NCBI GenBank assembly: GCA_973895155.1 | Contig: OZ316893.1 | Location: 27,414,210 to 27,478,209, forward strand | Direction of reading: 5' to 3' | Source of the DNA: Marsupella aquatica | Lineage: Eukaryota > Plantae > Marchantiophyta | Length of the DNA: 64,000 nucleotides | In this document: one piece after another, positions 1 through 64,000 of the stretch | Numbering within the stretch: position 1 is the first letter of the stretch | Layout: the number at the start of each line of letters is the position of its first letter | Notes under the pieces: model-generated | What the model was told of the DNA's origin: nothing | The model's database searches: none | The model's input: only the letters and a program-made list of their open reading frames with translations | Made by a program: the position numbers and the translations under genes

Positions 1-1778
1 ATCGAAAGGCAATCTGAAATGTAGGGTCATGTTTGGCCATTGAGTCACGAACACCTGGAGTGTAATCAAGCATACATTCCTTACAACAAGCTTCTCGCAC
101 CTCTTTAGTTGACCCCACATTCATTTCCATGAAAATATTGTGACAGGCACAAACTTTGTCAATCGATGTCATGGTTTTACGGTACTCCTGGTCGTAGTTA
201 TGCTGGAAAGCCAGCATCCTGATCTCATGTCTCGTTAGACCAGAGTAAACCCATGCCTCAATCTCACCGTACACTTGCTTTCCATACATTTTGAAAAGTT
301 CAGCCTTTGCACGAGCTCCATGATTACCGCCAATCACTCGATACTTCCATACCCTAGATTTAGTAATGTCCCACTCATGAATTGTGGGACAATCTGTTGG
401 ATCAACTACAACAACAAATGGAGCCGTGAAGTTGGAAGGGTTTTTCATGAGCAACATTTTGATGTTCTCTACATGTAGCCAATCTACAGGTCTAACTAAA
501 GTTGAATTCTCACCCTCATCTTCAAAAATGAGATTATTGACATGCAGAAGCACACTGGTCCTCTAGACTCTGCGTTCAAGCATGAGCTTTGCAAGTTCAG
601 CCTTGATGGCATCTGTCTCAAATGAAGCCAACGGCGTCTCTTCTTCCTCATCTCCCTGAAAAATAACATGGCTTGCAATGAATTTTAAGAAGAATTCAAA
701 ATGCAAACCATTTTCATTATTTCAATGCAATGCGCGATACAAGTATCGCTCCCAACATTCATTTTTGCTAGACAAATAAACTTACCAGGGGAATGCTAAC
801 AACAGCTGAGGTTGGACCTGAGGTAAGGGGTAATCGTTCTTTGGATTGATGCATTGACACAGCTGGAGTGCTTATTGCACCACTTGAATCTGCAGCTAGA
901 GCTACTCCTGTGCCTCCAATCCAACCAGTCCTCTTCTTCTTTGCAAGTGAAGTTGATGGCGATGGAACCTCTGCCTCGACAGGTACCAATTCATCCACAA
1001 CTCCCCTTCCACAACCTCTTCCACGACCACGACCTCGACCACGACCAACACTTGCAGTAGCGCTTGGGCTTGCCTCTACAGATTGAGGTGCTTCACCTAG
1101 AATCACTCTCATGGTAGCTTTTACTTGGGAATTCCCTTTCCCATGTCCCCCGCTCCCACTAGCACAATCAACTCCTTTTGCAACTGAAGATGTGCCACTC
1201 CCGCTAATGGTTGGCTTCCTTACTTTGATCCTTTGTGTGGGTTTAAACTCTTCACCCACGAGTCTCTTATACTCTTTTTGGACAAACGGCAGCATCAAAG
1301 GACTCAAATCATCCACAACATTAGCAACCCACTCAGGCTTGAAGATCTCCATCTCAATTGTACTCGCAACTTCCTTCACAATAGGGTCTTCGGGAAATTT
1401 GTCTAATGTTGAGAGATCATACAAATCCATGTCCACGACAAGGGCCACAAAACCCTTGCTTCTACACATTGTGAGGAAGCTCAATCCAATAGCGATAGAG
1501 TTTTCCTTCCCATGACCCTTCTTAAAGTCACATGCGGCAACCCCAATTACTGGACCAAAGGAGAGTGTAATCTTCTCTGTTTTCTTCACTTGAACCCAAA
1601 GAACGGGTGTCTCCCAGTCAGCTGCTTCCTTGGACAGCATTCGAGTATCCCGAAAGTACCAAGGTCTCCTCACAAACTTTTGTTCATCACAAATATCTTT
1701 TGTCGTCCAAATCACATTACACAAAGTTGTCATGAGGTTCTCGATCTCAACAGACCCTGTCCTTGCACTTCCTTCCAT
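1..1778 (-). pseudogene. 5' part of the element A gene: unknown N-terminal domain plus ParB-like domain (the MTase part would lie outside the window)
   Basis: Exon 1 is 1778-786 (MEGSARTGSVEIENLM...), the GT-AG intron is 785-656, and exon 2 runs from 655 (GDEEEETPLASFETDAIKAE...RPVD...WKYRVIGGNHGARAKAEL...AFQHNYDQEYRK). It is collinear with 38982-40700 and has the same phase-0 intron position. There is an in-frame TAG at about 563-565 and a frameshift near 65. Confidence 0.85.
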
Positions 1779-3691
1779 TGTTTTCCTTTGGCAGATCAAA
1801 TTTGAGATCTACACTGCTTGATCAATCCCACGAGCGATACAAGTATCGCGCTTTGCTTTCTTCTGAATACGGCATCCAAGTTGCTTTCTATTGGGTCCAA
1901 GAACCTTGAGCAGTGGCGTCTGTTGGGAGCTGCTATCGATTCTCATGCGGTTCTAATCCAGCAAGGGTCAAGGCTATCGTTGTCCATCTGCACAATGACA
2001 TGTAGTGCCGGTGAGTCAAATCTGAAGCTCAAGAAGCTCAAAAAATGAAGAATGGCTGACGATACTGGAAATCAATGTAAACTATCAGTTTGATCACTTA
2101 ATCTGCTTCTCAAAACTCAAAATCGCAGAAGAATTGCCAATGCCCGCAGCGATGCAAAAGAGCAACTTACAAAACAATTGGAACAAAAGGAAAGATAGAT
2201 TGACAGACATGACAAGCTGCAACTCCTTCTCTGCCGGTGGTGACTATGATCAACTCACTGTCCTCTCCTTTGTCGCCCTTTGGCTACATCAATTTGAGCG
2301 AGTACTATGTCATGATTGTTATTGTGGGAATGGCCAAATTGACAGCGATGAATTCTAAGTCCTTCAGACTTGCAAGTCTTCCTCCGCTCTTTGGGAATGT
2401 TGCCATTGAGCAGAGAGAGAAGAACGAGAGAACAAGCTTTGCTTTCTTAACAAGCCAACACCTTACAAACCCCCAAGAGGATCCATGAATCCACGATCGG
2501 GCTACAGATACAAGATTGCAGGCTCTAATGGAGTCTCTAGTTTTTGATGTTTTAACTGGGATTACTGAATTCAGCTTAATTCTGAGAACAACATGACTCA
2601 ATCCCAAGAGAGATACAAGCACCGCAATTTGCTTTCAGATTGGGCCAACACTTTCCAATCCATCTGCCGATTCCTCTTTAGATGACAAAACACAAAGACT
2701 CCTACTCGAAGCAATATGACTATCTCATATGTCTTTCACAAGCCACACGGAATGCCTCAAAAACTATTTGTGCAAAACCAACTAAGGGAAATGACTCAAG
2801 AAGCAGACCAAATCCTTTTCACAGTACACACCATGGTTCGCACTGTCTTCATTTGCGCCGCCTCCAGAACTTGTTCTAGTGCTGCCTACAGGGTAAAACT
2901 ATTTCTTTTTGAATCAGCCAGGCCACACCACCTCCTCAATCTCCTCTCTAGCCAAACAATGCTCCTTTCCAAAATCTCTCACACAAGCTCTCACAAAGAC
3001 AAGAAAAAATGGGAAACATTGTATGGGAGAGGATATAGACACGAGGCCGTCACTCTTTGGGCACTCAAAAGATTGTCGAGCCCAACTTTTGCTGGGCACA
3101 TTTTTGCTTGTAAGCGAACGGAACAGAGTATTTGTGTTTGTTTAGGTGGGGTTTTGTCAGGTCCACCTTAGAGGTCACGAGTGACCCAGTCCAATGATCT
3201 TTGCAGCGCAGTCCGTCCTAAATCTACACTACTCAATCCAAAGAGTGATACAAGTATCGCTATTGGCTTTCGGATCCGACCAACAGCTACCCAAGAGAAA
3301 ATAAGGGCCCCAACATAATATGAAGAACTGCGAGATGAGCAGCAAACGGCTTTACAATCTTCAAGAGACAGAATCTAAACCATGATTGAAGTATTTTCAC
3401 TCCTGCACCATGAGACTAATTGAGTTGGCTCAATGCACCAAGCGATACCTGTATTGTTGAGGGTTTGAAACTTAGGTTTGAATGCAACTTACGATACAAG
3501 TATCGCAAGTTGCTCTCTACAAAGCTGATTACGATACGAGTATCACAGTTTGCTTTGGAAAGTGGAAAGCTTACTCTTAAGACCAGAATGCGCATCTGTA
3601 TGGAGAGGAGGTTTTCTTTGGGTTGGGTGAGAGCTTGATTGTGAAAGAGGACTTGAAAAAATGAAACTTCTTTCCATGAGCGGGGCAGTCA

Positions 3692-3759
3692 TATTTATAC
3701 TTTTGGAGGTAGCTATGGTTAATTTCTAGCTTAACCCTAGTTAAACTTAACCATAGTTA
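3692..3759 (-). promoter_or_regulatory. Putative promoter of element A: three TAACC-NN-GGTTA-like palindromes plus a TATA box
   Basis: Motifs at 3710-3721, 3732-3743 and 3748-3759; TATAAATA on the - strand at 3699-3692. The two TATA-proximal motifs and the TATA box have the same spacing as at 35760-35811. Confidence 0.55.
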
Positions 3760-3992
3760 GAGCCTACTGCGCGGTTATGCACAGTTTCACCATTTCTGTA
3801 AATTTCTGATAACCAAAGAATTTACAAATGCAAAGGTCAATACCCGTATCGATCTTTGCATTCCTCCTAATCATGGATGACTATTTTTCTGGAATGCACA
3901 ATTTGTATCGGGTTTTACATGCCTTAGAAAAAAAATTGATCATGAAAAACGAGAAGGGTGGTCACCCTTCTCGATAGGTCCGACATCATGTT

Positions 3993-6900
3993 CTTTCTCC
4001 ACAGCATCCGTAGGAGAGAAAGCCGATGATAACTTGAAATGTGAAGCTAAAGGAATACTCACTGGCTTACAGTTCTCCATGTTGAATCGTGCAAGTACTT
4101 TCCTCGCATACTGGCCTTGACTCAAGCACAACTGTCCAGTCTCAGAGTTCCTAAAAATCTCCATCCCTGAGATCCTCTTGGCCTTACCAAGATCCTTCAT
4201 CCTGAATTCAGCACTCAATTTTGCCTTGAGACAGTCAACCTCAGATTGATCTTTAGCCACAATGAGCATGTCATCCACATAGATCACCAGAATGATGAAA
4301 CCAAATACATCATTCTTGACTGATTTTGTATACACACAAGGATCATACACCATCCTTGTAAAACCTTGAGCAAGCATAAAATCATCAAACCGCTTGTTCC
4401 ACTGTCTGGGAGACTGCTTCAATCCATACAAGGACTTGAGCAATCTGCAAACTAAGTTCTCTTGGCCCTTCTTCATAAAGCCTAGTGGCTGTCTCATGAA
4501 GATCATCTCTTCCAAGTTGCCATAAAGAAAAGCAGTAACAACTCCATTTGATCCATCATCAGACCAAAAAACACAACAAGCTGACACAAGATCCGAATTG
4601 TGGAATACTTAGCCACCGGTGAAAAGACCTCATTGTAATCCACTCCTTTCTCCTGAGTGAATCCTTTGGCAACAAGCCTTGCCTTGTAGATCTTGTCTCC
4701 ACCCTATGAAGGACTATCCTTCAACTTGTAAATCCACTTGCTGTCCACCACTTGCTGAGCTCTTGGAAGCTCCACCAGCTCCCATGTCTTGTTGTCACTC
4801 AAAGATTGCAACTCCCTCTGCATTGCTGTATTCCACTCATGTTTCTGCTCTGAAGCACAAGCCTCACTATACGAAGAAGGCTCTCCTTCTTCCAAGATCA
4901 AAGCCATATCATCTTCATCAGGTGCAATGTCAATATGATCTAGCTTAGATGAGTCTGCCCATTGACCATACCTGGTAGGAGCTCTAGTAGAACGACTGGA
5001 AGTTCTTCTAGTAGATGACTCAGGCTGATCTGTTGTTGTTGCTGGTTGAATTTGAGGTACCCTAGCAACAATTTTCTCCTCTTGTTCCATCATAGGAACC
5101 AGCTCCAAGCCCAGAGCTTCTCCATCTCTCCTTTCATGAACTGCATCATGACTAATCTCCCCCTCAACCCGGTCCGGGATGGGAGATTTCCCCTTGTCAG
5201 TATGGGAGTCCTGAGAACTCTCCCCCTTCTTTGATGATCTGGATTCATTAAAGAACACATCTCTACTAACAATTAGTTTACAGGTTACTGGATCCCATAA
5301 CCTATAACCCTTCACACCTTTCTGATAGCCAAGGAAAATGCACTTCTTCGACTTGGACTCCAGCTTGGATCGAAGCTGGGAAGGTGTAAGCACATAAGCA
5401 TCACATCCAAAAATCCTCAGATGTGAGTAATCTGCTGGACACCCGTACCTCATTTCAAATGGTGTCTTGAATCCAATAGAACTGGATGGAGAAAAATTTA
5501 CCAAATAAGCTACAGTGTTGACAGCTTCAGCCCAAAACTCATGTGGTAAGCATGATTGACTCAAAATACTCCTTGAGCGGTCCAATAGTGTTCGGTTGAG
5601 TCTTTTTGAAACACCATTCTGCTGAGGAGTATAACTTGTTTTGAGATGGCGGGTAATCCCCTGCTCCTTACAATACATTCCAAATTCCCCGGAATTGTAT
5701 TCACCGCCGTTATCCAATCGAAGATATCTCACCTTATTACCAGTCTGATTCTCAACTTGGGCTTTCCACTCCTTAAAAGTGGCAAAAACATCAGACTTAT
5801 TGTGTATAAAGTATATCCACACATACCTTGAGTAATCGTCTATGAACGTGACATAGTATAACCGTCCAGAATGTGAGGGAGTAGGGGCTGGACCCCACAC
5901 ATCACTATGTACATACTCAAGTACCTCCTTGCTGGTGTGAGTTCCAACTCCGAAGGGTTTTTTGTGTTGCTTCCCTAGCACACAGTGCTCATAAAATTCC
6001 AACTTACAAGATTGCAAATTAGAAAGTAATCCTTTCTTCTGAAGAATAACCAAACCTTTTTCACTCATGTGGCCCAAACGGAAGTGCCACAGCCGGGCCG
6101 TCTCCTCATGAGATAAGGTTACATTGGCTTCATCATAGACTACACTGCCCTCCAAAACGTATAGATTGCAATGTCTCTTTTCCTTCAATACAACTTTAGT
6201 ACCATTTGAAACCTGAAGGACACCATTAGCAGAACTCCACTGATGGCCATTTGCCTCTAAAACTCCAAGTGAAATAAGATTTTTCATCATGCTGGGAATA
6301 TGTTTCACATTCCTCAATGTTCTCACAGCACCATCAAACATCTGAAATCTAACAGATCCAAGTCCAACAACTTGACATGGGATTCCATTTCCCATCAACA
6401 CTGACCCGTTGGAAACCGTGTAAGAACTAAAACAATCTCTTCTAAAGCAAATGTGAAAAGTACATGCACTATCTAGAATCCAGTCATCACTACCTGGATT
6501 TGACACTACGTTGAGAGCATAACCTTGACATCACAATATGTCATCATCTTCGAGTAAATCTACCTCATGCGAGCTCGATGTTGCGTTAGCAGAGGACGTA
6601 TGGACCTTTACTCGACAATCCCTTTTCATGTGGCCTGGCTTGCCACAATTCCAACATGCAAGAGGCTTCCTCTCTTGCAATTTCCCTCTGGATTTAGATC
6701 TCCCCCATGATGTAGATCTAAACCTGTTCTGCCCATTTGTGCACTGCGTTGCTCTTCCCCTGTTCACATTGAGCGCAGTGCCAGAAGAAGATGCTGTCTG
6801 TGATTGACCCAACTTCTTCTGAGCATCATCAGACAACAAGGAGCTCACCACCTCATTATACGAAATGGACTTCAGATCTCTGTACAAGAGCACCTGTTTC

Positions 6901-7391
6901 AAGCCCTGATATGACGGCGGTAAGGAGCTTAGCAGAAGCAAGGCCTTATCCTCATCTTCAACTCCTTTTCCCAGGTTTGACAGATCCACCGCTAGACTGT
7001 CAAAATCATCCAGGTGATCCTGCATCTTGCTCCCTTCCTTGAGCCTGAGGCTCATCAAGAGAGACTTCTTGTATTGCCGGTCTGACGCATCTTCCCGGTA
7101 GTACTTCTCTCTTAGACCCTTGAACAGTGACGCGCAATTCGCATAATCATCCAGCTGCTTGATGATGTGCGGCTTGAGATATAGCATCACTGCATTGACA
7201 ACAATCACCTACTCCTGTCTCCACTGTCTCACAAAATCTCCTCCTCTCCATCATACTGCTCTCACGATGAAAGCAGATGAGCTAAGCCCATGGCCCGTAG
7301 AACACCCTTCACTTGTTTCTCCCGCAGCAAGTAGTTAGTACGACCATCGTACTTCTCCACCTCAAACTTCACTCCTCCAAATCTAGCCATC
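3993..7391 (-). pseudogene. Copia gag-pol polyprotein with stops and frameshifts
   Basis: Gag start region MARFGGVKFEVEKYDG; zinc knuckle CWNCGKPGHMKRDC; protease WILDSACTFH; GAG-pre-integrase LWHFRLGHMS; integrase VHSDVWGP/DDYSR/DNGGEY/PQQNG; RT KSLYGLKQSPRQW and YVDDML. The sequence is split across ORFs 7262-7456, 6531-7208, 4704-6506 and 3940-4587. Confidence 0.93.
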
Positions 7392-9292
7392 TCCCTCTTC
7401 TTTCCCACTACCGACAGCTCTGGTAGTAACACAACTGCCTCCACTGCACGCTGCACCGGTGATCATACCGGTGTCACTAGTTCTTCCTCAAACGGTAGCA
7501 GCTCCTCCTCAGACTCTTCGTCTGACCGTCGCGATCCTGAAGCTCCACCAATGCCAATTCTTCCAGTATCCTCCGAGTCACTCATATGAAACAATCACGA
7601 AAAAACGTCATTTTTTGAAACTTCTCATAAAACTCAAAACTCAACACCACCGCGTAGCCCACGAAGCTAGGAGTCCAATACTGAAAGCCAAAATCAAAAT
7701 CAAAATTCGACAGAAAAGTTATTCAAATTTTGGTCGGGGTGGGTAAAACCTTGGGAAACTCCCCCGTTTTGACCACCTCGGAGAATAACCGAAATACCAA
7801 GTATAACCCGTCGTCGGAATCACGATGGTGCGCCGCGTTGCTAACTCTAGTGGCAACGTCCTCACCAAAAAAGAACAAAAAAAGTTACCGTTCGGCGGAC
7901 GAAATCTTTGACGGATGGCCAAAAAACAGCTTTCTGTTTTTTGGGAATATTCCCGCACAGTACAGCAAGTCTCATAGGGGGCCGTTCCTCCTGTCGGAGC
8001 GGTTAAAACGGAGGGTCACAGGGCCCGGGACAGCCAATAGAAGAGCCGGCAAGAAAAAGACAAAAAATGGCCCTAAAGGGGTGCAAAGCACCCTAAATCC
8101 AAAAAATACGAGTATAAAAAGGTGCATCCGCGTCGCATAGGCAACGCGAGGCGTGCCAGGGGGTGTACAGGGCGTCGAGGTGGGGGCCGGGAGTAAAAAT
8201 ATGGCTGCGTACGCAGCCGCGTACAGAGTATGGCCGGACCAGGGAGAACGCCGAGCACAAGAGGGCGAGGTGATCAGTTGCCTTCGGCAGCGCTCAGCCG
8301 CTGCGCGACTGCAGGCAGTTAGACGGCAGGGGATAAAGGCAGGGTCGCGCCAGGCAGGGGTTAGGGGGTGGGGCGAGCGACGGCAGGGCGAGGTGCGGGG
8401 CTTGGAAGCGGGCCGGAAGAGGGCTAGCCAGGGCGCGCGCCGGCCGGCGCTGCGGACCCAGCCAGAAAAATTGGGGTGCGTAGCGGGGAGGGGGGGGGCG
8501 CGGTAAAAAGACGGGGCCGAGAGGAGGTATGAGGTGTGTGTATACACACCTTGTGTGTGTATACACACACCAAGTGACCCCCTTAAAGCCAAAATTAGAC
8601 GCTAAAGCAAGAAATGTCAAGTACTCAACTTAGCAACCGCCGTTTTAAACAAGAAAACAACGAGTTACCGACGGGAAATGTTGCCGAATCACACCGGCGC
8701 CATCTGCAACTCTAGCACTGTAAAAACTTCCGCCGCGTTGCCTTCACTCCGCGTCAAGTGCCAATCCCGGGCTCAAAATGACCGCCTCGCCGTGATCAAA
8801 CCGTTGAGCCGTAGCACTTCGCGTCTCTTCCACCAAGTCGGACGTCACAAAGAGAAACCCGCTTCAGATGTGAACAAGCTCCATAGCTTGTGAAAAAACC
8901 TGAACGCCTCCGTCACTCGTCACGTCTCACTCGGTAACAACTCGGCAACTATCCAGCTACCGAAACGACCAGCTCGCTTCAACCTTCAACTTGAGCTATA
9001 ATGTGCGACCCCTCCCGCACTACACAGCTCACACCGTTGAAAAACGCAAACTTTGGTCTCTCCCCCGAAAACCCGTTGAACACGAATAAAACCCTGAACG
9101 ACGCAAACTTCAATTCCTCCGCACCACGGATACCGATCAGCAAGTTCTAACCACTGTTAGAAAGCCTTCTCACTAACCTATCCGCTCAGTCACACACATT
9201 CAAGTTTCATGCGACGAAACTCCGAATGTACCATCGACAATGAACGCTGGAAAAACCTGTCACGAAAAAAAAACTCGTCACCTCCCAGGCAT

Positions 9293-9304
9293 GCTCTGAT
9301 ACCA
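9293..9304 (-). other. Primer-binding site (tRNA-iMet)
   Basis: TGGTATCAGAGC on the - strand, 2 nt from the LTR end. Confidence 0.9.
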
Positions 9305-9306
9305 CT

Positions 9307-9649
9307 TGTTGAGCATAGACGAATTCGTAACGGCAAGCCCATGAACCATCCAACGCACAATAGTCGACACAGAGAGATACGTGATTCACCTCCACATGAG
9401 GCTACGTCCACGGGAACACACAAGAGCTTTACTGCACTCTAGGCCGACCGGCCATACCAAGCATCCACAGCACAAGCTCTCCCTATCTCTCAACTAGCTC
9501 CATAACAATGAGCCTAAGTTCCACCAGGGTCTAGCATCAGCCCTGGCTATATGCACACCAGCACTACCGCTAACATTAGCTAAGTCCTAACCAGAGTTAG
9601 ACTAACTGTGGTTAGCTCATGAGTCACAAGACTAGAGCAATATCTAACA
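9307..9649 (-). repeat. Copia 5' LTR (343 bp)
   Basis: TGTTGAG...TCTAACA termini, adjacent primer-binding site, and near identity to the split solo LTR at 35274-47971. Confidence 0.93.
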
Positions 9650-12600
9650 ATCTCAACTAAGATTTTCCCTTCAAGTCCTAGCAACATACACTTAATGGTT
9701 GATTCCTTCTTCTTTTAAATAAGGGAATTGAAGAAAAATAGCTTTTTCACTTGGGAATTTCAAAATTCCAAGATGGGGCCTAAAGTTTGGAGAAATAAAC
9801 TTGAGGTAAGCTAAACAAGAAAAATTCGTGTACTGCTATCTATGCCAATTCTTTAGATCATCCTATTTTTGTATATATGTGCAATGGATCAAGTTTGTGA
9901 CTCAATGTATGAGAATTCTAGAATAATAGGAAGGCATGGGGAGTTTGCCAACTATCCAACTCATTTTGGTATAATCTGAATGCATTACTCAAGTAGGCGT
10001 ACATGCATGCTTAAAGGGAAACACTAGAATCACTAATTGTGGTTTATGTATGTTGAGTTTTGGCAGGATCATTTTGCACATGATCTGTGTGGGGATATAT
10101 CTGTGCAGCATGCCTAGATTGATTCGTCGCAAGACAGAGTCTTTGATTTCAAATACAAGTACAGATGCAAACTCACCAAATCAGTCAATGACCAGCACTG
10201 AAACAGATGACTCAGTCAAACTTAAGCATCCCCAAAATTCCATTCAGGATATATATCTATGAAGTGCCAATTTGTGATGCCCCAACAGCCACAAGAACCA
10301 AACTTCCAAAACATCTTCACAAACATCTTCAGACAATTTTAAATATCTCCATTGATCACGTATCAATTTCTCTGGTCACAACACCTTACCTCAAGTTGAA
10401 AGTAAACCACTTGTGTCTATTACTAAGAATGTATATAAGTAAAGAGAGTTTTTAATTTTTATTATCTACTTAGAACTTCAGTTGTATTAATTATACGATT
10501 CAACCATTTGCTTTGTGCTGATGATTACTCTTCTTTTCATCATGCCTTCAGGTCTCCCATTGAGCAGCCTGAATGCTTACAGTTTTTATTGTCATCTTGG
10601 CAGACATCAAAGCTGACATTAGTTCAAAATTCCAAGAACAATGAAACTGTTGCCTTTGCATCATTGGTTCCTTCTAGCAAAAGAAAAATGTAGAGGTTGC
10701 TTGAAACTGTGTAAGACTTGGTAAGATAGAAAAATATCATTGCATAGGTTTCTCAGCTAGATTTGCCACAGACTGTCATACTATTTACAGAGTTATAGTT
10801 AGTCCATGACTTGTGAGTACATACATGATGGCATACATCATGACTTACTTTGTTGGATATGGGAAAGAGCTTTTTGACATAGTACATTTTGAATTGTGTT
10901 ATGTGCAGGACATTTGTGATCTGGATGAGGATGCCAAGCTCACTGTTGCTTACAAGGCAAGTTAGGAGGTTATCTAGCAAGAAAGAGGTCAAACCTCAAC
11001 TCAAAAGTTATATGGCAGTGCAAAATCACAGAGTACAGTTATTTAATGAGCATGCAAATGTTGTTAATTTGGTGAGAAACTGTCCATTCGATTTTCTGGA
11101 CATCAGAAGATGGAAATCCCAGCTTTATTAGATGTCCTTGTAAAATGGGCATTGGAAACAAAGGTTACTATTGTGAACCCTCCTACACCCATGAATGGAA
11201 AGGTCTGTCTCTTTGCTCAGCACATCCAGGATAAGTAAATAAGGATATAGCTTAGCACATCTGGGATTAGTAAATAAGGAGATAGCTCTCTTTTTGCTGT
11301 AGTATGTACTTGCTATCTATCCAGAGAATATAGAGATATAATAGCTCTTTTTTGGCTGTCTTTGAGCTTCACTTCAATCAAGTTTTAGGTAGTCTTTGTA
11401 TGGCTGCTATATATATAGACTTAGGTTTGGAGCTTGGTCTATCCTGCCCTATATATTTTTTCCAGGCACAGCGCACATACTGTCTATTGTTGTCATTAAT
11501 TAAAGGATGAATGTGTCAGAGCAGACCTTGGACACAAGAGACATTGTGCACATATCCTCTATAGTTTGTCACATATATGTTCTAATCCCCAGACAAGAAC
11601 GTACCTGCCTGAAGTTTCATTGTTTGGGCAGAATATTGGCATTATGTTTATTGTTGTCCAAGCTTCTGCCAAACTGTTGTTCATTTGTTAAAGCATGATC
11701 GAGGCTACAAAGTATGGGGTCCTCCATTGTGATATCAAACTTACTAGCTAGACAACTCGTTGCCTCCTTAATGAATCCAAGAATGTATAGAAGCTGTGAC
11801 TTTGGAGAATATATGAAATCACTTGTGCTCTTATGAATCAAAGATTTTAGTTAGTAGTCTAGGACCAGCTAGCAAGCTAGTATTCTAGTATTGCCTTGTT
11901 AATCTGTTATTTGTTGTCTGTACGTGGTAACTCTATAAGGTGAAGATATATGGTCTTGAGTTCACACTACACCAACAATGGCATGCTTGGATTCCACATG
12001 GAGCTGAATAGACAAGTTCCAAAAAAAATGCTTAAGATTGATCGCAGGGTTTGCAGATCAGCAGTTTCACCAGGAATTCAATTGTTCTTTCATGGAGGAA
12101 CTTCAAGATCAAATGACCAATACCCAGGCAGGTACTTACTCCATCAAGAACTCTATGTTGCGCAGACCTAGGTTAGAATCTTATTTTTTTCTTACTTTAT
12201 GTGATATGTTGTTTTGTGCCAGGTGACTCAGTCATAGAAGCCGCCCCGGTTTCTATAGCTGCGGTTGTTGTCGTTCATGTATTAATAACAGGCATACTCT
12301 GAAAAAGGTTCAAAAATTTTGCCTACTGAAGGTTTAGAAGAAAGTCCTTTTTTGTGAGTGTCTGTCATTTGGACACAATGCTAGATCTGTGGCTAGCTAG
12401 TTAGCTATAACTTGTAAAGATTTTACGAGGACTACAAGGCATTTTACAAATCAAGGCTGGTACTTACTGTACTCACGGTTTTGTTGGATGTGTATGGATG
12501 ATTCAATACAGTTGTACCCTCACACTGAATTAAAATGCCTAAACACTAACAGCTTATAAACTCTCAAATTAAGTGAGTTAAAATGCCCCTATGTACATTA

Positions 12601-13022
12601 ACAGCTTCAACTAGTAGTGGTCATGAGCATATTTGTATTGGAAGGGCTGTGGTGGTCTTTGGTTTCTTATTGGCTCTTCGAGACTATCTACTGTGAAGGT
12701 ACAGGACAATTTTTTACTTTCCCTCGATCACACCATTTGGCATCAGCATAAGGTACGGGCTGTTTTCATCTTCACGAAACAACAACTTAAAGTACCAACA
12801 ACAATTATTTGAAAAGGCTTTGTTTTTTTTCTTAAATTCGGTCATTTTCTTTATATATTGACATAATCTCAGTTAAGTAGTAACTCTCTTCAATCAATCC
12901 AGTATACCTTAAGCTATTTACAGACTTTGTATATAGTCTCATAGCTCAGAGGTGTCGAAGTTATTCCTATGTCTTGGGTTCCCTTTACAATGCAGTGGCT
13001 TTTTTTTCCTTGAATGGATTAG

Positions 13023-13800
13023 CCGAAGAGAACCTGAAAAAGCAGAGGATACAACTAAAGCGCGGGATGTCTGTACTGAAAGACCTCCTGCCGAGGAGCT
13101 TCTGGCCATCGCAGATGTCAGCAAAAGAAGTAGCACTTCTCTTCCAGACAATGTGGTACGTTTTGCTAGACGATCAGAGCACAATTTTTTCTGAGTGCAG
13201 TAGTAGACAAGTCTTTAAGACAATTCTGGTCCCTTGATTGTAGTTCATTGCTTTCCTTTGCAATGAAGCGTACCTTATTTAAGTTCAACCAAGGAAGACG
13301 TTTTTGGAGGCTTAAAGAATATCTGCTTGATGTTGCCTTTTTTAACATCAGTTGAGAGTAGAACGTCTAACTTCAATGTTGGTTTTCTAGGTCATGCATA
13401 CAACTCTTGGGGACATTCATATGAGATTATATCCGGAGGAGTGTTCCCGAACAGTAGAAAACTTCACAACACATTGCCGCAATGGGTATTATGATAATCT
13501 TATCTTCCATCGAGTTATCAAGGGCTTCATGGTTACAGACTGTCTGCTGATCCTTTAGGAGACGGCACTGGTGGACAATCTATTTGGGGAGGAGATTTTG
13601 AGGATGAGTTCCACAAGAGGTGCAATTACAGAAACGCCTTTATTGTAGACTTAACCATCTTTCAATTTTTCTCATTTCAATCATGAATGTTAGAGAGTAC
13701 TTTAAGTTGTTGTTCGAATTCGAAGGGCCAAAATTAAAGGTTTTGGCAAATAAGGTAGTTTGTTCCTCTCAATCAGCCGTGGCATGATCGACAGTACTGT
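13023..13800 (+). pseudogene. CYP71/PPWD1-like WD40-cyclophilin gene fragment
   Basis: Exon 13023-13155 reads RREPEKAEDTTKARDVCTERPPAEELL...SLPDNV. Exon 13391-13619 reads [47 protein letters not shown]..(frameshift)..[23 protein letters not shown]. The next exon (RHDR-like, about 13777) is degraded and duplicated, and no WD40 exons are recognisable. Confidence 0.8.
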
Positions 13801-14379
13801 ATGCCTTTCGCATGATAGACAGTACTGTATGCCTTTCAATACTTTGTCTCATTTAGAAGAAGAACAGGAAGACCAAGACGGAACGTTTACCAATTAAAGA
13901 AGGGTTTTGCAGATCTATAGCGCCAAGGACCTATTTGAATAGCATATGAATTAAACCATCATGGAAAGCAAGGTATGTTTTTCCATCTTAGTTGCTCGTG
14001 GTTCAATTCAGCCCCTGCTGTAACTGATTATGTGTATAGTTGTGTATACGTGAATCTTCATTGATAATAAATCAATCTTGCAAGGACCTGGCGATTTCAT
14101 TAGGTTGTTCAGACACCCGAAATCTATGTTCAATGTTGATTTCCATGTAGATTTGGTTTACTGTAGAAATATTTGATTTGTCAGGCATCTATCTTGCAAT
14201 CGAACAATACATTCATTTACTGGCTGACAGGTATTTGATTTGTCGATGAGGCACTAATTGATGAATATTTCTGCGGACTATTTAATCTGTTGGGTCTATC
14301 CAGCTTGTGAGTTACTTCAACCTTGGATCCATATATGGATGATCGAGTCATTGCGGCATCCACGAACATTTGTGTGGCA

Positions 14380-14760
14380 TGGATTACATCTATATATGAT
14401 TTGTCAATCACTTTACAGGGGTAGTATAGTGACGTAACCTCCTTGGCTTTTTCTGTGATCCACAGGTTCGGACCAAATTTGAGTGAAGTGGCCATGGCTG
14501 ACCGTAAGCAATATTTCTGTTGACCTTTTGATCTGTTCGGTCATTCCGGCATGGATTAGATCTATATTATTAAATTTGTCGATCGCTATACAGGGGTAGT
14601 ATAGTGATGCAACGGCTTTTTCTGTGATACGCAGGTTCGGACCAGAATTGAGTGAAGCAGTCCTGGCTGACGTACCGTGAGCAATATTTCTGTTGACCTT
14701 TAGATCTGTTCGGTCTTCCTGCATCCACACCTTTTTTATGGCAGGGGTTAGATCTATCGA
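14380..14760. repeat. Degenerate tandem duplication (~180-bp unit, about 2 copies)
   Basis: TACAGGGGTAGTATAGTGA...CAGGTTCGGACCA...GCAATATTTCTGTTGACCTTT occurs at about 14415 and about 14590. Confidence 0.8.
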
Positions 14761-14770
14761 TCAATCTCCA

Positions 14771-14850
14771 ATGAAACCGACTTACACGTAACGAACTGGA
14801 AGTGCATTCAATGAAACCGACTTACACGTGACGAACTGGAAGTGCATTCA
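14771..14850. repeat. 40-bp tandem duplication
   Basis: ATGAAACCGACTTACACGTRACGAACTGGAAGTGCATTCA x2. Confidence 0.9.
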
Positions 14851-17620
14851 GTTTAGCCTTCAGAACTGGAAGAAGCAGCCTCAGCCGCAGATCTGTGATC
14901 AATCTATGGTAAGGATTCCATCTCAATAAGGCTGAGTTCGAGTGGAATTCTTGCTTTGCACTTAATTAAGTCAAGCAGCATTATCTTTTCCACTTACGAT
15001 ATCAAGGGGTAGTATTTATCTGGACAACTTTGTATTTCTGTTTTGCACCGGAGCTTGATTTTGCACTCAATTTGCACTAACGGTGTAAAAAGCCTTCTAC
15101 TGCACCTCAGGCAAAAGCAAAAACATTGAATACCTGTCCATCTATTTAGGTATTCCAGTGAGAGAGAAGGCTAGCTATAGGTGTTTGCCATTGAAATCTT
15201 GATACATTCCGGTCAATACCCCAAATCATGGAGGTCCATGAATGGAACGTTACCAGTTTCCAAACCATGTGTATATATGCGTAACTGTACAAAGGTTATG
15301 ATTTGATCAATTTATCTATATCCGCGGGTCGGATATAGAGCAGAAAACCTCTTGTTCACCCTGAAATCTTACTAATTTCTGCTCTGTTGAAGCAATTGTG
15401 CAGAGCATTGGATGAATAAATTCAAAGGCCTTGTAACCATCTTCGATTTACACTCTCTCCCACGGTTGAAGATACAGATATAATAGAAGCCTCCAGAACG
15501 CAATTCAGTTGGTATCGATCATATCACGCAATAGTGATCAATTGCAAGAAGATATAATGATGTGCATCACACTGAAAAGTCGAGTAAATTGAAGAGTATC
15601 ATGGAAATACCTGAGAAAGCGCTTGAATGTACAGTCACAACTGGCGCACTACCTCTTTGTGAGTTTTCTGTTGCTGCTGATCCCAATCAGGGCGAGAATC
15701 AGGGTCGTCATCGACAAGACAGTGTCAAAGCTTAAGTAGGTATGCACAATGAATTGTAAGTGTCTCATGACCGTGTGCAGGAATTAAAGACGATCGATGT
15801 ATGCAAATTGAAGAAGTCCGGTTCCCCTGTGTGTTAACTAATCACCGTCGCGGTCAAAGAAGGCTTATATATATGTACCTACCATTTGCTTGATCCAAGC
15901 TTGCATGCCCAGCAGGTATATATAGAAGTTATCAAGTCATAATGTATAGTACACAGTCCGAATCTCATTCTCAATCAGTGCTTGTTCTAAGGAGAAAACT
16001 CTACAACTGTAACTTCATTTTGACTACTTACGGCGATAATGTACTCCATTGAGCCCTTGCTTGGAGGAAAATCCAGGAAGAATTCTAACTTGTGAAGCAA
16101 TAGTACCTTTCCAACAAGAATACCCCGTCCCATAATGCCACGGTAGAAGTGTTGTGCAGTCATGTTGCGATTATTTCCAGATTTTCTGTCAGATGAAAAT
16201 GAATCAGGGTGATAAGCACATGACATCTTTATAAATCAGGAAATTTATCATCAATTTTATCATCTTTCCTCAGGAATCATTTGTTGACATCTTTCATCTT
16301 CTTGTACTGACATCTTTCATTTTCTGTCAGCCAGACCAGACGTCAATACATGAAAATTTCTTCAAATTAACTCCTCAAATCAAACTAAGGAGAAGAGCAT
16401 CATTTGGGGCGGTGTAAGTGGTATCCCCATACGATTATTAACTTTAAATTATGTTGAAATCTGGCACGTGACTCCTCTGTGTCGGTTCTTTACGCTAATC
16501 TAACAGTCTCCAATCCGGTCATTGTGTGCTTATCACTCCGGTTCCTGAATGCTTATCACAGCCGGTTCCTGACCGAATGTCAATACATAAAATTTCTTCA
16601 AACTAACTCCTCAAAGCAGAAGAGCATCATTTGGGGCGGTGTTGTAATCCCCATACGAAGTCCTTCAGTGCCTTATTCTGTGTTTTCATCTATCCATTCT
16701 TTGTTCTAGACTAATTTGCCTTACTTTTTCTGTCCGGGATCCTTCAAGTTCACTCAATTACATTCAGAATACCCTGTTGTACACAAATCATTCATTTTAG
16801 TAGAACTAATGATCGGAGTTCTACGGAACATCATTACTAGCACGGAAATAATGATGCCGATATGAACGATCCTTAGTTTTCGTAGATCAGACCCCAATTC
16901 TTCGTACAGTAAAGGAGACCTGTCGCGCGGTCTTCAATGGCCTAATTGTCATAGGCCCGAGGAGTAACATTGCCAGCCAACGATCGACTGGTAAATTTGA
17001 AACCTTACGAATCCCATTCTCTGGTTGAAATCGTCCGCGCTAAAATTTTGATTTCTTGAAAAGCTTCGATCTGTCCTGTCTTGTGATTTAAGTTGGTGTC
17101 ATACAATCTAGCTATTTGTGAGCTATTTGTGCCCTATGTGAGGACTCCCACATCATAAACAATGCACACCTGTGCGTTGTTTCTGATGGTATTCAATCTG
17201 TGGGCCCAAGGGTTCTCTTGAGCAATCTAGGTGCGTACGCAGGTAAGCACCTGGTTCTCCCTCAGAATTGAAAAGAGTTGACGACTCAATTTCATTGGCT
17301 GCCTGAAAAAATAATGAACTCGGTCATCCTAATTGGCATGTTGCAATAGGATCACACTCTCCCTTATAATTGTATCGCTGCTTATTTACTCCTTTCTTTC
17401 TGGACTCTTCAACTCTTCAATGGACAAAAATGCGTCGATTGGATCCCACTCGGTTCGAGCATCCCCACCCGTCACGTCTCTCACCATCGCTGTGTGTTTG
17501 AGTGGCAAGTTTGCGGGCGAGACGAGTCGAAACAGGCACGGAGCACCTGGAAGACAGCCCCACCAGTTTGCGCTACTCTTGCAGTCCACCACCAGTTCTG
17601 CCATTTTCAGTGCTACTATG

Positions 17621-17720
17621 CAGTGTTTTTTTCAGTGGCGAAAATTCGCTAAATTCCACCTCCCCAAAAACTTTCGCCACTCTTGGCGAAAATTCGCTAT
17701 TATTGGCGAAAATTCGGTAC
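17621..17720. mobile_element. Possible terminal fragment of a DNA transposon
   Basis: A CAGTGTTTTTT start followed by three TGGCGAAAATTCG repeats and one inverted copy; no partner end identified. Confidence 0.3.
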
Positions 17721-19189
17721 TATTTTGCTGTCTCATTAGCCAGAGTTCCACCTAATACCAGGCCCCACTAGCCACAATCTAACGGCAAGCATTAAATCTA
17801 GGGAAATCTGACGGTCAGGTAAATAATTGAATAGGGAATCTTTGAGCATCTTCTCCTTCACAACATTGGCCACTGGCAAAAAAGTAAAATCCTTAAAAAA
17901 ATACGCTGCTACTATCCAGGTGTGTGGCATAGTCTGTGTTGTCCAGTTAGTTTGGCGAGACTCTAGAGGGAGCACTGGCGGGAGCCCAAACTTGCCCATC
18001 TGGTGCCATTTGGTGGGCCAGGATCCCAACTTTTATAATGGAGAGGCAGTGGGGCATGCAAAACTCATTTGGCAAGGAGGTCATAGCAAAGATTGTCCCG
18101 GCCAGGCATTCACCAAGGCAGGAGGGGGTGCTCTTATTCCAATTAAAAGGCATGCATGCTGCATCATGTGCTTGGATGTATGTTGCTCTGTCATACACTG
18201 GGTCATACACCAAAATTGTTTATGCCAGGCAAGGATAGCAGTGATAGAGGCAGGGCAGCAACAACACATGCGAGAAGGACATAAAAGGCAAAATATGTCA
18301 TGGAAACTTGAAGTTCATTGAATAGTTTCAGACTCCCCGTTGTTGTTGAGATATTTGGGTCACTTCAATTATCAGTTTGACGGGCTTCTTTGAGTTACAG
18401 GTAACTCGAGACAATCACACAACAGTGGGTTGGTTCTCTCAGCCCACCACTATATGTTTTGATCATTCAAGCACTTTTGTCAGCCGGTGTTGATGACATA
18501 ACAATGTGATGACGCTGAGGCAATCTATGTCGACCTCTTGCCATGGGTACCAGTGTGACTCCTCTTGCGAGCATTTGCCTCTTCTTTAGAGTTTGGTGTT
18601 TGTCCACTTTGGACCTCTTTTGCTTTCCATTCATTGTACTTAATTAATTTGTTTGGCCCTTTTTACACCTGTGTTAGACAGTGCCTTTACAAGACGATAG
18701 GGCAGTTTCATTTTTTCTCTATTCTCTAAGATGTGGTGGAGAGATAATGTAGCTGCATTTCACTTTACCAAAAGTGGGGGAGGGCATTTTTATTTTCTAT
18801 ATGTAATGTTGTCTATCCTCCATGTAATGCAGTGGGGCCCAAATTTTGCTAATGTGGAGCACATTTTGCCCCAAATTTAGACCACCGCCTCTCCTGGAGG
18901 TCTCTTAATCTGAACCCAGTACTAGTGCAAATGCTAAATCCCGTGCAATAAACAAACTGTTGTGAGAGCTGACAGAAAAAGGGTAAGGGTGGAAATTTAC
19001 AGTGTTACCCTAAACCTGTATCCTGTTGATCAAAGTTTCTGAGTGGGAACCCAGAGGTTGTGCATTCAAAATGAGAGGAATAACTTTATGGCTTTGGGCA
19101 TTGAAATTAATTAAATAACCTTTTTGGCATGGGGGTAACAAATTGTGGCAGGAACCCAGGTTCCCGCTAACTGCAGTTGCATCTGATGC

Positions 19190-19385
19190 TTGGTCCATTC
19201 CTACTTTGGGTCATTTGCATTCAAAGTGAACCCACAAGTCATTCATGAGATCTCCTCATGTTAGAGCTAGAAAGGTTCTTGGTCCATTCCTACTTTGGGT
19301 CATTTGCATTGAATTGACATAAGTCAGTGTGAACCCACAAGCCATTCATGATATCTCTTCATGTTAGAGCTAGAAAAGTTCTAGC
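19190..19385. repeat. ~90-100-bp direct duplication
   Basis: TTGGTCCATTCCTACTTTGGGTCATTTGCATT...CATGTTAGAGCTAGAAA x2. Confidence 0.85.
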
Positions 19386-20203
19386 CAAAGAAATGCGTGA
19401 CTTAAGGTGGAGTTAGCTTTAAAAGAGGTTAGTGGCCATATATAAAGGGATTATTTTCAACAACTCTTTCAGCCTTGCCAGTACACTATGGCCCCCCAAT
19501 ATGATTTGGTGATTCAAGTGCTGCCAACTTATGTAAAGCCATTTGTAGGTTCCTTGTCTAGTGTGGTATCATCCTTGGACAGCTGTTTAGGGATATCTCA
19601 CCACAAGTCCAACATCCTGACTCTTGTTTTAAATTAGGAGAGCATAGGTCTTTGACTAATAGATTCTTGTGCTATGGGCTTCTCCCCTTTGGATATATGT
19701 ATGTACATTAGTTGCAATGTTGGTGTAGATGCAACCTTTGGTGAGCCTAGCTTCCTTGGCAAATCCGGAAGTCAACACCTACTCATTCACCATGTTGAGC
19801 TTAGAAAATGCAAAAACAAGAACGAATGTCACGGGATTTGAATCCTCAATAAAGTGACATCTCTCACTCTACGTTACAACTCACTATCCAAAATTGCATA
19901 CCATGCATGCAAAACTGAATTGTTTTGGGCCCCAGTCACTCCCTTGGTGACCATAATCAATCTTTGCATATGAGTGACTGTATGCTTCGTGTAGACTCTC
20001 TCCAATTAATCTCACACTGTAAATCCTTAAGACCCTTCAACTTATATGTTCTCACACCCTGGTAGTTTTACTTTAATACATCAAACAACTTCACCACAGG
20101 GTAACACTTGGCAAAACCCCATTTCACCTAGCCACAATTGCACCGGTAGGAGTAGCGGTGGCCCGAGCAGCTCGCTGAGTAGTGGATGCTAATGAAGTGC
20201 CAC

Positions 20204-20508
20204 CTCGGGGGATTCACTTCCACAAAAATGACATGAATATCACGTGCGACAAAGTATAGGGTCATTTTATTGGTTCGAAGGGAAGACTCAAAATTTTTTT
20301 GAGAAGAACAATTCAATAGGGTCTTTGAAATCCAATTTTGAGACTTATAAGAACATTAGGGTCCTTGTAACCAAAATTTTGGAATATTCTAAGAATATTC
20401 CAACTTTATAGAGGTTTAAAAACAACTTTTTTTCTTACATTTTAGGGGGTCCAAGGCCTAAAAACGTCGCAGGTGATGGGGAGGCATCCATATAGTGAGA
20501 CCCTCGAG
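20204..20508 (-). mobile_element. MITE copy 1
   Basis: CTCGGGGG-type TIRs; 8-bp TSD AGTGCCAC at 20196-20203 and 20509-20516. Confidence 0.9.
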
Positions 20509-20673
20509 AGTGCCACTAGAAGTGGATGGCCTGCCACTCTAGCTAGACTGGCTATTTAGTTCTACTACTTACCCTGGAGAATCACCTCAGGGAATCACTT
20601 GTCAGATTCTTAGACCACGTGCGAACAAATGAAGGGTATTTAAAATCCTGCCTAATTTAATAATAATTGTAAT

Positions 20674-20970
20674 CTCGGGGGTCTCACTACATGGGGACCT
20701 CCCCATCACCTGCGACGTTTTTAGGCCTTGGACCCCCTAAAATGTAAGAAAAAAATATTATTTTTTAACCCCTATAAAGTTGGAATACTCTTGGAATATT
20801 CCAAAAATTGGATTAAAAAGGCACTAATGTTCTTATAAGTCTCAAAATTGAATTTAAAAGACCCTATTGTTCTTCTACAAAAATTCTTAAGTCTTCCCTT
20901 ACAACCAATAAAATGACCCTATCCTTCGTCGCACCTGATATGCCATTTTTGTGGAAGTGAAACCCCCGAG
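20674..20970 (+). mobile_element. MITE copy 2
   Basis: TIRs CTCGGGGGTCTCACT / AGTGAAACCCCCGAG; 8-bp TSD ATTGTAAT at 20666-20673 and 20971-20978. Confidence 0.92.
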
Positions 20971-21532
20971 ATTGTAATCACAAATTTGTAATGAAGGTGA
21001 TTTTTTAACTCTTTATATCATGTTATAATTACACTAAGGGTTTTTTATTTGGTCCAAAATATTATTTTTATTTCTATGCAAGGGTATTACCACATAGTTC
21101 ATGCCACAAGTGACCAGCGGATTGGTCCATATGTCACTTGCTTAGTGTAGGTCATGTATTAGTAGTTTAAGTTTTTACAATGGTATTGGCGGTTAGGCAA
21201 GAACTATATATGTGCACATGATCATCTCTTAGTAATGTATACACAATACTTTATAAGACACAAGGGGTTTTACAATGAGTTTCCAAAGTACTTATAAATG
21301 ACTCAAAGGTGTTTTTAATATATTGATTTTTTTAATTATATTTTTCAATGGTCTTTTAAATTTGCCATGATGTGAAAATTAATAAGGAGTATGTAACATG
21401 TAAACTGTGTTCACACGGGTAATAGGAGTTTAAGCCTAAGTGATTTCCCAAGGACTACTTAGAAGAAGTAGCAGCAGGAGCAACATGTTGGGCAACCATA
21501 TTTGTGCTATAGGTATAAGACGTAATTATAGT

Positions 21533-21830
21533 TTAGTGACCAATGTTGTTTGACTCGACCCATTGATATCTCAATGTCAGCCATATGGGTCTTTCAAAAC
21601 TCATGGCAATCATCAATGGGTGTACCAGTCCTTCCAAATACTTGAACAATGCGACATTACACATTATTTGCATATCACACCACATATCAAACTCTTGGAC
21701 AAAATCATTCAAATCAATAGTGTCAATTGCACCAGAGGATCTCCTTGGACCCTTGGTGGCCCCATGTGTCTCCTCCATATCCGACAACAATGGTGCAACT
21801 AGCTACCCGAATAATGATCGATGAGAAGAG
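21533..21830 (-). pseudogene. Probable retrotransposon gag relic
   Basis: DLNDFVQEFDMWCDMQ...ALFKYLEG resembles N-terminal gag helices; it is short and degraded. Confidence 0.3.
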
Positions 21831-22443
21831 TTGGTCAATGAGTCCTCACCAGAATCACTGTTCAAAGCTGCACTGGTAAGTGATAGCAATGCCGTTGGTC
21901 AAAATTGCAAGTTAATTCACCAGGTATCAGTTTCTACATAGATTGGTCAAAAACTAGTTTAGATGCACTTGGAATGGCTAGATCAGATATGAAGATCTGA
22001 CGGCTTTCCTTAAGATCAGGAGTGATGTAATGTCTTTCCATAAATAATATTAGGTGGATCCCAAATAATTTCCCTTCTAGACCCTTGATGATGCATTGAA
22101 GTCTGTTCAACATTGGAGTTACACCAGACTTTTCAATTTGCTGATAGGTAGGCTTTAATTGGGGTTTGGGTTTTTGTGTCCACTCGGGTGTCCACTGCAA
22201 TTCTTTTGTTTGTTGGCCATTTGATTTTCTTAGTTTGATTGGGTCTTTCGCATGAGGGATCATGTGTCCTGGAATGGGGAGCCCTTGGTTTTTTTTTATA
22301 GTTTGAAATACTAGCCCCGACTACCTGTTCTTTGAACATGAATAGCGGAAAGTCCAATAAAAGTGTTACCAAAATATATTCTCTAGTATTCTTGTCTCTA
22401 TTCATATTCTTTGAGCATTAATGAACTGATAAACACCCGACCA

Positions 22444-22730
22444 CTTGGGGGTCTCATTGTATGGATGCCTCCCCATCCCCTGCGACGCTTTTAGGCTTTG
22501 GGCCCCCTAAAATGTAAGAAGTTTTTAAAAAAAATTCAACCCCTAGAAAGTTGGAATATTCCAAAAAATTGGTTAGAAAGACCCTAATATTCTTATAAGT
22601 TTTGAAATTGAATTTAAAAGACCTTATTGTTCTTCTGCAAATTTTTTTAAGTCTTCCTTTCAAACAAATATAATGACCATATCCTTTGTCACACGTGATG
22701 TGCCATTTTTGTGGAAGTGAAACCCCCAAA
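22444..22730 (+). mobile_element. MITE copy 3 (older)
   Basis: Same internal sequence as copies 2 and 4. TIRs are mutated (CTTGGGGG / CCCCCAAA) and the flanks match only 5/8 (CCCGACCA vs CCTGATGA). Confidence 0.85.
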
Positions 22731-23924
22731 CCTGATGATCATTTTAATAGTCATATATAATATATCACTCTCCTTTCTATGCACATCCGTCTTTGTATGC
22801 ACATATGTTGTGGTGGGGCCATAGTGCTCACTTTTTGAATAATTAAATATTTTAAAATTATCACAAAAAACTTGCATGTAGCAATTGACCTAGATCATAG
22901 TCACGAGTTTTCCATGTACATGATGACCACGGAGTTACTGTCTAGAGGTTTCACTCTAGACCTAAGCTCTTAAAAGTAGATTTAAGTTGGAACTTAAAAG
23001 TAAATTTCAGTTGGGACTTTTATACTAAGATACTTTCTTGCAAAATACATTAAATGGTTCCTGAGCAATTGTGCTCGGGGTCCTACTATCAATTGCTCGG
23101 GGTCCTACTATCATACAAGCAACCAGGTTTGCGTATGCGCAGAAAGTTATTATTTTCTCTTGTCAAATCACAGCACAAGTCTTACTTCGTTAAATAAAAA
23201 AAACAATGTAGAGACACTGACAAATCAGTGTTCCACATCCAAAAGCTTACTATAGAACCTGCATGTAAAAATCTCCCTGTTTCACACACTTTCCCTAATA
23301 TTTTGTCACAATGAGTTCGATTTGCTCTAATTAATTATTTCTTGAGCGAAACGGATCGTCTAATATTGTAGTTTGTCACACTGATCAGAATCCACTCTTC
23401 ACTCTGATGCCCACTGTAATGATTCCGTCCTCCGTCCTCTCTCCTCAGAGAATTGGGGAACATTCACCAGTCTGGATTCCATTCGGCCTAACAATCAGCA
23501 GTGCTCGAGAAAGGGACGAGTTCACAAATAACGTGGGCTTCAGAATCCAGATCGAATGAATGTTTGGCTGTCTACAATACTAGTAATGGGAGACGGGGGA
23601 AGTTCACCTCATCCTTCGTTCAGTTCAGTTCAGTTCAGTTCAGTTCCGTTGCTTTGCTCGCCTCACAGCCGGCTGACGACATTCATTCGCAGCTCCCTCC
23701 AGTTCGATCCCGATGATGAGTCTGTTGCCACAGTCTGAGTCGAGCCGTGGACGGCCGACGTGTGCATGGCGGACGGCGGACGTGTGCATGAGGGATCGAT
23801 CATGCCTCATGGATGCAATCGATCATGCCTCATGCATGCTTGTACTAAGAACGTGCTTCCGTGGTCTGGAGCATTCGGGTCGTCGTTCTCAAGTCTCAAC
23901 GACGTCATAACTGTCGTTCCTCGT

Positions 23925-24080
23925 TGGACGACGAATCGACTGATGATCTGAATGATGAGTGGGTGATCTGAACTTACGACGGATCGACTGATGATCGGAA
24001 TGATGAGTGAGTGATTAGCACGACGGGGCTGATGATTCGAATGATGAGTGCTTGATTTGAACGACGAATGACTGCTGATG
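23925..24080. repeat. Degenerate minisatellite (~40-50-bp unit)
   Basis: GACG..TCGACTGATGATC.GAATGATGAGTG.GTGAT repeated about 3.5 times. Confidence 0.7.
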
Positions 24081-24871
24081 CGGGTCGGCCGGTTTAAAAT
24101 CCTCCCTCCTCACCCAAATATGCAGTACAAAGCGCAGAGCGGGGGTTGCGGTGCCGAGTGCTGGTCAGGAAGAGATCACTCTCTTCCTCTGCATTGTGCA
24201 GAGAGGAGGAAGTTGATGCTTTTGGGCCCGGAGAGTGTTCAGTGCAGCAGGGATTGCATGATCTAAGGGCAGGGGAGGGACGGATAGAGTGACTGTGCAT
24301 TTTTGTGAGTATCGCGCAGGACGAGAAGATTGTGATCCCGCCCTCTAACTAGCATTGTTTGCTGCGGGGCCTGTTTAATAATGTAGAGTTCATAGTCCGC
24401 TTCTCTTCCCTCGTGCGTCGCTCCGATCTCCCCACCCAGAGCAGACGGTGACCTCCTTCCTTGCTGCAGAAGGAGTGTTTCGGTGGCATCTGGAAGGTAA
24501 TACCGTTGAATAGCTTTTGTCTCGTTGGGGAGCCCTCTTTAGTCGGTAGAATTGAACTTCTGGGTTTCTCATCGCATCTCTCGCCCTTTTCGATTCCCAC
24601 TCTTCATTGGACTTTAGTTGTCTACCTGCCTAATTTCCTGTTAATCTTTCTCCCCAAGTTTTGCTGCTCCCCTTGGGTTACACGGGCTCAAAACTTTCTG
24701 GCATATATCGACGGTCACTTGTTCCCTAGGGACTGATTTGTTCTCGCTTGATCCCGATCTCTCTGCTTGGCGGTGGCAGTGGCGGTCCGACCTAATACTC
24801 CGTTGCAATCGATAATTATTCTCTAGAAGCGGACTCGGATCAGTGGATGATTTGTGCAAAGAAGTAGGCTC

Positions 24872-25870
24872 ATGATGATGTTTAAGACAGGACTGGGCAA
24901 TGGAGCAGCATCGTCACACGTCCCGACCATTGTGATCCTGTTTCTGGTGGCGTACTTTTTCGGGAATATGGGAATGCACCTCGTCAGTAATTTCAGCAGC
25001 GCGGGCGGTCAAATTGCTACTACTGAGAAGATGGTAGGACTGGATGAAAAGCCAAGGCAGAAGGGCTGTGACACGATCGAGGATTACATTGAGGATGGCG
25101 ACTACGGCGACAAGTCGACAGAGAATCCGTGGCGGCAGATGAAATGGGGATTGCCTCCGGCGAAATGCCCAGTGAATGGGCACCTGATTGAGATGCTAGA
25201 CCCCACTTACAACTTCCGGCGAGGAGTCGCTCTCCGCTTCACCAGCGATCTGGATGACAAATCCCACATTGAACATTGGTTTCTGGGGACAAAGGTGGAC
25301 CTCAACAAGCGCAAGAGGAGGGTGCTCATTGATCTGGGAGCGAACTTATTCCAAACAAGCGTTGTTTGGTTTAATGAGCGCTACCCGTGCGATTTTACGG
25401 AGGTGCACGCTTTCGAGATGGACCCCAACATGTTTCGACTGCCTACAGGATTCGATGAGGAGAGCAACTCGGTGGATCCCAGCGAGGTGGGCTGGTACAA
25501 GGTCAAGGGCAGAGATGGATACCTTCCGCAGTGGATGATCGATCGTATCCACCCATACAACAAGCTTGTTGGAGTCGCAGACGACGAAAAATCTGTGAAC
25601 ATTACTCGCTTTATCAAGGACGAGCTGAAACTTACCGAGGACGATGCGGTGATTGTAAAAATGGACATCGAGGGGAGCGAGTGGCCCATTTTGAAGCAAT
25701 GGTTGAATGATCCTGACATGCCCAAGATCATCGACGAGCTATGGTTGGAGCTGCATTATTACCATCCCGATAACAACTGGGTAGAAGTGAAAGAGTATTC
25801 CAGAGAAGATGCCACCCGCCTGCTTGCAGAGATGCGCTTCAAGGGCTTCTATGTACACTATTGGGATTAG
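24872..25870 (+). CDS. Type II membrane FkbM/Methyltransf_21-like SAM-dependent methyltransferase, intronless
   Basis: Uninterrupted ORF with an N-terminal TM segment (IVILFLVAYFF) and motifs VLIDLGAN, VHAFE, VIVKMDIEGSEW, IDELWLELHY and a C-terminal GFYVHYWD typical of this plant family. Confidence 0.85.
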   Translation: MMMFKTGLGNGAASSHVPTIVILFLVAYFFGNMGMHLVSNFSSAGGQIATTEKMVGLDEKPRQKGCDTIEDYIEDGDYGDKSTENPWRQMKWGLPPAKCPVNGHLIEMLDPTYNFRRGVALRFTSDLDDKSHIEHWFLGTKVDLNKRKRRVLIDLGANLFQTSVVWFNERYPCDFTEVHAFEMDPNMFRLPTGFDEESNSVDPSEVGWYKVKGRDGYLPQWMIDRIHPYNKLVGVADDEKSVNITRFIKDELKLTEDDAVIVKMDIEGSEWPILKQWLNDPDMPKIIDELWLELHYYHPDNNWVEVKEYSREDATRLLAEMRFKGFYVHYWD

Positions 25871-28399
25871 ATTGCACGGCATTCCACACCGGAAATCGTT
25901 TCTGGTGTGGAATTCCCACGCCACAGAATTCAATTCCCTCGACTTCGCTTCACTAGACTCTTCACTTTGGTTCTTAGAATGGAATCTCGTCAGTCCATTA
26001 TTGAATTCGGTTCTGTGAGTGAATTAGATCACCCTACACGACAAATCTGCAGTTCAGTTGTGGTATAGAATTCCTTCACTCTTGAATTCTCCTACACGAC
26101 AAATCATGTCAGCCACATGACTTCCAGGAAGGAATTCTCGTCGGTTGAACCTTACCATTTGTTTCCACTTCACAAGCATTCATGTTTTTTTTGAGGCTGC
26201 TATATGGCAGGACACCCTTTCGCTATCTTGTCTCATTCAATATGATTTGAAATGTATTTTTATGTTGATTTGGCCTAGTCCATGCTTTAGGTATGTATTA
26301 TGTACTTCACAAGCATTCATTTGGTGAACTTAAAGAGCAGAGTTATCCCGTACTAGCTATCCCTTACTAGCTTAGTACATGTGCATTGCACAAATTAAAG
26401 ATGTCCTTAAGAGAAAAAAGATGTAAAGATATGTTAAGAAAAAAAATGTGGAGTAGTCAAGATGTTTTTAAGAAAAACCATGTCATGTCACCAAAGATGT
26501 TGTTAATATGTGAAAGATGTACTGAAGTAAGACTATTAAGAAAAATGATGTGGTGTCAGCAAAGGTAATTTTTTTTGGTTTTTTTGTGAAAGATTCTTAT
26601 TAAGTACAATATGGTCGAGAACTAAAGAGATGTCTTAAGGCAAAGATGTTGTGAAATAAAAGATGTTCTTAAGGGTATGTATTATGTAGTCTGTAACAGA
26701 TGTAAAGTTAAGTAAAAAAGTTGTTGAGTAAATGATGTACATTGTTGTCACTTTTTAGCCACCCCTTGTATCCTGGAACCCCATTGGTAACCCCAAAGTT
26801 TTGGTTACTTTAAGCTTAGTTTTAATTGCTTAAAGTTGACCGAGACGGCCTACTTGGCTTTGGTTGCCCCTATGCCAATACCCCTTACTTGGGGCAACGG
26901 TAAGGCTCAGCCCACTTTTCAGTTGCACAAATTTCCTACCTCTTGCATGGAACCCCTTAGTTTGGTAACCTCATCCAAGTTAACTCAGCTCCTTAGTCAC
27001 TAACATTTTCCAACATTGGATGTTTGAGAGGAGGATCCCCTCTCAAACATCCCCGGGGCATCCCCCCTACCAACTTTGGTCCCAATATTTTGGCCCCCAA
27101 CTAATGTGTCTTCCTGTGCTACACGGAGTGTAGACATATGGGGGTCTAGCGTATTTCAAACATTTTTTGTTTTCAGCAAGTTTGGCAAATGTCAGCCTCT
27201 CTAAGGAAGGAGATGCTAGGGATGTTTTTTCTCAAATCCTGATAGTCAGATATTCCTAGATTTATAGACAATTGTTACATTCTGGCAAAATTAATGGGGT
27301 CCTGACCATGATTTGGTGGGAGAGTGGCAAATGGTATGCAGAGAATCTAGCAAAATTTTGGTGGAGTTTGGCAGAAATTTGCACCTAAAAAATACACTGG
27401 TTGGGTCCAGGCGAGGACCAGGGTTGTCTCGAGAGTTGTCGTTGTTGTCGCTTCCTCTACACTCTCCCTCGTTGTCTTGTCACTCTTCCTCATCGTCTCC
27501 TCACTCTCCCTCTCGTTGCCAGTCCATTGTCGCTGTTGCTTAAAAGCCCTCATGACCTTGGGCTTGGCATAGAGAACTCCCAAAGGGAAAGGAGCTACGC
27601 TAGTCCCTCTCTTCAAAGTTGTACCATGTACTTGGAACTCTGGATTCCTTCTCTATCGGTTGCCCTTGCTGTGGAGATGCTGTTTCTTCTTTTCCGGCCT
27701 GGATATTGTCCTCTCTCCCTCACCATCTCAGAACAGATGGGGATCCCGTCCCCGACATGACTCACTGGCATTGGAGCGCCGATCCTCCTTCTTACCCACC
27801 CTTTTGATCCTTCGGGGTCAGCTTTGTTGATATGTTCTGCCCTCCCGGGACTCTCACAGGTAGTGGGGTTCTTTCAGTCTGTCCTTTGGGAATTATGACC
27901 ATTCTCATAGTATTACAACAATATAGTGCTCCGATATGGCACCTTTTCTGATCATAAATTCCTCGTTTGGCAGTAGGTAGGTCTTCATCTGAATGAACAT
28001 ACTATGTGCTCTTATACACTTCCCAGGTCCCCCCTCAGTTACACTCTTGCTCGGATACTAACCTTGGTTCTCCTCAGGGATTTGGCTCTCTCCACTCTCC
28101 ACTTGGTTCTCCTTTCGACGAGGAATCATTTCTTTGACACTGGCGGCTAGATCTCGTCTTTGGGTCTTGGATGCGGGGTTCTTCTTCACCTAACGTAGCA
28201 GTCTCTTCGCTCTTCCTGGCACCACTGAGCTATTATTCCTCTCCTTTGACCCCTCTCGGGGACACATCTTGCACATCTTGCAGCCGGTTGTCTGGGCCAT
28301 TTTGCTGTTCATAATCTGGGCAGAGGAGGAAGTTCGAGGTTCGACGATCACATTTCTTGCCCTACCCATGCTGGACTTTCCCTTTGTAGCGGGATTCCT

Positions 28400-28921
28400 T
28401 CTCGGTGATGTTGGGGGATCAATTCCCTTTTTCCTCTGACTCGCTTCCTGTCACTGGACTATGCCTCTATGCCGTTCCCTACCCTGATGCAATTGGGGCC
28501 CCGCCGTGGTCATTGGTTGCTATCGACTGCTCTTATTGCTGGTGGACTCTTGGACCTGCTTTGGCGGCCAGTGGAGAGTGGTGCTCAGCTCAATCCTTGC
28601 CGTGCCTCGGCTGGTGTCTGGGGTTGATTGTTGCTTTGGTGTCTCCTGGGGTTGTATGGTTGGGTTTCATGGTTTATGTTTCTTCCCAATCTTGGGAGTC
28701 CTCTCCACCTCTGGTCTGCCCCCTTCTCTTGGGCAGCTTGGGAGGACTCCCTTCCCCCTTGCCGTGGGTGTGCTCCCTCTTTCAGCCACCTTTTCTTTCT
28801 GCTCGTTCCTGCCTCCTCCTCTCAGGCGGGAGATCTTGTATTGCCTTTTTTGTTGAATAAAGTTTCCCGGGCTCTGCCCTTCAATAAAAAAATTAAAAAT
28901 AAAAATAAAAATAAAATAAAA
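28400..28921 (+). mobile_element. Possible 3' end of a non-LTR (LINE-like) element
   Basis: A pyrimidine-rich tract ending in AATAAA signals and an A-rich tail (about 28883-28921); no RT motifs recognised. Confidence 0.3.
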
Positions 28922-29844
28922 GTTGTACCATGTTGGTACTCCCCTCTTTAATGCGGTACCTTGTACCTAGAGGGCTCCCAAGGGGAATGAGCTGGAATGC
29001 CCCCTCCTTCTTCTGCACCTGCAGGTACAACATACCTGACTTGTGCATCCTTGTGCCCCCTGTAATGCCACTCGTATCAGGCCTGTACCAACTTTCTTTA
29101 CCTCCCTCGCCGCTCCTTTGTGGTCTCTCCCTCTCCCTTGTTTTTTTTTCACTCTTACTGGTTCCATTTTTACCGGTTTCTATTTTTCTCACCCAAACTA
29201 CACACCAAATTTGAATGATGATCACACCATTTTTTGGTGCAACCTCTTATTATAGTTCTTGATACCCCGGCTACACATTTTGCCGTGAAGCCAGGTTAAA
29301 TTATATCATTCCATCACTCTTTTTTTTTGTTAAATCCCTCTCATGTGAAACTCACTCCCAAACTGAAATGTCTTCAGTTGGTGCAACACCTGACAGGGTT
29401 GAGTGGTAATTTAACAAACATGAGACTCAGTCTCAAACCTGGGATGGTACTGGTTTTGTGAAACAACAGAGGGCATGTGGTTTAGGCAGAGACGGTTCTG
29501 TGCAGGAACAGGGTGTGCTGGGTTTGGGGCCTCAGTAACTGCACATCAAAAGAAGGAACAGATTGTGCCTCAATAACTGCACATCAAAATATGACATGTA
29601 TATGAGGTGTCCAATATCTCAGTCTATATACCATGATAAAGCTCATTAATTTCTTTAAATCAATGAGTGCACACTATATATTACCACATTTAATGAGTGC
29701 CCACCACATACTACCCCATTCTCATGTGAGATTAGTGACACCATATATTACCACATTTAATGAGTGCACACCATATATTACCCCATTTTCATGTGAGATT
29801 ACTGGCAGGGCTGGGTTTGGACTGCTAATTTTACCAGATGCCTA

Positions 29845-29990
29845 GCACTAGTGTTGCTGGTAAGACCCAGTCCCCAACTGAGATGTGACTGGTTTGGAGC
29901 AACAACAGAGGGCATGGGCACTAGTGTCACTGTAAGACCCAGTCCCCGACGTAGATGTGACTGGTTTGGAGCAACAACAGAGGGCGTGTA
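29845..29990. repeat. ~73-bp tandem duplication, with another ~75-bp duplication at about 29660-29800
   Basis: GCACTAGTGT...TAAGACCCAGTCCCC...GATGTGACTGGTTTGGAGCAACAACAGAGGGC x2. Confidence 0.8.
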
Positions 29991-30522
29991 GTGCCCAGAC
30001 TGTATGTGAGTAGTGTTTGGAGTGCTGATATAATGTCTTGTACCGAGTCCACTTTTTGCTATACATCCATTGTGCTGTGGGAAGTGCGTCCCTAACCTAG
30101 GAAGGCCTTCCAGCCCTACAATAATTGGAAGAAGGATAAGTCCACCTCACTGTATAACCCAAGTTTTGGAAGTGTGCAATACATCTCTCTAACGTGACCC
30201 AATACCTTGAACATATTCAGCAGCAAGCAACATCATTGATCAACATCATTGACTAATATCATCCGACCCTTCACCACGTAAGAGATTAGGGGTCCCTTGA
30301 TACACTAGCTTTCAACTACACCAAAAAAATACAGATTTTTTTACACAGCTATACTATGTAGCATAGTTTTGCACTCCAGATGAGTAATCTACAGGAGTTT
30401 CTTTTCAGATACCCCACACATGCAATTTATGGACTTTCGCAGACCACAAAGTGCGGAATCACAGAAAGTTGTCTACCTTCTTACACAATATTTGGAAACC
30501 AATCATCTCTCCTTCACAGCAC

Positions 30523-30802
30523 GAACCTGTGAACTGAAAAACTAGAACCGTTGGGCTCTGTTCGGTGCTATATCAATTGGCATGACTTGTATAAGCAAAT
30601 GGAGAAGCCGAGGCCAATCAAACCCAGTCTGGACAGACTAGAGGGGTAGGTTCGTAGCTTCACACACAGCAAACGGAGATCTGGCGAACCTGTGAACTGA
30701 AAAGGTGGAACTGTTGGGCACTGTTCGGTGCCATTAAAAACCCTGTCGTGAATAAGCACATGGAGAAGGCAAGGCAAATAAAGCCAGTCTGTACAGACTA
30801 GG
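30523..30802. repeat. ~164-bp spaced direct repeat
   Basis: GAACCTGTGAACTGAAAA...CTGTTCGGTGC...ATGGAGAAG...CCAGTCTG.ACAGACTAG x2. Confidence 0.75.
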
Positions 30803-31214
30803 AAGTGGTTGTACATACTACTCGTTACTCGTCAGTCAGACAACTGGTGTGAACATTCAAACCACCAAATGAAGCCGAGCTGAGAGTTCCTGAGTTGGAA
30901 GGACACTAGAAACTATATGCATAAGAGCAACAGAAAAAAAATGACGAGCCAACAATCTCACTCGATTATTCAAATGTAGATAACTCCATTGGGTCCTAAG
31001 GTTTGAGACGAACTCCACAATTAGTTTTGACTGATGTCCAATACATGGGCGGATGAGTCATTGAGAATGCAGAGTGTACACTCCGTAACTTTCGAGTCTA
31101 GCAACTGATACACATTCAAACAATCAAAACAATTCATGGACGGAGAGTCGTCGAGCTAAATGAAAAACTATACACATGTGGGCAAGTAAAATGGAAAGAT
31201 AACGGCAGCCAGTA

Positions 31215-31580
31215 GCTTCACTATACAAATTCAGTGGTACACAACTCGAATGTGTCCCAAAAACCAATTTTCTCATACAGTATAGTCTCACTATTATTTT
31301 ACAGAAGTCCAACAATGCGCATAAACAGATGAGTAAGTGGTCACTGTATACATTCAGTGGTGCACAACTCGAATGTGTACCAAAACAGATTCTCGCATAC
31401 ACTATACCCTCACTATTATATTACACAAGCCCAACATATGGGCGTCACATATGAGGTAGTGGTCGCTATATACATTCAGTGATGCACAACTCGAATGTGT
31501 TCCAGAACAGATTCTCACATAGAGTATACTCTCCATAATATTTTAGACAAGCCCAACATATGGGCGTGCACAGATGAGTC
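31215..31580. repeat. Tandem repeat, ~125-bp unit x3
   Basis: ATTCAGTG.T.CACAACTCGAATGTGT.CCA.AA..A.A.TCTC.CATA at about 31230, 31352 and 31474. Confidence 0.85.
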
Positions 31581-32290
31581 AGCTATTACTCGACAACTCT
31601 CAAGACCGGCAACCGTTGGGCAGAGTGTTAATGAGCTCGAAGGAAAATTGAGCAAATGCAATGATTGCACAAGTATGATTAACAGACCACAAGCCGCAAA
31701 TACTGACTCACTAACTCGATGAGGCACATCTGGATGTGATCTAAATTTGCTGCATGCTCTCCAGTAGTTCTGTAGACAGAACTCCCAGGTATGAGCGGAC
31801 TAGTGGTTGTATAAGACAATCAATTCTCTCAACCCCGCAACTGACATAGACGTTCAAATAATCAGACTGTTCACGTGCTGGAAACGTCTACAAGTATGAC
31901 TGAAAGAAAACGAGCAGCAAACCCTCAACTATGTCCGGAAGCTCATTTTCATATGAAGCGCATGTCAAACCAGTATATTTCTAGCCATGTCGTTGAACTC
32001 AATTCTAACCCTAGCAGGGTGGAAGAAGAGGAAAGTGCGCACAATTGCACACAAGGTGACCTATCGCATCTGGACTCCTTTGCAGGACACCCGAAGCTCC
32101 AGAACCTCCAGGCGCTTCCATCAGACTAGTCATGTCACCCTCCAAAAATAAAAAAATAGGTGATCTATGGAACATTTCCATCACCTGATGATCATCCCGA
32201 GCGAAGTTCTCTTGACAAGCAACGCCAATCAACCTTGACGGGCACCGAGCTTCATCCCAGTATAAGAAGAGGCCATCTCCAAACCTCACA

Positions 32291-32932
32291 CTATGATGCC
32301 TTTGGTAAAGAGTTGATAAACGCGTTGTACGATGACTCCAGATCAAACAACAACTGGCGGGCTTGTTGCTCGTTAAGTTCATCTGCAGCTCCCATCTTAT
32401 TTAACCTAGCAATCCATTCCCGGCCTTTCACTTTGCCTTCAAAATCGGGCGACAACTGAGGCACCCGACTCAAAGACGACATCAAATCCGAAAGAAGGGG
32501 GTGAACCTGGTCCACAGCCACCATGTTGAGCTTCAAAGAATCCATGGCCGTGATGTAGTGTTGCACACACTCAGCAACCGCAACTGCTGTTCCCGAATCC
32601 GACGACGCGGACTTGTGCTCGACATTGGCTGGAATCCCGGAAACAAGAAGACGATTCAGCGCGGCAGGGCAGTCCATTTTGTACGCCTCCATGAACCTCT
32701 CAACATCGGGGACCGAGTCCCTCAGCGTGGTCTTCAGGGTTCGGAATTGAGCGATGAGCTTTGTGCAAGCGGGCTCATACTCTTTGGCACTGATCACGTC
32801 TCGTACATACGCCTTCTCGAGCTTCTCCGTAGTCTTTATGATGGCGAACAAGTCTGCGAAATTGTCGTACATCTCTCGCTCTCGCTTATCGGCCCATAGC
32901 TTCACCTCTTTCCCGTCCGAATACGCTGCCAT
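32291..32932 (-). CDS. VPS28: ESCRT-I subunit VPS28
   Basis: A 213-aa ORF: EVKLWADKREREMYDNFADLFAIIKTTEKLEKAYVRD...CPAALNRL...FEGKVK..WIARLNKMGAADELNEQQARQLLFDLESSYN. This is the characteristic plant VPS28 sequence, with no coding introns. Confidence 0.97.
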   Translation of the reverse strand: MAAYSDGKEVKLWADKREREMYDNFADLFAIIKTTEKLEKAYVRDVISAKEYEPACTKLIAQFRTLKTTLRDSVPDVERFMEAYKMDCPAALNRLLVSGIPANVEHKSASSDSGTAVAVAECVQHYITAMDSLKLNMVAVDQVHPLLSDLMSSLSRVPQLSPDFEGKVKGREWIARLNKMGAADELNEQQARQLLFDLESSYNAFINSLPKAS

Positions 32933-35737
32933 AATTCCGTCACCTCGAGCACATTCGATATCAAGAACCTGCTGCTGCCGAAATTCAACCTAATACCTTT
33001 CCAACTGCTCGCAGTTCGTCCTCAAATCCGCGATGTGATAATCTCGCCTTTCGTTTGGAGAGTCTCCACTATTCCAACTCCCGACTTGCCGTGCCTCACC
33101 TCACCTCACCTCACCTCGCCTCGCCTTGCTTGCCGATCCACCTAATGATCTCCTTCAGTAGAGCGGAATGTTCCTCCACAAATGGAACCCTAATATCGAA
33201 TTCAGACCAAGCACAGACGGGAAAAAGCAGTGACCGATGCCGACCTGATGAATCTTTCCGCGAGAAGAGAAACCGCAACCCTTGCAACCGAAGTTTGCGA
33301 TGCAACAACGACGAAAAAGTGGTGGTATCAGCTCACCCACCTCCCGAACAGCCTTGCCTTGCTTCGCGCCTCGCCTCGCCTCGCTTGCCGACCTGGTGGA
33401 TATTCACAGGAAAGCTTGAAATCAAAGTTTGCAACGCCACAAAGCTACATGAGAATTGGAGCCCAGGAATTGCGTGACTGTCTTGTAACAACACGTCACC
33501 GTGTGGAAACGGAAACGGAAACGGACGAAGTTTACACACGAAAAATCAGCCTCTTTACTAACTAGTAAGGGTGCTACCAAAGCAAACTAGAGGGCTCCTT
33601 AATTTCTTGTCTAAAGTTAGACTCTACACCATGAATCTTTTGAAATAATGGTGGCCTTGCAAGCGGATGGGGGGACACTGCCTTATATTCGTAAATATTT
33701 TTGTGATTTTTCTCTTTGTATATTTGAGTGCATTAATTCTCCATAATGCACCCCTTGTTTTGAGAAGGCCATGATACAAAGCACCATAAATATAGTAAAA
33801 GTAAAAATTAAATATAGTTTTACCATACAATAATAATAAATAAAATTTAGTCAAAACTTCAAGATGATAACCAAATCTTATATGGTGATACTAAAAAAAT
33901 ATCTATGAATAGAATCTAATATAACTAAAGAATGCATATTTTTGGCCAATTCCATAGCAACCACTTCTTAGATGACTCTTTAATTTGAATTTTTTATTTC
34001 AAGGATTCACTTTTTCTTGTTTGTTACCAAAAAGTCACTCAAGTTTTTACGTACATTAATGTCCTAGTTACGGGTATTATGAAAATAATGCCCTCATTTT
34101 TCAAGGCATTATATCCCACAATGCACTCTAACCAGGACATTATACTATTCATATTACCTTGTAATGAGTGAAACTCCTGCCATTACCTTTATGTATATGT
34201 TTATGGTCATTCCTTCTTCCTTAATGAGGTATTGGGAGAGACAGTATGCCGACCTGCAGGACCGGGGAGGTGTAAGCAAGCCCCCATATCTCATTAAGGA
34301 GGAACAGGGGAACCCTAAATGTACATTAAAGGTAGGGGGCTTTTGAAAACTGGAATCGGCTATTGAAAGAATACACTTGCTAGCCTGTGTGTTCATCTTG
34401 GCCCTTCATTCAGCATTGAATGGGACCACCCAGATCAGGAAGTGGCCGGCACGAGCTTCCGACGTGCCTCCTTCCGCTGCTGTACCCGCGGCCAATCTTG
34501 GCCCTTCGTTCAGGATCTCCCTTCTCGAGGCAGATCCTGGCCCTCCATTCGGGATTGCTTTTCATGATGCCAATCCCGTGGCCAAATCTGGGTCGTCCAT
34601 AGGGCTGCTCTACCCGCGGCCAATCTGGGCCGTCCATTTAGGGCGTTCAATCTGCGGCTAATCTTTGCCCTCCATTTAAAAATGAACGGCCCAGATTTTG
34701 TTTACAGGGCCAGTGGATTCCAGGGCAGGCGTTACTTAGTTTGGGAGAGCAGCAGGATGCGGCCACTTCCCATTTCACTTTCATGAAACGCCATCAAGCT
34801 GGAAGTTTGCGCAGGAGCCATTTTCGTCTCAACCGGATGAGCTTTTTTCTCGCATTGTAGCCTTTCTCCTTCGTGCTCATCGAGAGCTTCAGTTGAGTGG
34901 ATTCACTCCCCTTTGTGAATTGTAGTCGTTCCGTGTTCATTGAGAGCTTGAGTGGATTTGGGACGACTGGCTGTGGTGATTTGGGTGCAGCTGCGAGCTG
35001 CATATCCGGCTGCAAGTTGCAATTCCGGCTGCGAGTTGCATAAAGTGGCCTGGTATAGAGAGGTATAGTACTCTTTGGGTGAAAAGTAAGTACATTAACT
35101 TGGATTTACAAGTACTGTACCTTGTAGGTACAATAGTTTGTGGTTGGAAGCGAAGTAGGTTAACTTGACATACCTTTCTAATTTTAGGCTCTATGTTGAG
35201 GGGCTCTCTATTTAGATAGGGGCTCTCTATTTAGATAAGGACTCTCTGTTTAGGTGACACCTATTGACCTATCTGTTGAGCATAGACGACATTCGCAACG
35301 GCAAGCCCATGAACCATCCAACGCACAAGAGTCGACATAGAGAGATACGTGGTTCACCTCCACATGAGGCTACGTCCACGGGAACACACAAGAACTTTAC
35401 TGCACTCTAGGCCGACAGGCCATACCAAGCATCCACAGCACAAGCTCTCCCTATCTCTCAACTAGCTCCGTAAAAATGAGCCTAAGTTCCACCAGGGTCT
35501 AACACGATTTTGGACTGACCGAGAATCGTTTAGCCCGATTCCATAATATTTTTTTCTAAGGCAATGCAATCTCTGATAAAACTGCCGAAAAGTCAAAAAA
35601 ACATGAGTTGCCTACATTGTATCGCCGCGGGAATGCAGGGAGCGATACGTGCATCGGGTTTTACATTCGGTCTGTGAAAAAGTCCGAACTGCGAGTAACT
35701 TGGTCCACAACCACGTAATCGAGGGTCGACCACGCAC

Positions 35738-35811
35738 TAACCCGGGTTAAGGCGGAAAGTAACCATGGTTAAGGGGGAAAGTTACCATGGTTAGAGCATC
35801 CCCTATATAAA
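35738..35811 (+). promoter_or_regulatory. Putative promoter of element B cargo: three TAACC-NN-GGTTA palindromes plus a TATA box
   Basis: TAACCCGGGTTA at 35738, TAACCATGGTTA at 35760, TTACCATGGTTA at 35782 and TATATAAA at 35804; the layout is mirrored in element A. Confidence 0.55.
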
Positions 35812-36109
35812 GAGGAGCGGGCTGCCCATAAAAAGTTTATTTTCGCCGGAGCAAACAACACCTCACTCAGAGTGAATACTGAACTCCTATCAAGTCTTGC
35901 ATTCCTCCCAAGAGACTTGACTCTTTCTCCAGAGAACCCGATAAATTTATCGGAACTACCATTCCAGTCGAGTATCATCCATGTAAGGTTGACTTGTCAT
36001 TTGGTGTCAATGTCCTGATCCGAGAGGACTGCGATAAATTTATCGCATTCTGCATTCCTCTGTTGCATTCCTTTGATCCAGTGCGCACTCATTCCATAAA
36101 TTATATTCA

Positions 36110-36310
36110 AGGTCCGATAAATTTATCGGAGTATCCATTCTTGTGATTGATTGAAGATTGCTTAGTTGAGACTCCGATAAATTTATCGGAGTATCCATTC
36201 CTGTGATTGATTGAAGATTGCTTGAGACTCCGATAAATTTATCGGAGTTTCCATTCCTGTGATTGATTGAAGATTGCTTGAGACTCCGATAAATTTATCG
36301 GAGTTCCCAT
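36110..36310. repeat. Tandem array (56-60-bp unit, about 3.5 copies), each unit carrying the palindrome CCGATAAATTTATCGG
   Basis: Palindrome cores at 36115, 36175, 36231 and 36287, separated by AGT.TCCATTC.TGTGATTGATTGAAGATTGCTTGAGACT. Confidence 0.95.
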
Positions 36311-36518
36311 TGAGGGAGTCATGTCTTCAAGTGTGTGAGGGAGTCATGTCTTCAAGATGAATGCGAGGTGCGATAAAGTTATCGCACCCTCCTGTGAGAC
36401 TCATCTTCCTATGTTTTGTTTGGAGACTCATCTTCCTCTATGATGTCGCAGTGCTGCAGGGTTTAGGAGGCACAACGAAAGGTCGATTGCACTTGGTGGA
36501 TCAAAGGTATAGTGACAA

Positions 36519-37002
36519 ATGGCTGTCTTAATTCAAAATCATGTCAAACGTGCACGCCGGTTGTACAAGAAACTCGTGCAACGTAAAGTTCTCCCCATTG
36601 GTGTAGGAGCATTGTGGATGGGTGGTACTCATCCCGGAGATAGGCAGAATCCTCTTTGGATTGAGTTCTGCGGAATGAATGGTGCAGGAGTTCCAATCCG
36701 TTCGAGGTTGATGTTAACGGCGTGTCTCCATTCTTTGGAGTTTTCTTGTAACTATTGTTGTCGTCGTCTTGACAACAAGTACCATAAATTGGCATACTTA
36801 TGTTGTCAGATTTGGAACAAGGACCCTTGGGTCAACCTTTCATGATGAGTGTTGCGACCTTCACATTGAGGCACGTTTTGTAAGGACACATTTAAGTAAA
36901 CAAGTCCTACTCATGTGCAGCGAATACAATATGGTCCGAGTCCTAATCTATAAACTGTCGTGCAGGGTTGGTACTGTGGATATCTTTGGTTACACCTGGT
37001 GA
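36519..37002 (+). pseudogene. Orphan Cys-rich cargo ORF(s) of element B
   Basis: A 108-aa ATG ORF with CNYCC/LCC, possibly continuing by frameshift into 36769-37002. No family recognised. Confidence 0.35.
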
Positions 37003-37042
37003 TTGAAAGTACTTTTATTGGTGGTTTTGGTAGCTCTGCTTC

Positions 37043-37453
37043 ATGGCTGCGTCGGAGAACCTAATCGTTGCTAAGATGGCATCCGTATTAGCCCACAAGC
37101 GTAGGAAATATATTCAAGGAAAAGTGCCTAGTGTGGAATGCGGAAGTCTGTTGAATGGACTTCCTGATCAACTCGTTGAATCTCACATTTGGCCTCTCTT
37201 GGCGTTGTCTTGCACACAAGATGAACACCTTGGCCTTGACCTAAAACTTTTACCCGAAGAACGACTGGCTCGAATGAGAACAATCATTTGTCTTGGAGCC
37301 ACCTCGAAGAAATGGAACCATCTTGTTGTTGGTACACAATTTTGGGCTTTACTAAAATATGCAGTCCGTGAGATTAATGACATAAACCAAATGCTCGCAA
37401 GCATTCCTAATGCCGACCTTCTCTCAAACCTACATATTGCTAGGGTCTTCTGA
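37043..37453 (+). CDS. F-box-like cargo protein
   Basis: LLNGLPDQLVESHIWPLL...IICLGATSKKWNHLV matches the plant F-box pattern (LxxLPxxL...L..VSKxW..LV) with an insertion. Confidence 0.55.
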   Translation: MAASENLIVAKMASVLAHKRRKYIQGKVPSVECGSLLNGLPDQLVESHIWPLLALSCTQDEHLGLDLKLLPEERLARMRTIICLGATSKKWNHLVVGTQFWALLKYAVREINDINQMLASIPNADLLSNLHIARVF

Positions 37454-37920
37454 GAGGAAACTCATTTCCTCACTCCCATAGATATGCTTGGGTGCTTCTT
37501 GTATGACCGATTAGATGCGTTTCTTAGAGTTTGGGTGAATCTTGGAGAAAGCGGGAAGCGGACAATTCTTGCATGGCATGGACAAGTCTGAGTGGATGAG
37601 GCATTGCTGCGAACATCCGATAAATTTATCGCACTCCTCATTCCTCTGGTCGATTTAGTAATCAATTGTTTTGGGTGCTCTAAGGTTTGCTCGAGAAGAG
37701 CTTGTAAAAAAACACTTGAATGTAAATGACCCTGCCTCGCCTGACTTTGGGTTGTGTGGTCCAGAGTGTAGTTTTTTGCGCCTCTACGGATGATTAGCTC
37801 ACAAGTGCATTGGCTTCACAGCCTGTTATACAAGGTACTATAAAGTTGAATGAAACTTGTAGAATTGTAATGAGTATGTTCTCCAAAATGTATTCCTGAT
37901 TTCTATTTGCTGATCAGGTC

Positions 37921-38643
37921 ATGCTTTAGCGACGCATTTTTGTACCCTTCGTGGATCCTCCAGAATGGGGGAATGGCGCCCTGATGGACCAGCTAAGGAA
38001 GCTGGATGAATCACTAATTTTAAAGATTTTCAAGCTGGTAGCAAAACCATTTTATAATAACGCATATCACTTCTACGTAGACTAGGTAGGGGGAGAAATT
38101 TATATCCGGTGGGATAGATATGCTGCATTTTCTAGAAGTATTATCTTGCTTTTTCTTAAAACCGGTGCAGTAAAACGTTTTATATTGCATTGCTATCATG
38201 TTGTGAAGGGCAATCCTGCCTATGAACCAGAATTCTATGCCCACAACAGACATAGAGCATTCGATGAGATTCGGGATGTGATTGACCAGCTGGACAATCC
38301 TCTTGCTACCGAGTTTTTGATTGACACTGGTGGGAAGTTATATTCGTACAGGACTCGTCAACTCCCCCCTAGGCCTCTTTGTCCGTTATTTAGGTTAACT
38401 TATGTATCTTGTTTATGGACAAATGTCCTTGACAATGGTGAGATGTGTCAGTGTTGCACAAATGCCTGTTGTGACGTTTTGTCACGCCGTTATTCAGTAG
38501 CTGTAGTTAATCCTGAGACCGGTGCCACAAATTTTCATTGGCTGTGGGCCTATGATCATAGGATCACTCATATACCCCAATGGCCCAAGAAGCTAATCTC
38601 TCGCTTTGCTGTAGCGCGGTTTGATCTTGGGTGGGATGATTGA
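37921..38643 (+). pseudogene. Orphan cargo ORF, Cys-rich C-terminal part, possible second F-box-like start
   Basis: The open frame 38146-38643 contains CQCCTNACC. An upstream disrupted frame from ATG 37921 contains LRKLDESLILKIFKLV. Confidence 0.4.
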
Positions 38644-38981
38644 TTAGGCACATTATCACATGTACACTCGGTCATCAATTTAAAGAAGGCTCACTTTTTG
38701 TTTGGACCACTTTTGCGATAATTTTATCGGTGTTGGTCTCATTTTCAGATGTTGACACGTACAATAATGTAATCTCGGCCGTCAATTTATATCGTGCTCA
38801 TATTTGTTTGCGATAATTTTATCGGAGTTGGTATCGCTCGTGGAATGACCTAATGCTTGTACGTGAATGAGGACTTTCTGAGTTCATTGTATCGATGTTT
38901 GCATGCCGGTTTTTGGTTCTTGGGTTTGTCAAAGCGATAAATTTATCGCTCCTTGCATTCAAATTTGCAAACTTTGTCATC

Positions 38982-41900
38982 ATGGGTCCTAGTGGGAAGA
39001 GTGGATCTGCCGAGGCTGAAAGTCTCATGACAAGCCTCACGAACGCGATTTGGACAAGCGAAGACATTTGTGAAGAGGTCAAGTTCACCAAGAAACCGTG
39101 GTACTTCCGCGACGCCAGGTTACAATCCAAGGATATGGCAAACTGTGAGTCTCCTATCCTTTGGGTCCAGATGCAAAAATCCGCAAAGGTTACTCTCTCG
39201 TTTGGCCCCATTGTTGGTGTGGCGATCTGTGAGTACTTGATTAACCGGGGAGAGGCAAAAGTGTTGAAAGAGGGTCTGAGTCTCTTGACAATGTGTGGAG
39301 GCAAGGGATTCACCTCTGTCATTGTCACCATGGAGAACTTTCTTGAGAAATCCCTTGAGAGTTACCCTGAAGATGCGCTTGTCGCGGAAGTTAGGTTAGC
39401 AAAAGTAATGAATCTTATGGGCCCAACTTGGGTGTGCCAGTTTGTCCAAGATTGTGATCTCATCATGCTACCAAGGGTGAACGCAGAGTACAAGAGGCTC
39501 ACAGGTGAAGAATTCAGACCCATCCGGAAAATAGTTATTAAGAGGCCTGGTTCTAACGGCAGTGGATCTTCATCGGCAAAAAGCGCTGGAGGTACGGCTT
39601 TGGACGAGCCCAAAAGTGGTTCGGGGAAGGGAAGTGGCAGGGGAAAGGGAGAGGGAGAGGGAACATCAGGGAAGATGTTGCTGGTCCCTCCAAGGGCGGG
39701 AGAAGGGGCAGCGGCAATCATCAAGGTCGTGCAACCGGTGCAAGTTTAGGCGTTTCGGAAGCGCCTTACATAAATGTAAGCGAGAGTAGAGGATCTGAGG
39801 GATCGGGGCCATCTGGTTCTGGAGTCAGCGTTAAGAGAAAGAGAACAGGTTGGAGTTTATCCACAGCCCCGGAAGGAGTGGAAGCCCTGATCGATATGGA
39901 GCCTCCGGTGCTTGATGAGCGTTTGCCTCGTTCAGATATACAAGCTGAGGTTCGATCGGTAAGTGCTACCAAACTTTGATTTTCTATTGATGAAAGAGGA
40001 TTCCGATAAAAATCTCACTGTTTCTTTCGTAATCTAATTTCAAACGGCATTTTCTAGATTGATGAAGAGGAGGAGACTGCTCTTTCGATGTATGAGACTG
40101 ACGCCATCAAAGCAGAGCTCAGTCTGCTGATGCAGCGAAGGGTTCAAAGGACAACTGTCCTCTTGCATGTCGACAATTTAATTTTTGATGAAGCTGGAGA
40201 GAAGTCAACTTTGATCAGACCAGTGGACAAATTGCATGTGGAGAATATCAAGATTCTTCTAAGGAAAAACCCCACTAACTTCAGCGCACCGTTTGTGCTG
40301 TGTGTGGATCCGAAGGATTGTCCCACAATTGAGGATTGGGACATTCTAAAGTCCAGAGTATGGAAGTATAGAATTATTGGAGGAAATCATGGTGCTCGGG
40401 CAAAGGCCGAGTTGTATAAAATGTATGGGAAGTAGATTTATGGTGAGCTCAAAGCTTGGGTATACGCAGGACTTACCAAGTCGGAGGTCCGGAAGTTGGG
40501 CTTCTAGCACAATTATGACCAGGAGTATAGGAAGAACATGACTTATATCGATAGAGTTCGTGCGTGCCACAATATCTTTGTTGAAATGGATGTAGGATCA
40601 AACAAGGATGTTCGCAAAGCTTGTTGTCAGGAATGTATGCTGCAATACACTCCCGGTGTTCGTGATAGCATGGCCAAACATGACCCAACATTCCAGATTG
40701 CTTTTCAAACGGGTGAAATTTGGGATCTTCAGGAGAAAGTTTTCCAGATGTGGGAGAAGGGGACTGTCTTGGGACAACCCAAAAAGATCATGGCAACAAC
40801 AAATGCAAAGGGAAAGGTTAAACCTTTAACGCTGAAAGAGATTAAAATGAATAAACTTGCAGGTGACCTCAATTTAAATACTTTTTGAGGTCTTCAAGGA
40901 CAGTCAACTAAGGAGCATGTTAAGCGGCTCTTGAATAGGGTCATTGGGAAAGTGATCACCTTGGATCAAATGCACAAGGAAGGGGAAAAACTGAAAAAAC
41001 TTTCCAAGGTGAAGAAATTATTCTTGCAGATATCTGGGCAGCCCGACTGGGCAACGTGCAGAGAAATGTTTCCAAATGAGACGGATGTTTCCGTCCTGGG
41101 AACATGGGCAGAGAAGTTGAGCAAAGCGGTAAGCACCCGTCTCTCCCCGAGATTTTTATCGGCCTTGCCATTCCATTAGTAGATTTTTGCATTCCTCGTT
41201 CCATTCAAAAATCATCGCAAGATTTTTATCGGCCTTGCCATTCCATTAGTACATTTTTGCATAACTCGTTATATTCCCGAGATTTTTAACAGCTTTCGTA
41301 TTCGTTAAGTGATTTCATTCTGATTGGAATTCTGTGCGACCTTTGTTACAGCTGAAGATTGGGTCGAAGCGGAAAAATAAAGTTGTTCCGCCTGTGCAAT
41401 ATAATTCGGCAGGGGAGGTTATTGTTCCCTCCGCTGACATCCCGTATGTGTTCAAGAATTTTGTGCTTGCTGCAATTGATCGGTACAACCGGCTCCAGGC
41501 GCTAGGCGAGGACGCACGAGAAGCCGCGGAGCAAATATGGAAAAATGCTGACGGAGATTCTTTCTCTTACTATCTCCATGTTGGGGATGTTCAAATTTTG
41601 GATTCTTTTGTGGAGGCAAAACCTTACACTCTTGCCGTCGCCGACATTCCGTATGGTTTTAATGCGCCTGGTTCGGAGTTTGATGAAGTGTCCTTCACGG
41701 AAAAGGACGTTGTAGATATGGTGAGAAGTTTTTCAAACATGACAGCTTCGAAGCAGTGGAGGTTTGTTGTGATCCATTCATTACAACAAACAAATATGGT
41801 CATGTCTACGCTTGAGATTGTGTGCAACTGTGGGGTTGAGTCTGGAATTTGGGAGAAGACCAACATTCATGAGCGTCCCGTCGGTGCTCGATTGGCGTGG

Positions 41901-42456
41901 GGTTTTGAAAACTGGTTGATGGGATTCTACAACGAGGAAGGCATCCGGAACATGAACATGTACAATTTCCAACCGGATGAGCTCGCATCAATATCATCAA
42001 GGTTCCATGTGTAACCAAAAAGTTTGTTGATCCGTTGGGCTATGTTGTGAACCCGTACCAAAAGCCTGTTGGTTTGGGTGCTTGGTTCGTTACTCATTTC
42101 TCGGAAAAAATGATTGGGTTATGAATCTTTGCTGCGGAACCGGATCCATGTTAGCTGCAGCTCTTCTCAATTCTCGCCAGGGTTGTGCGGTCGATAAAAG
42201 TGCTGCATAGATTGATTTTGTGAGACATCGGATTATGACTCTAGAGTCAAACTGGAATTTATATGATGAAGCACAGATTGAAGGGCAAGGCGACGAAGGT
42301 TTAGATATTCAACCACCAATTGGAGGCCAATTGGGAACATTGGGGACTTTCACTTTCACTGTTGAAGTCGTGAAGGAGGTCGAGAATGAAGAAGAAGCCG
42401 AAGAACCTCCCAGAATGCCTAATGAGGATGATCTCAATGACATGTTACTGGATTAG
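38982..42456 (+). pseudogene. Three-exon fusion gene: unknown N-terminal domain, ParB/Srx-like domain, and beta-class N6-adenine/N4-cytosine DNA methyltransferase
   Basis: Exons are 38982-39958, 40058-41128 and 41352-42456 (GT-AG, phase 0). ParB-like motifs: RPVD..HVENIK..L, APFVLCV, YRIIGGNHGARA (GGNH at 40379-40390), AWVYAGLT.SEVRKLG..HN. MTase motifs in beta order: LHVGDV, DIPY (41643-41654), IWEK, NPYQKP (42050-42067), WVMNLCCGTGS (42130-42147), AVD. There are several TAG/TGA stops and about 3 frameshifts. Confidence 0.88.
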
Positions 42457-42903
42457 GAAATTGTTATCTGGTTGTATGATAGTTAGGTTAGTTTAGGTTA
42501 TGTTAGATTATGTCAGTCCCACTTCTCAATATTCGGAGAATGGAGTGTGATAAATTTATCGCAATTACGTTTGAACCTGATAAATTTATCGGACATTACA
42601 TTCTACTCCCTTGTTTGTCACGGTGTTCTAGCTGGGGACTTATCGGACTTTGCATTCCACGCTCTAGCTATTCCACTCCCTTATTTGTCACGATGTTCTA
42701 GCTGGGGGAATGGAGTTGTCGATAATATTATTGGACTTTGCATTCCACGCTCTAGCTAGTTAGTCATTACAATCAATTCAAAAAAAGATATAATTATAGC
42801 TTCGGAGAACAACATACTTAGTCCCAGATGTTCACGACTGCGACCATCCTCATGGGAATGATAACCAGCTTAACGATAACCATTATAACTTAAAACCTTT
42901 ACA

Positions 42904-45900
42904 CTAGCTTCTACTATCAACGACTATAGTGTCCATCATTGCATTTTGAATGATTCGTCTTGTTTGTACAGGGAGAGTACTATTTGCCAATAACGCAAAG
43001 TTATACGCATAAACTGCAATTTCTGCTAGGGACAGTCTCGGGGGTCTCACTATATGGGGACCTCCCCATCGCCTGCGACGTTTTTAGGCCTCGGACTCCC
43101 TAAAATGTAAGAAAAAAATTATTTTTTAACCCCTATAAAGTTGGAATATTCTTGGAATATTCTAAAAATTGGATTAAAAAGACCCTAATATTCTTATAAG
43201 TCTCAAAATTGAATTTAAAAGACCCTATTGTTCTTCTACAAAAATTCTTAAGTTTTCCCTTAGAACCAATAAAATAACCCTATCCTTCGTCGCACGTGAT
43301 ATGCCATTTTTGTGGAAGTGAAACCCCCGAGGGGACAGTTCATCCTCCAGTACTTTGTTAGATGAAGCCTCTTTCTCCAGATAATATCTGCCTTCAATTG
43401 CAGACTCCTCTTCTGAATCCATTGCATACCAAGTGATTTTAATTCGCTCGGGGATGTCGTTAATTTTTGTGAGAATCTCAGTCACTTTTGCCATCCAGAA
43501 TGGTCTTCCCTTTGGATCTTGATGGGCTGCTACACATATCATTGCAAATTTAGTATTCACCTCTAGATCCTTGAAGTCTCCAATTTCCATGACTTTTCTT
43601 CGACTTCCGGAATACATGACTGTCCTCACACCCGCTATTTTATCAACCAAGATAGGTTCCATTGCTGCTTCCGTAGGATTGGTCGTAGGTTCTCTTTGTA
43701 CGTTTACTTTGGTCCAACTCCAATCAAAACTCCATTGTGCAGGTTTCAGGTGGTGCTGAATCACTTATTTTTGTTTGTCAAAAAACCGACCCCACCATAG
43801 CCGATCTTCGTCGTCAAAGTAATTGAATCCATCTTCAATTGCTCTTCGATACTTTTGAAGAGTCAAAAAATGATTTTACGCCGCTCGCTCGTCTTGTTCC
43901 TCAGTATCATTCTCTTGATCATCATTGTCTCCTGTCGCTCCCGTGGCCGACTTCAATGCCATTTGTGGTGCGACCCACATTCCAGATGAAGGAATGTACC
44001 AAACAAATTCCACGGGCTCCCCCCAATCTGTTGTCGTGGAAAGATGTTTGGCATCGAAGACAGACCGAGCACTCCCATCTTCGAGTACTCTGGTAATCCG
44101 AAATTGTTTCTAAGCACTTATGCCGTGGAGAGTATGCAAAACTTGACCATCCATATCCTTATCATTTGCTTGATCCTTGTCAGACACAAATTTTTTGAAA
44201 TCGGCAACCTCATCGACAAAAAATATTTTTTCCGTAGGATTGTAGGATTCCTCTATGATTGCGGAAAGAGTGTCCAATCGAAAAGCTTTTTGCTTGTTCA
44301 ATTTTGAAGAAAACTTGCTAAACATTTGATCAATTTGGTCATGGGTGTGCCCAACCAATAGAAAACCAACCTTTATTTTTGGAAAACACCTATCTCCACC
44401 AACATGTTCAAATATGCCATAAGATATTTATTCTTGTTTTCCCGAGCAGTGTTATCAAGCTGGAGGTAAAGCACTGGAGGGAGTGGACCTTCCTAGGTAT
44501 TCAGAATATGCTGAATAACGTGGATGGTCAGGTTGCTATCATTGTGAATATTTGGATAGTTCAAAAAAACATTTGAACTCAATTGTTTGTTGAAGATCAA
44601 ACAACCCACTACATGTACAGGGATGAAATACTTCTCATCCATATTCTTTGGACACCGAATGAAATGAGGTAACTTTGTCTTCTTTTGATCCATTCCATCA
44701 ATACAGATGCCCAAATATTTCTCCGGACTCTTGTAACATTTGCTCCGGTGCTTTGCTAACTTCTTCCTCTCCACTGCTTGTGCCTTTCGATGTTCGTTTA
44801 GCAATGTTGAGAATTTTCCTACAATAATAAAAACGTTTAGAACTTTGCTGGCCTGACAACGATAAATTTATCGGGTTCAGTATTCAAACACTTGATTTGA
44901 TAACCATAATGTTAAACCGTGACAGCGATAAATTTATCGGGATAAGTATTCAAACAATATATTAACACATTACCAAAGAAGAAGCATGGGAATACTCAAC
45001 CCGATAAAATTATCGGGGATAAGTATTCAAACTGTTCAAACGATATATTCACACACATTACCAAAGAAGAAGCATGGGAATACTCAACCCGATATAATTC
45101 TCGGGAGTAACACACGGGTTTAGAAACTTACTCTTTTCTGCTTCGAGTGTTGCCTTATCACGAAGTGCTTTGAATTCAGTACACGGGGCGCAGGTGGAGA
45201 AACAACTCCTTTTGGGGATGCGCACGCGAGGAAACTCCTTGTTCCAAATGTGAACAAACCACGAATATGTCACGCCTTGTTCTTGGCGCATTAGAGTTTC
45301 AGACTGGAAGGCGTCAAAAACTTCTATTTTTGTCCAATTGTCAGGTAAATGAAAGATATCCTTGTTGGGGAGACTCTCTACATTTGTGGTAAAAAAATCA
45401 TCCAGCCACTGAACAAGACCAAGATGTGCGGTTGATTTTTCTCTACAAAATGTATTGATCTGTATCCGAGAAAACATGTTCTTCGAGATTTTTTGGAGAT
45501 GATTATTTCCTAGGGAAAATAATTTCTTAAAACCACTCCGACAAAAGGATCTACCGCTAACTGAGTAACCACTTGCACCGGCATGCCCACCCTTCACACA
45601 TCCTCTTAGAAGTACGTTCTTCTCTTGGTAGGATAGCCCATAGTAATATGTGCGTTGTTTCGTCACATCCTGCAGACCCAAATTCCCTAGACAAAAATTG
45701 TCACAACATGGATACTTATAAATTTCTTTCATTTTGTTTCTATTCAATTTATCATTTATCACATTGTCTTTCCTAGTAATTCGGTCTCTATCTTTTTTAC
45801 TAGGCTCATTTGACTTCTCTATAGACTGAAATCCGATGAGAACATTGGCATTTTCCTCTCCTTCAAGTACCTCGCGAATAGATGCATCACTCTCTGCTGA

Positions 45901-46861
45901 GCTACCATCCTCCACAGATCTCCTCGACGCATTTAGAGGGGCACTGAAAAGGAGACTAAAACTATTCCCTTCTACATCTCCTTCTAAACATTCAGACACA
46001 ACTTGTGCTATGATATCAGATTCTCTATCTCCTTCCTGATCTTCGTCCTTTGATCCACTCGACTCATCTGAAAACACAATTGGACTCCGTGGCTCTCTAT
46101 ACATAACCCGAACACCACTAAGACCTCTCCTCGACACTTGGAGCCTAGAACCAATCACAGTCCGCCCTGGAGAACTTGGAGAATCTGGAACTCTGAACGG
46201 TGAACTATTCACACGTGTAGTCCCAACAACTTCGCGAGCTGCAGGAAAATTGAGCACTTGTTGACCACGATTCCCATGGACCATTCGGGAAAGGGCCGAG
46301 TCTGGACTTCGCAATCCAATTCCCTCGGTTGCTCGCACGTCCAGTCCAGGAAATGAGACCGATCGTCGTATCAGTCTTTGTATTTCTACCTCCTGATTCT
46401 CACCCGGAGACTAAAAGATCCGTCGTTGAACGTGTGTTGAATGTGGCGACTTAAATGCTGAGTGCGATACGCGTATCGGTCGCCGGATACCCTCTCCATA
46501 ACCCGGGATGGATGGCCTGAAGCGACGTCTCGGACCTAAACCTGGGATTGTAATTTTCTCATTCCTTGGTGATGGAACGCTCAAGAGACGACGCTTCTCA
46601 GGTTTACTAGGCGACACAGTAAGAACTGGGCTCAGGACCAAAACTTGCATCAGAATCTAAATCAGCGTCAGAAAATTCGGGCACTATCTGCTGTGAGAGA
46701 GGTAGAGCTTTAAGTATGCGACTTGGCAAACAGCGAGCGACAACATTAGGAGAGGATTCAACTGAACTTGAAGGTGAATCTGTGTCTGATTGAGACATGG
46801 CTATCCGAGACACTATGGGGCTTTGCATTCCTCCCTCAATCAGGGAAAACGAATGGCTCAA
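42904..46861 (-). pseudogene. Sola-like DDD transposase with a C-terminal beta-barrel-like domain
   Basis: A Ser/Arg-rich N-terminus, Cys clusters (CCDNFC, FSTCAPC) and an in-frame spliced intron 45131-44819 (EAEK/RKFSTLLNEH). Catalytic motifs are IDGMDQ, LYLQLDNTARENKN and VGHTHDQIDQMFS. There are stops at 46411 and 44493, frameshifts, and a MITE in the last ~45 codons; removing the MITE restores ...EDELSLAEIAVYAYNF...DSRS* ending at 42904. The superfamily call rests on the motifs plus the 4-bp TSD. Confidence 0.85.
43037..43331 (+). mobile_element. MITE copy 4, inserted in the transposase gene
   Basis: TIRs match 14/15; 8-bp TSD GGGACAGT at 43029-43036 and 43332-43339. Confidence 0.95.
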
Positions 46862-48094
46862 CCGACAAAATGTTGCTCCAAGAACACAACTCCCGAAACT
46901 CTACTCTGGATAATGATGCCAAAAACTTATCGGCGGTGACCCTTTTATAGTGTCTGTTGAGGGGTTGGCCCACGTGGCCACTTTTGATTGGCCGTCTCGC
47001 TAAACGACAAAATAGCAGAGAAGGGTATATTTCTTGGATGTCCAATTTGATTCTTACACGTGCATCGTGGAGAAATTATGTAGTTTTGAAATTTAAGCGA
47101 TAAATCTATCTCATGTTGGTATTGCAAAAAGTGTTTCCTTCATATGGAAAGTTGCAATTTTGAAATTGCAGCGATAAATTTACCTGATGCTGGTATTGCA
47201 AAAATTGTTTTCTTAATATGGATAGTTGCAATTTTGAAATTTAACCGATGAACTGAAGGATCTTAGTATTGTCGGCAAGTATTTTTGCCGTTCGGAGTTG
47301 CCGCGATAATTTTATCGGACTGCGCATTGTTGTTGAGACAACGGCATGTTGACTATGCATGTATGTGGTTACTATGGTCAATTGCGGAGGTAACTGCAAG
47401 GTAAGTTTGACAAACTGTGCGGTAATTTCTTATCGACTGTGATGTAAAATAGTTACGGTAAATAACCAAAAACTGGGGAAATTGAGATTCGGTTGGAACT
47501 TTCATGGTTGAAATTTGAAGTCCAATACAGGTATCGAACTTTGTTTGAAAAGTGGATATGGATTTCTAGATAAGAGTTTCATATATCTTCGGAGAGCGTG
47601 AATATGAGGTTCTGGCGAACGTTTCTCGGATCTAATTTTTCCTTGATAAATTGAATGTTTGTGACTATTAATTTCAGTGGTTCGGACCATTCCTGAATTT
47701 CCTGATTCAATCCGAACTCCGATACATATTACATTATTTCCCCAAAAACCTGTTTTTGATAAAAAAAACCACCGATTTCGTGAGATTCGGCGGAAAATGA
47801 AAACACACTTCTCGTTTGCGGAAATAGTTCTCGTTTGGTCGGAAATCGTGTTGTCTAGCATAGCCCTGGCTATATGCACAACAACACTACCGCTAACATT
47901 AGCTAAGTCCTAACCGAGTTAGACTAACTGTAGTTAGCTTATGAGTCACAAGACTAGAGCAATATCTAACACTATCAACCATAAGCACTCGAATATATTT
48001 AAACAGTACTAGAAATATAAACTACAATGCATCAATAGATTGAATGTGTCCTAAGTAGTTGTCTGCTTGAGTTTGCAGAATTGGACCTTATCGT

Positions 48095-48429
48095 CTCGGG
48101 GGTTTCATTTTCACAATTTAAATGGTGCTTCACATGCAAAGAATGATATGATCATTTTATTGCTTCTAAGAGAAGACTTAAGAATTTTCTCAGAAGAATA
48201 ATGTAGTCTTTTAAATTCAATTTTGAGACTTACAAGTACATTATATAGGGTCTTTTGAATCAATGGTACATTAGGTACTGAGTCGACCAAAAAAGAAAAG
48301 AAGAAAAAAAGTAATGAGTTGATGATGGTACTTTCAAGGGGTCAATTTTTTTAACATTTTAGGGGGTCCAAGGCCTAAAAACATTGCAGGTGATGGGGAG
48401 GCCCCCATATAGTGATCGAGACCCCCAAG
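48095..48429 (-). mobile_element. MITE copy 5
   Basis: CTCGGGGGTTTCA...ACCCCCAAG; TSD CTTATCGT / CTTATCAT (7/8). Confidence 0.85.
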
Positions 48430-50663
48430 CTTATCATGGAATTCTAATGAAAAGAAGGAGTATTATTAGGCTATTAATAACATATACCATAAAAAACTTA
48501 AATTAAGAATAGAGGAATAAGATAAGGTATCATAATAGAAATAGAAACTAAGGAATTGAATCAATTGAAGGGGTCAAAAGAAATTACTAAATTCAGGAAA
48601 AAAACAAAGTAAAAGCATAGAATAGACCACATTTACATAAGAATATGTATTAAACAAACAAGTTTACTTACAGGACAAGCTAACCAAAGTGTGTACAACC
48701 ATTATAACAGCATCAAAAAAATTCTTGTCATTTGAAAATGTCACTCCCGTATTTACTCTATCATGAGGTAAATGTTTTTGGCACGATTAGATATTACATC
48801 ATGTGATATGGGATATCCTTTTCGTTTGAATATTTCACTGGGCTACTTCCCCTATCACCTGGCAAGTTCCTTTACCTTAGTTTCTTTCCCTGCACATGGA
48901 TTGACTCACAAACAACATTATCGAGTATATAACAGATCTCACTTGGCTCAAGGAATGTCCAAGGGATTAGTAGTAGCTGGTATAGTTTTCATTAATCTAA
49001 CGTAAATTTTCAAGGAATTCCAAGCGTACCCTGTAGCTTCTTTCGTAAACTTCTCATGCAGATTTAGTATTGTGCCAAGTTTATTCTCTCCTCCCATGTT
49101 TTCCTGACATCAGTGGACCCAAAGGAACAACTACTCCCTGATGCAACTGACCCATGATTGACATCAGGAGAAGACTTAGTTCCAAACGTCGTGGGATTCA
49201 TCAGTAGGCATAACAAGCACCATTTACATTTCTTATCTTAGGTTCGTCATCATCGCTGGAAGTGTCGAGCCGGCCTGGTGGTACGTAGGACTAAGTCATT
49301 TTGTGATAATTTAAAAATATTGGGATTGACACCAAGTTCTGGTGTTGCATCAGTACTCAGTGGAGAAGACTCAGTACTCGCGTAGCATCGAATTGAACGC
49401 ATAGTGCGGTAAGTATATGTAACTAAATGCTTGCCAATAGAGGGCGGTAACACTTGAAGTTGGGGTCGTCGGTTCCAGGAATCACCGTCCTGAATTAAGG
49501 TGCGCACCCGGAAGCCTGTAGCGGAAGTTTCTTGCGTCCATCTTAAGTAGCCTCAGAGCTCATAAAGATTATGCCTCTTCTGCATGAGGTTCCCGGTAGC
49601 CGGCCATTGCTCAAAGGTGTATCGCAGTTCAATCGTCGTAGTTCACGAGTTAGATACTTTGCAATATCACGATTTCCAGGGGGTTTTTGAACACCCCAGT
49701 TCTGTCATTTAGCTTCGCCCTACTGATGACATGCGTTTTGTGAAGCCTTGCTTATGACATTAAGTTTGAGGTTCACAAGGCAGGCCTACAGTATAACAAC
49801 CTCAAGGATTGAAGCTCGTTGAGAAGATCGGCAGTCTCATGTTCCAAAAACTGCTCATGTGCATGCAGACATCTATATAGATGTGCAACCGAACTGTGCC
49901 GACAGACTGCTTGGAGGAGATGAGACAGCTTCAAGATCCTTTCATTATCAAGGAAGAGCCTCAAGAATCATCGGCTAAAGTTACGTACAGCATCATGCCC
50001 TCCATGCACTGTACTGCATTTTTACATCGCAACACAATTTCTATTTCATTTCAAGATTGAGGATCTGAAACGTTTACGTTGGCTAGATCTATGTTTGATT
50101 TACATATTTTATCATATGAAGTATCTATGTATGCATGAATTCTGCCCCTCAAATCTATTCTCATAGGATGAATCGCTCCGTACGTACAACATCCTAAATT
50201 TGTCGATATACATACTACCCAAGAATCAAGAATATCAATTCGGTAGACAAGCCTCAAGCAGATCTAACTGCGTAGAGACTATCTAAATCAAACAAGACAT
50301 TTCCCGGCGCGCGTGAAAAAAATGGTCGCTCGTACTAGATATCATTTGTTCTCTCTTCAATTCTCCATAATGACTGCAGTTGTTTGGACGAAGTCTCTTC
50401 ACTCGTTATCTTCGAAGCTTTCCTCTTTTACCCTTCAAGTAGCAATCACCTTATTATTACTGTATTGCCTTGCTGATGGTGCATATGAATAACGACTTCC
50501 AAGAAGTTCCAAGCCGAGCGGAACGGTGTCGGAGCAGTTCACATATTACGCGGTCCTTCCAACTTTGAATTAAAACTGCCTGGTTTCTGAAATATATTTT
50601 GGGTAACAACTCGTTCCACTGAAGTCTCTGCCTCCATCAAGAAATTCTGAAGTTTCAAATAAA

Positions 50664-53415
50664 ATGGCGTCTGCTCAATACTCGTTACTCTTTGCGTTCG
50701 CAAGATTCGTTTTGTCCATTTTGCTGCTCACTCGGGTTGATGCCCAAAATCGGCGCTGGGAAGTTCAGGCCCTTGTGAGTTTCAAAGCTGCAACCAGCAC
50801 GACGGCATTCGATTCCGTAGGTTATTGGATCAACTTGAGCGAGAACGACGAAAACACGTGCAATTGGATAGGAGTGACTTGCGCAGCAAATTCGACTGTC
50901 TGTGGAACAGCTTGATCTATCGGGTTGGGGACTAGAGTTATATGTGGGACTGGACGCATTGTCCTGCCTCACAGATCTTCGTTACTTGGATCTGTCATCA
51001 AATAACTATGGGGCTGCATCAATTTACGTCGAATTTCCAGGGGGCCAGTCGCTGGATTTCTTTTATTAACATTCTGCCCACTCTGAGCAGTTTGACTGGG
51101 CTCATACGAAGTGAAAAAAATGGTCGCTCATACTAGATATCTTTCCAACAACTGCCTCGAAGGTAAGATACCAGAAAACATTTCCAGTTGCACGAGATTA
51201 CGGTAGATATCTCTCGCTGATAATAACCTCACCGGTGAAGTCCCCAGTCTGCGTGCATTGGGGATCTTGCAGGTTCTCCTTGCGAAAAATCAGCTTTCAT
51301 CTCCGCTTTCAGGCCAGTTTCAAACTTACCACAACTCCGGGACCTGAAGCTTGATAATAACATGTTCACGGATTTTGAAGGACCTCAGTTCCCGGCGGGT
51401 GCGGATAGTCTGCAGCACCGTCGGTCTCGGCGAATCAGCCTACTGGTGCGATTCCTTCCGGCATAATGAACCTGAGGGATCTCAAGTATCTTGATATGTC
51501 CCGCAATCAATTGTCACGGTCAATCCTCCTGGATTTACTGGACAAATTAATACCTCCCTTTCATTGGACCTGTCTCAAAAATCAGCTGACTGGCAGCATC
51601 GCTCCTGAGTTTCTGCAGCTTGGACAGTTAAGAAATAGTGCTGCTCTAAATTTGTCACATAACCTTCTTAGCGGTAGCTTACTGCCTTTTGTAACCCTCC
51701 TGGTTGACTAGTGTGGACCTAAGTTTCAACAACCTAAGCGGAAGCTTGCCCGCTAGTTACATAGCCAACACCATCCTATTGTGGCTTCAGCAACTCAGGA
51801 GACCTATCAAGACTGGTGAATTTCAAAAACGACGTAATTTGGGTTCTTCAAGTCCTCGACCTGAGCAACAACAATCTTCGAATGAGTACCACGGAAGACA
51901 ATCCTGATCCATTGAGAGCATTCCTAGAACTTTTCGTGCATTCCTAGAACTGTTCGTGCATTCGCATTTTTCTATAGCATTGACAGAGTGTCGGATGGGG
52001 GCCAACAATTTCTCAGGAGCCTCTTTACCTGCAAGCTTGGCATGAGCAGCAGTCTCCTTCACTTGGATTTGAGCAACAGTCACTTGAATGGGGAGATATC
52101 GAGTGCGGCGTTGAATACCACGTGGTTTCCTTGGCTCCAACCCCTAAACTTGTCTGACAATGATTTAACTGGACCTGTTCCTGATACCATCGCTATCCTT
52201 CCAAATCTTACAAGTCTCGATGTCACCAACAATAAACTTTCTGGGCAACTACCATTCATACACCAAACAGTGTGCTGAGCTACAATCCGAGATTCTTTCT
52301 GGGCAATCGTAGACTATGCGGTGATCCCTTGCCTCCTTGTCAAGGGACAGCTGGTGTACGGTGGTGGGCGTTTTTCCTCGTAGTCAGCGGATCTGTAATA
52401 ACAGTTTTGGGTAGTTGTTTGGCTGTTCAAAGCATTGTTAGAACAGGAATCCGCGTCACTCATGTCCCTTCGGAAGCTGAGAAAAGCCACAGACAATTTT
52501 TCTAAACGTGCACAAATAGGAGAAGGAGGCTTTGGCGCCGTATACAAAGGTGAATTGGAGGATGGAACGGTGGTGGCCATCAAGAGGAGCAAGCGCAATG
52601 ATTCCCAAAAGACAAGGAACGGTTGTTTAATGAGGTGAAAATCTTGTCATAATTGAACCACCGTTGTCTTGTAAAGCTGTTGGGTTGTTGTATGGAGAAT
52701 AAGACTGCCTTGCTTGTCTTCGAATTTGTGTCGAATGGCACACTTCAAGAACATCGTCAAGGGAAGATCGGGAGGGCGTTTGAGTTGGACGCAACGACTT
52801 GACATTGCGGTCCATATTGCTGAAGCTTTGCACTTCCTTCATTCAACTTTCAAAACTCCCATCTACCACAGGGATGTCAAGTCCGCCAATAATCTCTTAG
52901 ATGAGGACCTTAATGCAAAAGTGGCGGATTTTGGAATCTCAAAGTGGGCTCCCATTAAAGCTACACACGTATCGACCATTGCAGTACGAGGCACCATGGG
53001 GTACATAGATCCTCAGTACTTTGCCTGCTGCCAGCTTACTGAAAAAAGTGACGTACGTGTATGGCTTTGGTGTGGTTCTACTAGAGCTTATATCCGCCAA
53101 ACCCCCGATAGACTTTGTCAGAAGTGGTGTGAAGACGCAAGTTTAGTGATTTTTGCAAAGCCGGAGATAGAGAAGGGAGATCTGAACGAATTGATCGATC
53201 CTGCTCTTAGAGAGACGTACACTGACCCGGGTGGTCATGGTAGGGACTCGATCTTGAATGTGGGAAGGTTGGCTTTGAAATGTTTGAACATGCAATCCAA
53301 AGCCAGACCAAATATGAGTGACGTTGGGAGAGAGTTGGAAAACCTGCGGTTCGCGCTGGGCAGCAAATCGGAGTGCGTGGGCTCTGTCGATGAAGATGGG
53401 AGTGATGTTGATTAG
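50664..53415 (+). pseudogene. LRR receptor-like kinase pseudogene
   Basis: Signal peptide, LRRNT CNWIGVTC, multiple LxxLDLSxNxLSG repeats, GNRRLCG cap, TM segment, and kinase motifs IGEGGFGAVYKG, VAIKR, HRDVKS, DFG, GTMGYIDP. It is broken by many stops and frameshifts, and no introns are evident. Confidence 0.92.
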
Positions 53416-56400
53416 AACATCATGATCGTACAATCCTCGTCTCTGAATCTTTAGCGAGGTCTACAGCTTTAATTTGCAGAATTATGGTAGTGGAATTGAA
53501 ATGACAGAATCCACACACCTTGAATTCTCAGTTCATTAGGCAAATGACAAAATCCTAATGTTGCTGCCTAGCGTGGGGATGTACTTACTAGACAAAATTT
53601 GGAAGCTGTCCCGATGATAGCTAAGAGGATAAATCAGTCTGTGTAGATCGAAGGGAGGTTACTTGAAGGATTATAGGAAAGGTCAAATCGCTCAGTTCAA
53701 CAGGCAAATTGAATAACCAAATTGTAGCTAAGAGGATGCAGGTCTATGATCAGGATTGCAGCCACTACATGTACAATCGATGGCGAAGATCGATCAGTTG
53801 GCAAGATATTGCCTTTGCCTCCTCACTCAAGCAATATATGTGATCAGGATCATGTTGCAAACTATGTACCAGGGAAATGGACTCGGGAATCGATCGTCTT
53901 TCTCCCAGCTTCTAGGAAGATTTGAAATGGACATTGCTTCATCACTGTTTCATTTGGTGAATTTGTTGACCATTTTGTCATCCCTTCTAGTCGAGTTGAA
54001 AAAAATTCTTTGTACTGGCATTACGGGCGGGAATGCGAGTTCAGCATGGTGCATTTCTATTCACGCCCTCCGCTGATGACATTCAACTCTTTATAGAAAA
54101 CAGTGCAATCTGAGTCCCTTCTCGCAAATTTATGCAATTTCCTACTTCGTTCCTTACGATCATGCTGCTCAAATGGCTTTCCTGGCTTTCCTCGTATTTA
54201 AGTTGCTATAATCGTGTAGATCCTACACTCCAGACGCATTAACCCTGGCTTGTGAACAAAAGAATTCCCTTGCTGCTCAAATGATCTGGCCATAGTATAG
54301 ACCTGCTGGGTCATGATTCCGACGATAGATGATCCTGGAACGGATTCTGCCATCCCCTCAACTTCGGTCAATCTGCAAGTTTTTCCTTGGCCCGTTTCCC
54401 TTCTCAGTAATTGATGAGCTTTTCTTCCCTTTAGTTCTTGCTAGGTCTAGCTCCCTACCGGATGTTCTATCTCAGCTGCCGGGTGCACAACTAGATTTTG
54501 TTACGTCGGATGCTAACTGATTGTCTTGAAATACGACATTAACATATCTAACGTCGAACAAAACGTTTGAAATAACCTATGACATGTTTGAAATAACCTA
54601 CGACGTTATTACCACGTCGTAGAAAATAGGGTCGCCGATTGTTCCTCCTTCAACATTGCTTTAAAAAAATTTGAATGGACGTCGTCTGATCAGGGTGACA
54701 TTACATCGTCGTAGACTACGTTAAATTGATGTCGCTGCGCGAACAATGATCTCTCACGCCACGACCTCTACCCATCTCTCCCTTTGTCCTTCCCTCTCGC
54801 AATCATCTCAGTCTCTCGGTGCTCATTCATGCATGCTAATCTCTGCTGTCAGTCTGTTTGGTACTGGATAACCCCAAATGACTTGCTTCTTGCTTTCAAT
54901 CTGTCTAAATACCTTCCAAACTGTGTCAGTGTTGGCCCAATTTTGAGGGCGTGATAGGGTCCCATGTATTGTATGCCTTCAGTGGATAATTCGAGCCAAA
55001 AATGTGCAAAAAGTGGAATCTTGGAAGCATGAAAGGACCGACGAAACTGTGAATCTAAGCAAGGATCTGACACAGTGGGAGAGTGCATCTGGTTCTGATG
55101 ATACAACAGAATGAAGGAAGTCGGAGCAATATATGGACAAGCAATGAAAATAATGGAAACTGGAGACATGGGGTCCAAGTGTGAAAGGAAGGGGAGAGGC
55201 AACCTGGTGCCAAGAGAAGAGGAGTAGGTAAGGGACGACTGTAGGGCGGATTGACTGTTACAAGTCTTCAAGGGCCTTCCCCTCTTCTGTTTCTTTCCCT
55301 TTATTGGGTTGCTTTGCCTTTGGGACCCTGTCTGTTTGGCTTTTGTGCTTTTTGGCACTTTCATATATACTTCAATAAATTACAAGTCACACTTTTCAAA
55401 CCACCACTCATATCCATCATACACCACTGTTTACATGTCAAGCTAGCTAGCTAGGTGACATGTTGGTTGTCCAATGTTAATTGGCTTGACTGTGTGTAGG
55501 TACATACTATACATCAAAACTGCCAAAGAGCAAACAATGTCAGCCAGGACATAAATACTTATACTAAACTGTTAAAAACAAAATTAAAGCGTCAAACTGG
55601 AAGACAGAATGTAGGAGTCAGACCCAAAATGATGAAAAAGGGAAGCGAGCGAGGGAAAACGCGTAGGGAGACCAAAGAGCCACAAAAAAAACCTATACAG
55701 TCCCTCCCTCGGCAAACATACTAAAGCCCTACTTAGTTAATAAATGAAAAACTAGAAAGCCTGGCGAAGAATGGGTGTTTACATGCATACTGTCTACTAC
55801 TATGTGTACCAGACTCCTTTATTTAATCCCGTTTTAATACTGTTGCAACCCTGTTGGAAAGACTAAGGGACAAAAAAGTGTGGATGAGTGCCTGTCAAAA
55901 CAAAGTGTGAGCAACAAAGGAGTATGGACTGAGCCCGGGCCTGCACCTACCCACTCTTCCTGCCCACTTTTGACACTCAGTCCTTTGCCTCCTCTCTGAC
56001 GCTAGATCCAGATGCTACTGTAGATCCGGGGCTAAATCCATAGTTAACTCACACTAACCTGTCTGATTACCCAGAACATGCCTCGCAGGGTCTGCAGTTG
56101 TGACTAGGTGGTTGTAAGTATCCAACTTATTACACGTAAGGTCGTCTCAAACATGGGGTTTGACTGTCACCGTTTGCCCCCTAGGAAGATGTTAACATAC
56201 ATCAACTGCCATTTTAGGCAGTTCATAACTTTTATCTGACTAACCTACTCTCTAGTGGTGATTACTTCTCAACTAGTTTTGAGACGCCATATTGGATCCG
56301 TCCGCCCCAACCCTGCCTGGCACCTTAATCCCAAGCCCCAGACCTTTCCTCCTTATCCTCAAAGCCCCTACCTCTTCTACATACAAGAACTGCATTATTA

Positions 56401-59400
56401 CACATCTTAGTTGTTTATAAACCAATTATGAAAAATAGTTCAAATTGGTAGGAAATGTCCTTGCTCTTTGCGCTGTTGGCACACTCTCCCAATTAGATAA
56501 ACTGAGGGCCCGGGGATACACTTTGATGCCTATTGTTATTGACGTAGAATGATGAGACACCAAAAAACTAAGATGCATTTTGTGTTTCTTATTGATCCAT
56601 CCCGTCTCCATTTGTTCCTTTGCTTTTTTTTGTTCGCCAATTTGTACTAAAGTTTGTCCTGTCCCAAAGAGATAAGTCTGACATGTAATCTTTTTGAAGG
56701 GATAAGAACAGTAGAAAGGGCCGAAATTGGAGTCCAGTGCAATTAAAGTGGAGCAACACGATCTTCAAGTGATTGAAATTGATTGAAGGGATGGCGCAAG
56801 GGATCAAATTGTACGAAGTATATTAACTTACTCTTCACTACTCTGGGAATTTTCATTATTTTTTTATTTGGACAGAATTCTTCGAGTCACAAACCCCTCC
56901 TTGGACAGAATTCTTTGAGTCACAAACCCCTCCTGAATCCTTTTTTTCCATGTCACTTTATGAAGTATTACCCCACGGATGAGGCCACTGCAACCGGATG
57001 TGACAACCTGGCCTGGGGACTCTCAATTTTGAATGAGAAATAATGTAAGGTGCAAGTGGCAAACAGTGACAAATGAAACTTTGGAGTGTAAAAAATGAAG
57101 TAAATTGTTCAAAAATGCACTTGGGCTTTAGGCTCGATCAGTCATCCCCACTTGGGGATAATGGCTGTAACCCCCTTGACCTCACTGCCATTGGGGATTA
57201 CATCCCATTACCCCCAGCCTGTTGGGAATGGGGTACCGTACATGACACCCAATTTCAACAAGGTAACATGACTGTATACAATTATAGCTGTCAGAATGGA
57301 GATTATTTTGATCAAGTAGAGGACATATGATTGCCAGTTGATCAATTAATTACGTTTCATTTGGGATTCCTCCATCTCTTCTGTATGATACACATATTTG
57401 CTAACAAATTACTAGTGTTTAATCCCTTTGGACCAAAGCCACTCTTTAAATACCATGTAACCGTGCATGCAAATTGGCCGCTTACAGGAGCTTGACTTAC
57501 CAATAGTCAAACATAAGAATTGCCAGGCATGTAAACTCCCGAGTAAACTGGGGCAGCCCAGGCCCAACCTAATAGTTTCCCATAAGCTAGCTTATAAGTC
57601 CACAGAGCAAAGTAAATTGGACTCAAGTTGCTCTGATGCAGGGTACTTCAGAGTGAGACGTGCTTTCCACTGTCTTGATCATACTGTCTATAGCCTAATT
57701 AAAGGGAACTCCAACCTACTGTAGGTTACTTGAAAGTGGATAATTATGGTCTTGTGGTTACAAATCATCAATCATCGAGGATTCAATTGTGTGGTAAAAA
57801 GGGAGCCAGGCATATGACTGGATGGAGACCCTATCTAGGGACCATATCCCCTGCAATCATGACAATATAGAGATGCTATAGGTGAGAGACAGGCTAGTAG
57901 GCATGTGCCACTTCTAAAAAATATGATCAGACAAGAAGCTACCAATCTATTGATTCTCTGATACCAGCCTTGTAAGAATAGTGATGCTTCTTGAGCTCCT
58001 CCCTTCGTACAGCTTGAGGCAATATATATCGTATAAAGGTTATTTGGGCCTGGGATATGTGGCTCCTCCTAATTGCACAAGAGGCATGAATGCACACCAC
58101 TCTCACCTATAGCAAATATACGCACCAATCGTGCAATCATGCAACACTAGCCTCAACAAGAACCAATCAGGGTTTTTTGAGTCTAAGACTCACCACGTAA
58201 ACTAGACCCAAGGAGTGGCCACAAGGGTTAGAGGCATCTCGCATTTAAATGGTCCTTCGTTTGTTCTCCCTGATATATGATCTACAACTATAATAAGGGA
58301 TCCCGCATGTTTTTGTCCATAGTCCCAATACAAAAAACTCCTAGGTGGGAAAGATCCACATCCGTTGGATGTGTGTTGGCTGTTTTCCCTGACCATTGAT
58401 GAAGGAAATGGCACCCCTGGCATATAATTATGTGCTTCCCCACGTTTCCCCATAAATGCCCCAGCCCTCCTTGCGCCGATGCATAGGGCTTGTTGTCTAT
58501 AATATCGTGAAAAGCCAACTTAGCACATGAGCTTGAGCAAACTGTATGTCAACAGAGTTCCCTGTTGGTAATGAAGTCCCCAAAAAAACTCACAGCACTT
58601 ACCCAATTTAGCCCTCTTGGTCACTTTATTGCGGCTATTCAAATCTTCTGTAGGTTTGCCACCTTTCATTTTGTCTTCCCTCACATAAGGGATTAGGACC
58701 TGCGTTTCCTCCAAAGCCATGTTGTTTACATTATCTCACAAATAGAATTTGGGCCTGCCATGGGAAGGTTTCTTGCACAATTGACTTTGGAGGGTATATA
58801 TGTGTGGGGAGGGTTGTGTAGTGGGGGCAGTACTAGTGTAGTTGTCCCCTCAGCCCCTTATTTGCTCACTTTGGGATTCTGATTTAATTCCCTTGCTCCC
58901 TCTGGGCTGCTAGGGTCCGTTGCTGGATGGGTGGGTATCATATTTCAGTTTCAAGCAAAAAAAAAAAACTCTTACATATTTGAATGATAAACTCAATAAT
59001 AATCTAAATGCATCCCTCAAAGCTACAACAAATTTTGGCTAGTTTGCTGAGCATACGAGTTCTTATCTCTCATTTATCAGTCTTTGAGAAAAAGACCCTA
59101 AATAACTCAATGACATATGAGCACCAATTAGACATAGTTTGTGAGGCAGAGAGTGACAATGAAATTTTAGATTCTTGAGGGCACCACTTGCAGATGCTAT
59201 GGATATGACATAAACTCTGTGTGCCCATCTGCATCTCACTGGGTCCCACTCTCCGACCAACACCGAGAATAGCCAATTTTTTATTGCACCCCTAATAAAT
59301 GAGTCATATTGGCGATTGAGTCCAATTGGATTTTTGGAATTCCAATTCCAAGTTTTCCGATATCTAATAAAAAAACTAGGATCAGGGTCTGATATCTAAT

Positions 59401-60495
59401 TGAAGTGAAGCTTCTAGACGAATAACTTGGGTGAAAAGTTTACCATTAGTTCCATCTACTACTAGCAAAGCTTAGACATTGAGGCTAGTGACATGTCAAG
59501 TGAAATGACTATAAAACTCACCATGCAAGCTTGCACAAGCTTTATTATTAATTAAGCAGGATTTGCAGCAACCCAGATTTGTTTGCCACGGTCGGTTCAT
59601 CATTTGGGCGGTGGTGGCACAGTAGTAAACAGGATCGTGTCATCCATCCTTAGTGCCTATCGAATATCCGTCCTTTTGCAAAGTGTAAAAGTGATGTGGG
59701 TGGCACTTTTTTTTTGTATGTGGGTTCTTTTGGCAGTGCGAAATTAAGAACCTCCAAAATACGCGTTCAAAATCGAATCTATCTAGAGGATTGAATAATG
59801 CCCACTGCGCCTCGTCAGCCCCAGTAGGCGCACCACGGGAAGGTGCAGCTCACGATTGATTATTTCCTCGCCAATCCACTCCCTCTTCCAATTTCACCGT
59901 CCACAATGGTACTACGTCACTCGATCCCGTTGCGCCCTCCCACATTGGATTGAGCCCGTCACCTGAATTCACGTTTCAGCTTCACTTCGTCCCCATCAGG
60001 CACTCACTCAGCAGTCAGCAGCACTGTTTCGGAGCTCGATCTAGATCCGATTAATTGATTCGTGCCACCTTCCCTGCCTGCCTTTCCTTTGCTGTGTCTG
60101 CCCACCCCCACCGAGCCGGCCCACTCGATCGAGCTGACTCCAAGGCCCGTGAATGCTCGAGCCTTACCTCTGTTTAGTTTATTATAAATGCCTCGAAGGC
60201 GGGCCCTTGAGTGACACATCAGTTGACACATCTCACCCCATCTCGTCACCACCGATTGAACAAGTGTTGGCACTCGATAAGCTGTCGATCGGTCTTCATT
60301 CTCCGCGTCCTGAATTCCTTTCTCATTTCCCTCTGTTAAATTCTGTTGAACGAGAGAGTTGAGAGAAAGCGAGAGTGAGCTGCATTTGCTGAATTGATAT
60401 CGTCGAGAGAGTGTGAGATCAATTACGCTGTGACAGTGAGTGTGTGAGTGAGAAGGCGTCGAAGGAGAGGGCTAGAGAAAGGGTATTTTGCAATC

Positions 60496-61833
60496 ATGTC
60501 GGACGAATACGGGCGCGAGGAGCGACACCACCGCAACCGACGGGAGAATGAGGATGAGTATGGCGCACCTCCTCCCCGACGAGAGGAGGAGTCGGAGTAT
60601 GGCTACCAGCAGCCACCCCGGCGCCAATCTGAGTTTGAAGGCGAGGAGGGAGGCTACGGAAATCGCCCACCGAGGCGCGAGGAGGGCGGGTACAACGAAG
60701 GGGGATACTCGGAGGGTCGTCAGCCTCCCCGGCGCCAATCGGAGTATGAAGGCGAGGAAGGAGGCTATGGAAGTCGCCAGCCGAGGCGCGAGGAGGGTGG
60801 GTACAACGAGGGAGGATACTCTGAGGGTGGTTATGGAGGTAGAAAGCCCGTCGTCGAGACAACGACTTATCAGGAGACCTACCCGACTGACGAGGGCATC
60901 GCCACCAACAGAGTGGAGGTGACCAAACACAAGCGGGAGGAGGAAGTCGCCGGGTTTGGCGGATTAGCCGCCGGCGCATTTGCCCTGGTATGTAATAATA
61001 CGAGTACTACTGTGACATAATATGTAGCTATCCGTCCATCGATGGAGTGCATGCATTTTATCATTCCACTCTCTGGTTCTGCATGGAACTGTTCTAGCGT
61101 CGACTGTGATTGTGAGGGACTACATGAGACAATTGGCTATAGAACAACACTCGTGCATGATACCGATGGCCAATTTGCTTCCGTGCAATGTATGACACTG
61201 TTCAATTAGTAACAGATAGACGTTGCTTCAAATCTGTGACCCCGTTTTTATTTGATCAAATTGAATGATCGGGGCTAGATCATGCAATGTGGACATGATG
61301 ATTGACAATGCTGCCTATGCTCTTGTGGGAGCAGTACGTTGAAGCGTTTTCCTTTGTCTTGGTTTCTTCCCTCCTTTGCCTTGCAGCGACGTGCTAGTCA
61401 ATTATCGTTTTAGATTATTATGGCCCCTGCGTTCCGGCCTCTAATCAGACTATTTCAATCACAGTTTTCCTTCTGCTATATCTCTTCTTTGGATCATTTC
61501 TTTCATCGACTCGTCTTTGGTTGTGAATCCAGTTGTAGCATTCCATGATCTAGGGATTCTGTTTTACTGCCTTTGCGCAATCGACTTATCTGACGACGAT
61601 GCTGTTGAACTCTATGCGTGCAGTATGAGGGTCATGAGGCTAAGAAGGATCCTGAGCATGCCGCCAGGCACAGATTGGAGGAGGAGATTGCAGGGACAGG
61701 GGCGGTGGGAGCTGAGGGATTTGCTCTCTACGAGCACCACGAGAAGAAGGGATCGGAGGAGCAGGTGGACGAGTACGAGAAGAAGCTGGTGGAGGGTGAG
61801 TCGGGAGAGAAGAAGCACGGTTGGTTCGGTTAA
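60496..61833 (+). CDS. ASR: ASR (ABA/WDS-induced, abscisic stress ripening) family protein, 2 exons, 233 aa
   Basis: Exon 1 is 60496-60987, the intron is GT..AG, and exon 2 is 61624-61833. The spliced product reads [10 protein letters not shown]|[39 protein letters not shown]...KKHGWFG, the ABA/WDS domain with its usual intron position. A TATA-like TTATAAAT lies at about 60182. Confidence 0.9.
60610..60831 (+). repeat. 111-bp (37-aa) in-frame tandem duplication within ASR exon 1
   Basis: QPPRRQSE(F/Y)[25 protein letters not shown] x2, with units starting at 60610 and 60721. Confidence 0.9.
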
Positions 61834-64000
61834 ATGGTACTCTTGACTTACTGAGGCTACGAGAGCTGTAAGTGGAGAGAACGAAGCACTGAGAAACGAC
61901 AGCAGCTCCAACTTAGAAGTGAAAATTGAGGAGAGTCTCTTGGTTTTGTACAGATCTTGCAGTGGAAGTATACCCCTTGCTATCTGCTTGCAGCACAGTG
62001 AAGGTCGAAGCTTCATTCACCCAGTAACTTGTACTCAGACTCAGATCTGGAAGACTGTATATTGATGACTGAGAAGCAATAAAAGCTTGTCACGCTGTGG
62101 ATAGTGATTTTCCCAAATCTGCTTGCATTGCTAATCTTCTGAGTCAGAGGTCTGTGACGACTCCTCACTGTGATGACGGGATGAAACAATGTCGCACGAC
62201 ATCGCTCTGCCAATGACACCTTTCGCTACCCAGAAAATTAAAATATTAATTAACTTGTTAACTTAAATAAACTATAATCCTGCATAATGACACGTTTGCC
62301 TCATCAATAAACTAAAGACTTTTCCAAACTCCAATCCAACTTACATAATCTTGCACATTGGTGACACATTTAAGGACTAGTGAAATAGAGAATCGAAAAC
62401 TTCAATCAGATTGATATAAAAACCAACTGGCTGTGTTCTAAAATCATGACATTGTAAGGAGGCGAAAATATCGTGACAGTGTAACGTTGTGTTCTTTCTA
62501 GTGACAATGTCAAATGTTCGTGTGCATCCCAACTTCCAATTTGGCAAAGATCTTTACCAAAACACAAGAAAGTCAGGAGAGTAAAAAACTGATTTTGTCC
62601 TACTTATAACAAAAGTGAAATTTTTGGGTAAAATTTAGAATGCAGTCGCCCATAGGCATGGCTCCTTGCTAATTTACTTGAGTTGAGATTTATAGATCTA
62701 GAGCTGTTCAATCTATCGTTGACTGTTTCCTTTCTCTTTCTTTAGTGTTTCACACATTTTCCCTTAAAAAATTAAAAATTGTTACCTTTTTGTGGGATTT
62801 TACACCTTTCCCCATAAAATTAAAAAAAATAGAATGCAGATACAATGAATCTGTAAGAAAATGAAAGATTTTGACTAGATACAATGAATCTATACTAGTA
62901 TACAAAATTTTGTAAATAAATCTCAGGCTACACATTTCAATTGTATTTCAATTGTATTTCAATTGTATTTACTTACAAAGACATAATCAAATAGTTATTT
63001 GATCAATTCGTATGTGGTTATCCCATAAGATAGTGATTAAGACACCTCAGTTGGAGCTCTGGATCTTGAGGTCAAACCTCTATGTGAGAGACCACTTACA
63101 CGATTGGGTGGGTAAATGCATATTTCCCGACCCTTATATGCATTGAAAGATACAAGGCTAGGGAGAAACTATAAAAACACCAAAATGAATGTATATAATA
63201 AACCGAAAGCATTCAAATGAACTCGATCAAAAAATAAACTCCAAAGGATTACCCTGAAAGGGCACATTTGAATTTTACTATTTAAGAGTTAAATGTCCAA
63301 AAGGGAAAACCTCAATTAGGCGCATTTCAAGTTTAATAAGTGTCAAAGAATAGCTATCAATTGGGCAGGTCAAATGATCATAATATTTGAACAGCTATAT
63401 AGTTAGGGATGTACTATGGCAGCATAGAGAATTTTTCACTTTACAGACATACAACCCTTGTTTCCCTGGTTTGGGCTTGATGAGCATATTGGGGGTCTCG
63501 ATCCCGTCAAACCGTCATCCTGTCACCCAGTCCCCACACACCCTGCTGCAACCCCACCCCCACCCGACCCCGCCCCTACCCCGACCCCGCCCGGCTGCAA
63601 CCCCGAACTGGGGGACTGGCTCGCTAGACCGGGGGAGTCCCGGGGGAGTCAAGGGGAAACTCGGGAATGGCCAGGTAATCAGTGGGAATATGCATCAAAT
63701 TGCCTGTTTTGGGCCCATCATTTGACAGTTTTAAGTGCCCGGCAAGGCGTCAAGTTGCCTGTCAGGTTAAGAACAACATTAACTTTGGCAGATCTATTTT
63801 TCTTTGATTCATCAGATGTCAGTCATCAGGCACCTCAGGATAGTAATGCCAAACACAAGGACCTGAATATGTTCCAAACCTGCTATGTCCTACAAACATT
63901 GAATTTGGCCCAAAATATTACATGAAAGAGAGTATTGAAGTGAAATGTTGGGAACATTGGTTGGCAGACAAATTAGATCATGAAATTTCTATCATCATAT

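Follow-up and report, generated by a model that had tools for sequence, protein, structure and literature searches.

Two related DNA transposons in the window

By content, the window (the whole 64,000-bp stretch of DNA that was analysed) is land-plant DNA, with Pfam matches to Copia domains, VPS28 and a kinase; the relatives that could be named hint at a bryophyte host. It contains two related DNA transposons, a partial one (A) and a complete one (B), which together with the target of A are laid out as follows.

1..3992, minus strand: element A, the left part of a DNA transposon, recognised by the likeness of its end to that of B; the rest lies beyond the window edge
1..655, minus strand: exon 2 of the A ParB-methylase gene, predicted ParB N-terminal domain and helix-turn-helix up to the predicted recognition helix
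656..785, minus strand: intron 1 of the A gene (GTAAG..TTTCAG, 130 nt), which holds the site at 735
786..1778, minus strand: exon 1 of the A gene, a domain without known family plus a low-complexity linker; 46% tblastx identity to exon 1 of B
3993..9649, minus strand: Copia retrotransposon, the target of A (Pfam gag, integrase, RVT_2)
35501..47852, no strand assigned: element B, complete DNA transposon of 12,352 bp, delimited by empty-site comparison with 9500-9570
37034..38643, plus strand: cargo ORFs of B, lying between sites; F-box-like at 37034-37453, no known family at 38086-38643
38982..42456, plus strand: three-exon ParB-methylase gene of B (exons 38982-39958, 40058-41128 and 41352-42456)
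42922..46860, minus strand: DUF7869 DDE-type transposase gene of B, 5′ limit approximate, with an intron at about 44821-45130 that holds four sites

Element A ends at 3992 with the terminus AACATGATG and is inserted in the reverse transcriptase gene of the Copia element, whose LTR occupies 9307-9649 and whose primer site is, by sequence, of the tRNA-Met type. This end was first placed by its likeness to the end of B; contigs of two sequencing runs (X1 and X2) also stop there, and depth jumps in the bin just after 3992. The runs compared with the window come from two studies, and one of them may be the window's own source. Element B (AACACGATTT..AAATCGTGTT, with 10-bp perfect ends) lies within a further copy of this Copia LTR, and the uninterrupted copy at 9307-9649 shows that its target duplication is 4 bp, GTCT.

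On its minus strand B carries the transposase gene, which a MITE interrupts at 43036-43332, and on its plus strand the two cargo ORFs and the ParB-methylase gene; the F-box likeness of ORF 37034-37453 (E 0.047) is below the Pfam cut-off. At nucleotide 20 of all three ends seen in A and B lies a short repeat, CGAGAA, which is distinct from the palindrome described below and is a candidate transposase site, a reading as a separate site that is weakened by the further-spread copies across B (11 in count).

A predicted ParB-methylase and its relatives

The exon 1 product of A has no Pfam family above cut-off. Exon 2 of A contains one in-frame stop, is 77% identical to that of B and 91% and 90% identical to the related proteins P0004 and P0022, and is cut by the window edge before the helix that carries the equivalent of ParB residue 201. 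The B gene is decayed by stops and frameshifts, whereas its relatives in L001 and L002, two of five related contigs (L001-L005) obtained by a metagenome scan, are intact. Two viral contigs, L006 and L007, have a chance GGNHGARA word in an unrelated ORF (L006 was inspected) and were excluded from all counts.

Exon 2 gave no Pfam match above cut-off, and the fold was modelled on the intact L002 exon with 68 sequences, which replaced a 17-sequence model (pLDDT 64). The L002 model has a pLDDT of 86 and a pTM of 0.77, and in a Foldseek search (E 1.2e-5) the top 11 rows were all ParB or Noc. KorB aligns collinearly over both domains (Z 10.5, rmsd 4.2, 200 aligned), as does Caulobacter ParB-parS, 6t1f, with somewhat lower scores (Z 9.1, rmsd 5.4, 186 aligned); for these two structures the collinear match reaches residue ~315-322. 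The ParB/Srx N-terminal fold is matched best (Z 11.0, rmsd 2.3, 98 aligned to 7bm8), while the isolated DNA-binding domain matches weakly (6s6h, Z 4.0) and Pfam HTH_ParB stays below its cut-off (E 8e-4, 20 versus 22.6 bits). The first-pass annotation of this DNA had called the product a ParB-type protein, and the predicted N-terminal and DNA-binding folds agree with that assignment. In exon 3, Pfam N6_N4_Mtase is matched at 33.8 bits by L001 and 33.6 bits by L002 (cut-off 26.7); the broken ORF of B itself gave no match to this family. The L001 and L002 methylases have DVPY (103-105) before the SAM motif DLCCGTG (264-266), i.e. motif IV before motif I. The DxPY motif suggests 6mA as the product of the predicted methylase, although this rule is not decisive. 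Taken together, these results predict an element protein that combines a ParB/Noc fold and a helix-turn-helix with an N4/N6 DNA methylase domain.

The CTP motifs GxxRxxA and EN(I/L)QRE, as defined in the available text of PMC11229316, are degenerate in this protein: the first reads GNHGARA, invariant in 17/17 close relatives, and HN[IY]DQEY (e.g. HNIDQEY) replaces ENxQRE. Because of this degeneracy, a CTP-driven sliding clamp is unlikely. No ParA was found among 23 window ORFs, a subset of all ORFs. Among 10 more distant proteins looked up, 7 have a species; the sources named are Chara, Riccia, Ginkgo, a hemichordate, a sea anemone and an amoebozoan, and several of the distant relatives carry the methylase domain; a search for longer methylase relatives returned none, which is weak evidence. 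The ParB exon was not found in a scan of prokaryote genomes, nor the transposase in a scan of viral contigs. A likeness to DUF3723 suggested by the atlas was not confirmed by Pfam.

Palindromic sites in the elements and their relatives

The full site is 38 bp long, AAT-N8-CGA-N8-TCG-N8-ATT, and the motif originally reported is its 14-bp core. We found the exact core CGATACAAGTATCG in A at 735, 1835 and 3492, and variants with one arm mismatch at 3246, 3443, 3532 and 3838. A further copy at 2611 (AGATACAAGCACCG) has three arm mismatches and flanks that are 82% identical to those of the 3246 copy over 55 nt. All of these positions had been given correctly in the first-pass annotation, as had the placement of site 735 in an intron of the ParB gene (GT..AG, 656-785). 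The main sites and arrays, which have no strand of their own, are these.

723..760: 38-bp site with core CGATACAAGTATCG at 735-748, in intron 1 of A
1823..1860: 38-bp site with core at 1835-1848, ending 56 nt before the A start codon
2611..2624: decayed core with three arm mismatches and conserved flanks
3246..3545: four A sites (3246, 3443, 3492, 3532), downstream of a TATA-like box at 3692-3699
3838..3851: subterminal site of A; contigs of all four runs have G at 3839, which gives a full CGATAC arm
35643..35656: site of B with C at position 6, at the left end
35939..36384: array of B, seven sites with A at position 6 behind a TATA-like box

Searching the window for CGATA-N4-TATCG with at most one mismatch returned 31 sites versus 0.71 expected (the largest number in 100 shuffles was 3), all of them inside the two elements (7 in A, 24 in B) and none elsewhere in the window. 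Many copies are tandem duplicates and not independent, the A sites forming 4 clusters and the 24 sites of B forming 9. An AAT flanks the core on one or both sides at a distance of exactly 11 nt, which is the dominant offset in all six elements compared (A, B, L001, L002, L003 and L005); within 20 nt of the A cores, 8 of the 12 AAT occurrences are at this offset. The outer arm is present on one side only in 17/24 sites of B and 19/22 of L002. A search for an alternative site of 16 bp, in which CGATAC arms enclose a 4-nt gap, gave nothing. The run X1 contig over site 735 has three differences from the window, none of them in the site, so that this site is not private to the present copy. CpG/CHG ratios were 0.52 in A, 0.81 in B and 0.53-0.64 in the rest of the window, and no sign of protection near sites was seen in the CpG and CHG ratios of these three parts.

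The same scaffold is present in 4/5 related contigs, each with its own homogenised core: CGAGAC-NN-GTCTCG in L001 and L003, CGAGACGGGTATCG in L005, and CGATCCAAACATCG, with one fixed non-pairing position, in L002. The fifth contig, L004 (1,086 bp, one intron of ~100 nt), lacks the site and does not enter the motif counts for the six elements. Counted blind to the inner eight bases, the scaffold occurs 4 times in A, 18 in B, 15 in L001, 19 in L002, 7 in L003 and 2 in L005, i.e. in 6/6 elements with enough non-coding DNA, versus Markov means of ≤0.13 and zero in the window's remaining 47.7 kb. The layout recurs as well: a TATA-like box is followed by a site cluster in A, B and L001, the ATG is preceded by a site, at a distance of 5-85 nt, in 5/5 elements that hold this region, and sites recur in introns and between convergent gene ends. 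The L002 and L003 contigs include the transposase end. Further subfamilies at 80-90% identity are present in the same sequencing runs.

Half-site position 6 is the sole consistent difference between A and B. In A it is C on both sides in 7/7 sites, and the central two bases vary (on the element strand TT four times, and GG, TC and AG once each); position 7 drifts in A and in L001. In B it is A/A in 18/24 sites, with an exact AATT centre in 12/24, while 3/24 have the C..G type of A (35643; 46465, which probably falls within the coding sequence of the transposase; and 47523, at the right end), two of these being subterminal. The contrast gives a Fisher p of 4.6e-5, a value inflated by the clustering of the sites. 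The reported absence of an AATT site from A is thus borne out within its 3,992 bp; the dominance of AATT in B holds for A/A at position 6, and only half of the B sites have the exact spacer. Across the relatives the varying half-site positions are 4, 5 and 6, and the arms differ; the first-pass picture of shared arms around a variable central 4 bp therefore has to be corrected, the arms varying in other relatives and the central two bases being loose. Its view of a homogenised, subfamily-specific version fits the own core of each of the four further relatives, but the C6 form of A is common to L001, L003, L005 and the ends of B. Since C6 is so widely held, it looks ancestral, and the A6 of B is probably derived, with B as the innovator; the protein tree does not resolve the basal order.

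parS and NBS are 14-bp palindromes that differ at half-site positions 1 and 6, and Arg201 selects C6, according to the available text of PMC7383237. In a centre-to-centre alignment with parS/NBS the A/B difference falls on position 6. HMMER aligns GDxNx-G-H-W-R of the element proteins with GTLSMGHGR of Spo0J, weakly (E 0.12-0.24), and by this weak alignment the equivalent of residue 201 is B residue 274. This residue is Asn in B (the equivalents of 201 and 202 are Asn-Thr, at 40877-40882). P0004 and P0022 have Arg there, as Noc does, whereas P0003, P0005 and P0006 have His and most others Gly. The equivalent in A lies beyond the window edge and is expected to be Arg from the 90-91% identical P0004 and P0022, which are proteins only; A groups with this Arg-bearing pair (support 97/97), and a run contig that continues A past the window adds 10 residues like those of P0004/P0022.

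Among the seven A/B-group proteins, residue 274 has three states and 275 five, between invariant neighbours, and only 2/142 columns reach five states. A and B do not differ in the predicted recognition helix, in keeping with the CGATA arms that they share. Site and cognate protein had been proposed in the first-pass annotation to have co-diverged. In favour is the A/B difference at the base read by residue 201, where the aligned residue differs between B and the closest relatives of A; however, L001 and L003 have Gly at 201 and keep C6 in 30/30 and 13/14 half-sites, and C6 therefore does not need Arg. The suggested congruence with the protein phylogeny, run as Mantel tests on six elements over at most 140 aligned columns, gave rho 0.16 for the spacer (p=175/720) and rho 0.43 for the arms (p=60/720), neither significant.

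Possible self-recognition and comparison with known systems

The explanation that we favour, to which we give about an even chance, is that the ParB-methylase binds the palindromes with subfamily preference and marks its own element, as a parS-like self-recognition system. A dimer of the ParB-fold protein would bind the 14-bp core, its helix-turn-helix, the same in A and B, reading the shared CGATA arms and the residue aligned to ParB 201 reading position 6, where Arg would go with C in the A clade and Asn with A in B. Either a second surface would contact the outer AAT, or this triplet would be what the enzyme methylates. Through its tether, the enzyme would place 6mA or 4mC on its own element, whose expression would be kept against host 5mC silencing, and the protein may also regulate its own promoter; anti-silencing or autoregulation is the purpose that we infer from comparison with known systems. 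Lack of CTP sliding would explain why sites are needed, and present, in nearly every non-coding gap. The site version likely changes together with the DNA-reading residues of the protein, which would direct the action of each subfamily mostly to its own copies; counting against this, site and gene are linked and would co-diverge in the absence of selection as well.

The ParB-methylase might instead bind only the invariant scaffold (CGA, TCG and the outer AAT), the inner bases being neutral and spread by tandem duplication and gene conversion, and the A and B proteins cross-binding freely. This would agree with the common recognition helix predicted for A and B, the C6 kept by Gly-201 relatives, the many sites in tandem arrays, the tolerance of both site types in B and the non-significant Mantel tests. 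We nevertheless consider it rather unlikely, given that A and B have different sites at equivalent non-tandem positions (before the ATG and in introns) whose flanks are unrelated, that the change needs a transversion in both half-sites, that position 6 is fixed while position 7 drifts, and that few residues of the domain vary as much as the one facing position 6.

Two further readings take the sites away from the ParB-methylase altogether. Binding by the transposase, for synapsis or transcriptional control, with the ParB-methylase as unrelated cargo, is improbable: most sites are internal, the ParB gene is always preceded by a site, the 14-bp palindrome matches the footprint of the encoded (predicted) ParB fold, and the ends carry a different repeat. 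What this reading can claim is the presence of sites near both B ends and in the transposase intron, the occurrence of the transposase in L002 and L003 as well, and the ability of transposases to regulate their own copies sequence-specifically (bioRxiv 10.64898/2026.08.24.746577, available text). That the sites are hairpins or cruciforms, cassette-joining sites or host-factor sites, and not targets of any element-encoded protein, is very improbable. Within copies, the complementarity of the 6-nt linkers exceeds that of shuffled partners in A (p=0.014) and L001 (p=0.001), and the B cargo ORFs are bracketed by sites; there is no such excess in B, L002, L003 or L005, most sites of B and L002 have one outer arm only, the L002 core has its fixed non-pairing position, the AAT spacing is rigid, an Rfam scan of 1-48000 gave no match, and a host factor would not switch its site with every element.

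Within the favoured reading of a self-recognition system, a broader view can be put forward, tentatively and with more doubt than confidence: transposons would have captured a bacterial ParB/parS module and fused it to an amino-methylase as a private epigenetic writer, with each subfamily marking only its own copies (6mA/4mC) through its own parS variant and the parS-to-NBS switch (residue 201/base 6) re-evolved in a plant genome; the charophyte, liverwort, Ginkgo and animal relatives, and possibly Starship DUF3723 genes, would follow the same strategy. Among transposons, VANC and TnpA are known cases of self-recognition whose protein-DNA code is poorly understood in structural terms. Since the reader here appears to be of the ParB family, whose recognition rules are known at atomic resolution, the co-evolution claim becomes a question of one residue and one base. 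If the methylase is active, plant DNA would receive 6mA or 4mC from a transposon-borne enzyme, and the family would amount to a naturally occurring collection of orthogonal DNA writers tethered to their sites.

The element family may be Sola-like. Sola elements have a 4-bp target duplication, short terminal inverted repeats and a DDE-type transposase, and B resembles them in its GTCT duplication, short terminal repeats and DDE-type transposase. Sola1 is listed for Physcomitrella in a review table (PMC9033089, available part), and among the Sola descriptions found none has a ParB-methylase cargo or internal palindromes. A literature search outside subscription journals, Repbase Reports and supplements found, among the papers listed, no account of a transposon ParB-methylase with cognate palindromes. 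The closest text, in its available part, describes a different ParB-linked methylase family and has a supplement that could list the present one (PMC4738411). Like the eukaryotic and phage amino-methylases treated there, the element protein joins a predicted ParB fold and an N6/N4 methylase domain, and its ancestry is likely bacterial or phage. Unlike it, the ParB-HTH fusion of the available text belongs to a group-2 Dam-type family of chlorophytes and chytrids (PMC4738411); here motif IV precedes motif I, and the gene lies in a cut-and-paste transposon with putative cognate sites, an arrangement absent from the available text of that paper.

Similar to ParB/parS and Noc/NBS (PMC7383237, available text), the present system has a predicted two-domain fold, a 14-bp palindromic core and several sites per replicon, and its position-6 difference goes along with a different residue at the place aligned to 201. 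By the ParB/parS site criterion of a 14-16 bp palindrome in several copies, the form and number agree and the cognate status is inferred. Unlike ParB/parS, the gene is eukaryotic, transposon-borne, intron-bearing and joined to a methylase, the CTP motifs GxxRxxA and ENxQRE are degenerate (GNHGARA, HNIDQEY), the DNA-binding domain has a basic insert of ~30 residues, and an extra AAT lies 11 nt outside the core. With VANC/VANDAL of Arabidopsis (PMC5735166, available text) it shares a transposon-encoded accessory protein and a family-specific short motif that is often amplified in tandem and is concentrated in non-coding DNA (introns, intergenic regions and termini). The host element here, however, has a DUF7869 transposase and a 4-bp duplication and is not Mutator-type, the protein is unrelated (predicted ParB fold) and carries its own predicted modifying enzyme domain, and the site is a bipartite palindrome and not a 9-nt asymmetric word (PMC5735166). 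For En/Spm TnpA, too, family-specific motifs are proposed to co-diversify with a transposon-encoded regulator; TnpA, in contrast, is transposase-derived, binds termini and uses host glycosylases (bioRxiv 10.64898/2026.08.24.746577, available text), whereas the sites described here span the whole element and the protein is ParB-like. Collectively, our comparison suggests a system that resembles VANC or TnpA in function and ParB/parS in construction, and that by the features tested is a member of neither family.

The predicted ParB recognition helix and in-frame stops
The predicted recognition helix reads DH in the related elements on metagenome contigs L001 and L003, and DP in A, B and the L002 element. 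The fourth base of the palindrome half-site follows this His/Pro difference, being G with DH and T with DP, in a set of five elements where the association is confounded by descent. Each in-frame stop in the ParB genes of A and B is a TAG or TGA codon standing in place of a Gln or Arg codon of the relatives, a pattern that fits these copies having decayed at methylated cytosines in CHG and CG contexts.

In-frame stops of the ParB genes (window positions)
565: A
40433, 40505, 40886: B

Cargo regions and element ends
Ahead of the ParB gene, the stretches between palindrome sites hold cargo ORFs, a cassette-like layout. These ORFs differ from element to element, no tblastx likeness being found among those of different elements, and L001 has none. 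CGAGAA occurs at nucleotide 20 in all three element ends seen (window 35520, 47814-47833 and 3950-3973), forms an 11-bp inverted pair in A, and is a candidate transposase site. In A, B and L001, TAACCATGGTTA-like repeats precede a TATA-like box at a distance of about 300 nt from the element's left end.

Cargo regions
36400-38900: B
1850-3250: A
130-560 of L005: related element

TAACCATGGTTA-like repeats with TATA-like box
35721-35812: B
3692-3760: A
1-40 of L001: related element

Insertion targets and neighbours
A (window 3992) and B (35497-47856) have both inserted into members of a single, very abundant family of Copia elements. The insertion lies in the RT gene in the case of A and in an LTR copy in the case of B; the shared target family may reflect either target preference or mere abundance of the family. 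A MITE-like family of about 300 bp has five copies in the window, none containing the palindrome; one (43036-43332) interrupts the B transposase.

MITE-like copies and host genes
20178-20522: MITE-like
20673-20970: MITE-like
22444-22727: MITE-like
24851-25870: host FkbM-type methyltransferase ORF
32291-32989: host VPS28 ORF
43036-43332: MITE-like
48094-48433: MITE-like

The ParB exon and fungal DUF3723
By language-model features, fungal DUF3723 clusters are nearest to the ParB-exon protein P0191 (L002:1900-2976; score 0.96, 177/256 features), a link that Pfam did not confirm. DUF3723, an accessory gene recurring in Starships, may be a ParB-like self-recognition protein.

Follow-up and report, generated by a model that had tools for sequence, protein, structure and literature searches.

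The closest described system to the locus presented here is Sola1-1_Ec32 of Ectocarpus, a giant Sola1-type element in which an opposite-strand gene of ~1100 aa carries ParB-like and N4/N6 methylase domains; in the accessible part of that paper, the authors propose that the element's protein binds and modifies the element itself (PMC12477816). A comparable role, binding and modifying their own transposon, is proposed for accessory proteins in Bostrychia (bioRxiv 2025.02.11.637652), and in the available portions of both papers no site is defined and no test is offered. The string "Palindrom" occurs 0 times in the main text of PMC12477816, and therefore no internal site is described there for Sola1-1_Ec32. 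Fusion of ParB to the methylase family PF01555 is common in phages, according to the available part of bioRxiv 2025.10.10.680097. N6-methyladenine (6mA) is held to have been lost from the main multicellular lineages, in the accessible text of 10.64898/2026.05.21.726589.

I analysed a stretch of 64,000 nucleotides from the liverwort Marsupella aquatica (hereafter the window), in which positions 35501–47852 are a DNA transposon with imperfect terminal inverted repeats (TIRs) and a 4-bp target duplication, GTCT. The left end reads AACACGATTT... from 35501 and the right end ...AAATCGTGTT to 47852, and a second copy of the surrounding LTR, 94–96% identical, has a single GTCT at the corresponding empty site, 9529–9532 (Table 1). 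The sequence-only reading of this DNA had proposed such a bounded element, with an empty site, in which a Sola-like transposase converges on a three-exon gene, and both proposals were confirmed: the transposase matches Pfam PF25273 (DUF7869) with an E-value of 4e-23, and it is convergent with an accessory gene whose three exons were mapped. This is a broken copy, in which both genes are dead through stops, frameshifts and, in the transposase tail, a 295-bp MITE. That reading had passed over a repeated palindrome, three upstream ORFs and the second, diverged family at the window start. No tblastn match to these ORFs (A–C) was found in the second window family, and their family matches included no nuclease or toxin family.

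Table 1. Features of the transposon and of the second family in the window (strand "." where orientation does not apply).
Feature	Position	Strand	Remarks
Second, diverged family, cut by window start	1..3992	-	comparable AACAT terminus at 3992; has exon 1, intron and exon 2; core of its own, CGATACNNGTATCG
Left target-site duplication GTCT	35497..35500	+	element sits in Copia-type LTR copy; empty site 9529-9532
Left imperfect TIR, AACAC terminus	35501..35531	+	23/31 first terminal bases complementary to right end
Left composite-site array, core CGATAAATTTATCG with AAT/ATT arm	35632..36384	.	8 sites, several within tandem units of 56-93 bp
ORF A, broken	36492..36863	+	no family match
ORF B, one stop	37040..37591	+	only a sub-threshold F-box-like match, E 0.067
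Four composite-site cores between ORFs	37618..38948	.	at 37618, 38716, 38811, 38935
ORF C, one stop, Cys cluster near end	37930..38645	+	no family match
Exon 1: N-terminal domain, conserved but outside known families, and low-complexity linker	38982..39958	+	frameshift near 39747
Exon 2: ParB/Srx-fold domain and putative ParB/KorB-like helical DNA-binding region	40058..41128	+	stops at 40433, 40505, 40886
Intron 2, with degenerate tandem composite sites	41129..41351	+	41148 and copies
Exon 3: beta-class amino-methyltransferase (DIPY ... NPYQKP ... xLCCGTGS) and acidic tail	41352..42456	+	frameshifts near 41990, 42103; stop at 42208
Three composite-site cores in gap between convergent genes	42548..42733	.	
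DUF7869 (Sola1-type) transposase gene	42904..46798	-	intron ~44819-45131; stops 44495, 44112, 43878, 43767; frameshift near 44370; start codon and 5' part inferred
Nested 295-bp MITE	43037..43331	.	termini CTCGGGGG, 8-bp duplication GGGACAGT; splits transposase tail
Four composite-site cores in transposase intron	44860..45103	.	
Four composite-site cores, partly degenerate, towards right end	46919..47328	.	
Right imperfect TIR	47822..47852	-	
Right target-site duplication GTCT	47853..47856	+	

I take DUF7869 to be linked to Sola1, with the DGMDQ, LQLDN and GHTH motifs presumably marking that group. A preference for AWWT target sites is a hallmark of Sola1 (PMC3845634); the duplication GTCT and the AAAG flank of the second window element, the two sites at hand, depart from it, and Sola1-1_Ec32 is likewise listed with another bias in the accessible part of PMC12477816. 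I therefore use the name Sola1-type, because the AWWT preference is not seen, on the basis of two sites, and because Sola1-1_Ec32 differs in the same respect.

The exons of the accessory gene are joined by phase-0 GT-AG introns, and the position of the exon 2/3 intron is identical in five of seven related loci (L001–L005), as expected of the spliced gene that had been proposed. Exon 1 is 48% identical to that of the second window element and 29–33% identical to those of L001 and L003, and exon 2 of the second element shows 76% amino acid identity to the main element. The motifs IGGNHGARA, HN, DIPY, NPYQKP and LCCGTGS are all found in the window gene, as the sequence-only reading described. Its suggested Pfam and Foldseek searches gave a divided result: the window's own exon pieces have no ParB or methylase Pfam match (the piece with motif I was searched in the wrong frame), and the domain calls therefore rest on intact homologues, 53–80% identical. 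On these, the profile or structure matches to which it had tied the fusion were found, with ParB/KorB and CcrM folds.

For exon 2, the predicted model of the intact homologue P0004 (pLDDT 90) matches ParB, Spo0J, Noc and KorB over ~280 columns in Foldseek (E 3e-6 to 8e-3), and by VIA matches PadC with Z 10.6 (rmsd 3.2, 99 aligned) and KorB with Z 9.4 (rmsd 6.1, 194 aligned). The 194-residue whole-chain KorB match spans the putative helix-turn-helix (HTH) region, but isolated DNA-binding domains reach only Z 3.6–4.8, that of KorB, a weak match, having Z 4.8. ParB is seen by fold only: an exon-2 profile found no match among PDB sequences, and none of the 25 families listed, out of 81 matched by 100 exon-2 homologues, is a ParB family. 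In the exon-2 alignment the pocket residues of the ParB/Srx fold are conserved (R 85/90, G 110/119, H 111/118, HN 105/120 and 117/121). The arginine of the Box II GxxR motif, which nucleotide binding requires in the ParB folds tested, is mostly replaced (S 54, T 20, G 11, N 8, L 8 and C 6 of 118, in a register set by motif, not superposition).

For exon 3, the homologue P0156 matches CcrM by fold (E 1.7e-13) and by profile (E 1.3e-11), and three of three homologues (P0001–P0003) lie above the Pfam cut-off for PF01555. The homologues fold like CcrM, RsrI and MboII, the best matches being 6mA enzymes, and the N4C enzymes PvuII and rotifer N4CMT are also among the matches. The motif order is permuted, with motif IV before motif I, as in beta-class N6A/N4C enzymes. 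In 49 of 50 aligned rows the first residue of motif IV is D; S in that position is the mark of N4C enzymes (PMC4738411). Its variants in these rows (DIPY 21, DFPY 7, DFPC 6, DVPY 5, DAPY 3, DPPY 3, DLPY 2 and three others) mostly depart from the canonical [DNSH]PP[YFW]; some animal members have no motif IV, and some relatives have other C-terminal domains or eroded motifs. The predicted folds support the reading of the accessory protein as a fusion of a ParB-like part to a beta-class amino-methyltransferase.

The same convergent transposase is found at three of the seven related loci (L002, L005 and L006), which all come from one metagenome assembly and of which the other four end too soon. 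Over six pairs, the identity of the transposase rises and falls with that of the methylase (54/54, 51/52, 51/50, 72/78, 81/84 and 71/71), and between the two window families pN is 0.14 against a saturated pS. These observations support the proposal that the ParB-methylase gene is a core module of the transposon and not a one-off capture. It is not peculiar to a plant family, as had been supposed: clustering at 50% leaves 171 relatives, and relatives occur in streptophytes (Chara, Riccia, Adiantum, Ginkgo), animals and an amoebozoan. No methylase relative was found in IMG/VR or GTDB contigs and no transposase relative in IMG/VR; tblastn of the methylase against phages gave only weak matches (93 records, all below 60% identity and none covering 80%), and the ParB part had no sequence match among 50,697 phage records. 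With relatives across eukaryotes and no close one found in prokaryotes or phages, the gene therefore belongs to a long-established family of eukaryotic transposon accessories. The same results, together with the tree, led me to reject a recent origin from bacteria or phages, so that of the prokaryote-like gene with introns first proposed, the fusion and its splicing stand and recent capture does not.

A composite palindromic site, AAT-N8-CGA-N8-TCG-N8-ATT with a family-specific core, fills the introns and spacers of eight elements. The distance from AAT to CGA is exactly 11 bp in 103 of the 182 half-sites, against a background of ~2% (next-best offset 8), and 11 bp is the peak in all eight elements, with varied spacer sequences; the 91 composite sites are not independent, as they include tandem copies and amount to ~43 distinct spacers. 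At up to two mismatches, the core of the main element has 19 matches in the window, all inside the element (0.17 expected), and the generic pattern has 22, all within the two window elements (0.36 expected). The pattern is found at six of the seven related loci, the exception being L007 (40% identity). Cores are non-coding in 23 of 23 cases in the window and 59 of 60 in the loci, though coding sequence makes up 64% and 72% of the DNA; one generic match (46454–46478) lies within sequence counted as transposase coding. CG dinucleotides make up the invariant bases of the core. Between families with different cores the putative recognition helix hardly changes, and by eye, in five sequences, no co-variation of helix and core is evident. 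An RNA-hairpin reading was set aside, as most window sites are one-armed, their spacers vary, and their orientation is the same in oppositely transcribed introns, although some sites in L001 are fully palindromic. The literature searched holds no description of this site with its family-specific core, nor of land-plant members of the group, although Repbase or Dfam may already annotate plant ones.

My preferred reading, to which I give roughly even odds (about 0.5), is that the accessory protein of this now dead Sola1-type transposon bound its own family-specific palindromes through the ParB-like domain and wrote 6mA on the AAT arm. The helical (HTH) domain would contact the core in the element's own introns and spacers, probably as a dimer, and an active methylase would modify the adenine of the AAT arm, one helical turn away. 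The mark, or occupancy itself, may shield the element from host 5mC silencing, by analogy with VANC on VANDAL elements; the proposal assumes no CTP-driven sliding clamp. Counting against this mechanism are the mostly absent GxxR arginine, the weak match of the isolated HTH region and the non-canonical motif IV. In its favour, CpG observed/expected is 0.81–0.86 in the window element and L001–L006 against 0.34 in the neighbouring Copia, but this contrast is confounded by age and element class, and the second window element (0.52) and L007 (0.54) are CpG-depleted.

The ParB-like domain could also bind the sites while the mark is 4mC on the core CG, or is none, the protein acting by occupancy as a KorB- or VANC-like regulator and the AAT arm being only a second binding contact. 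The invariance of the CG dinucleotides, the N4C enzymes among the fold matches, the non-canonical motif IV and the relatives with other C-terminal domains or eroded motifs speak for this reading; I nevertheless consider it unlikely, as families diverged by 50–80% retain a D-type motif IV and motif I along with open reading frames, and the best methylase matches are 6mA enzymes. It is also conceivable, though quite unlikely, that the transposase binds the sites, for synapsis or self-activation, and that the ParB-methylase is inherited along with it as a passenger whose target is a different or a non-specific one. The sites are dense near the left end, and the AtMu1 transposase alone activates cognate copies, transposases being able to bind clustered motifs, as far as the source available describes. 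Divergence runs in parallel in the site core, the transposase and the accessory gene, and the binder is therefore not separable with these loci; the comparison set included no Sola1 element without a ParB-methylase gene. Against a transposase as binder, the sites also lie in introns 5–9 kb from the ends, and a 14-bp palindrome is a suitable target for a ParB/KorB-type domain. Inverted-repeat arrays also accompany a ParB-domain gene on red-algal Plavaka elements, which have a transposase of a different superfamily, and this favours ParB as the binder (bioRxiv 2025.02.11.637652, in its accessible part).

Broad methylation of host DNA by the enzyme, or an addiction-type module made up of the enzyme and the upstream ORFs, with the sites doing no more than autoregulating the genes, seems improbable: a beta-class enzyme does methylate the Marchantia sperm genome broadly and the three ORFs are unexplained, but these ORFs lack both a tblastn match in the second family and any nuclease or toxin match. 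A single capture event, in which the window copy alone took up a bacterial or host gene, could be entertained in that one full-length element was examined, but is in practice refuted by the second window family, the three loci of the same layout, the co-divergence, the purifying selection, the 171 relatives and the published precedent.

Extending the preferred reading, in which the ParB-like domain addresses 6mA to the AAT arm, I propose only tentatively that land plants and charophytes harbour an old transposon lineage that has a 6mA system of its own, addressed by sequence. In it a dimer derived from ParB, its ParB-like domain perhaps being fungal DUF3723, would read the family-specific 14-bp centre while the methylase acts on AAT one turn away, and each family would stamp only its own copies and so escape 5mC silencing; multicellular plants would then have a genuine 6mA writer of localised action. 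If true, such a writer, confined to transposons in land plants, would form a specific exception to the loss of this mark, and one that can be checked. The site as now defined across eight elements, with its variable centre and invariant AAT arm, names the DNA for a binding assay and a candidate adenine, and an enzyme of two modules whose address is family-specific might be of use as a targeting tool.

Among known systems, Marchantia DN4MT1, rotifer N4CMT and DAM-carrying retrotransposons likewise present a bacterial-type amino-methyltransferase in eukaryotes, but DN4MT1 has a TSPPY motif ("ParB" occurs 0 times in the Marchantia preprint), N4CMT is only a distant fold match, and the DAM elements are retrotransposons. 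ParB/parS, KorB and Noc share the ParB/Srx fold followed by a putative helical DNA-binding region, and palindromic sites spread over a replicon or element; unlike these and the phage fusions, the present protein mostly lacks the GxxR arginine, has no ParA, is encoded by a spliced gene, and has a ParB part with no phage sequence match. VANDAL elements of Arabidopsis, in the accessible part of PMC5735166, resemble it only in how they work, with tandem amplification of family-specific motifs in the introns, spacers and ends of the element: their transposase is of Mutator type, and VANC is unrelated, binds a 9-bp non-palindromic motif, causes 5mC loss and has no methylase domain. Instead of a VANC homologue on a Mutator-type element, a DUF7869 transposase and ParB and methylase folds were found here. 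The accessory genes PAG2 and PAG3 of Bostrychia Plavaka elements have a PF01555 methylase and a ParB-like domain, with tandem inverted repeats beside the ParB gene, but they accompany an EnSpm/Plavaka transposase and are separate genes, in which a 2OG oxygenase is joined to ParB and SET to the methylase (bioRxiv 2025.02.11.637652, accessible part). No Ectocarpus name occurs among 30 proteins looked up, and Sola1-1_Ec32 differs in belonging to a brown alga, in its 21.5 kb and in its 282-bp TIR. The ParB-methylase transposon architecture, which the sequence-only reading took to be undescribed, is nonetheless not new but already present in Sola1-1_Ec32, which, as the accessible part of PMC12477816 describes it, shares with the Marsupella element an AAC-type terminus (AACAC here, AACCG there), a 4-bp target duplication and, likened by description and not by aligned proteins, a single gene, opposite the transposase, that encodes both a ParB-like and an N4/N6 methylase domain.

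The transposon and three-exon accessory gene first described from the sequence alone are both real: the Sola1-type element has terminal inverted repeats (TIRs) and GTCT flanks (see table), and the empty site is seen as a single GTCT at 9529-9532, in a second copy of the host LTR within the window. The minus-strand transposase matches DUF7869 (E 4e-23) and has one intron, at least four stops, one frameshift and a nested 295-bp MITE close to its 3' end. The accessory gene is disrupted by three frameshifts as well as four internal stops, and this copy is therefore dead. Among the ORFs upstream of it, the F-box-like match of ORF B falls below threshold and ORF C contains a Cys cluster; no counterpart of ORFs A-C was found in the second, diverged family at the window start. 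Judging by the host-type ORFs (VPS28, the kinase and the sub-threshold ABA/WDS match) together with a Copia pol, the window is land-plant DNA. LTR-retrotransposon sequence hosts or adjoins both Sola1-type elements. The MITE family, presumably hAT-like, has five copies in the window, with an 8-bp TSD in the one copy checked.

Features of the window, with strand where assigned
Feature	Position	Strand	Remarks
Sola1-type element	35501-47852		imperfect TIRs, 23/31 terminal bases complementary; GTCT TSD both sides
Accessory gene, three exons	38982-39958, 40058-41128, 41352-42456	+	
Upstream ORFs A-C	36492-38645	+	composite sites between each
Second family	1-3992	-	own core palindrome; different upstream content; adjoins Copia sequence
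Copia-type pol and LTR copies	3993-9657 (-); 35274-35500 plus 47853-47979		
MITE family, ~300 bp	43037-43331; ~20178-20522, 20673-20970, 22444-22727, 48094-48433		CTCGGGGG termini
FkbM-like methyltransferase ORF	24851-25870	+	host-type
VPS28 ORF	32291-32932	-	host-type, intronless
Protein kinase ORF	52675-53415	+	host-type
ABA/WDS-like repeat protein ORF	60448-61020	+	host-type, sub-threshold match

The claimed fusion of a ParB-like domain (exon 2) to an amino-methyltransferase (exon 3) is borne out in homologues, by their folds, PF01555 and CcrM, whereas the window's own gene pieces match no ParB or methylase family in Pfam. Searching with exon 3 gave three relatives among 781 candidates (55-60% identity, all above the PF01555 cut-off) and, in a second search, 29; CcrM is the best match of both their profile and a structure model (pLDDT 88). 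Exon 2 gave 171 relatives at 50% clustering, and PF01555 is also present in nine of the 64 longer ones scanned, eight above cut-off, among the 150 matches listed. I modeled the exon-2 fold on P0004, the closest intact homologue (53% identity, pLDDT 90), which matched ParB, Spo0J, Noc and KorB in Foldseek, and PadC, KorB, SerK and Srx in VIA (Z 8.3-10.6), while its DNA-binding region by itself gave a weak match (Z 4.8). Among exon-2 relatives, conservation of the pocket residues is high but the GxxR arginine is mostly absent, making CTP-clamp behaviour doubtful. There is precedent in a phage ParB that, in the available text of PMC13229309, activates a DNA-modifying partner without requiring its own NTP residues.

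In an ESM Atlas feature search with P0004, fungal DUF3723 (PF12520) clusters ranked first (0.95, 167-173 of 256 features); this ranking, which is not an alignment, suggests that DUF3723, a domain linked to Starship elements, is ParB-like. Among the papers listed by a literature search from 2020 on, none combined the two terms.

The accessory gene is a core module, as the sequence-only reading had proposed, and belongs to an old family; one-off capture by a single copy is extremely improbable. Among seven metagenome loci, all from one assembly (L001-L007), three carry a convergent transposase; the other four break off 305-506 bp past the stop codon, a distance similar to the gap between the two genes (323-476 bp), and are uninformative on this point. 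The exon 2/3 intron is at an identical position in L001-L005, transposase and methylase identities run parallel across six pairs, and the window's second family differs from the element by a pN of 0.14, with pS saturated. Named relatives come from Chara, Riccia, Adiantum, Ginkgo, several animals and Clastostelium. In a midpoint-rooted FastTree phylogeny (80 sequences, 193 columns, the 95 shorter of 170 rows excluded), the window families group with L001, L003 and L005 (support 1.0), nested in a clade of all named streptophyte sequences (0.95), with the animal ones separate. A search for a close prokaryotic or viral relative found none. In P0033, P0048 (Haliotis) and P0150 (Mercenaria), SAM or Tudor-like domains replace the methylase; P0048, kept in four abalone species, may be domesticated.

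Allowing up to two mismatches, the palindromic core CGATAAATTTATCG is found at 19 places in the window, all of them in the element (0.17 expected); with up to three allowed there are 23 copies, every one non-coding. In related elements other cores take its place, namely CGATACNNGTATCG, CGAGACNNGTCTCG and CGATCCAAACATCG. These patterns were picked post hoc, the flanks lying outside them. The 91 sites examined in eight elements, non-independent through tandem duplication and relatedness, comprise 182 half-sites. In 103 of these AAT stands exactly 11 bp ahead of CGA, versus at most eight at any other offset and a background of ~2%, and one arm or both can be seen at 78 of the 91 sites. The intervening bases are variable (~43 distinct spacers), as expected for two protein contacts on one helix face. 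The two-part site as a whole reads AAT-N8-CGA-N8-TCG-N8-ATT; a generic pattern for it has 22 window matches, all inside the two elements (0.36 expected), and is present in six of the seven loci; it was not found in the distant L007. In L006 a composite site lies in the transposase intron (2582-2700), which is in frame and without stops.

The most likely reading, at a probability of about 0.5, is that the putative ParB-like helical domain binds the core and the AAT arm is the target of the methylase. The predicted mark is 6mA, favoured because motif IV is of the D type and CcrM is the best match; a 4mC mark, or occupancy of the sites without any mark, appears unlikely. The sites could also be bound by the transposase, and I consider this slightly less likely again. 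Host-wide methylation or addiction is improbable.

Under core binding with arm methylation, the mark would probably help the element to withstand 5mC silencing and stay active. CpG observed/expected is 0.81-0.86 in the element and L001-L006 versus 0.34 in the adjoining Copia. The second element (0.52) and L007 (0.54) are depleted, however, and the contrast is confounded by age and element class. The most novel proposal, that land-plant transposons hold a family-addressed 6mA system, is less likely than not.

The architecture, of which the sequence-only reading knew no description, has already been published for a brown alga: the available text of PMC12477816 reports Sola1-1_Ec32 (21.5 kb, AACCG termini, 4-bp TSD), with an opposite-strand 1104-aa ParB-like and N4/N6 methylase protein whose suggested role is to bind the element that carries it and modify that DNA. 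In Bostrychia, ParB and PF01555 accessory genes occur on Plavaka elements with adjoining inverted-repeat arrays (bioRxiv 2025.02.11.637652, available text), and the accessible portions of PMC4738411 and 10.64898/2026.05.21.726589 do not describe the present family. Neither land-plant members nor a bipartite site turned up in the literature searched, which excluded Repbase, Dfam, preprint supplements and several subscription papers. New here are the land-plant membership, the core-module evidence and the two-part candidate site, which makes the proposed self-methylation directly testable. The layout of the candidate sites, in introns and spacers, parallels that of VANC motifs in VANDAL elements, as given in the available text of PMC5735166.

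What the first reader, a model, noticed from the sequence alone, without database searches (positions are those of the whole stretch)
35643..47317. A 14-bp palindrome CGATA-N4-TATCG dispersed through the element, resembling parS
Seen: perfect CGATAAATTTATCG at 35939, 36032, 36115, 36175, 36231, 36287, 37618, 38935, 44860 and 44926. Perfect-arm variants occur at 36371, 38716, 38811, 45002, 46465 and 47304, and near-copies at 35643, 41148, 41218, 42548, 42578, 42720, 45090, 47098 and 47172. Almost all lie in non-coding DNA: between ORFs, in introns of both the MTase gene and the transposase gene, and subterminally. They are often extended to 16 bp by G/C flanks. I saw none in host DNA outside the two elements. 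Established: ParB loads at ~16-bp palindromic parS sites and spreads; Arabidopsis VANC proteins recognise short motifs in non-coding parts of their own VANDAL elements to counter silencing. Inference: these are loading sites that let the ParB-MTase recognise, coat and mark its own element.
Basis: partly seen in the sequence, partly recalled or inferred. Interest (0 to 1): 0.9.

Follow-up and report, generated by a model that had tools for sequence, protein, structure and literature searches.

The report
Transposon's own three-part docking signal
A plant jumping gene is studded with a fixed three-part DNA signal that its diverged relatives also appear to keep, likely the docking site for a bacterial-style DNA-binding methyltransferase that the element carries and would use to recognise and mark itself.

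Summary
The palindrome is real: 19 exact copies against 0.01 expected, all inside two related transposons. The main one is a 12,352-bp DUF7869 element (35501-47852, 4-bp target duplication). 15 of 19 palindromes carry the flanking pentamer at exactly 7 nt, and 21 of 22 sites are non-coding. Diverged relatives spell the same signal, with the same spacing, as peptides in cargo-intron read-through (three frames in one protein) and in 7 of 9 transposase N-termini; their DNA was not seen. The cargo protein is predicted to fold like ParB/Noc/KorB, with a helix-turn-helix-like domain, to form a homodimer, and carries a DxPY-type amino-methyltransferase. It lacks the GxxR arginine (5 of 103 keep it), so CTP-driven loading and spreading, the core of the parS model, is doubtful. 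Best reading (0.5): an operator for the cargo dimer, working like VANC or TnpA self-recognition. Main rival (0.22): the transposase. No binding or methylation is shown, and this copy's genes are broken.

The parts
35501..47852 (.). Whole DNA transposon (element 2), 12,352 bp, inserted in a solo LTR of a Copia-like element
   Evidence: 4-bp duplication GTCT at 35497-35500 and 47853-47856 against the empty LTR copy near 9520; contigs of 4 of 4 runs join 35500 to about 47861
35501..35525 (+). Left imperfect terminal inverted repeat (first 10 bases match the right end; CGAGAA at the same offset in both ends)
47828..47852 (-). Right imperfect terminal inverted repeat
35631..35668 (.). Doubly flanked 38-bp site upstream of the TATA-like box; orthologous site in element 1 at 3838
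35804..35811 (+). TATA-like box, aligned with one in element 1 (function inferred)
   Evidence: sequence; left-end alignment
35939..36384 (+). Cluster of 7 sites in a probable leader/intron region; four are 56-60-bp tandem copies; six have the pentamer on the same side
36462..38643 (+). Broken extra reading frames (weak F-box-like hit E=0.047; Cys-rich pieces); probable intron holds site 37618
37618..37643 (+). Full three-part site
38716..38960 (+). Three palindromes upstream of the cargo gene: 38716 and 38811 lack the pentamer, 38935 (about 35 nt before the ATG) has it
38982..42455 (+). Cargo gene, broken in this copy: lineage-specific N-terminal domain, ParB-like domain, HTH-like domain, beta-class amino-methyltransferase (DIPY; LCCGTGS); introns about 39960-40058 and 41130-41351
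40004..40017 (-). Degenerate site in cargo intron 1
41148..41303 (+). Tandem sites in cargo intron 2 (41148, 41218, degenerate 41278; CGAGA variant of the far arm)
42548..42745 (.). Sites between the convergent genes: 42548, 42578, half-site plus pentamer at 42641, doubly flanked 42720
43037..43331 (.). Unrelated MITE with 8-bp duplication, nested at the transposase 3' end; holds no site
43333..46799 (-). DUF7869 transposase gene, broken; intron about 44822-45126
   Evidence: Pfam PF25273 E=8e-20
44860..45103 (.). Four sites in the transposase intron, two in each orientation
46453..46478 (-). Site inside transposase exon 1, read in frame; a degenerate one lies at 46360
47098..47329 (+). Sites upstream of the transposase gene (47304; variant copies 47098, 47172)
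1..3945 (-). Element 1: truncated relative with the cargo gene 5' part and sites at 735, 1835, 3246, 3443, 3492, 3532, 3838; internal spacer mostly CAAG

Best explanation
The repeats are a composite DNA signal, CGATA-N4-TATCG-N7-YATTC (38 bp when flanked on both sides), kept in the non-coding parts of a plant cut-and-paste transposon, and they are likely the operator for the element's own ParB-like/HTH/methyltransferase protein, which is predicted to bind as a dimer and would mark or shield its own family. Shown: the signal, its geometry, its confinement to two elements in this window, its non-coding placement in both orientations. Inferred from peptides: its conservation in diverged relatives. 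Predicted: ParB-type fold and dimer. Inferred: the two HTH-like domains read the inverted arms; a second surface (the lineage-specific N-terminal domain, the methyltransferase, or a further subunit) reads the pentamer, much as P1 ParB reads two A-boxes plus a B-box; binding tethers a likely N6-adenine methyltransferase and keeps the promoters and introns open, as VANC and TnpA do. CTP-driven sliding is probably not part of it.
For: Fixed geometry with free spacer letters: TATCG is followed by YATTS after exactly 7 nt in 20 of 58 half-sites in element 2, 5 of 16 in element 1, 0 of 37 outside; other distances 3-13 give 0-1 each inside the elements. 28 sites fall into 23 flank groups, so tandem copying does not explain them. 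Out-of-sample check: 5 of 8 intron read-through tails of cargo relatives (5 of 6 tails of 30 aa or more) and 7 of 9 transposase N-termini spell the signal; exact matches by spacer 4 to 10 are 0,0,0,7,1,0,0 and 0,0,0,14,0,0,0; 0 exact in 47,325 background residues. One tail has it in all three frames, so the constraint is on DNA. Fold: pLDDT 87.6; best matches Noc, ParB (E 4e-5 to 3e-4), KorB (Z 8.7, rmsd 9.5, 187 aligned); residues 151-315 match the KorB operator-bound domain (Z 4.9, rmsd 4.0, 107 aligned). Homodimer of relative P0003: 0.55 against best control 0.00; runs agree in at least 44% of contacts, pLDDT at least 71; mark reached by 21 of 30 solved pairs and 0 of 23 single chains, on eukaryotes 17 of 29 and 0 of 30; may be likeness to solved ParB dimers. 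The helix I take for the recognition helix reads RDS[ML][AS][KR][HY]D in the relatives of 45% identity or more and differs below (by eye). Both elements have a site just before the cargo ATG and in cargo intron 1. Precedents: PMC5735166, 10.64898/2026.08.24.746577, PMC2910045.
Against: No binding or methylation data. Transposase and cargo travel together, so co-occurrence cannot tell them apart. The DNA-binding-domain match is weak (Z 4.2-4.9, within the range the tool calls common). Conservation of motif bases among copies was not significant (1 of 44 against 18 of 242 variable, p=0.18), and motif CpGs do decay (5 of 16 against 4 of 8 other CpG bases), so no protection from 5mC was seen. 4 of 19 perfect palindromes lack YATTS at 7 nt. 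The signal looks constant across the clade, unlike the family-specific VANC and TnpA motifs. The catalytic motif is DIPY rather than DPPY; activity is unproven. This copy's genes are broken.
Confidence: 0.5

Rival explanations
1. The transposase binds the sites and uses them to activate or synapse its own family, as the AtMu1 transposase and Spm TnpA do.
For: Transposase residues 120-200 of the modelled piece resemble winged-helix domains (best Z 6.8, rmsd 2.5, 65 aligned; low-confidence model, pLDDT 56). The terminal 50 bp hold one-mismatch half-sites CGATT/CGAGA (left 5, P=0.03; right 3, P=0.2). Sites lie in the transposase intron and exon 1. Transposases can act as sequence-specific activators (10.64898/2026.08.24.746577, section 7).
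Against: In that paper AtMu1 transposase peaks at the terminal repeats and TnpA at the termini; here 13 of 22 sites are more than 1 kb from either end and the last 500 bp of the right end has no listed site. The termini carry a different arrangement (CGAGAA repeats).
Confidence: 0.22
2. True parS-type clamp loading: the cargo binds CTP, closes on the palindrome and slides to coat the element.
For: ParB/Noc fold; Arg54 (70 of 76) and Asn152 (100 of 103) are conserved and may match ParB boxes I and III (mapping by my reading); the predicted dimer interface lies in the ParB-like domain.
Against: The box II arginine of GxxRxxA is present in 5 of 103 sequences; its loss abolishes nucleotide binding in the fusions tested in 10.1101/2025.10.10.680097. 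No ParB-type C-terminal dimer domain was identified; a methyltransferase follows instead. About 22 sites in 12 kb would make spreading unnecessary (inference).
Confidence: 0.1
3. The sites recruit host transcription factors (for example a GATA-type or GARP-type factor pair) that switch the element on.
For: Each arm contains GATA; sites flank promoters and sit in introns; a signal constant across a clade fits a conserved host factor. Factor names are recalled, not tested.
Against: 0 sites in 47,703 bases of other DNA (small sample); strict N4 and N7 spacing at 23 independent places is unusual for host enhancers (own knowledge); the element carries a protein whose fold family binds palindromes.
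Confidence: 0.12
4. Neutral by-product: one short repeat spread inside the element by duplication and gene conversion.
For: Some sites are tandem copies (3 of 23 groups); the N4 spacer is homogenised per element (AATT against CAAG); conservation among copies was not significant.
Against: The 7-nt spacers and flanks differ while pentamers and distances are fixed; the signal persists in relatives whose proteins are about 47-74% identical despite two mutable CpGs; 21 of 22 sites avoid exons.
Confidence: 0.04

Closest known systems
VANDAL/VANC anti-silencing system (PMC5735166; passages read)
   Same: Short motif in non-coding parts and introns of the element, dense same-orientation arrays, growth by tandem repeats, an accessory gene on the element.
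   Different: Different transposase family; motif is a 26-38-bp composite with a palindrome, not a 9-mer; the accessory protein is a ParB-fold/HTH/amino-methyltransferase; the motif looks constant across the clade; anti-silencing not shown.
Spm TnpA and AtMu1 transposase regulators (10.64898/2026.08.24.746577; abstract and sections 4, 7 read)
   Same: Element-encoded protein binding clustered cognate motifs that contain CG.
   Different: Those bind termini; here most sites are internal. TnpA derives from a transposase; this cargo is of ParB/phage-methyltransferase type.
ParB-parS, Noc-NBS, KorB-operator; P1 parS with two A-boxes plus one B-box (PMC13495010, PMC2910045; passages)
   Same: ParB-type fold plus helical DNA-binding region, predicted dimer, 14-16-bp palindrome; P1 gives a precedent for an inverted pair plus a second box.
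   Different: No GxxR arginine, no ParA partner seen, a methyltransferase follows the DNA-binding region, eukaryotic transposon, many dispersed sites.
Phage ParB-N6N4-methyltransferase fusions (10.1101/2025.10.10.680097, passages and section 7; PMC4738411, passages)
   Same: Same domain pairing; relatives hit PF01555, CcrM and phage methyltransferase families.
   Different: Here intron-containing, on a DNA transposon, with relatives in Chara, Riccia, Adiantum, Ginkgo, Holothuria and Haliotis; no hit in phage records.
MpDN4MT1 of Marchantia and N4CMT of rotifers (passages)
   Same: Bacterial-type amino-methyltransferases in eukaryotes.
   Different: Those are host genes with SPPY (4mC); this family has DxPY-like motifs and a ParB-type targeting part.

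Membership tests
ParB-parS | Palindromic site of about 16 bp | tested here: met
   14-bp palindrome; complementary 16-bp extension in 11 of 19
ParB-parS | ParB-type N-terminal fold | tested here: met
   Foldseek Noc/ParB E 4e-5; PadC Z 10.0, rmsd 3.1, 100 aligned; prediction only
ParB-parS | GxxRxxA CTP-binding arginine | tested here: not met
   Arg in 5 of 103 aligned sequences; G109, H111, A115 conserved
ParB-parS | Central HTH domain that binds the palindrome | tested here: inconclusive
   KorB/ParB/SopB DNA-binding domains match at Z 3.6-4.9 only; binding untested
ParB-parS | Dimer | tested here: inconclusive
   Model supports a homodimer of relative P0003, 0.55 against control 0.00; may be likeness to solved ParB dimers
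ParB-parS | CTP-dependent loading and spreading | not testable with these tools
   needs biochemistry
VANC/TnpA-type self-recognition | Motif enriched in own element, non-coding, in tandem arrays | tested here: met
   (window only)
VANC/TnpA-type self-recognition | Motif differs between sister families | tested here: not met
   Arms and pentamer are the same in elements 1 and 2 and, by peptide, in relatives; only the N4 spacer differs
VANC/TnpA-type self-recognition | Accessory protein binds the motif and lowers 5mC | not testable with these tools
   no binding or methylome data; motif CpGs decay among copies
VANC/TnpA-type self-recognition | Homology to VANC or TnpA | tested here: inconclusive
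   No such Pfam hit for any of 15 frames; the cargo folds as ParB
Beta-class N6/N4 methyltransferase | Motif IV before motif I | tested here: met
   DIPY precedes LCCGTGS in the window; same order in 6 of 8 relatives with motif I, none picked up by my pattern in the other 2
N4-cytosine type (MpDN4MT1, N4CMT) | SPPY catalytic motif | tested here: not met
   DIPY, DFPY, DLPY, DAPY, DIPH, DMPQ found; papers
Sola (Sola2) transposons | 4-bp target duplication, short imperfect terminal repeats | tested here: met
   GTCT and about 25-bp repeats; PMC3627910 gives 4 bp for Sola2, AT-rich there
Sola (Sola2) transposons | Transposase groups with Sola2 enzymes | not tested
   Only DUF7869 found; the link to Sola is recalled; the defining paper was not held

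The most novel reading that the evidence does not exclude
A eukaryotic cut-and-paste transposon clade has captured a phage-type ParB-HTH-adenine methyltransferase and built a private operator network: the protein docks on its composite sites and writes a non-host base mark (likely 6mA) on its own copies, a self-addressed epigenetic system that counters host silencing, with related cargo proteins from stoneworts to Ginkgo and echinoderms.
Probability: 0.3. Interest if true: 0.92.

Novelty: new variant of a known kind. Interest (0 to 1): 0.74.

Why it matters
Transposon-encoded self-recognition systems are known mainly from VANC, TnpA and AtMu1, none of which uses a bacterial base-modifying enzyme. 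This one gives a precise 26-38-bp target, a candidate reader with a predicted fold, and a candidate mark, so it can be tested with one gel shift and one long-read methylome. If true it adds a route to site-specific 6mA in land plants, a eukaryotic use of the ParB fold on DNA, and a possible compact targeted methyltransferase. The peptide shadow also lets one track the signal in unspliced gene calls when no genome is at hand.

Tried and rejected
Genome-wide count: no genome held. Metagenome scan for the site: 30 loci, each a single hit, none like the element by blastn or tblastn: chance. Full 38-bp pattern: 1 hit in bacterial genomes (about 0.5 expected by my estimate; that genome has no cargo match), 0 in viral contigs. 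No viral loci for cargo or transposase and no phage record. No RNA holder listed. Cargo N-terminal domain: no relative among proteins of 182-580 residues; the Atlas was not available, so its fold is open. Transposase model: no Foldseek match at E<=0.001. Copy-polymorphism test not significant. RNA or splicing signal rejected: both orientations occur within one intron (14 plus, 4 minus, 2 both). Type I restriction-site geometry considered and dropped: about 12 bases between the candidate adenines, wider than the spacings I recall. TEA-factor likeness of CATTCC dropped: such factors are not known in plants (recalled). The sigma-70 scan is irrelevant to a plant. Literature: 10 searches listed no paper on a transposon-borne ParB-methyltransferase or this motif; I saw listings only for most, the library lacks most subscription papers, and no supplements were read (those of PMC4738411 and of the ParB-fold preprint may list eukaryotic members).
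Full report
Observation. The window holds 19 exact CGATA-N4-TATCG matches against 0.01 expected and 31 at one mismatch against 0.71. Sixteen exact copies lie in one element and three in a second at the window start; none lies in the other 47,703 bases. No whole genome is held, so this is a window-level statement.

The element. Comparison with an empty copy of the same LTR near 9520 gives the ends as 35501 and 47852, a 4-bp duplication and imperfect terminal repeats. Contigs in 4 of 4 runs join the two flanks. In run X1 the summed depth over internal bins free of other repeats is about 770-5,060 against 41 for a flank contig, which points to a multi-copy family; the tool warns that this is no copy number. 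The minus strand encodes a DUF7869 transposase; Sola2 elements have 4-bp duplications (PMC3627910, passages), but the link of DUF7869 to Sola is my recollection. The plus strand encodes broken extra frames and the cargo gene. Both main genes have stops or frameshifts in this copy, and a MITE sits in the transposase 3' end. I call the host a land plant from flanking genes that look like VPS28 and receptor kinases (likeness recalled).

The real unit. Listing every TATCG half-site showed a second pentamer. YATTS follows after exactly 7 nt in 20 of 58 half-sites in element 2, 5 of 16 in element 1 and 0 of 37 outside; inside the elements other distances from 3 to 13 give 0 or 1 each. Of the 19 perfect palindromes, 13 have YATTC and 15 have YATTS at that distance, against about 1% background. 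I found this pattern in the same data, so those p-values are post hoc. The seven spacer letters carry little information. Some places keep half-site plus pentamer without the far arm (42641), two in element 2 are flanked on both sides (35643, 42720), and 38716 and 38811 have no pentamer. 28 sites fall into 23 flank groups. 21 of 22 sites in element 2 are non-coding under my working exon model, and both orientations occur inside one intron, so this is a DNA signal. Several near-copies are private decay: other copies carry the consensus base at 41219, 46453, 45095 and 45100.

Independent check in relatives. No DNA of relatives could be fetched, but proteins could. Nine transposase relatives, 53-74% identical over the query, carry a repeated peptide of the form G[MI]xxAIPVS in their disordered N-termini. 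This is the in-frame reading of pentamer, N7, palindrome: 10 hits in 7 of 9 proteins against 0.01 in shuffles, and the doubly flanked form in 4 of 9. Unspliced gene calls of cargo relatives run past the exon end into intron 2. Of 8 tails tested, 5 carry the signal at 0-1 mismatch; the 3 misses are 34, 18 and 18 residues long. I left out four tails under 10 residues and the distant hits whose tails continue as protein. P0052 has the signal in all three frames, which protein selection cannot explain. Exact matches by spacer length 4 to 10 were 0,0,0,7,1,0,0 (introns) and 0,0,0,14,0,0,0 (transposases), with 0 in 47,325 background residues; at one mismatch the transposase series blurs to 4,0,14,27,12,7,10. 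These are best-case codon matches, not DNA. The N4 spacer varies: AATT in element 2, CAAG in element 1, C/G-rich near the ends and, by peptide, in relatives.

The candidate reader. [quoted passage not shown] A relative's matching fragment is modelled as a homodimer through the ParB-like domain: 0.55 against best control 0.00, contacts agreeing in at least 44%, pLDDT at least 71; 21 of 30 solved pairs and 0 of 23 single chains reach the mark; the pass may reflect likeness to solved ParB dimers. The family reads GGxH(S/T/G) where ParB has GxxR; 5 of 103 keep the arginine. GxxRxxA is the CTPase signature (PMC13495010), and that arginine was needed for nucleotide binding in the fusions tested in 10.1101/2025.10.10.680097, though phage ParB partners of dioxygenases worked without such residues (PMC13229309). 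The methyltransferase is beta-class with DxPY-like motifs and hits CcrM and M.RsrI-type families, unlike the SPPY 4mC enzymes of Marchantia and rotifers. Named relatives come from Chara, Riccia, Adiantum, Ginkgo, Holothuria and Haliotis; whether they lie in transposons was not seen.

Mechanism. [quoted passage not shown] All of this is inferred. The transposase is the main rival (0.22): it has a predicted winged-helix-like domain (low confidence) and its terminal repeats contain one-mismatch half-sites, but most sites are far from the ends. Results against my reading: motif bases were not significantly less variable among copies (p=0.18), motif CpGs decay (5 of 16 bases), and the signal does not diversify between families as VANC motifs do.

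Verdict. Observation confirmed and extended; interpretation partly supported. It may work like VANC with ParB-type parts, but it fails the CTP-motif test for a true parS system. Ten literature searches listed no description of it, within the library's limits. New variant of a known kind; interest 0.74.

Noticed in passing
window 43037-43331; also about 20192-20970, 22443-22730, 48079-48415: A MITE family with 8-bp target duplication and CTCGGGGG ends, several copies in the window, one nested in the transposase; very high read depth.
   Followed up: partly
window 3950-3973: Element 1 ends at a perfect hairpin at its junction with a Copia-like element; its left terminal repeat is missing, suggesting a rearrangement.
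   Followed up: no
window 36462-38643: Extra broken frames with a weak F-box-like hit and Cys-rich pieces; no translated match to the same region of element 1.
   Followed up: partly
window 38982-39550 and 1200-1778: Cargo N-terminal domain of about 190 residues, 48% identical between the two elements, with no relative found; candidate pentamer reader.
   Followed up: partly
window 47098, 47172, 38811: Variant sites: TATCT arm with a TATTG pentamer one base further out, and TATCG-N7-TATCG, which hints that the pentamer may be a degenerate third half-site in direct repeat.
   Followed up: no
proteins P0046 cluster and P0070/P0175: The ParB-like domain occurs in four Haliotis species with a weak Tudor hit and no methyltransferase hit (possible domestication), and with a methyltransferase in Holothuria.
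   Followed up: no
joints 41477-45488 and 45144-46399: Internally deleted derivatives of the element exist in the sequencing runs; their retained sites could show which are needed.
   Followed up: no
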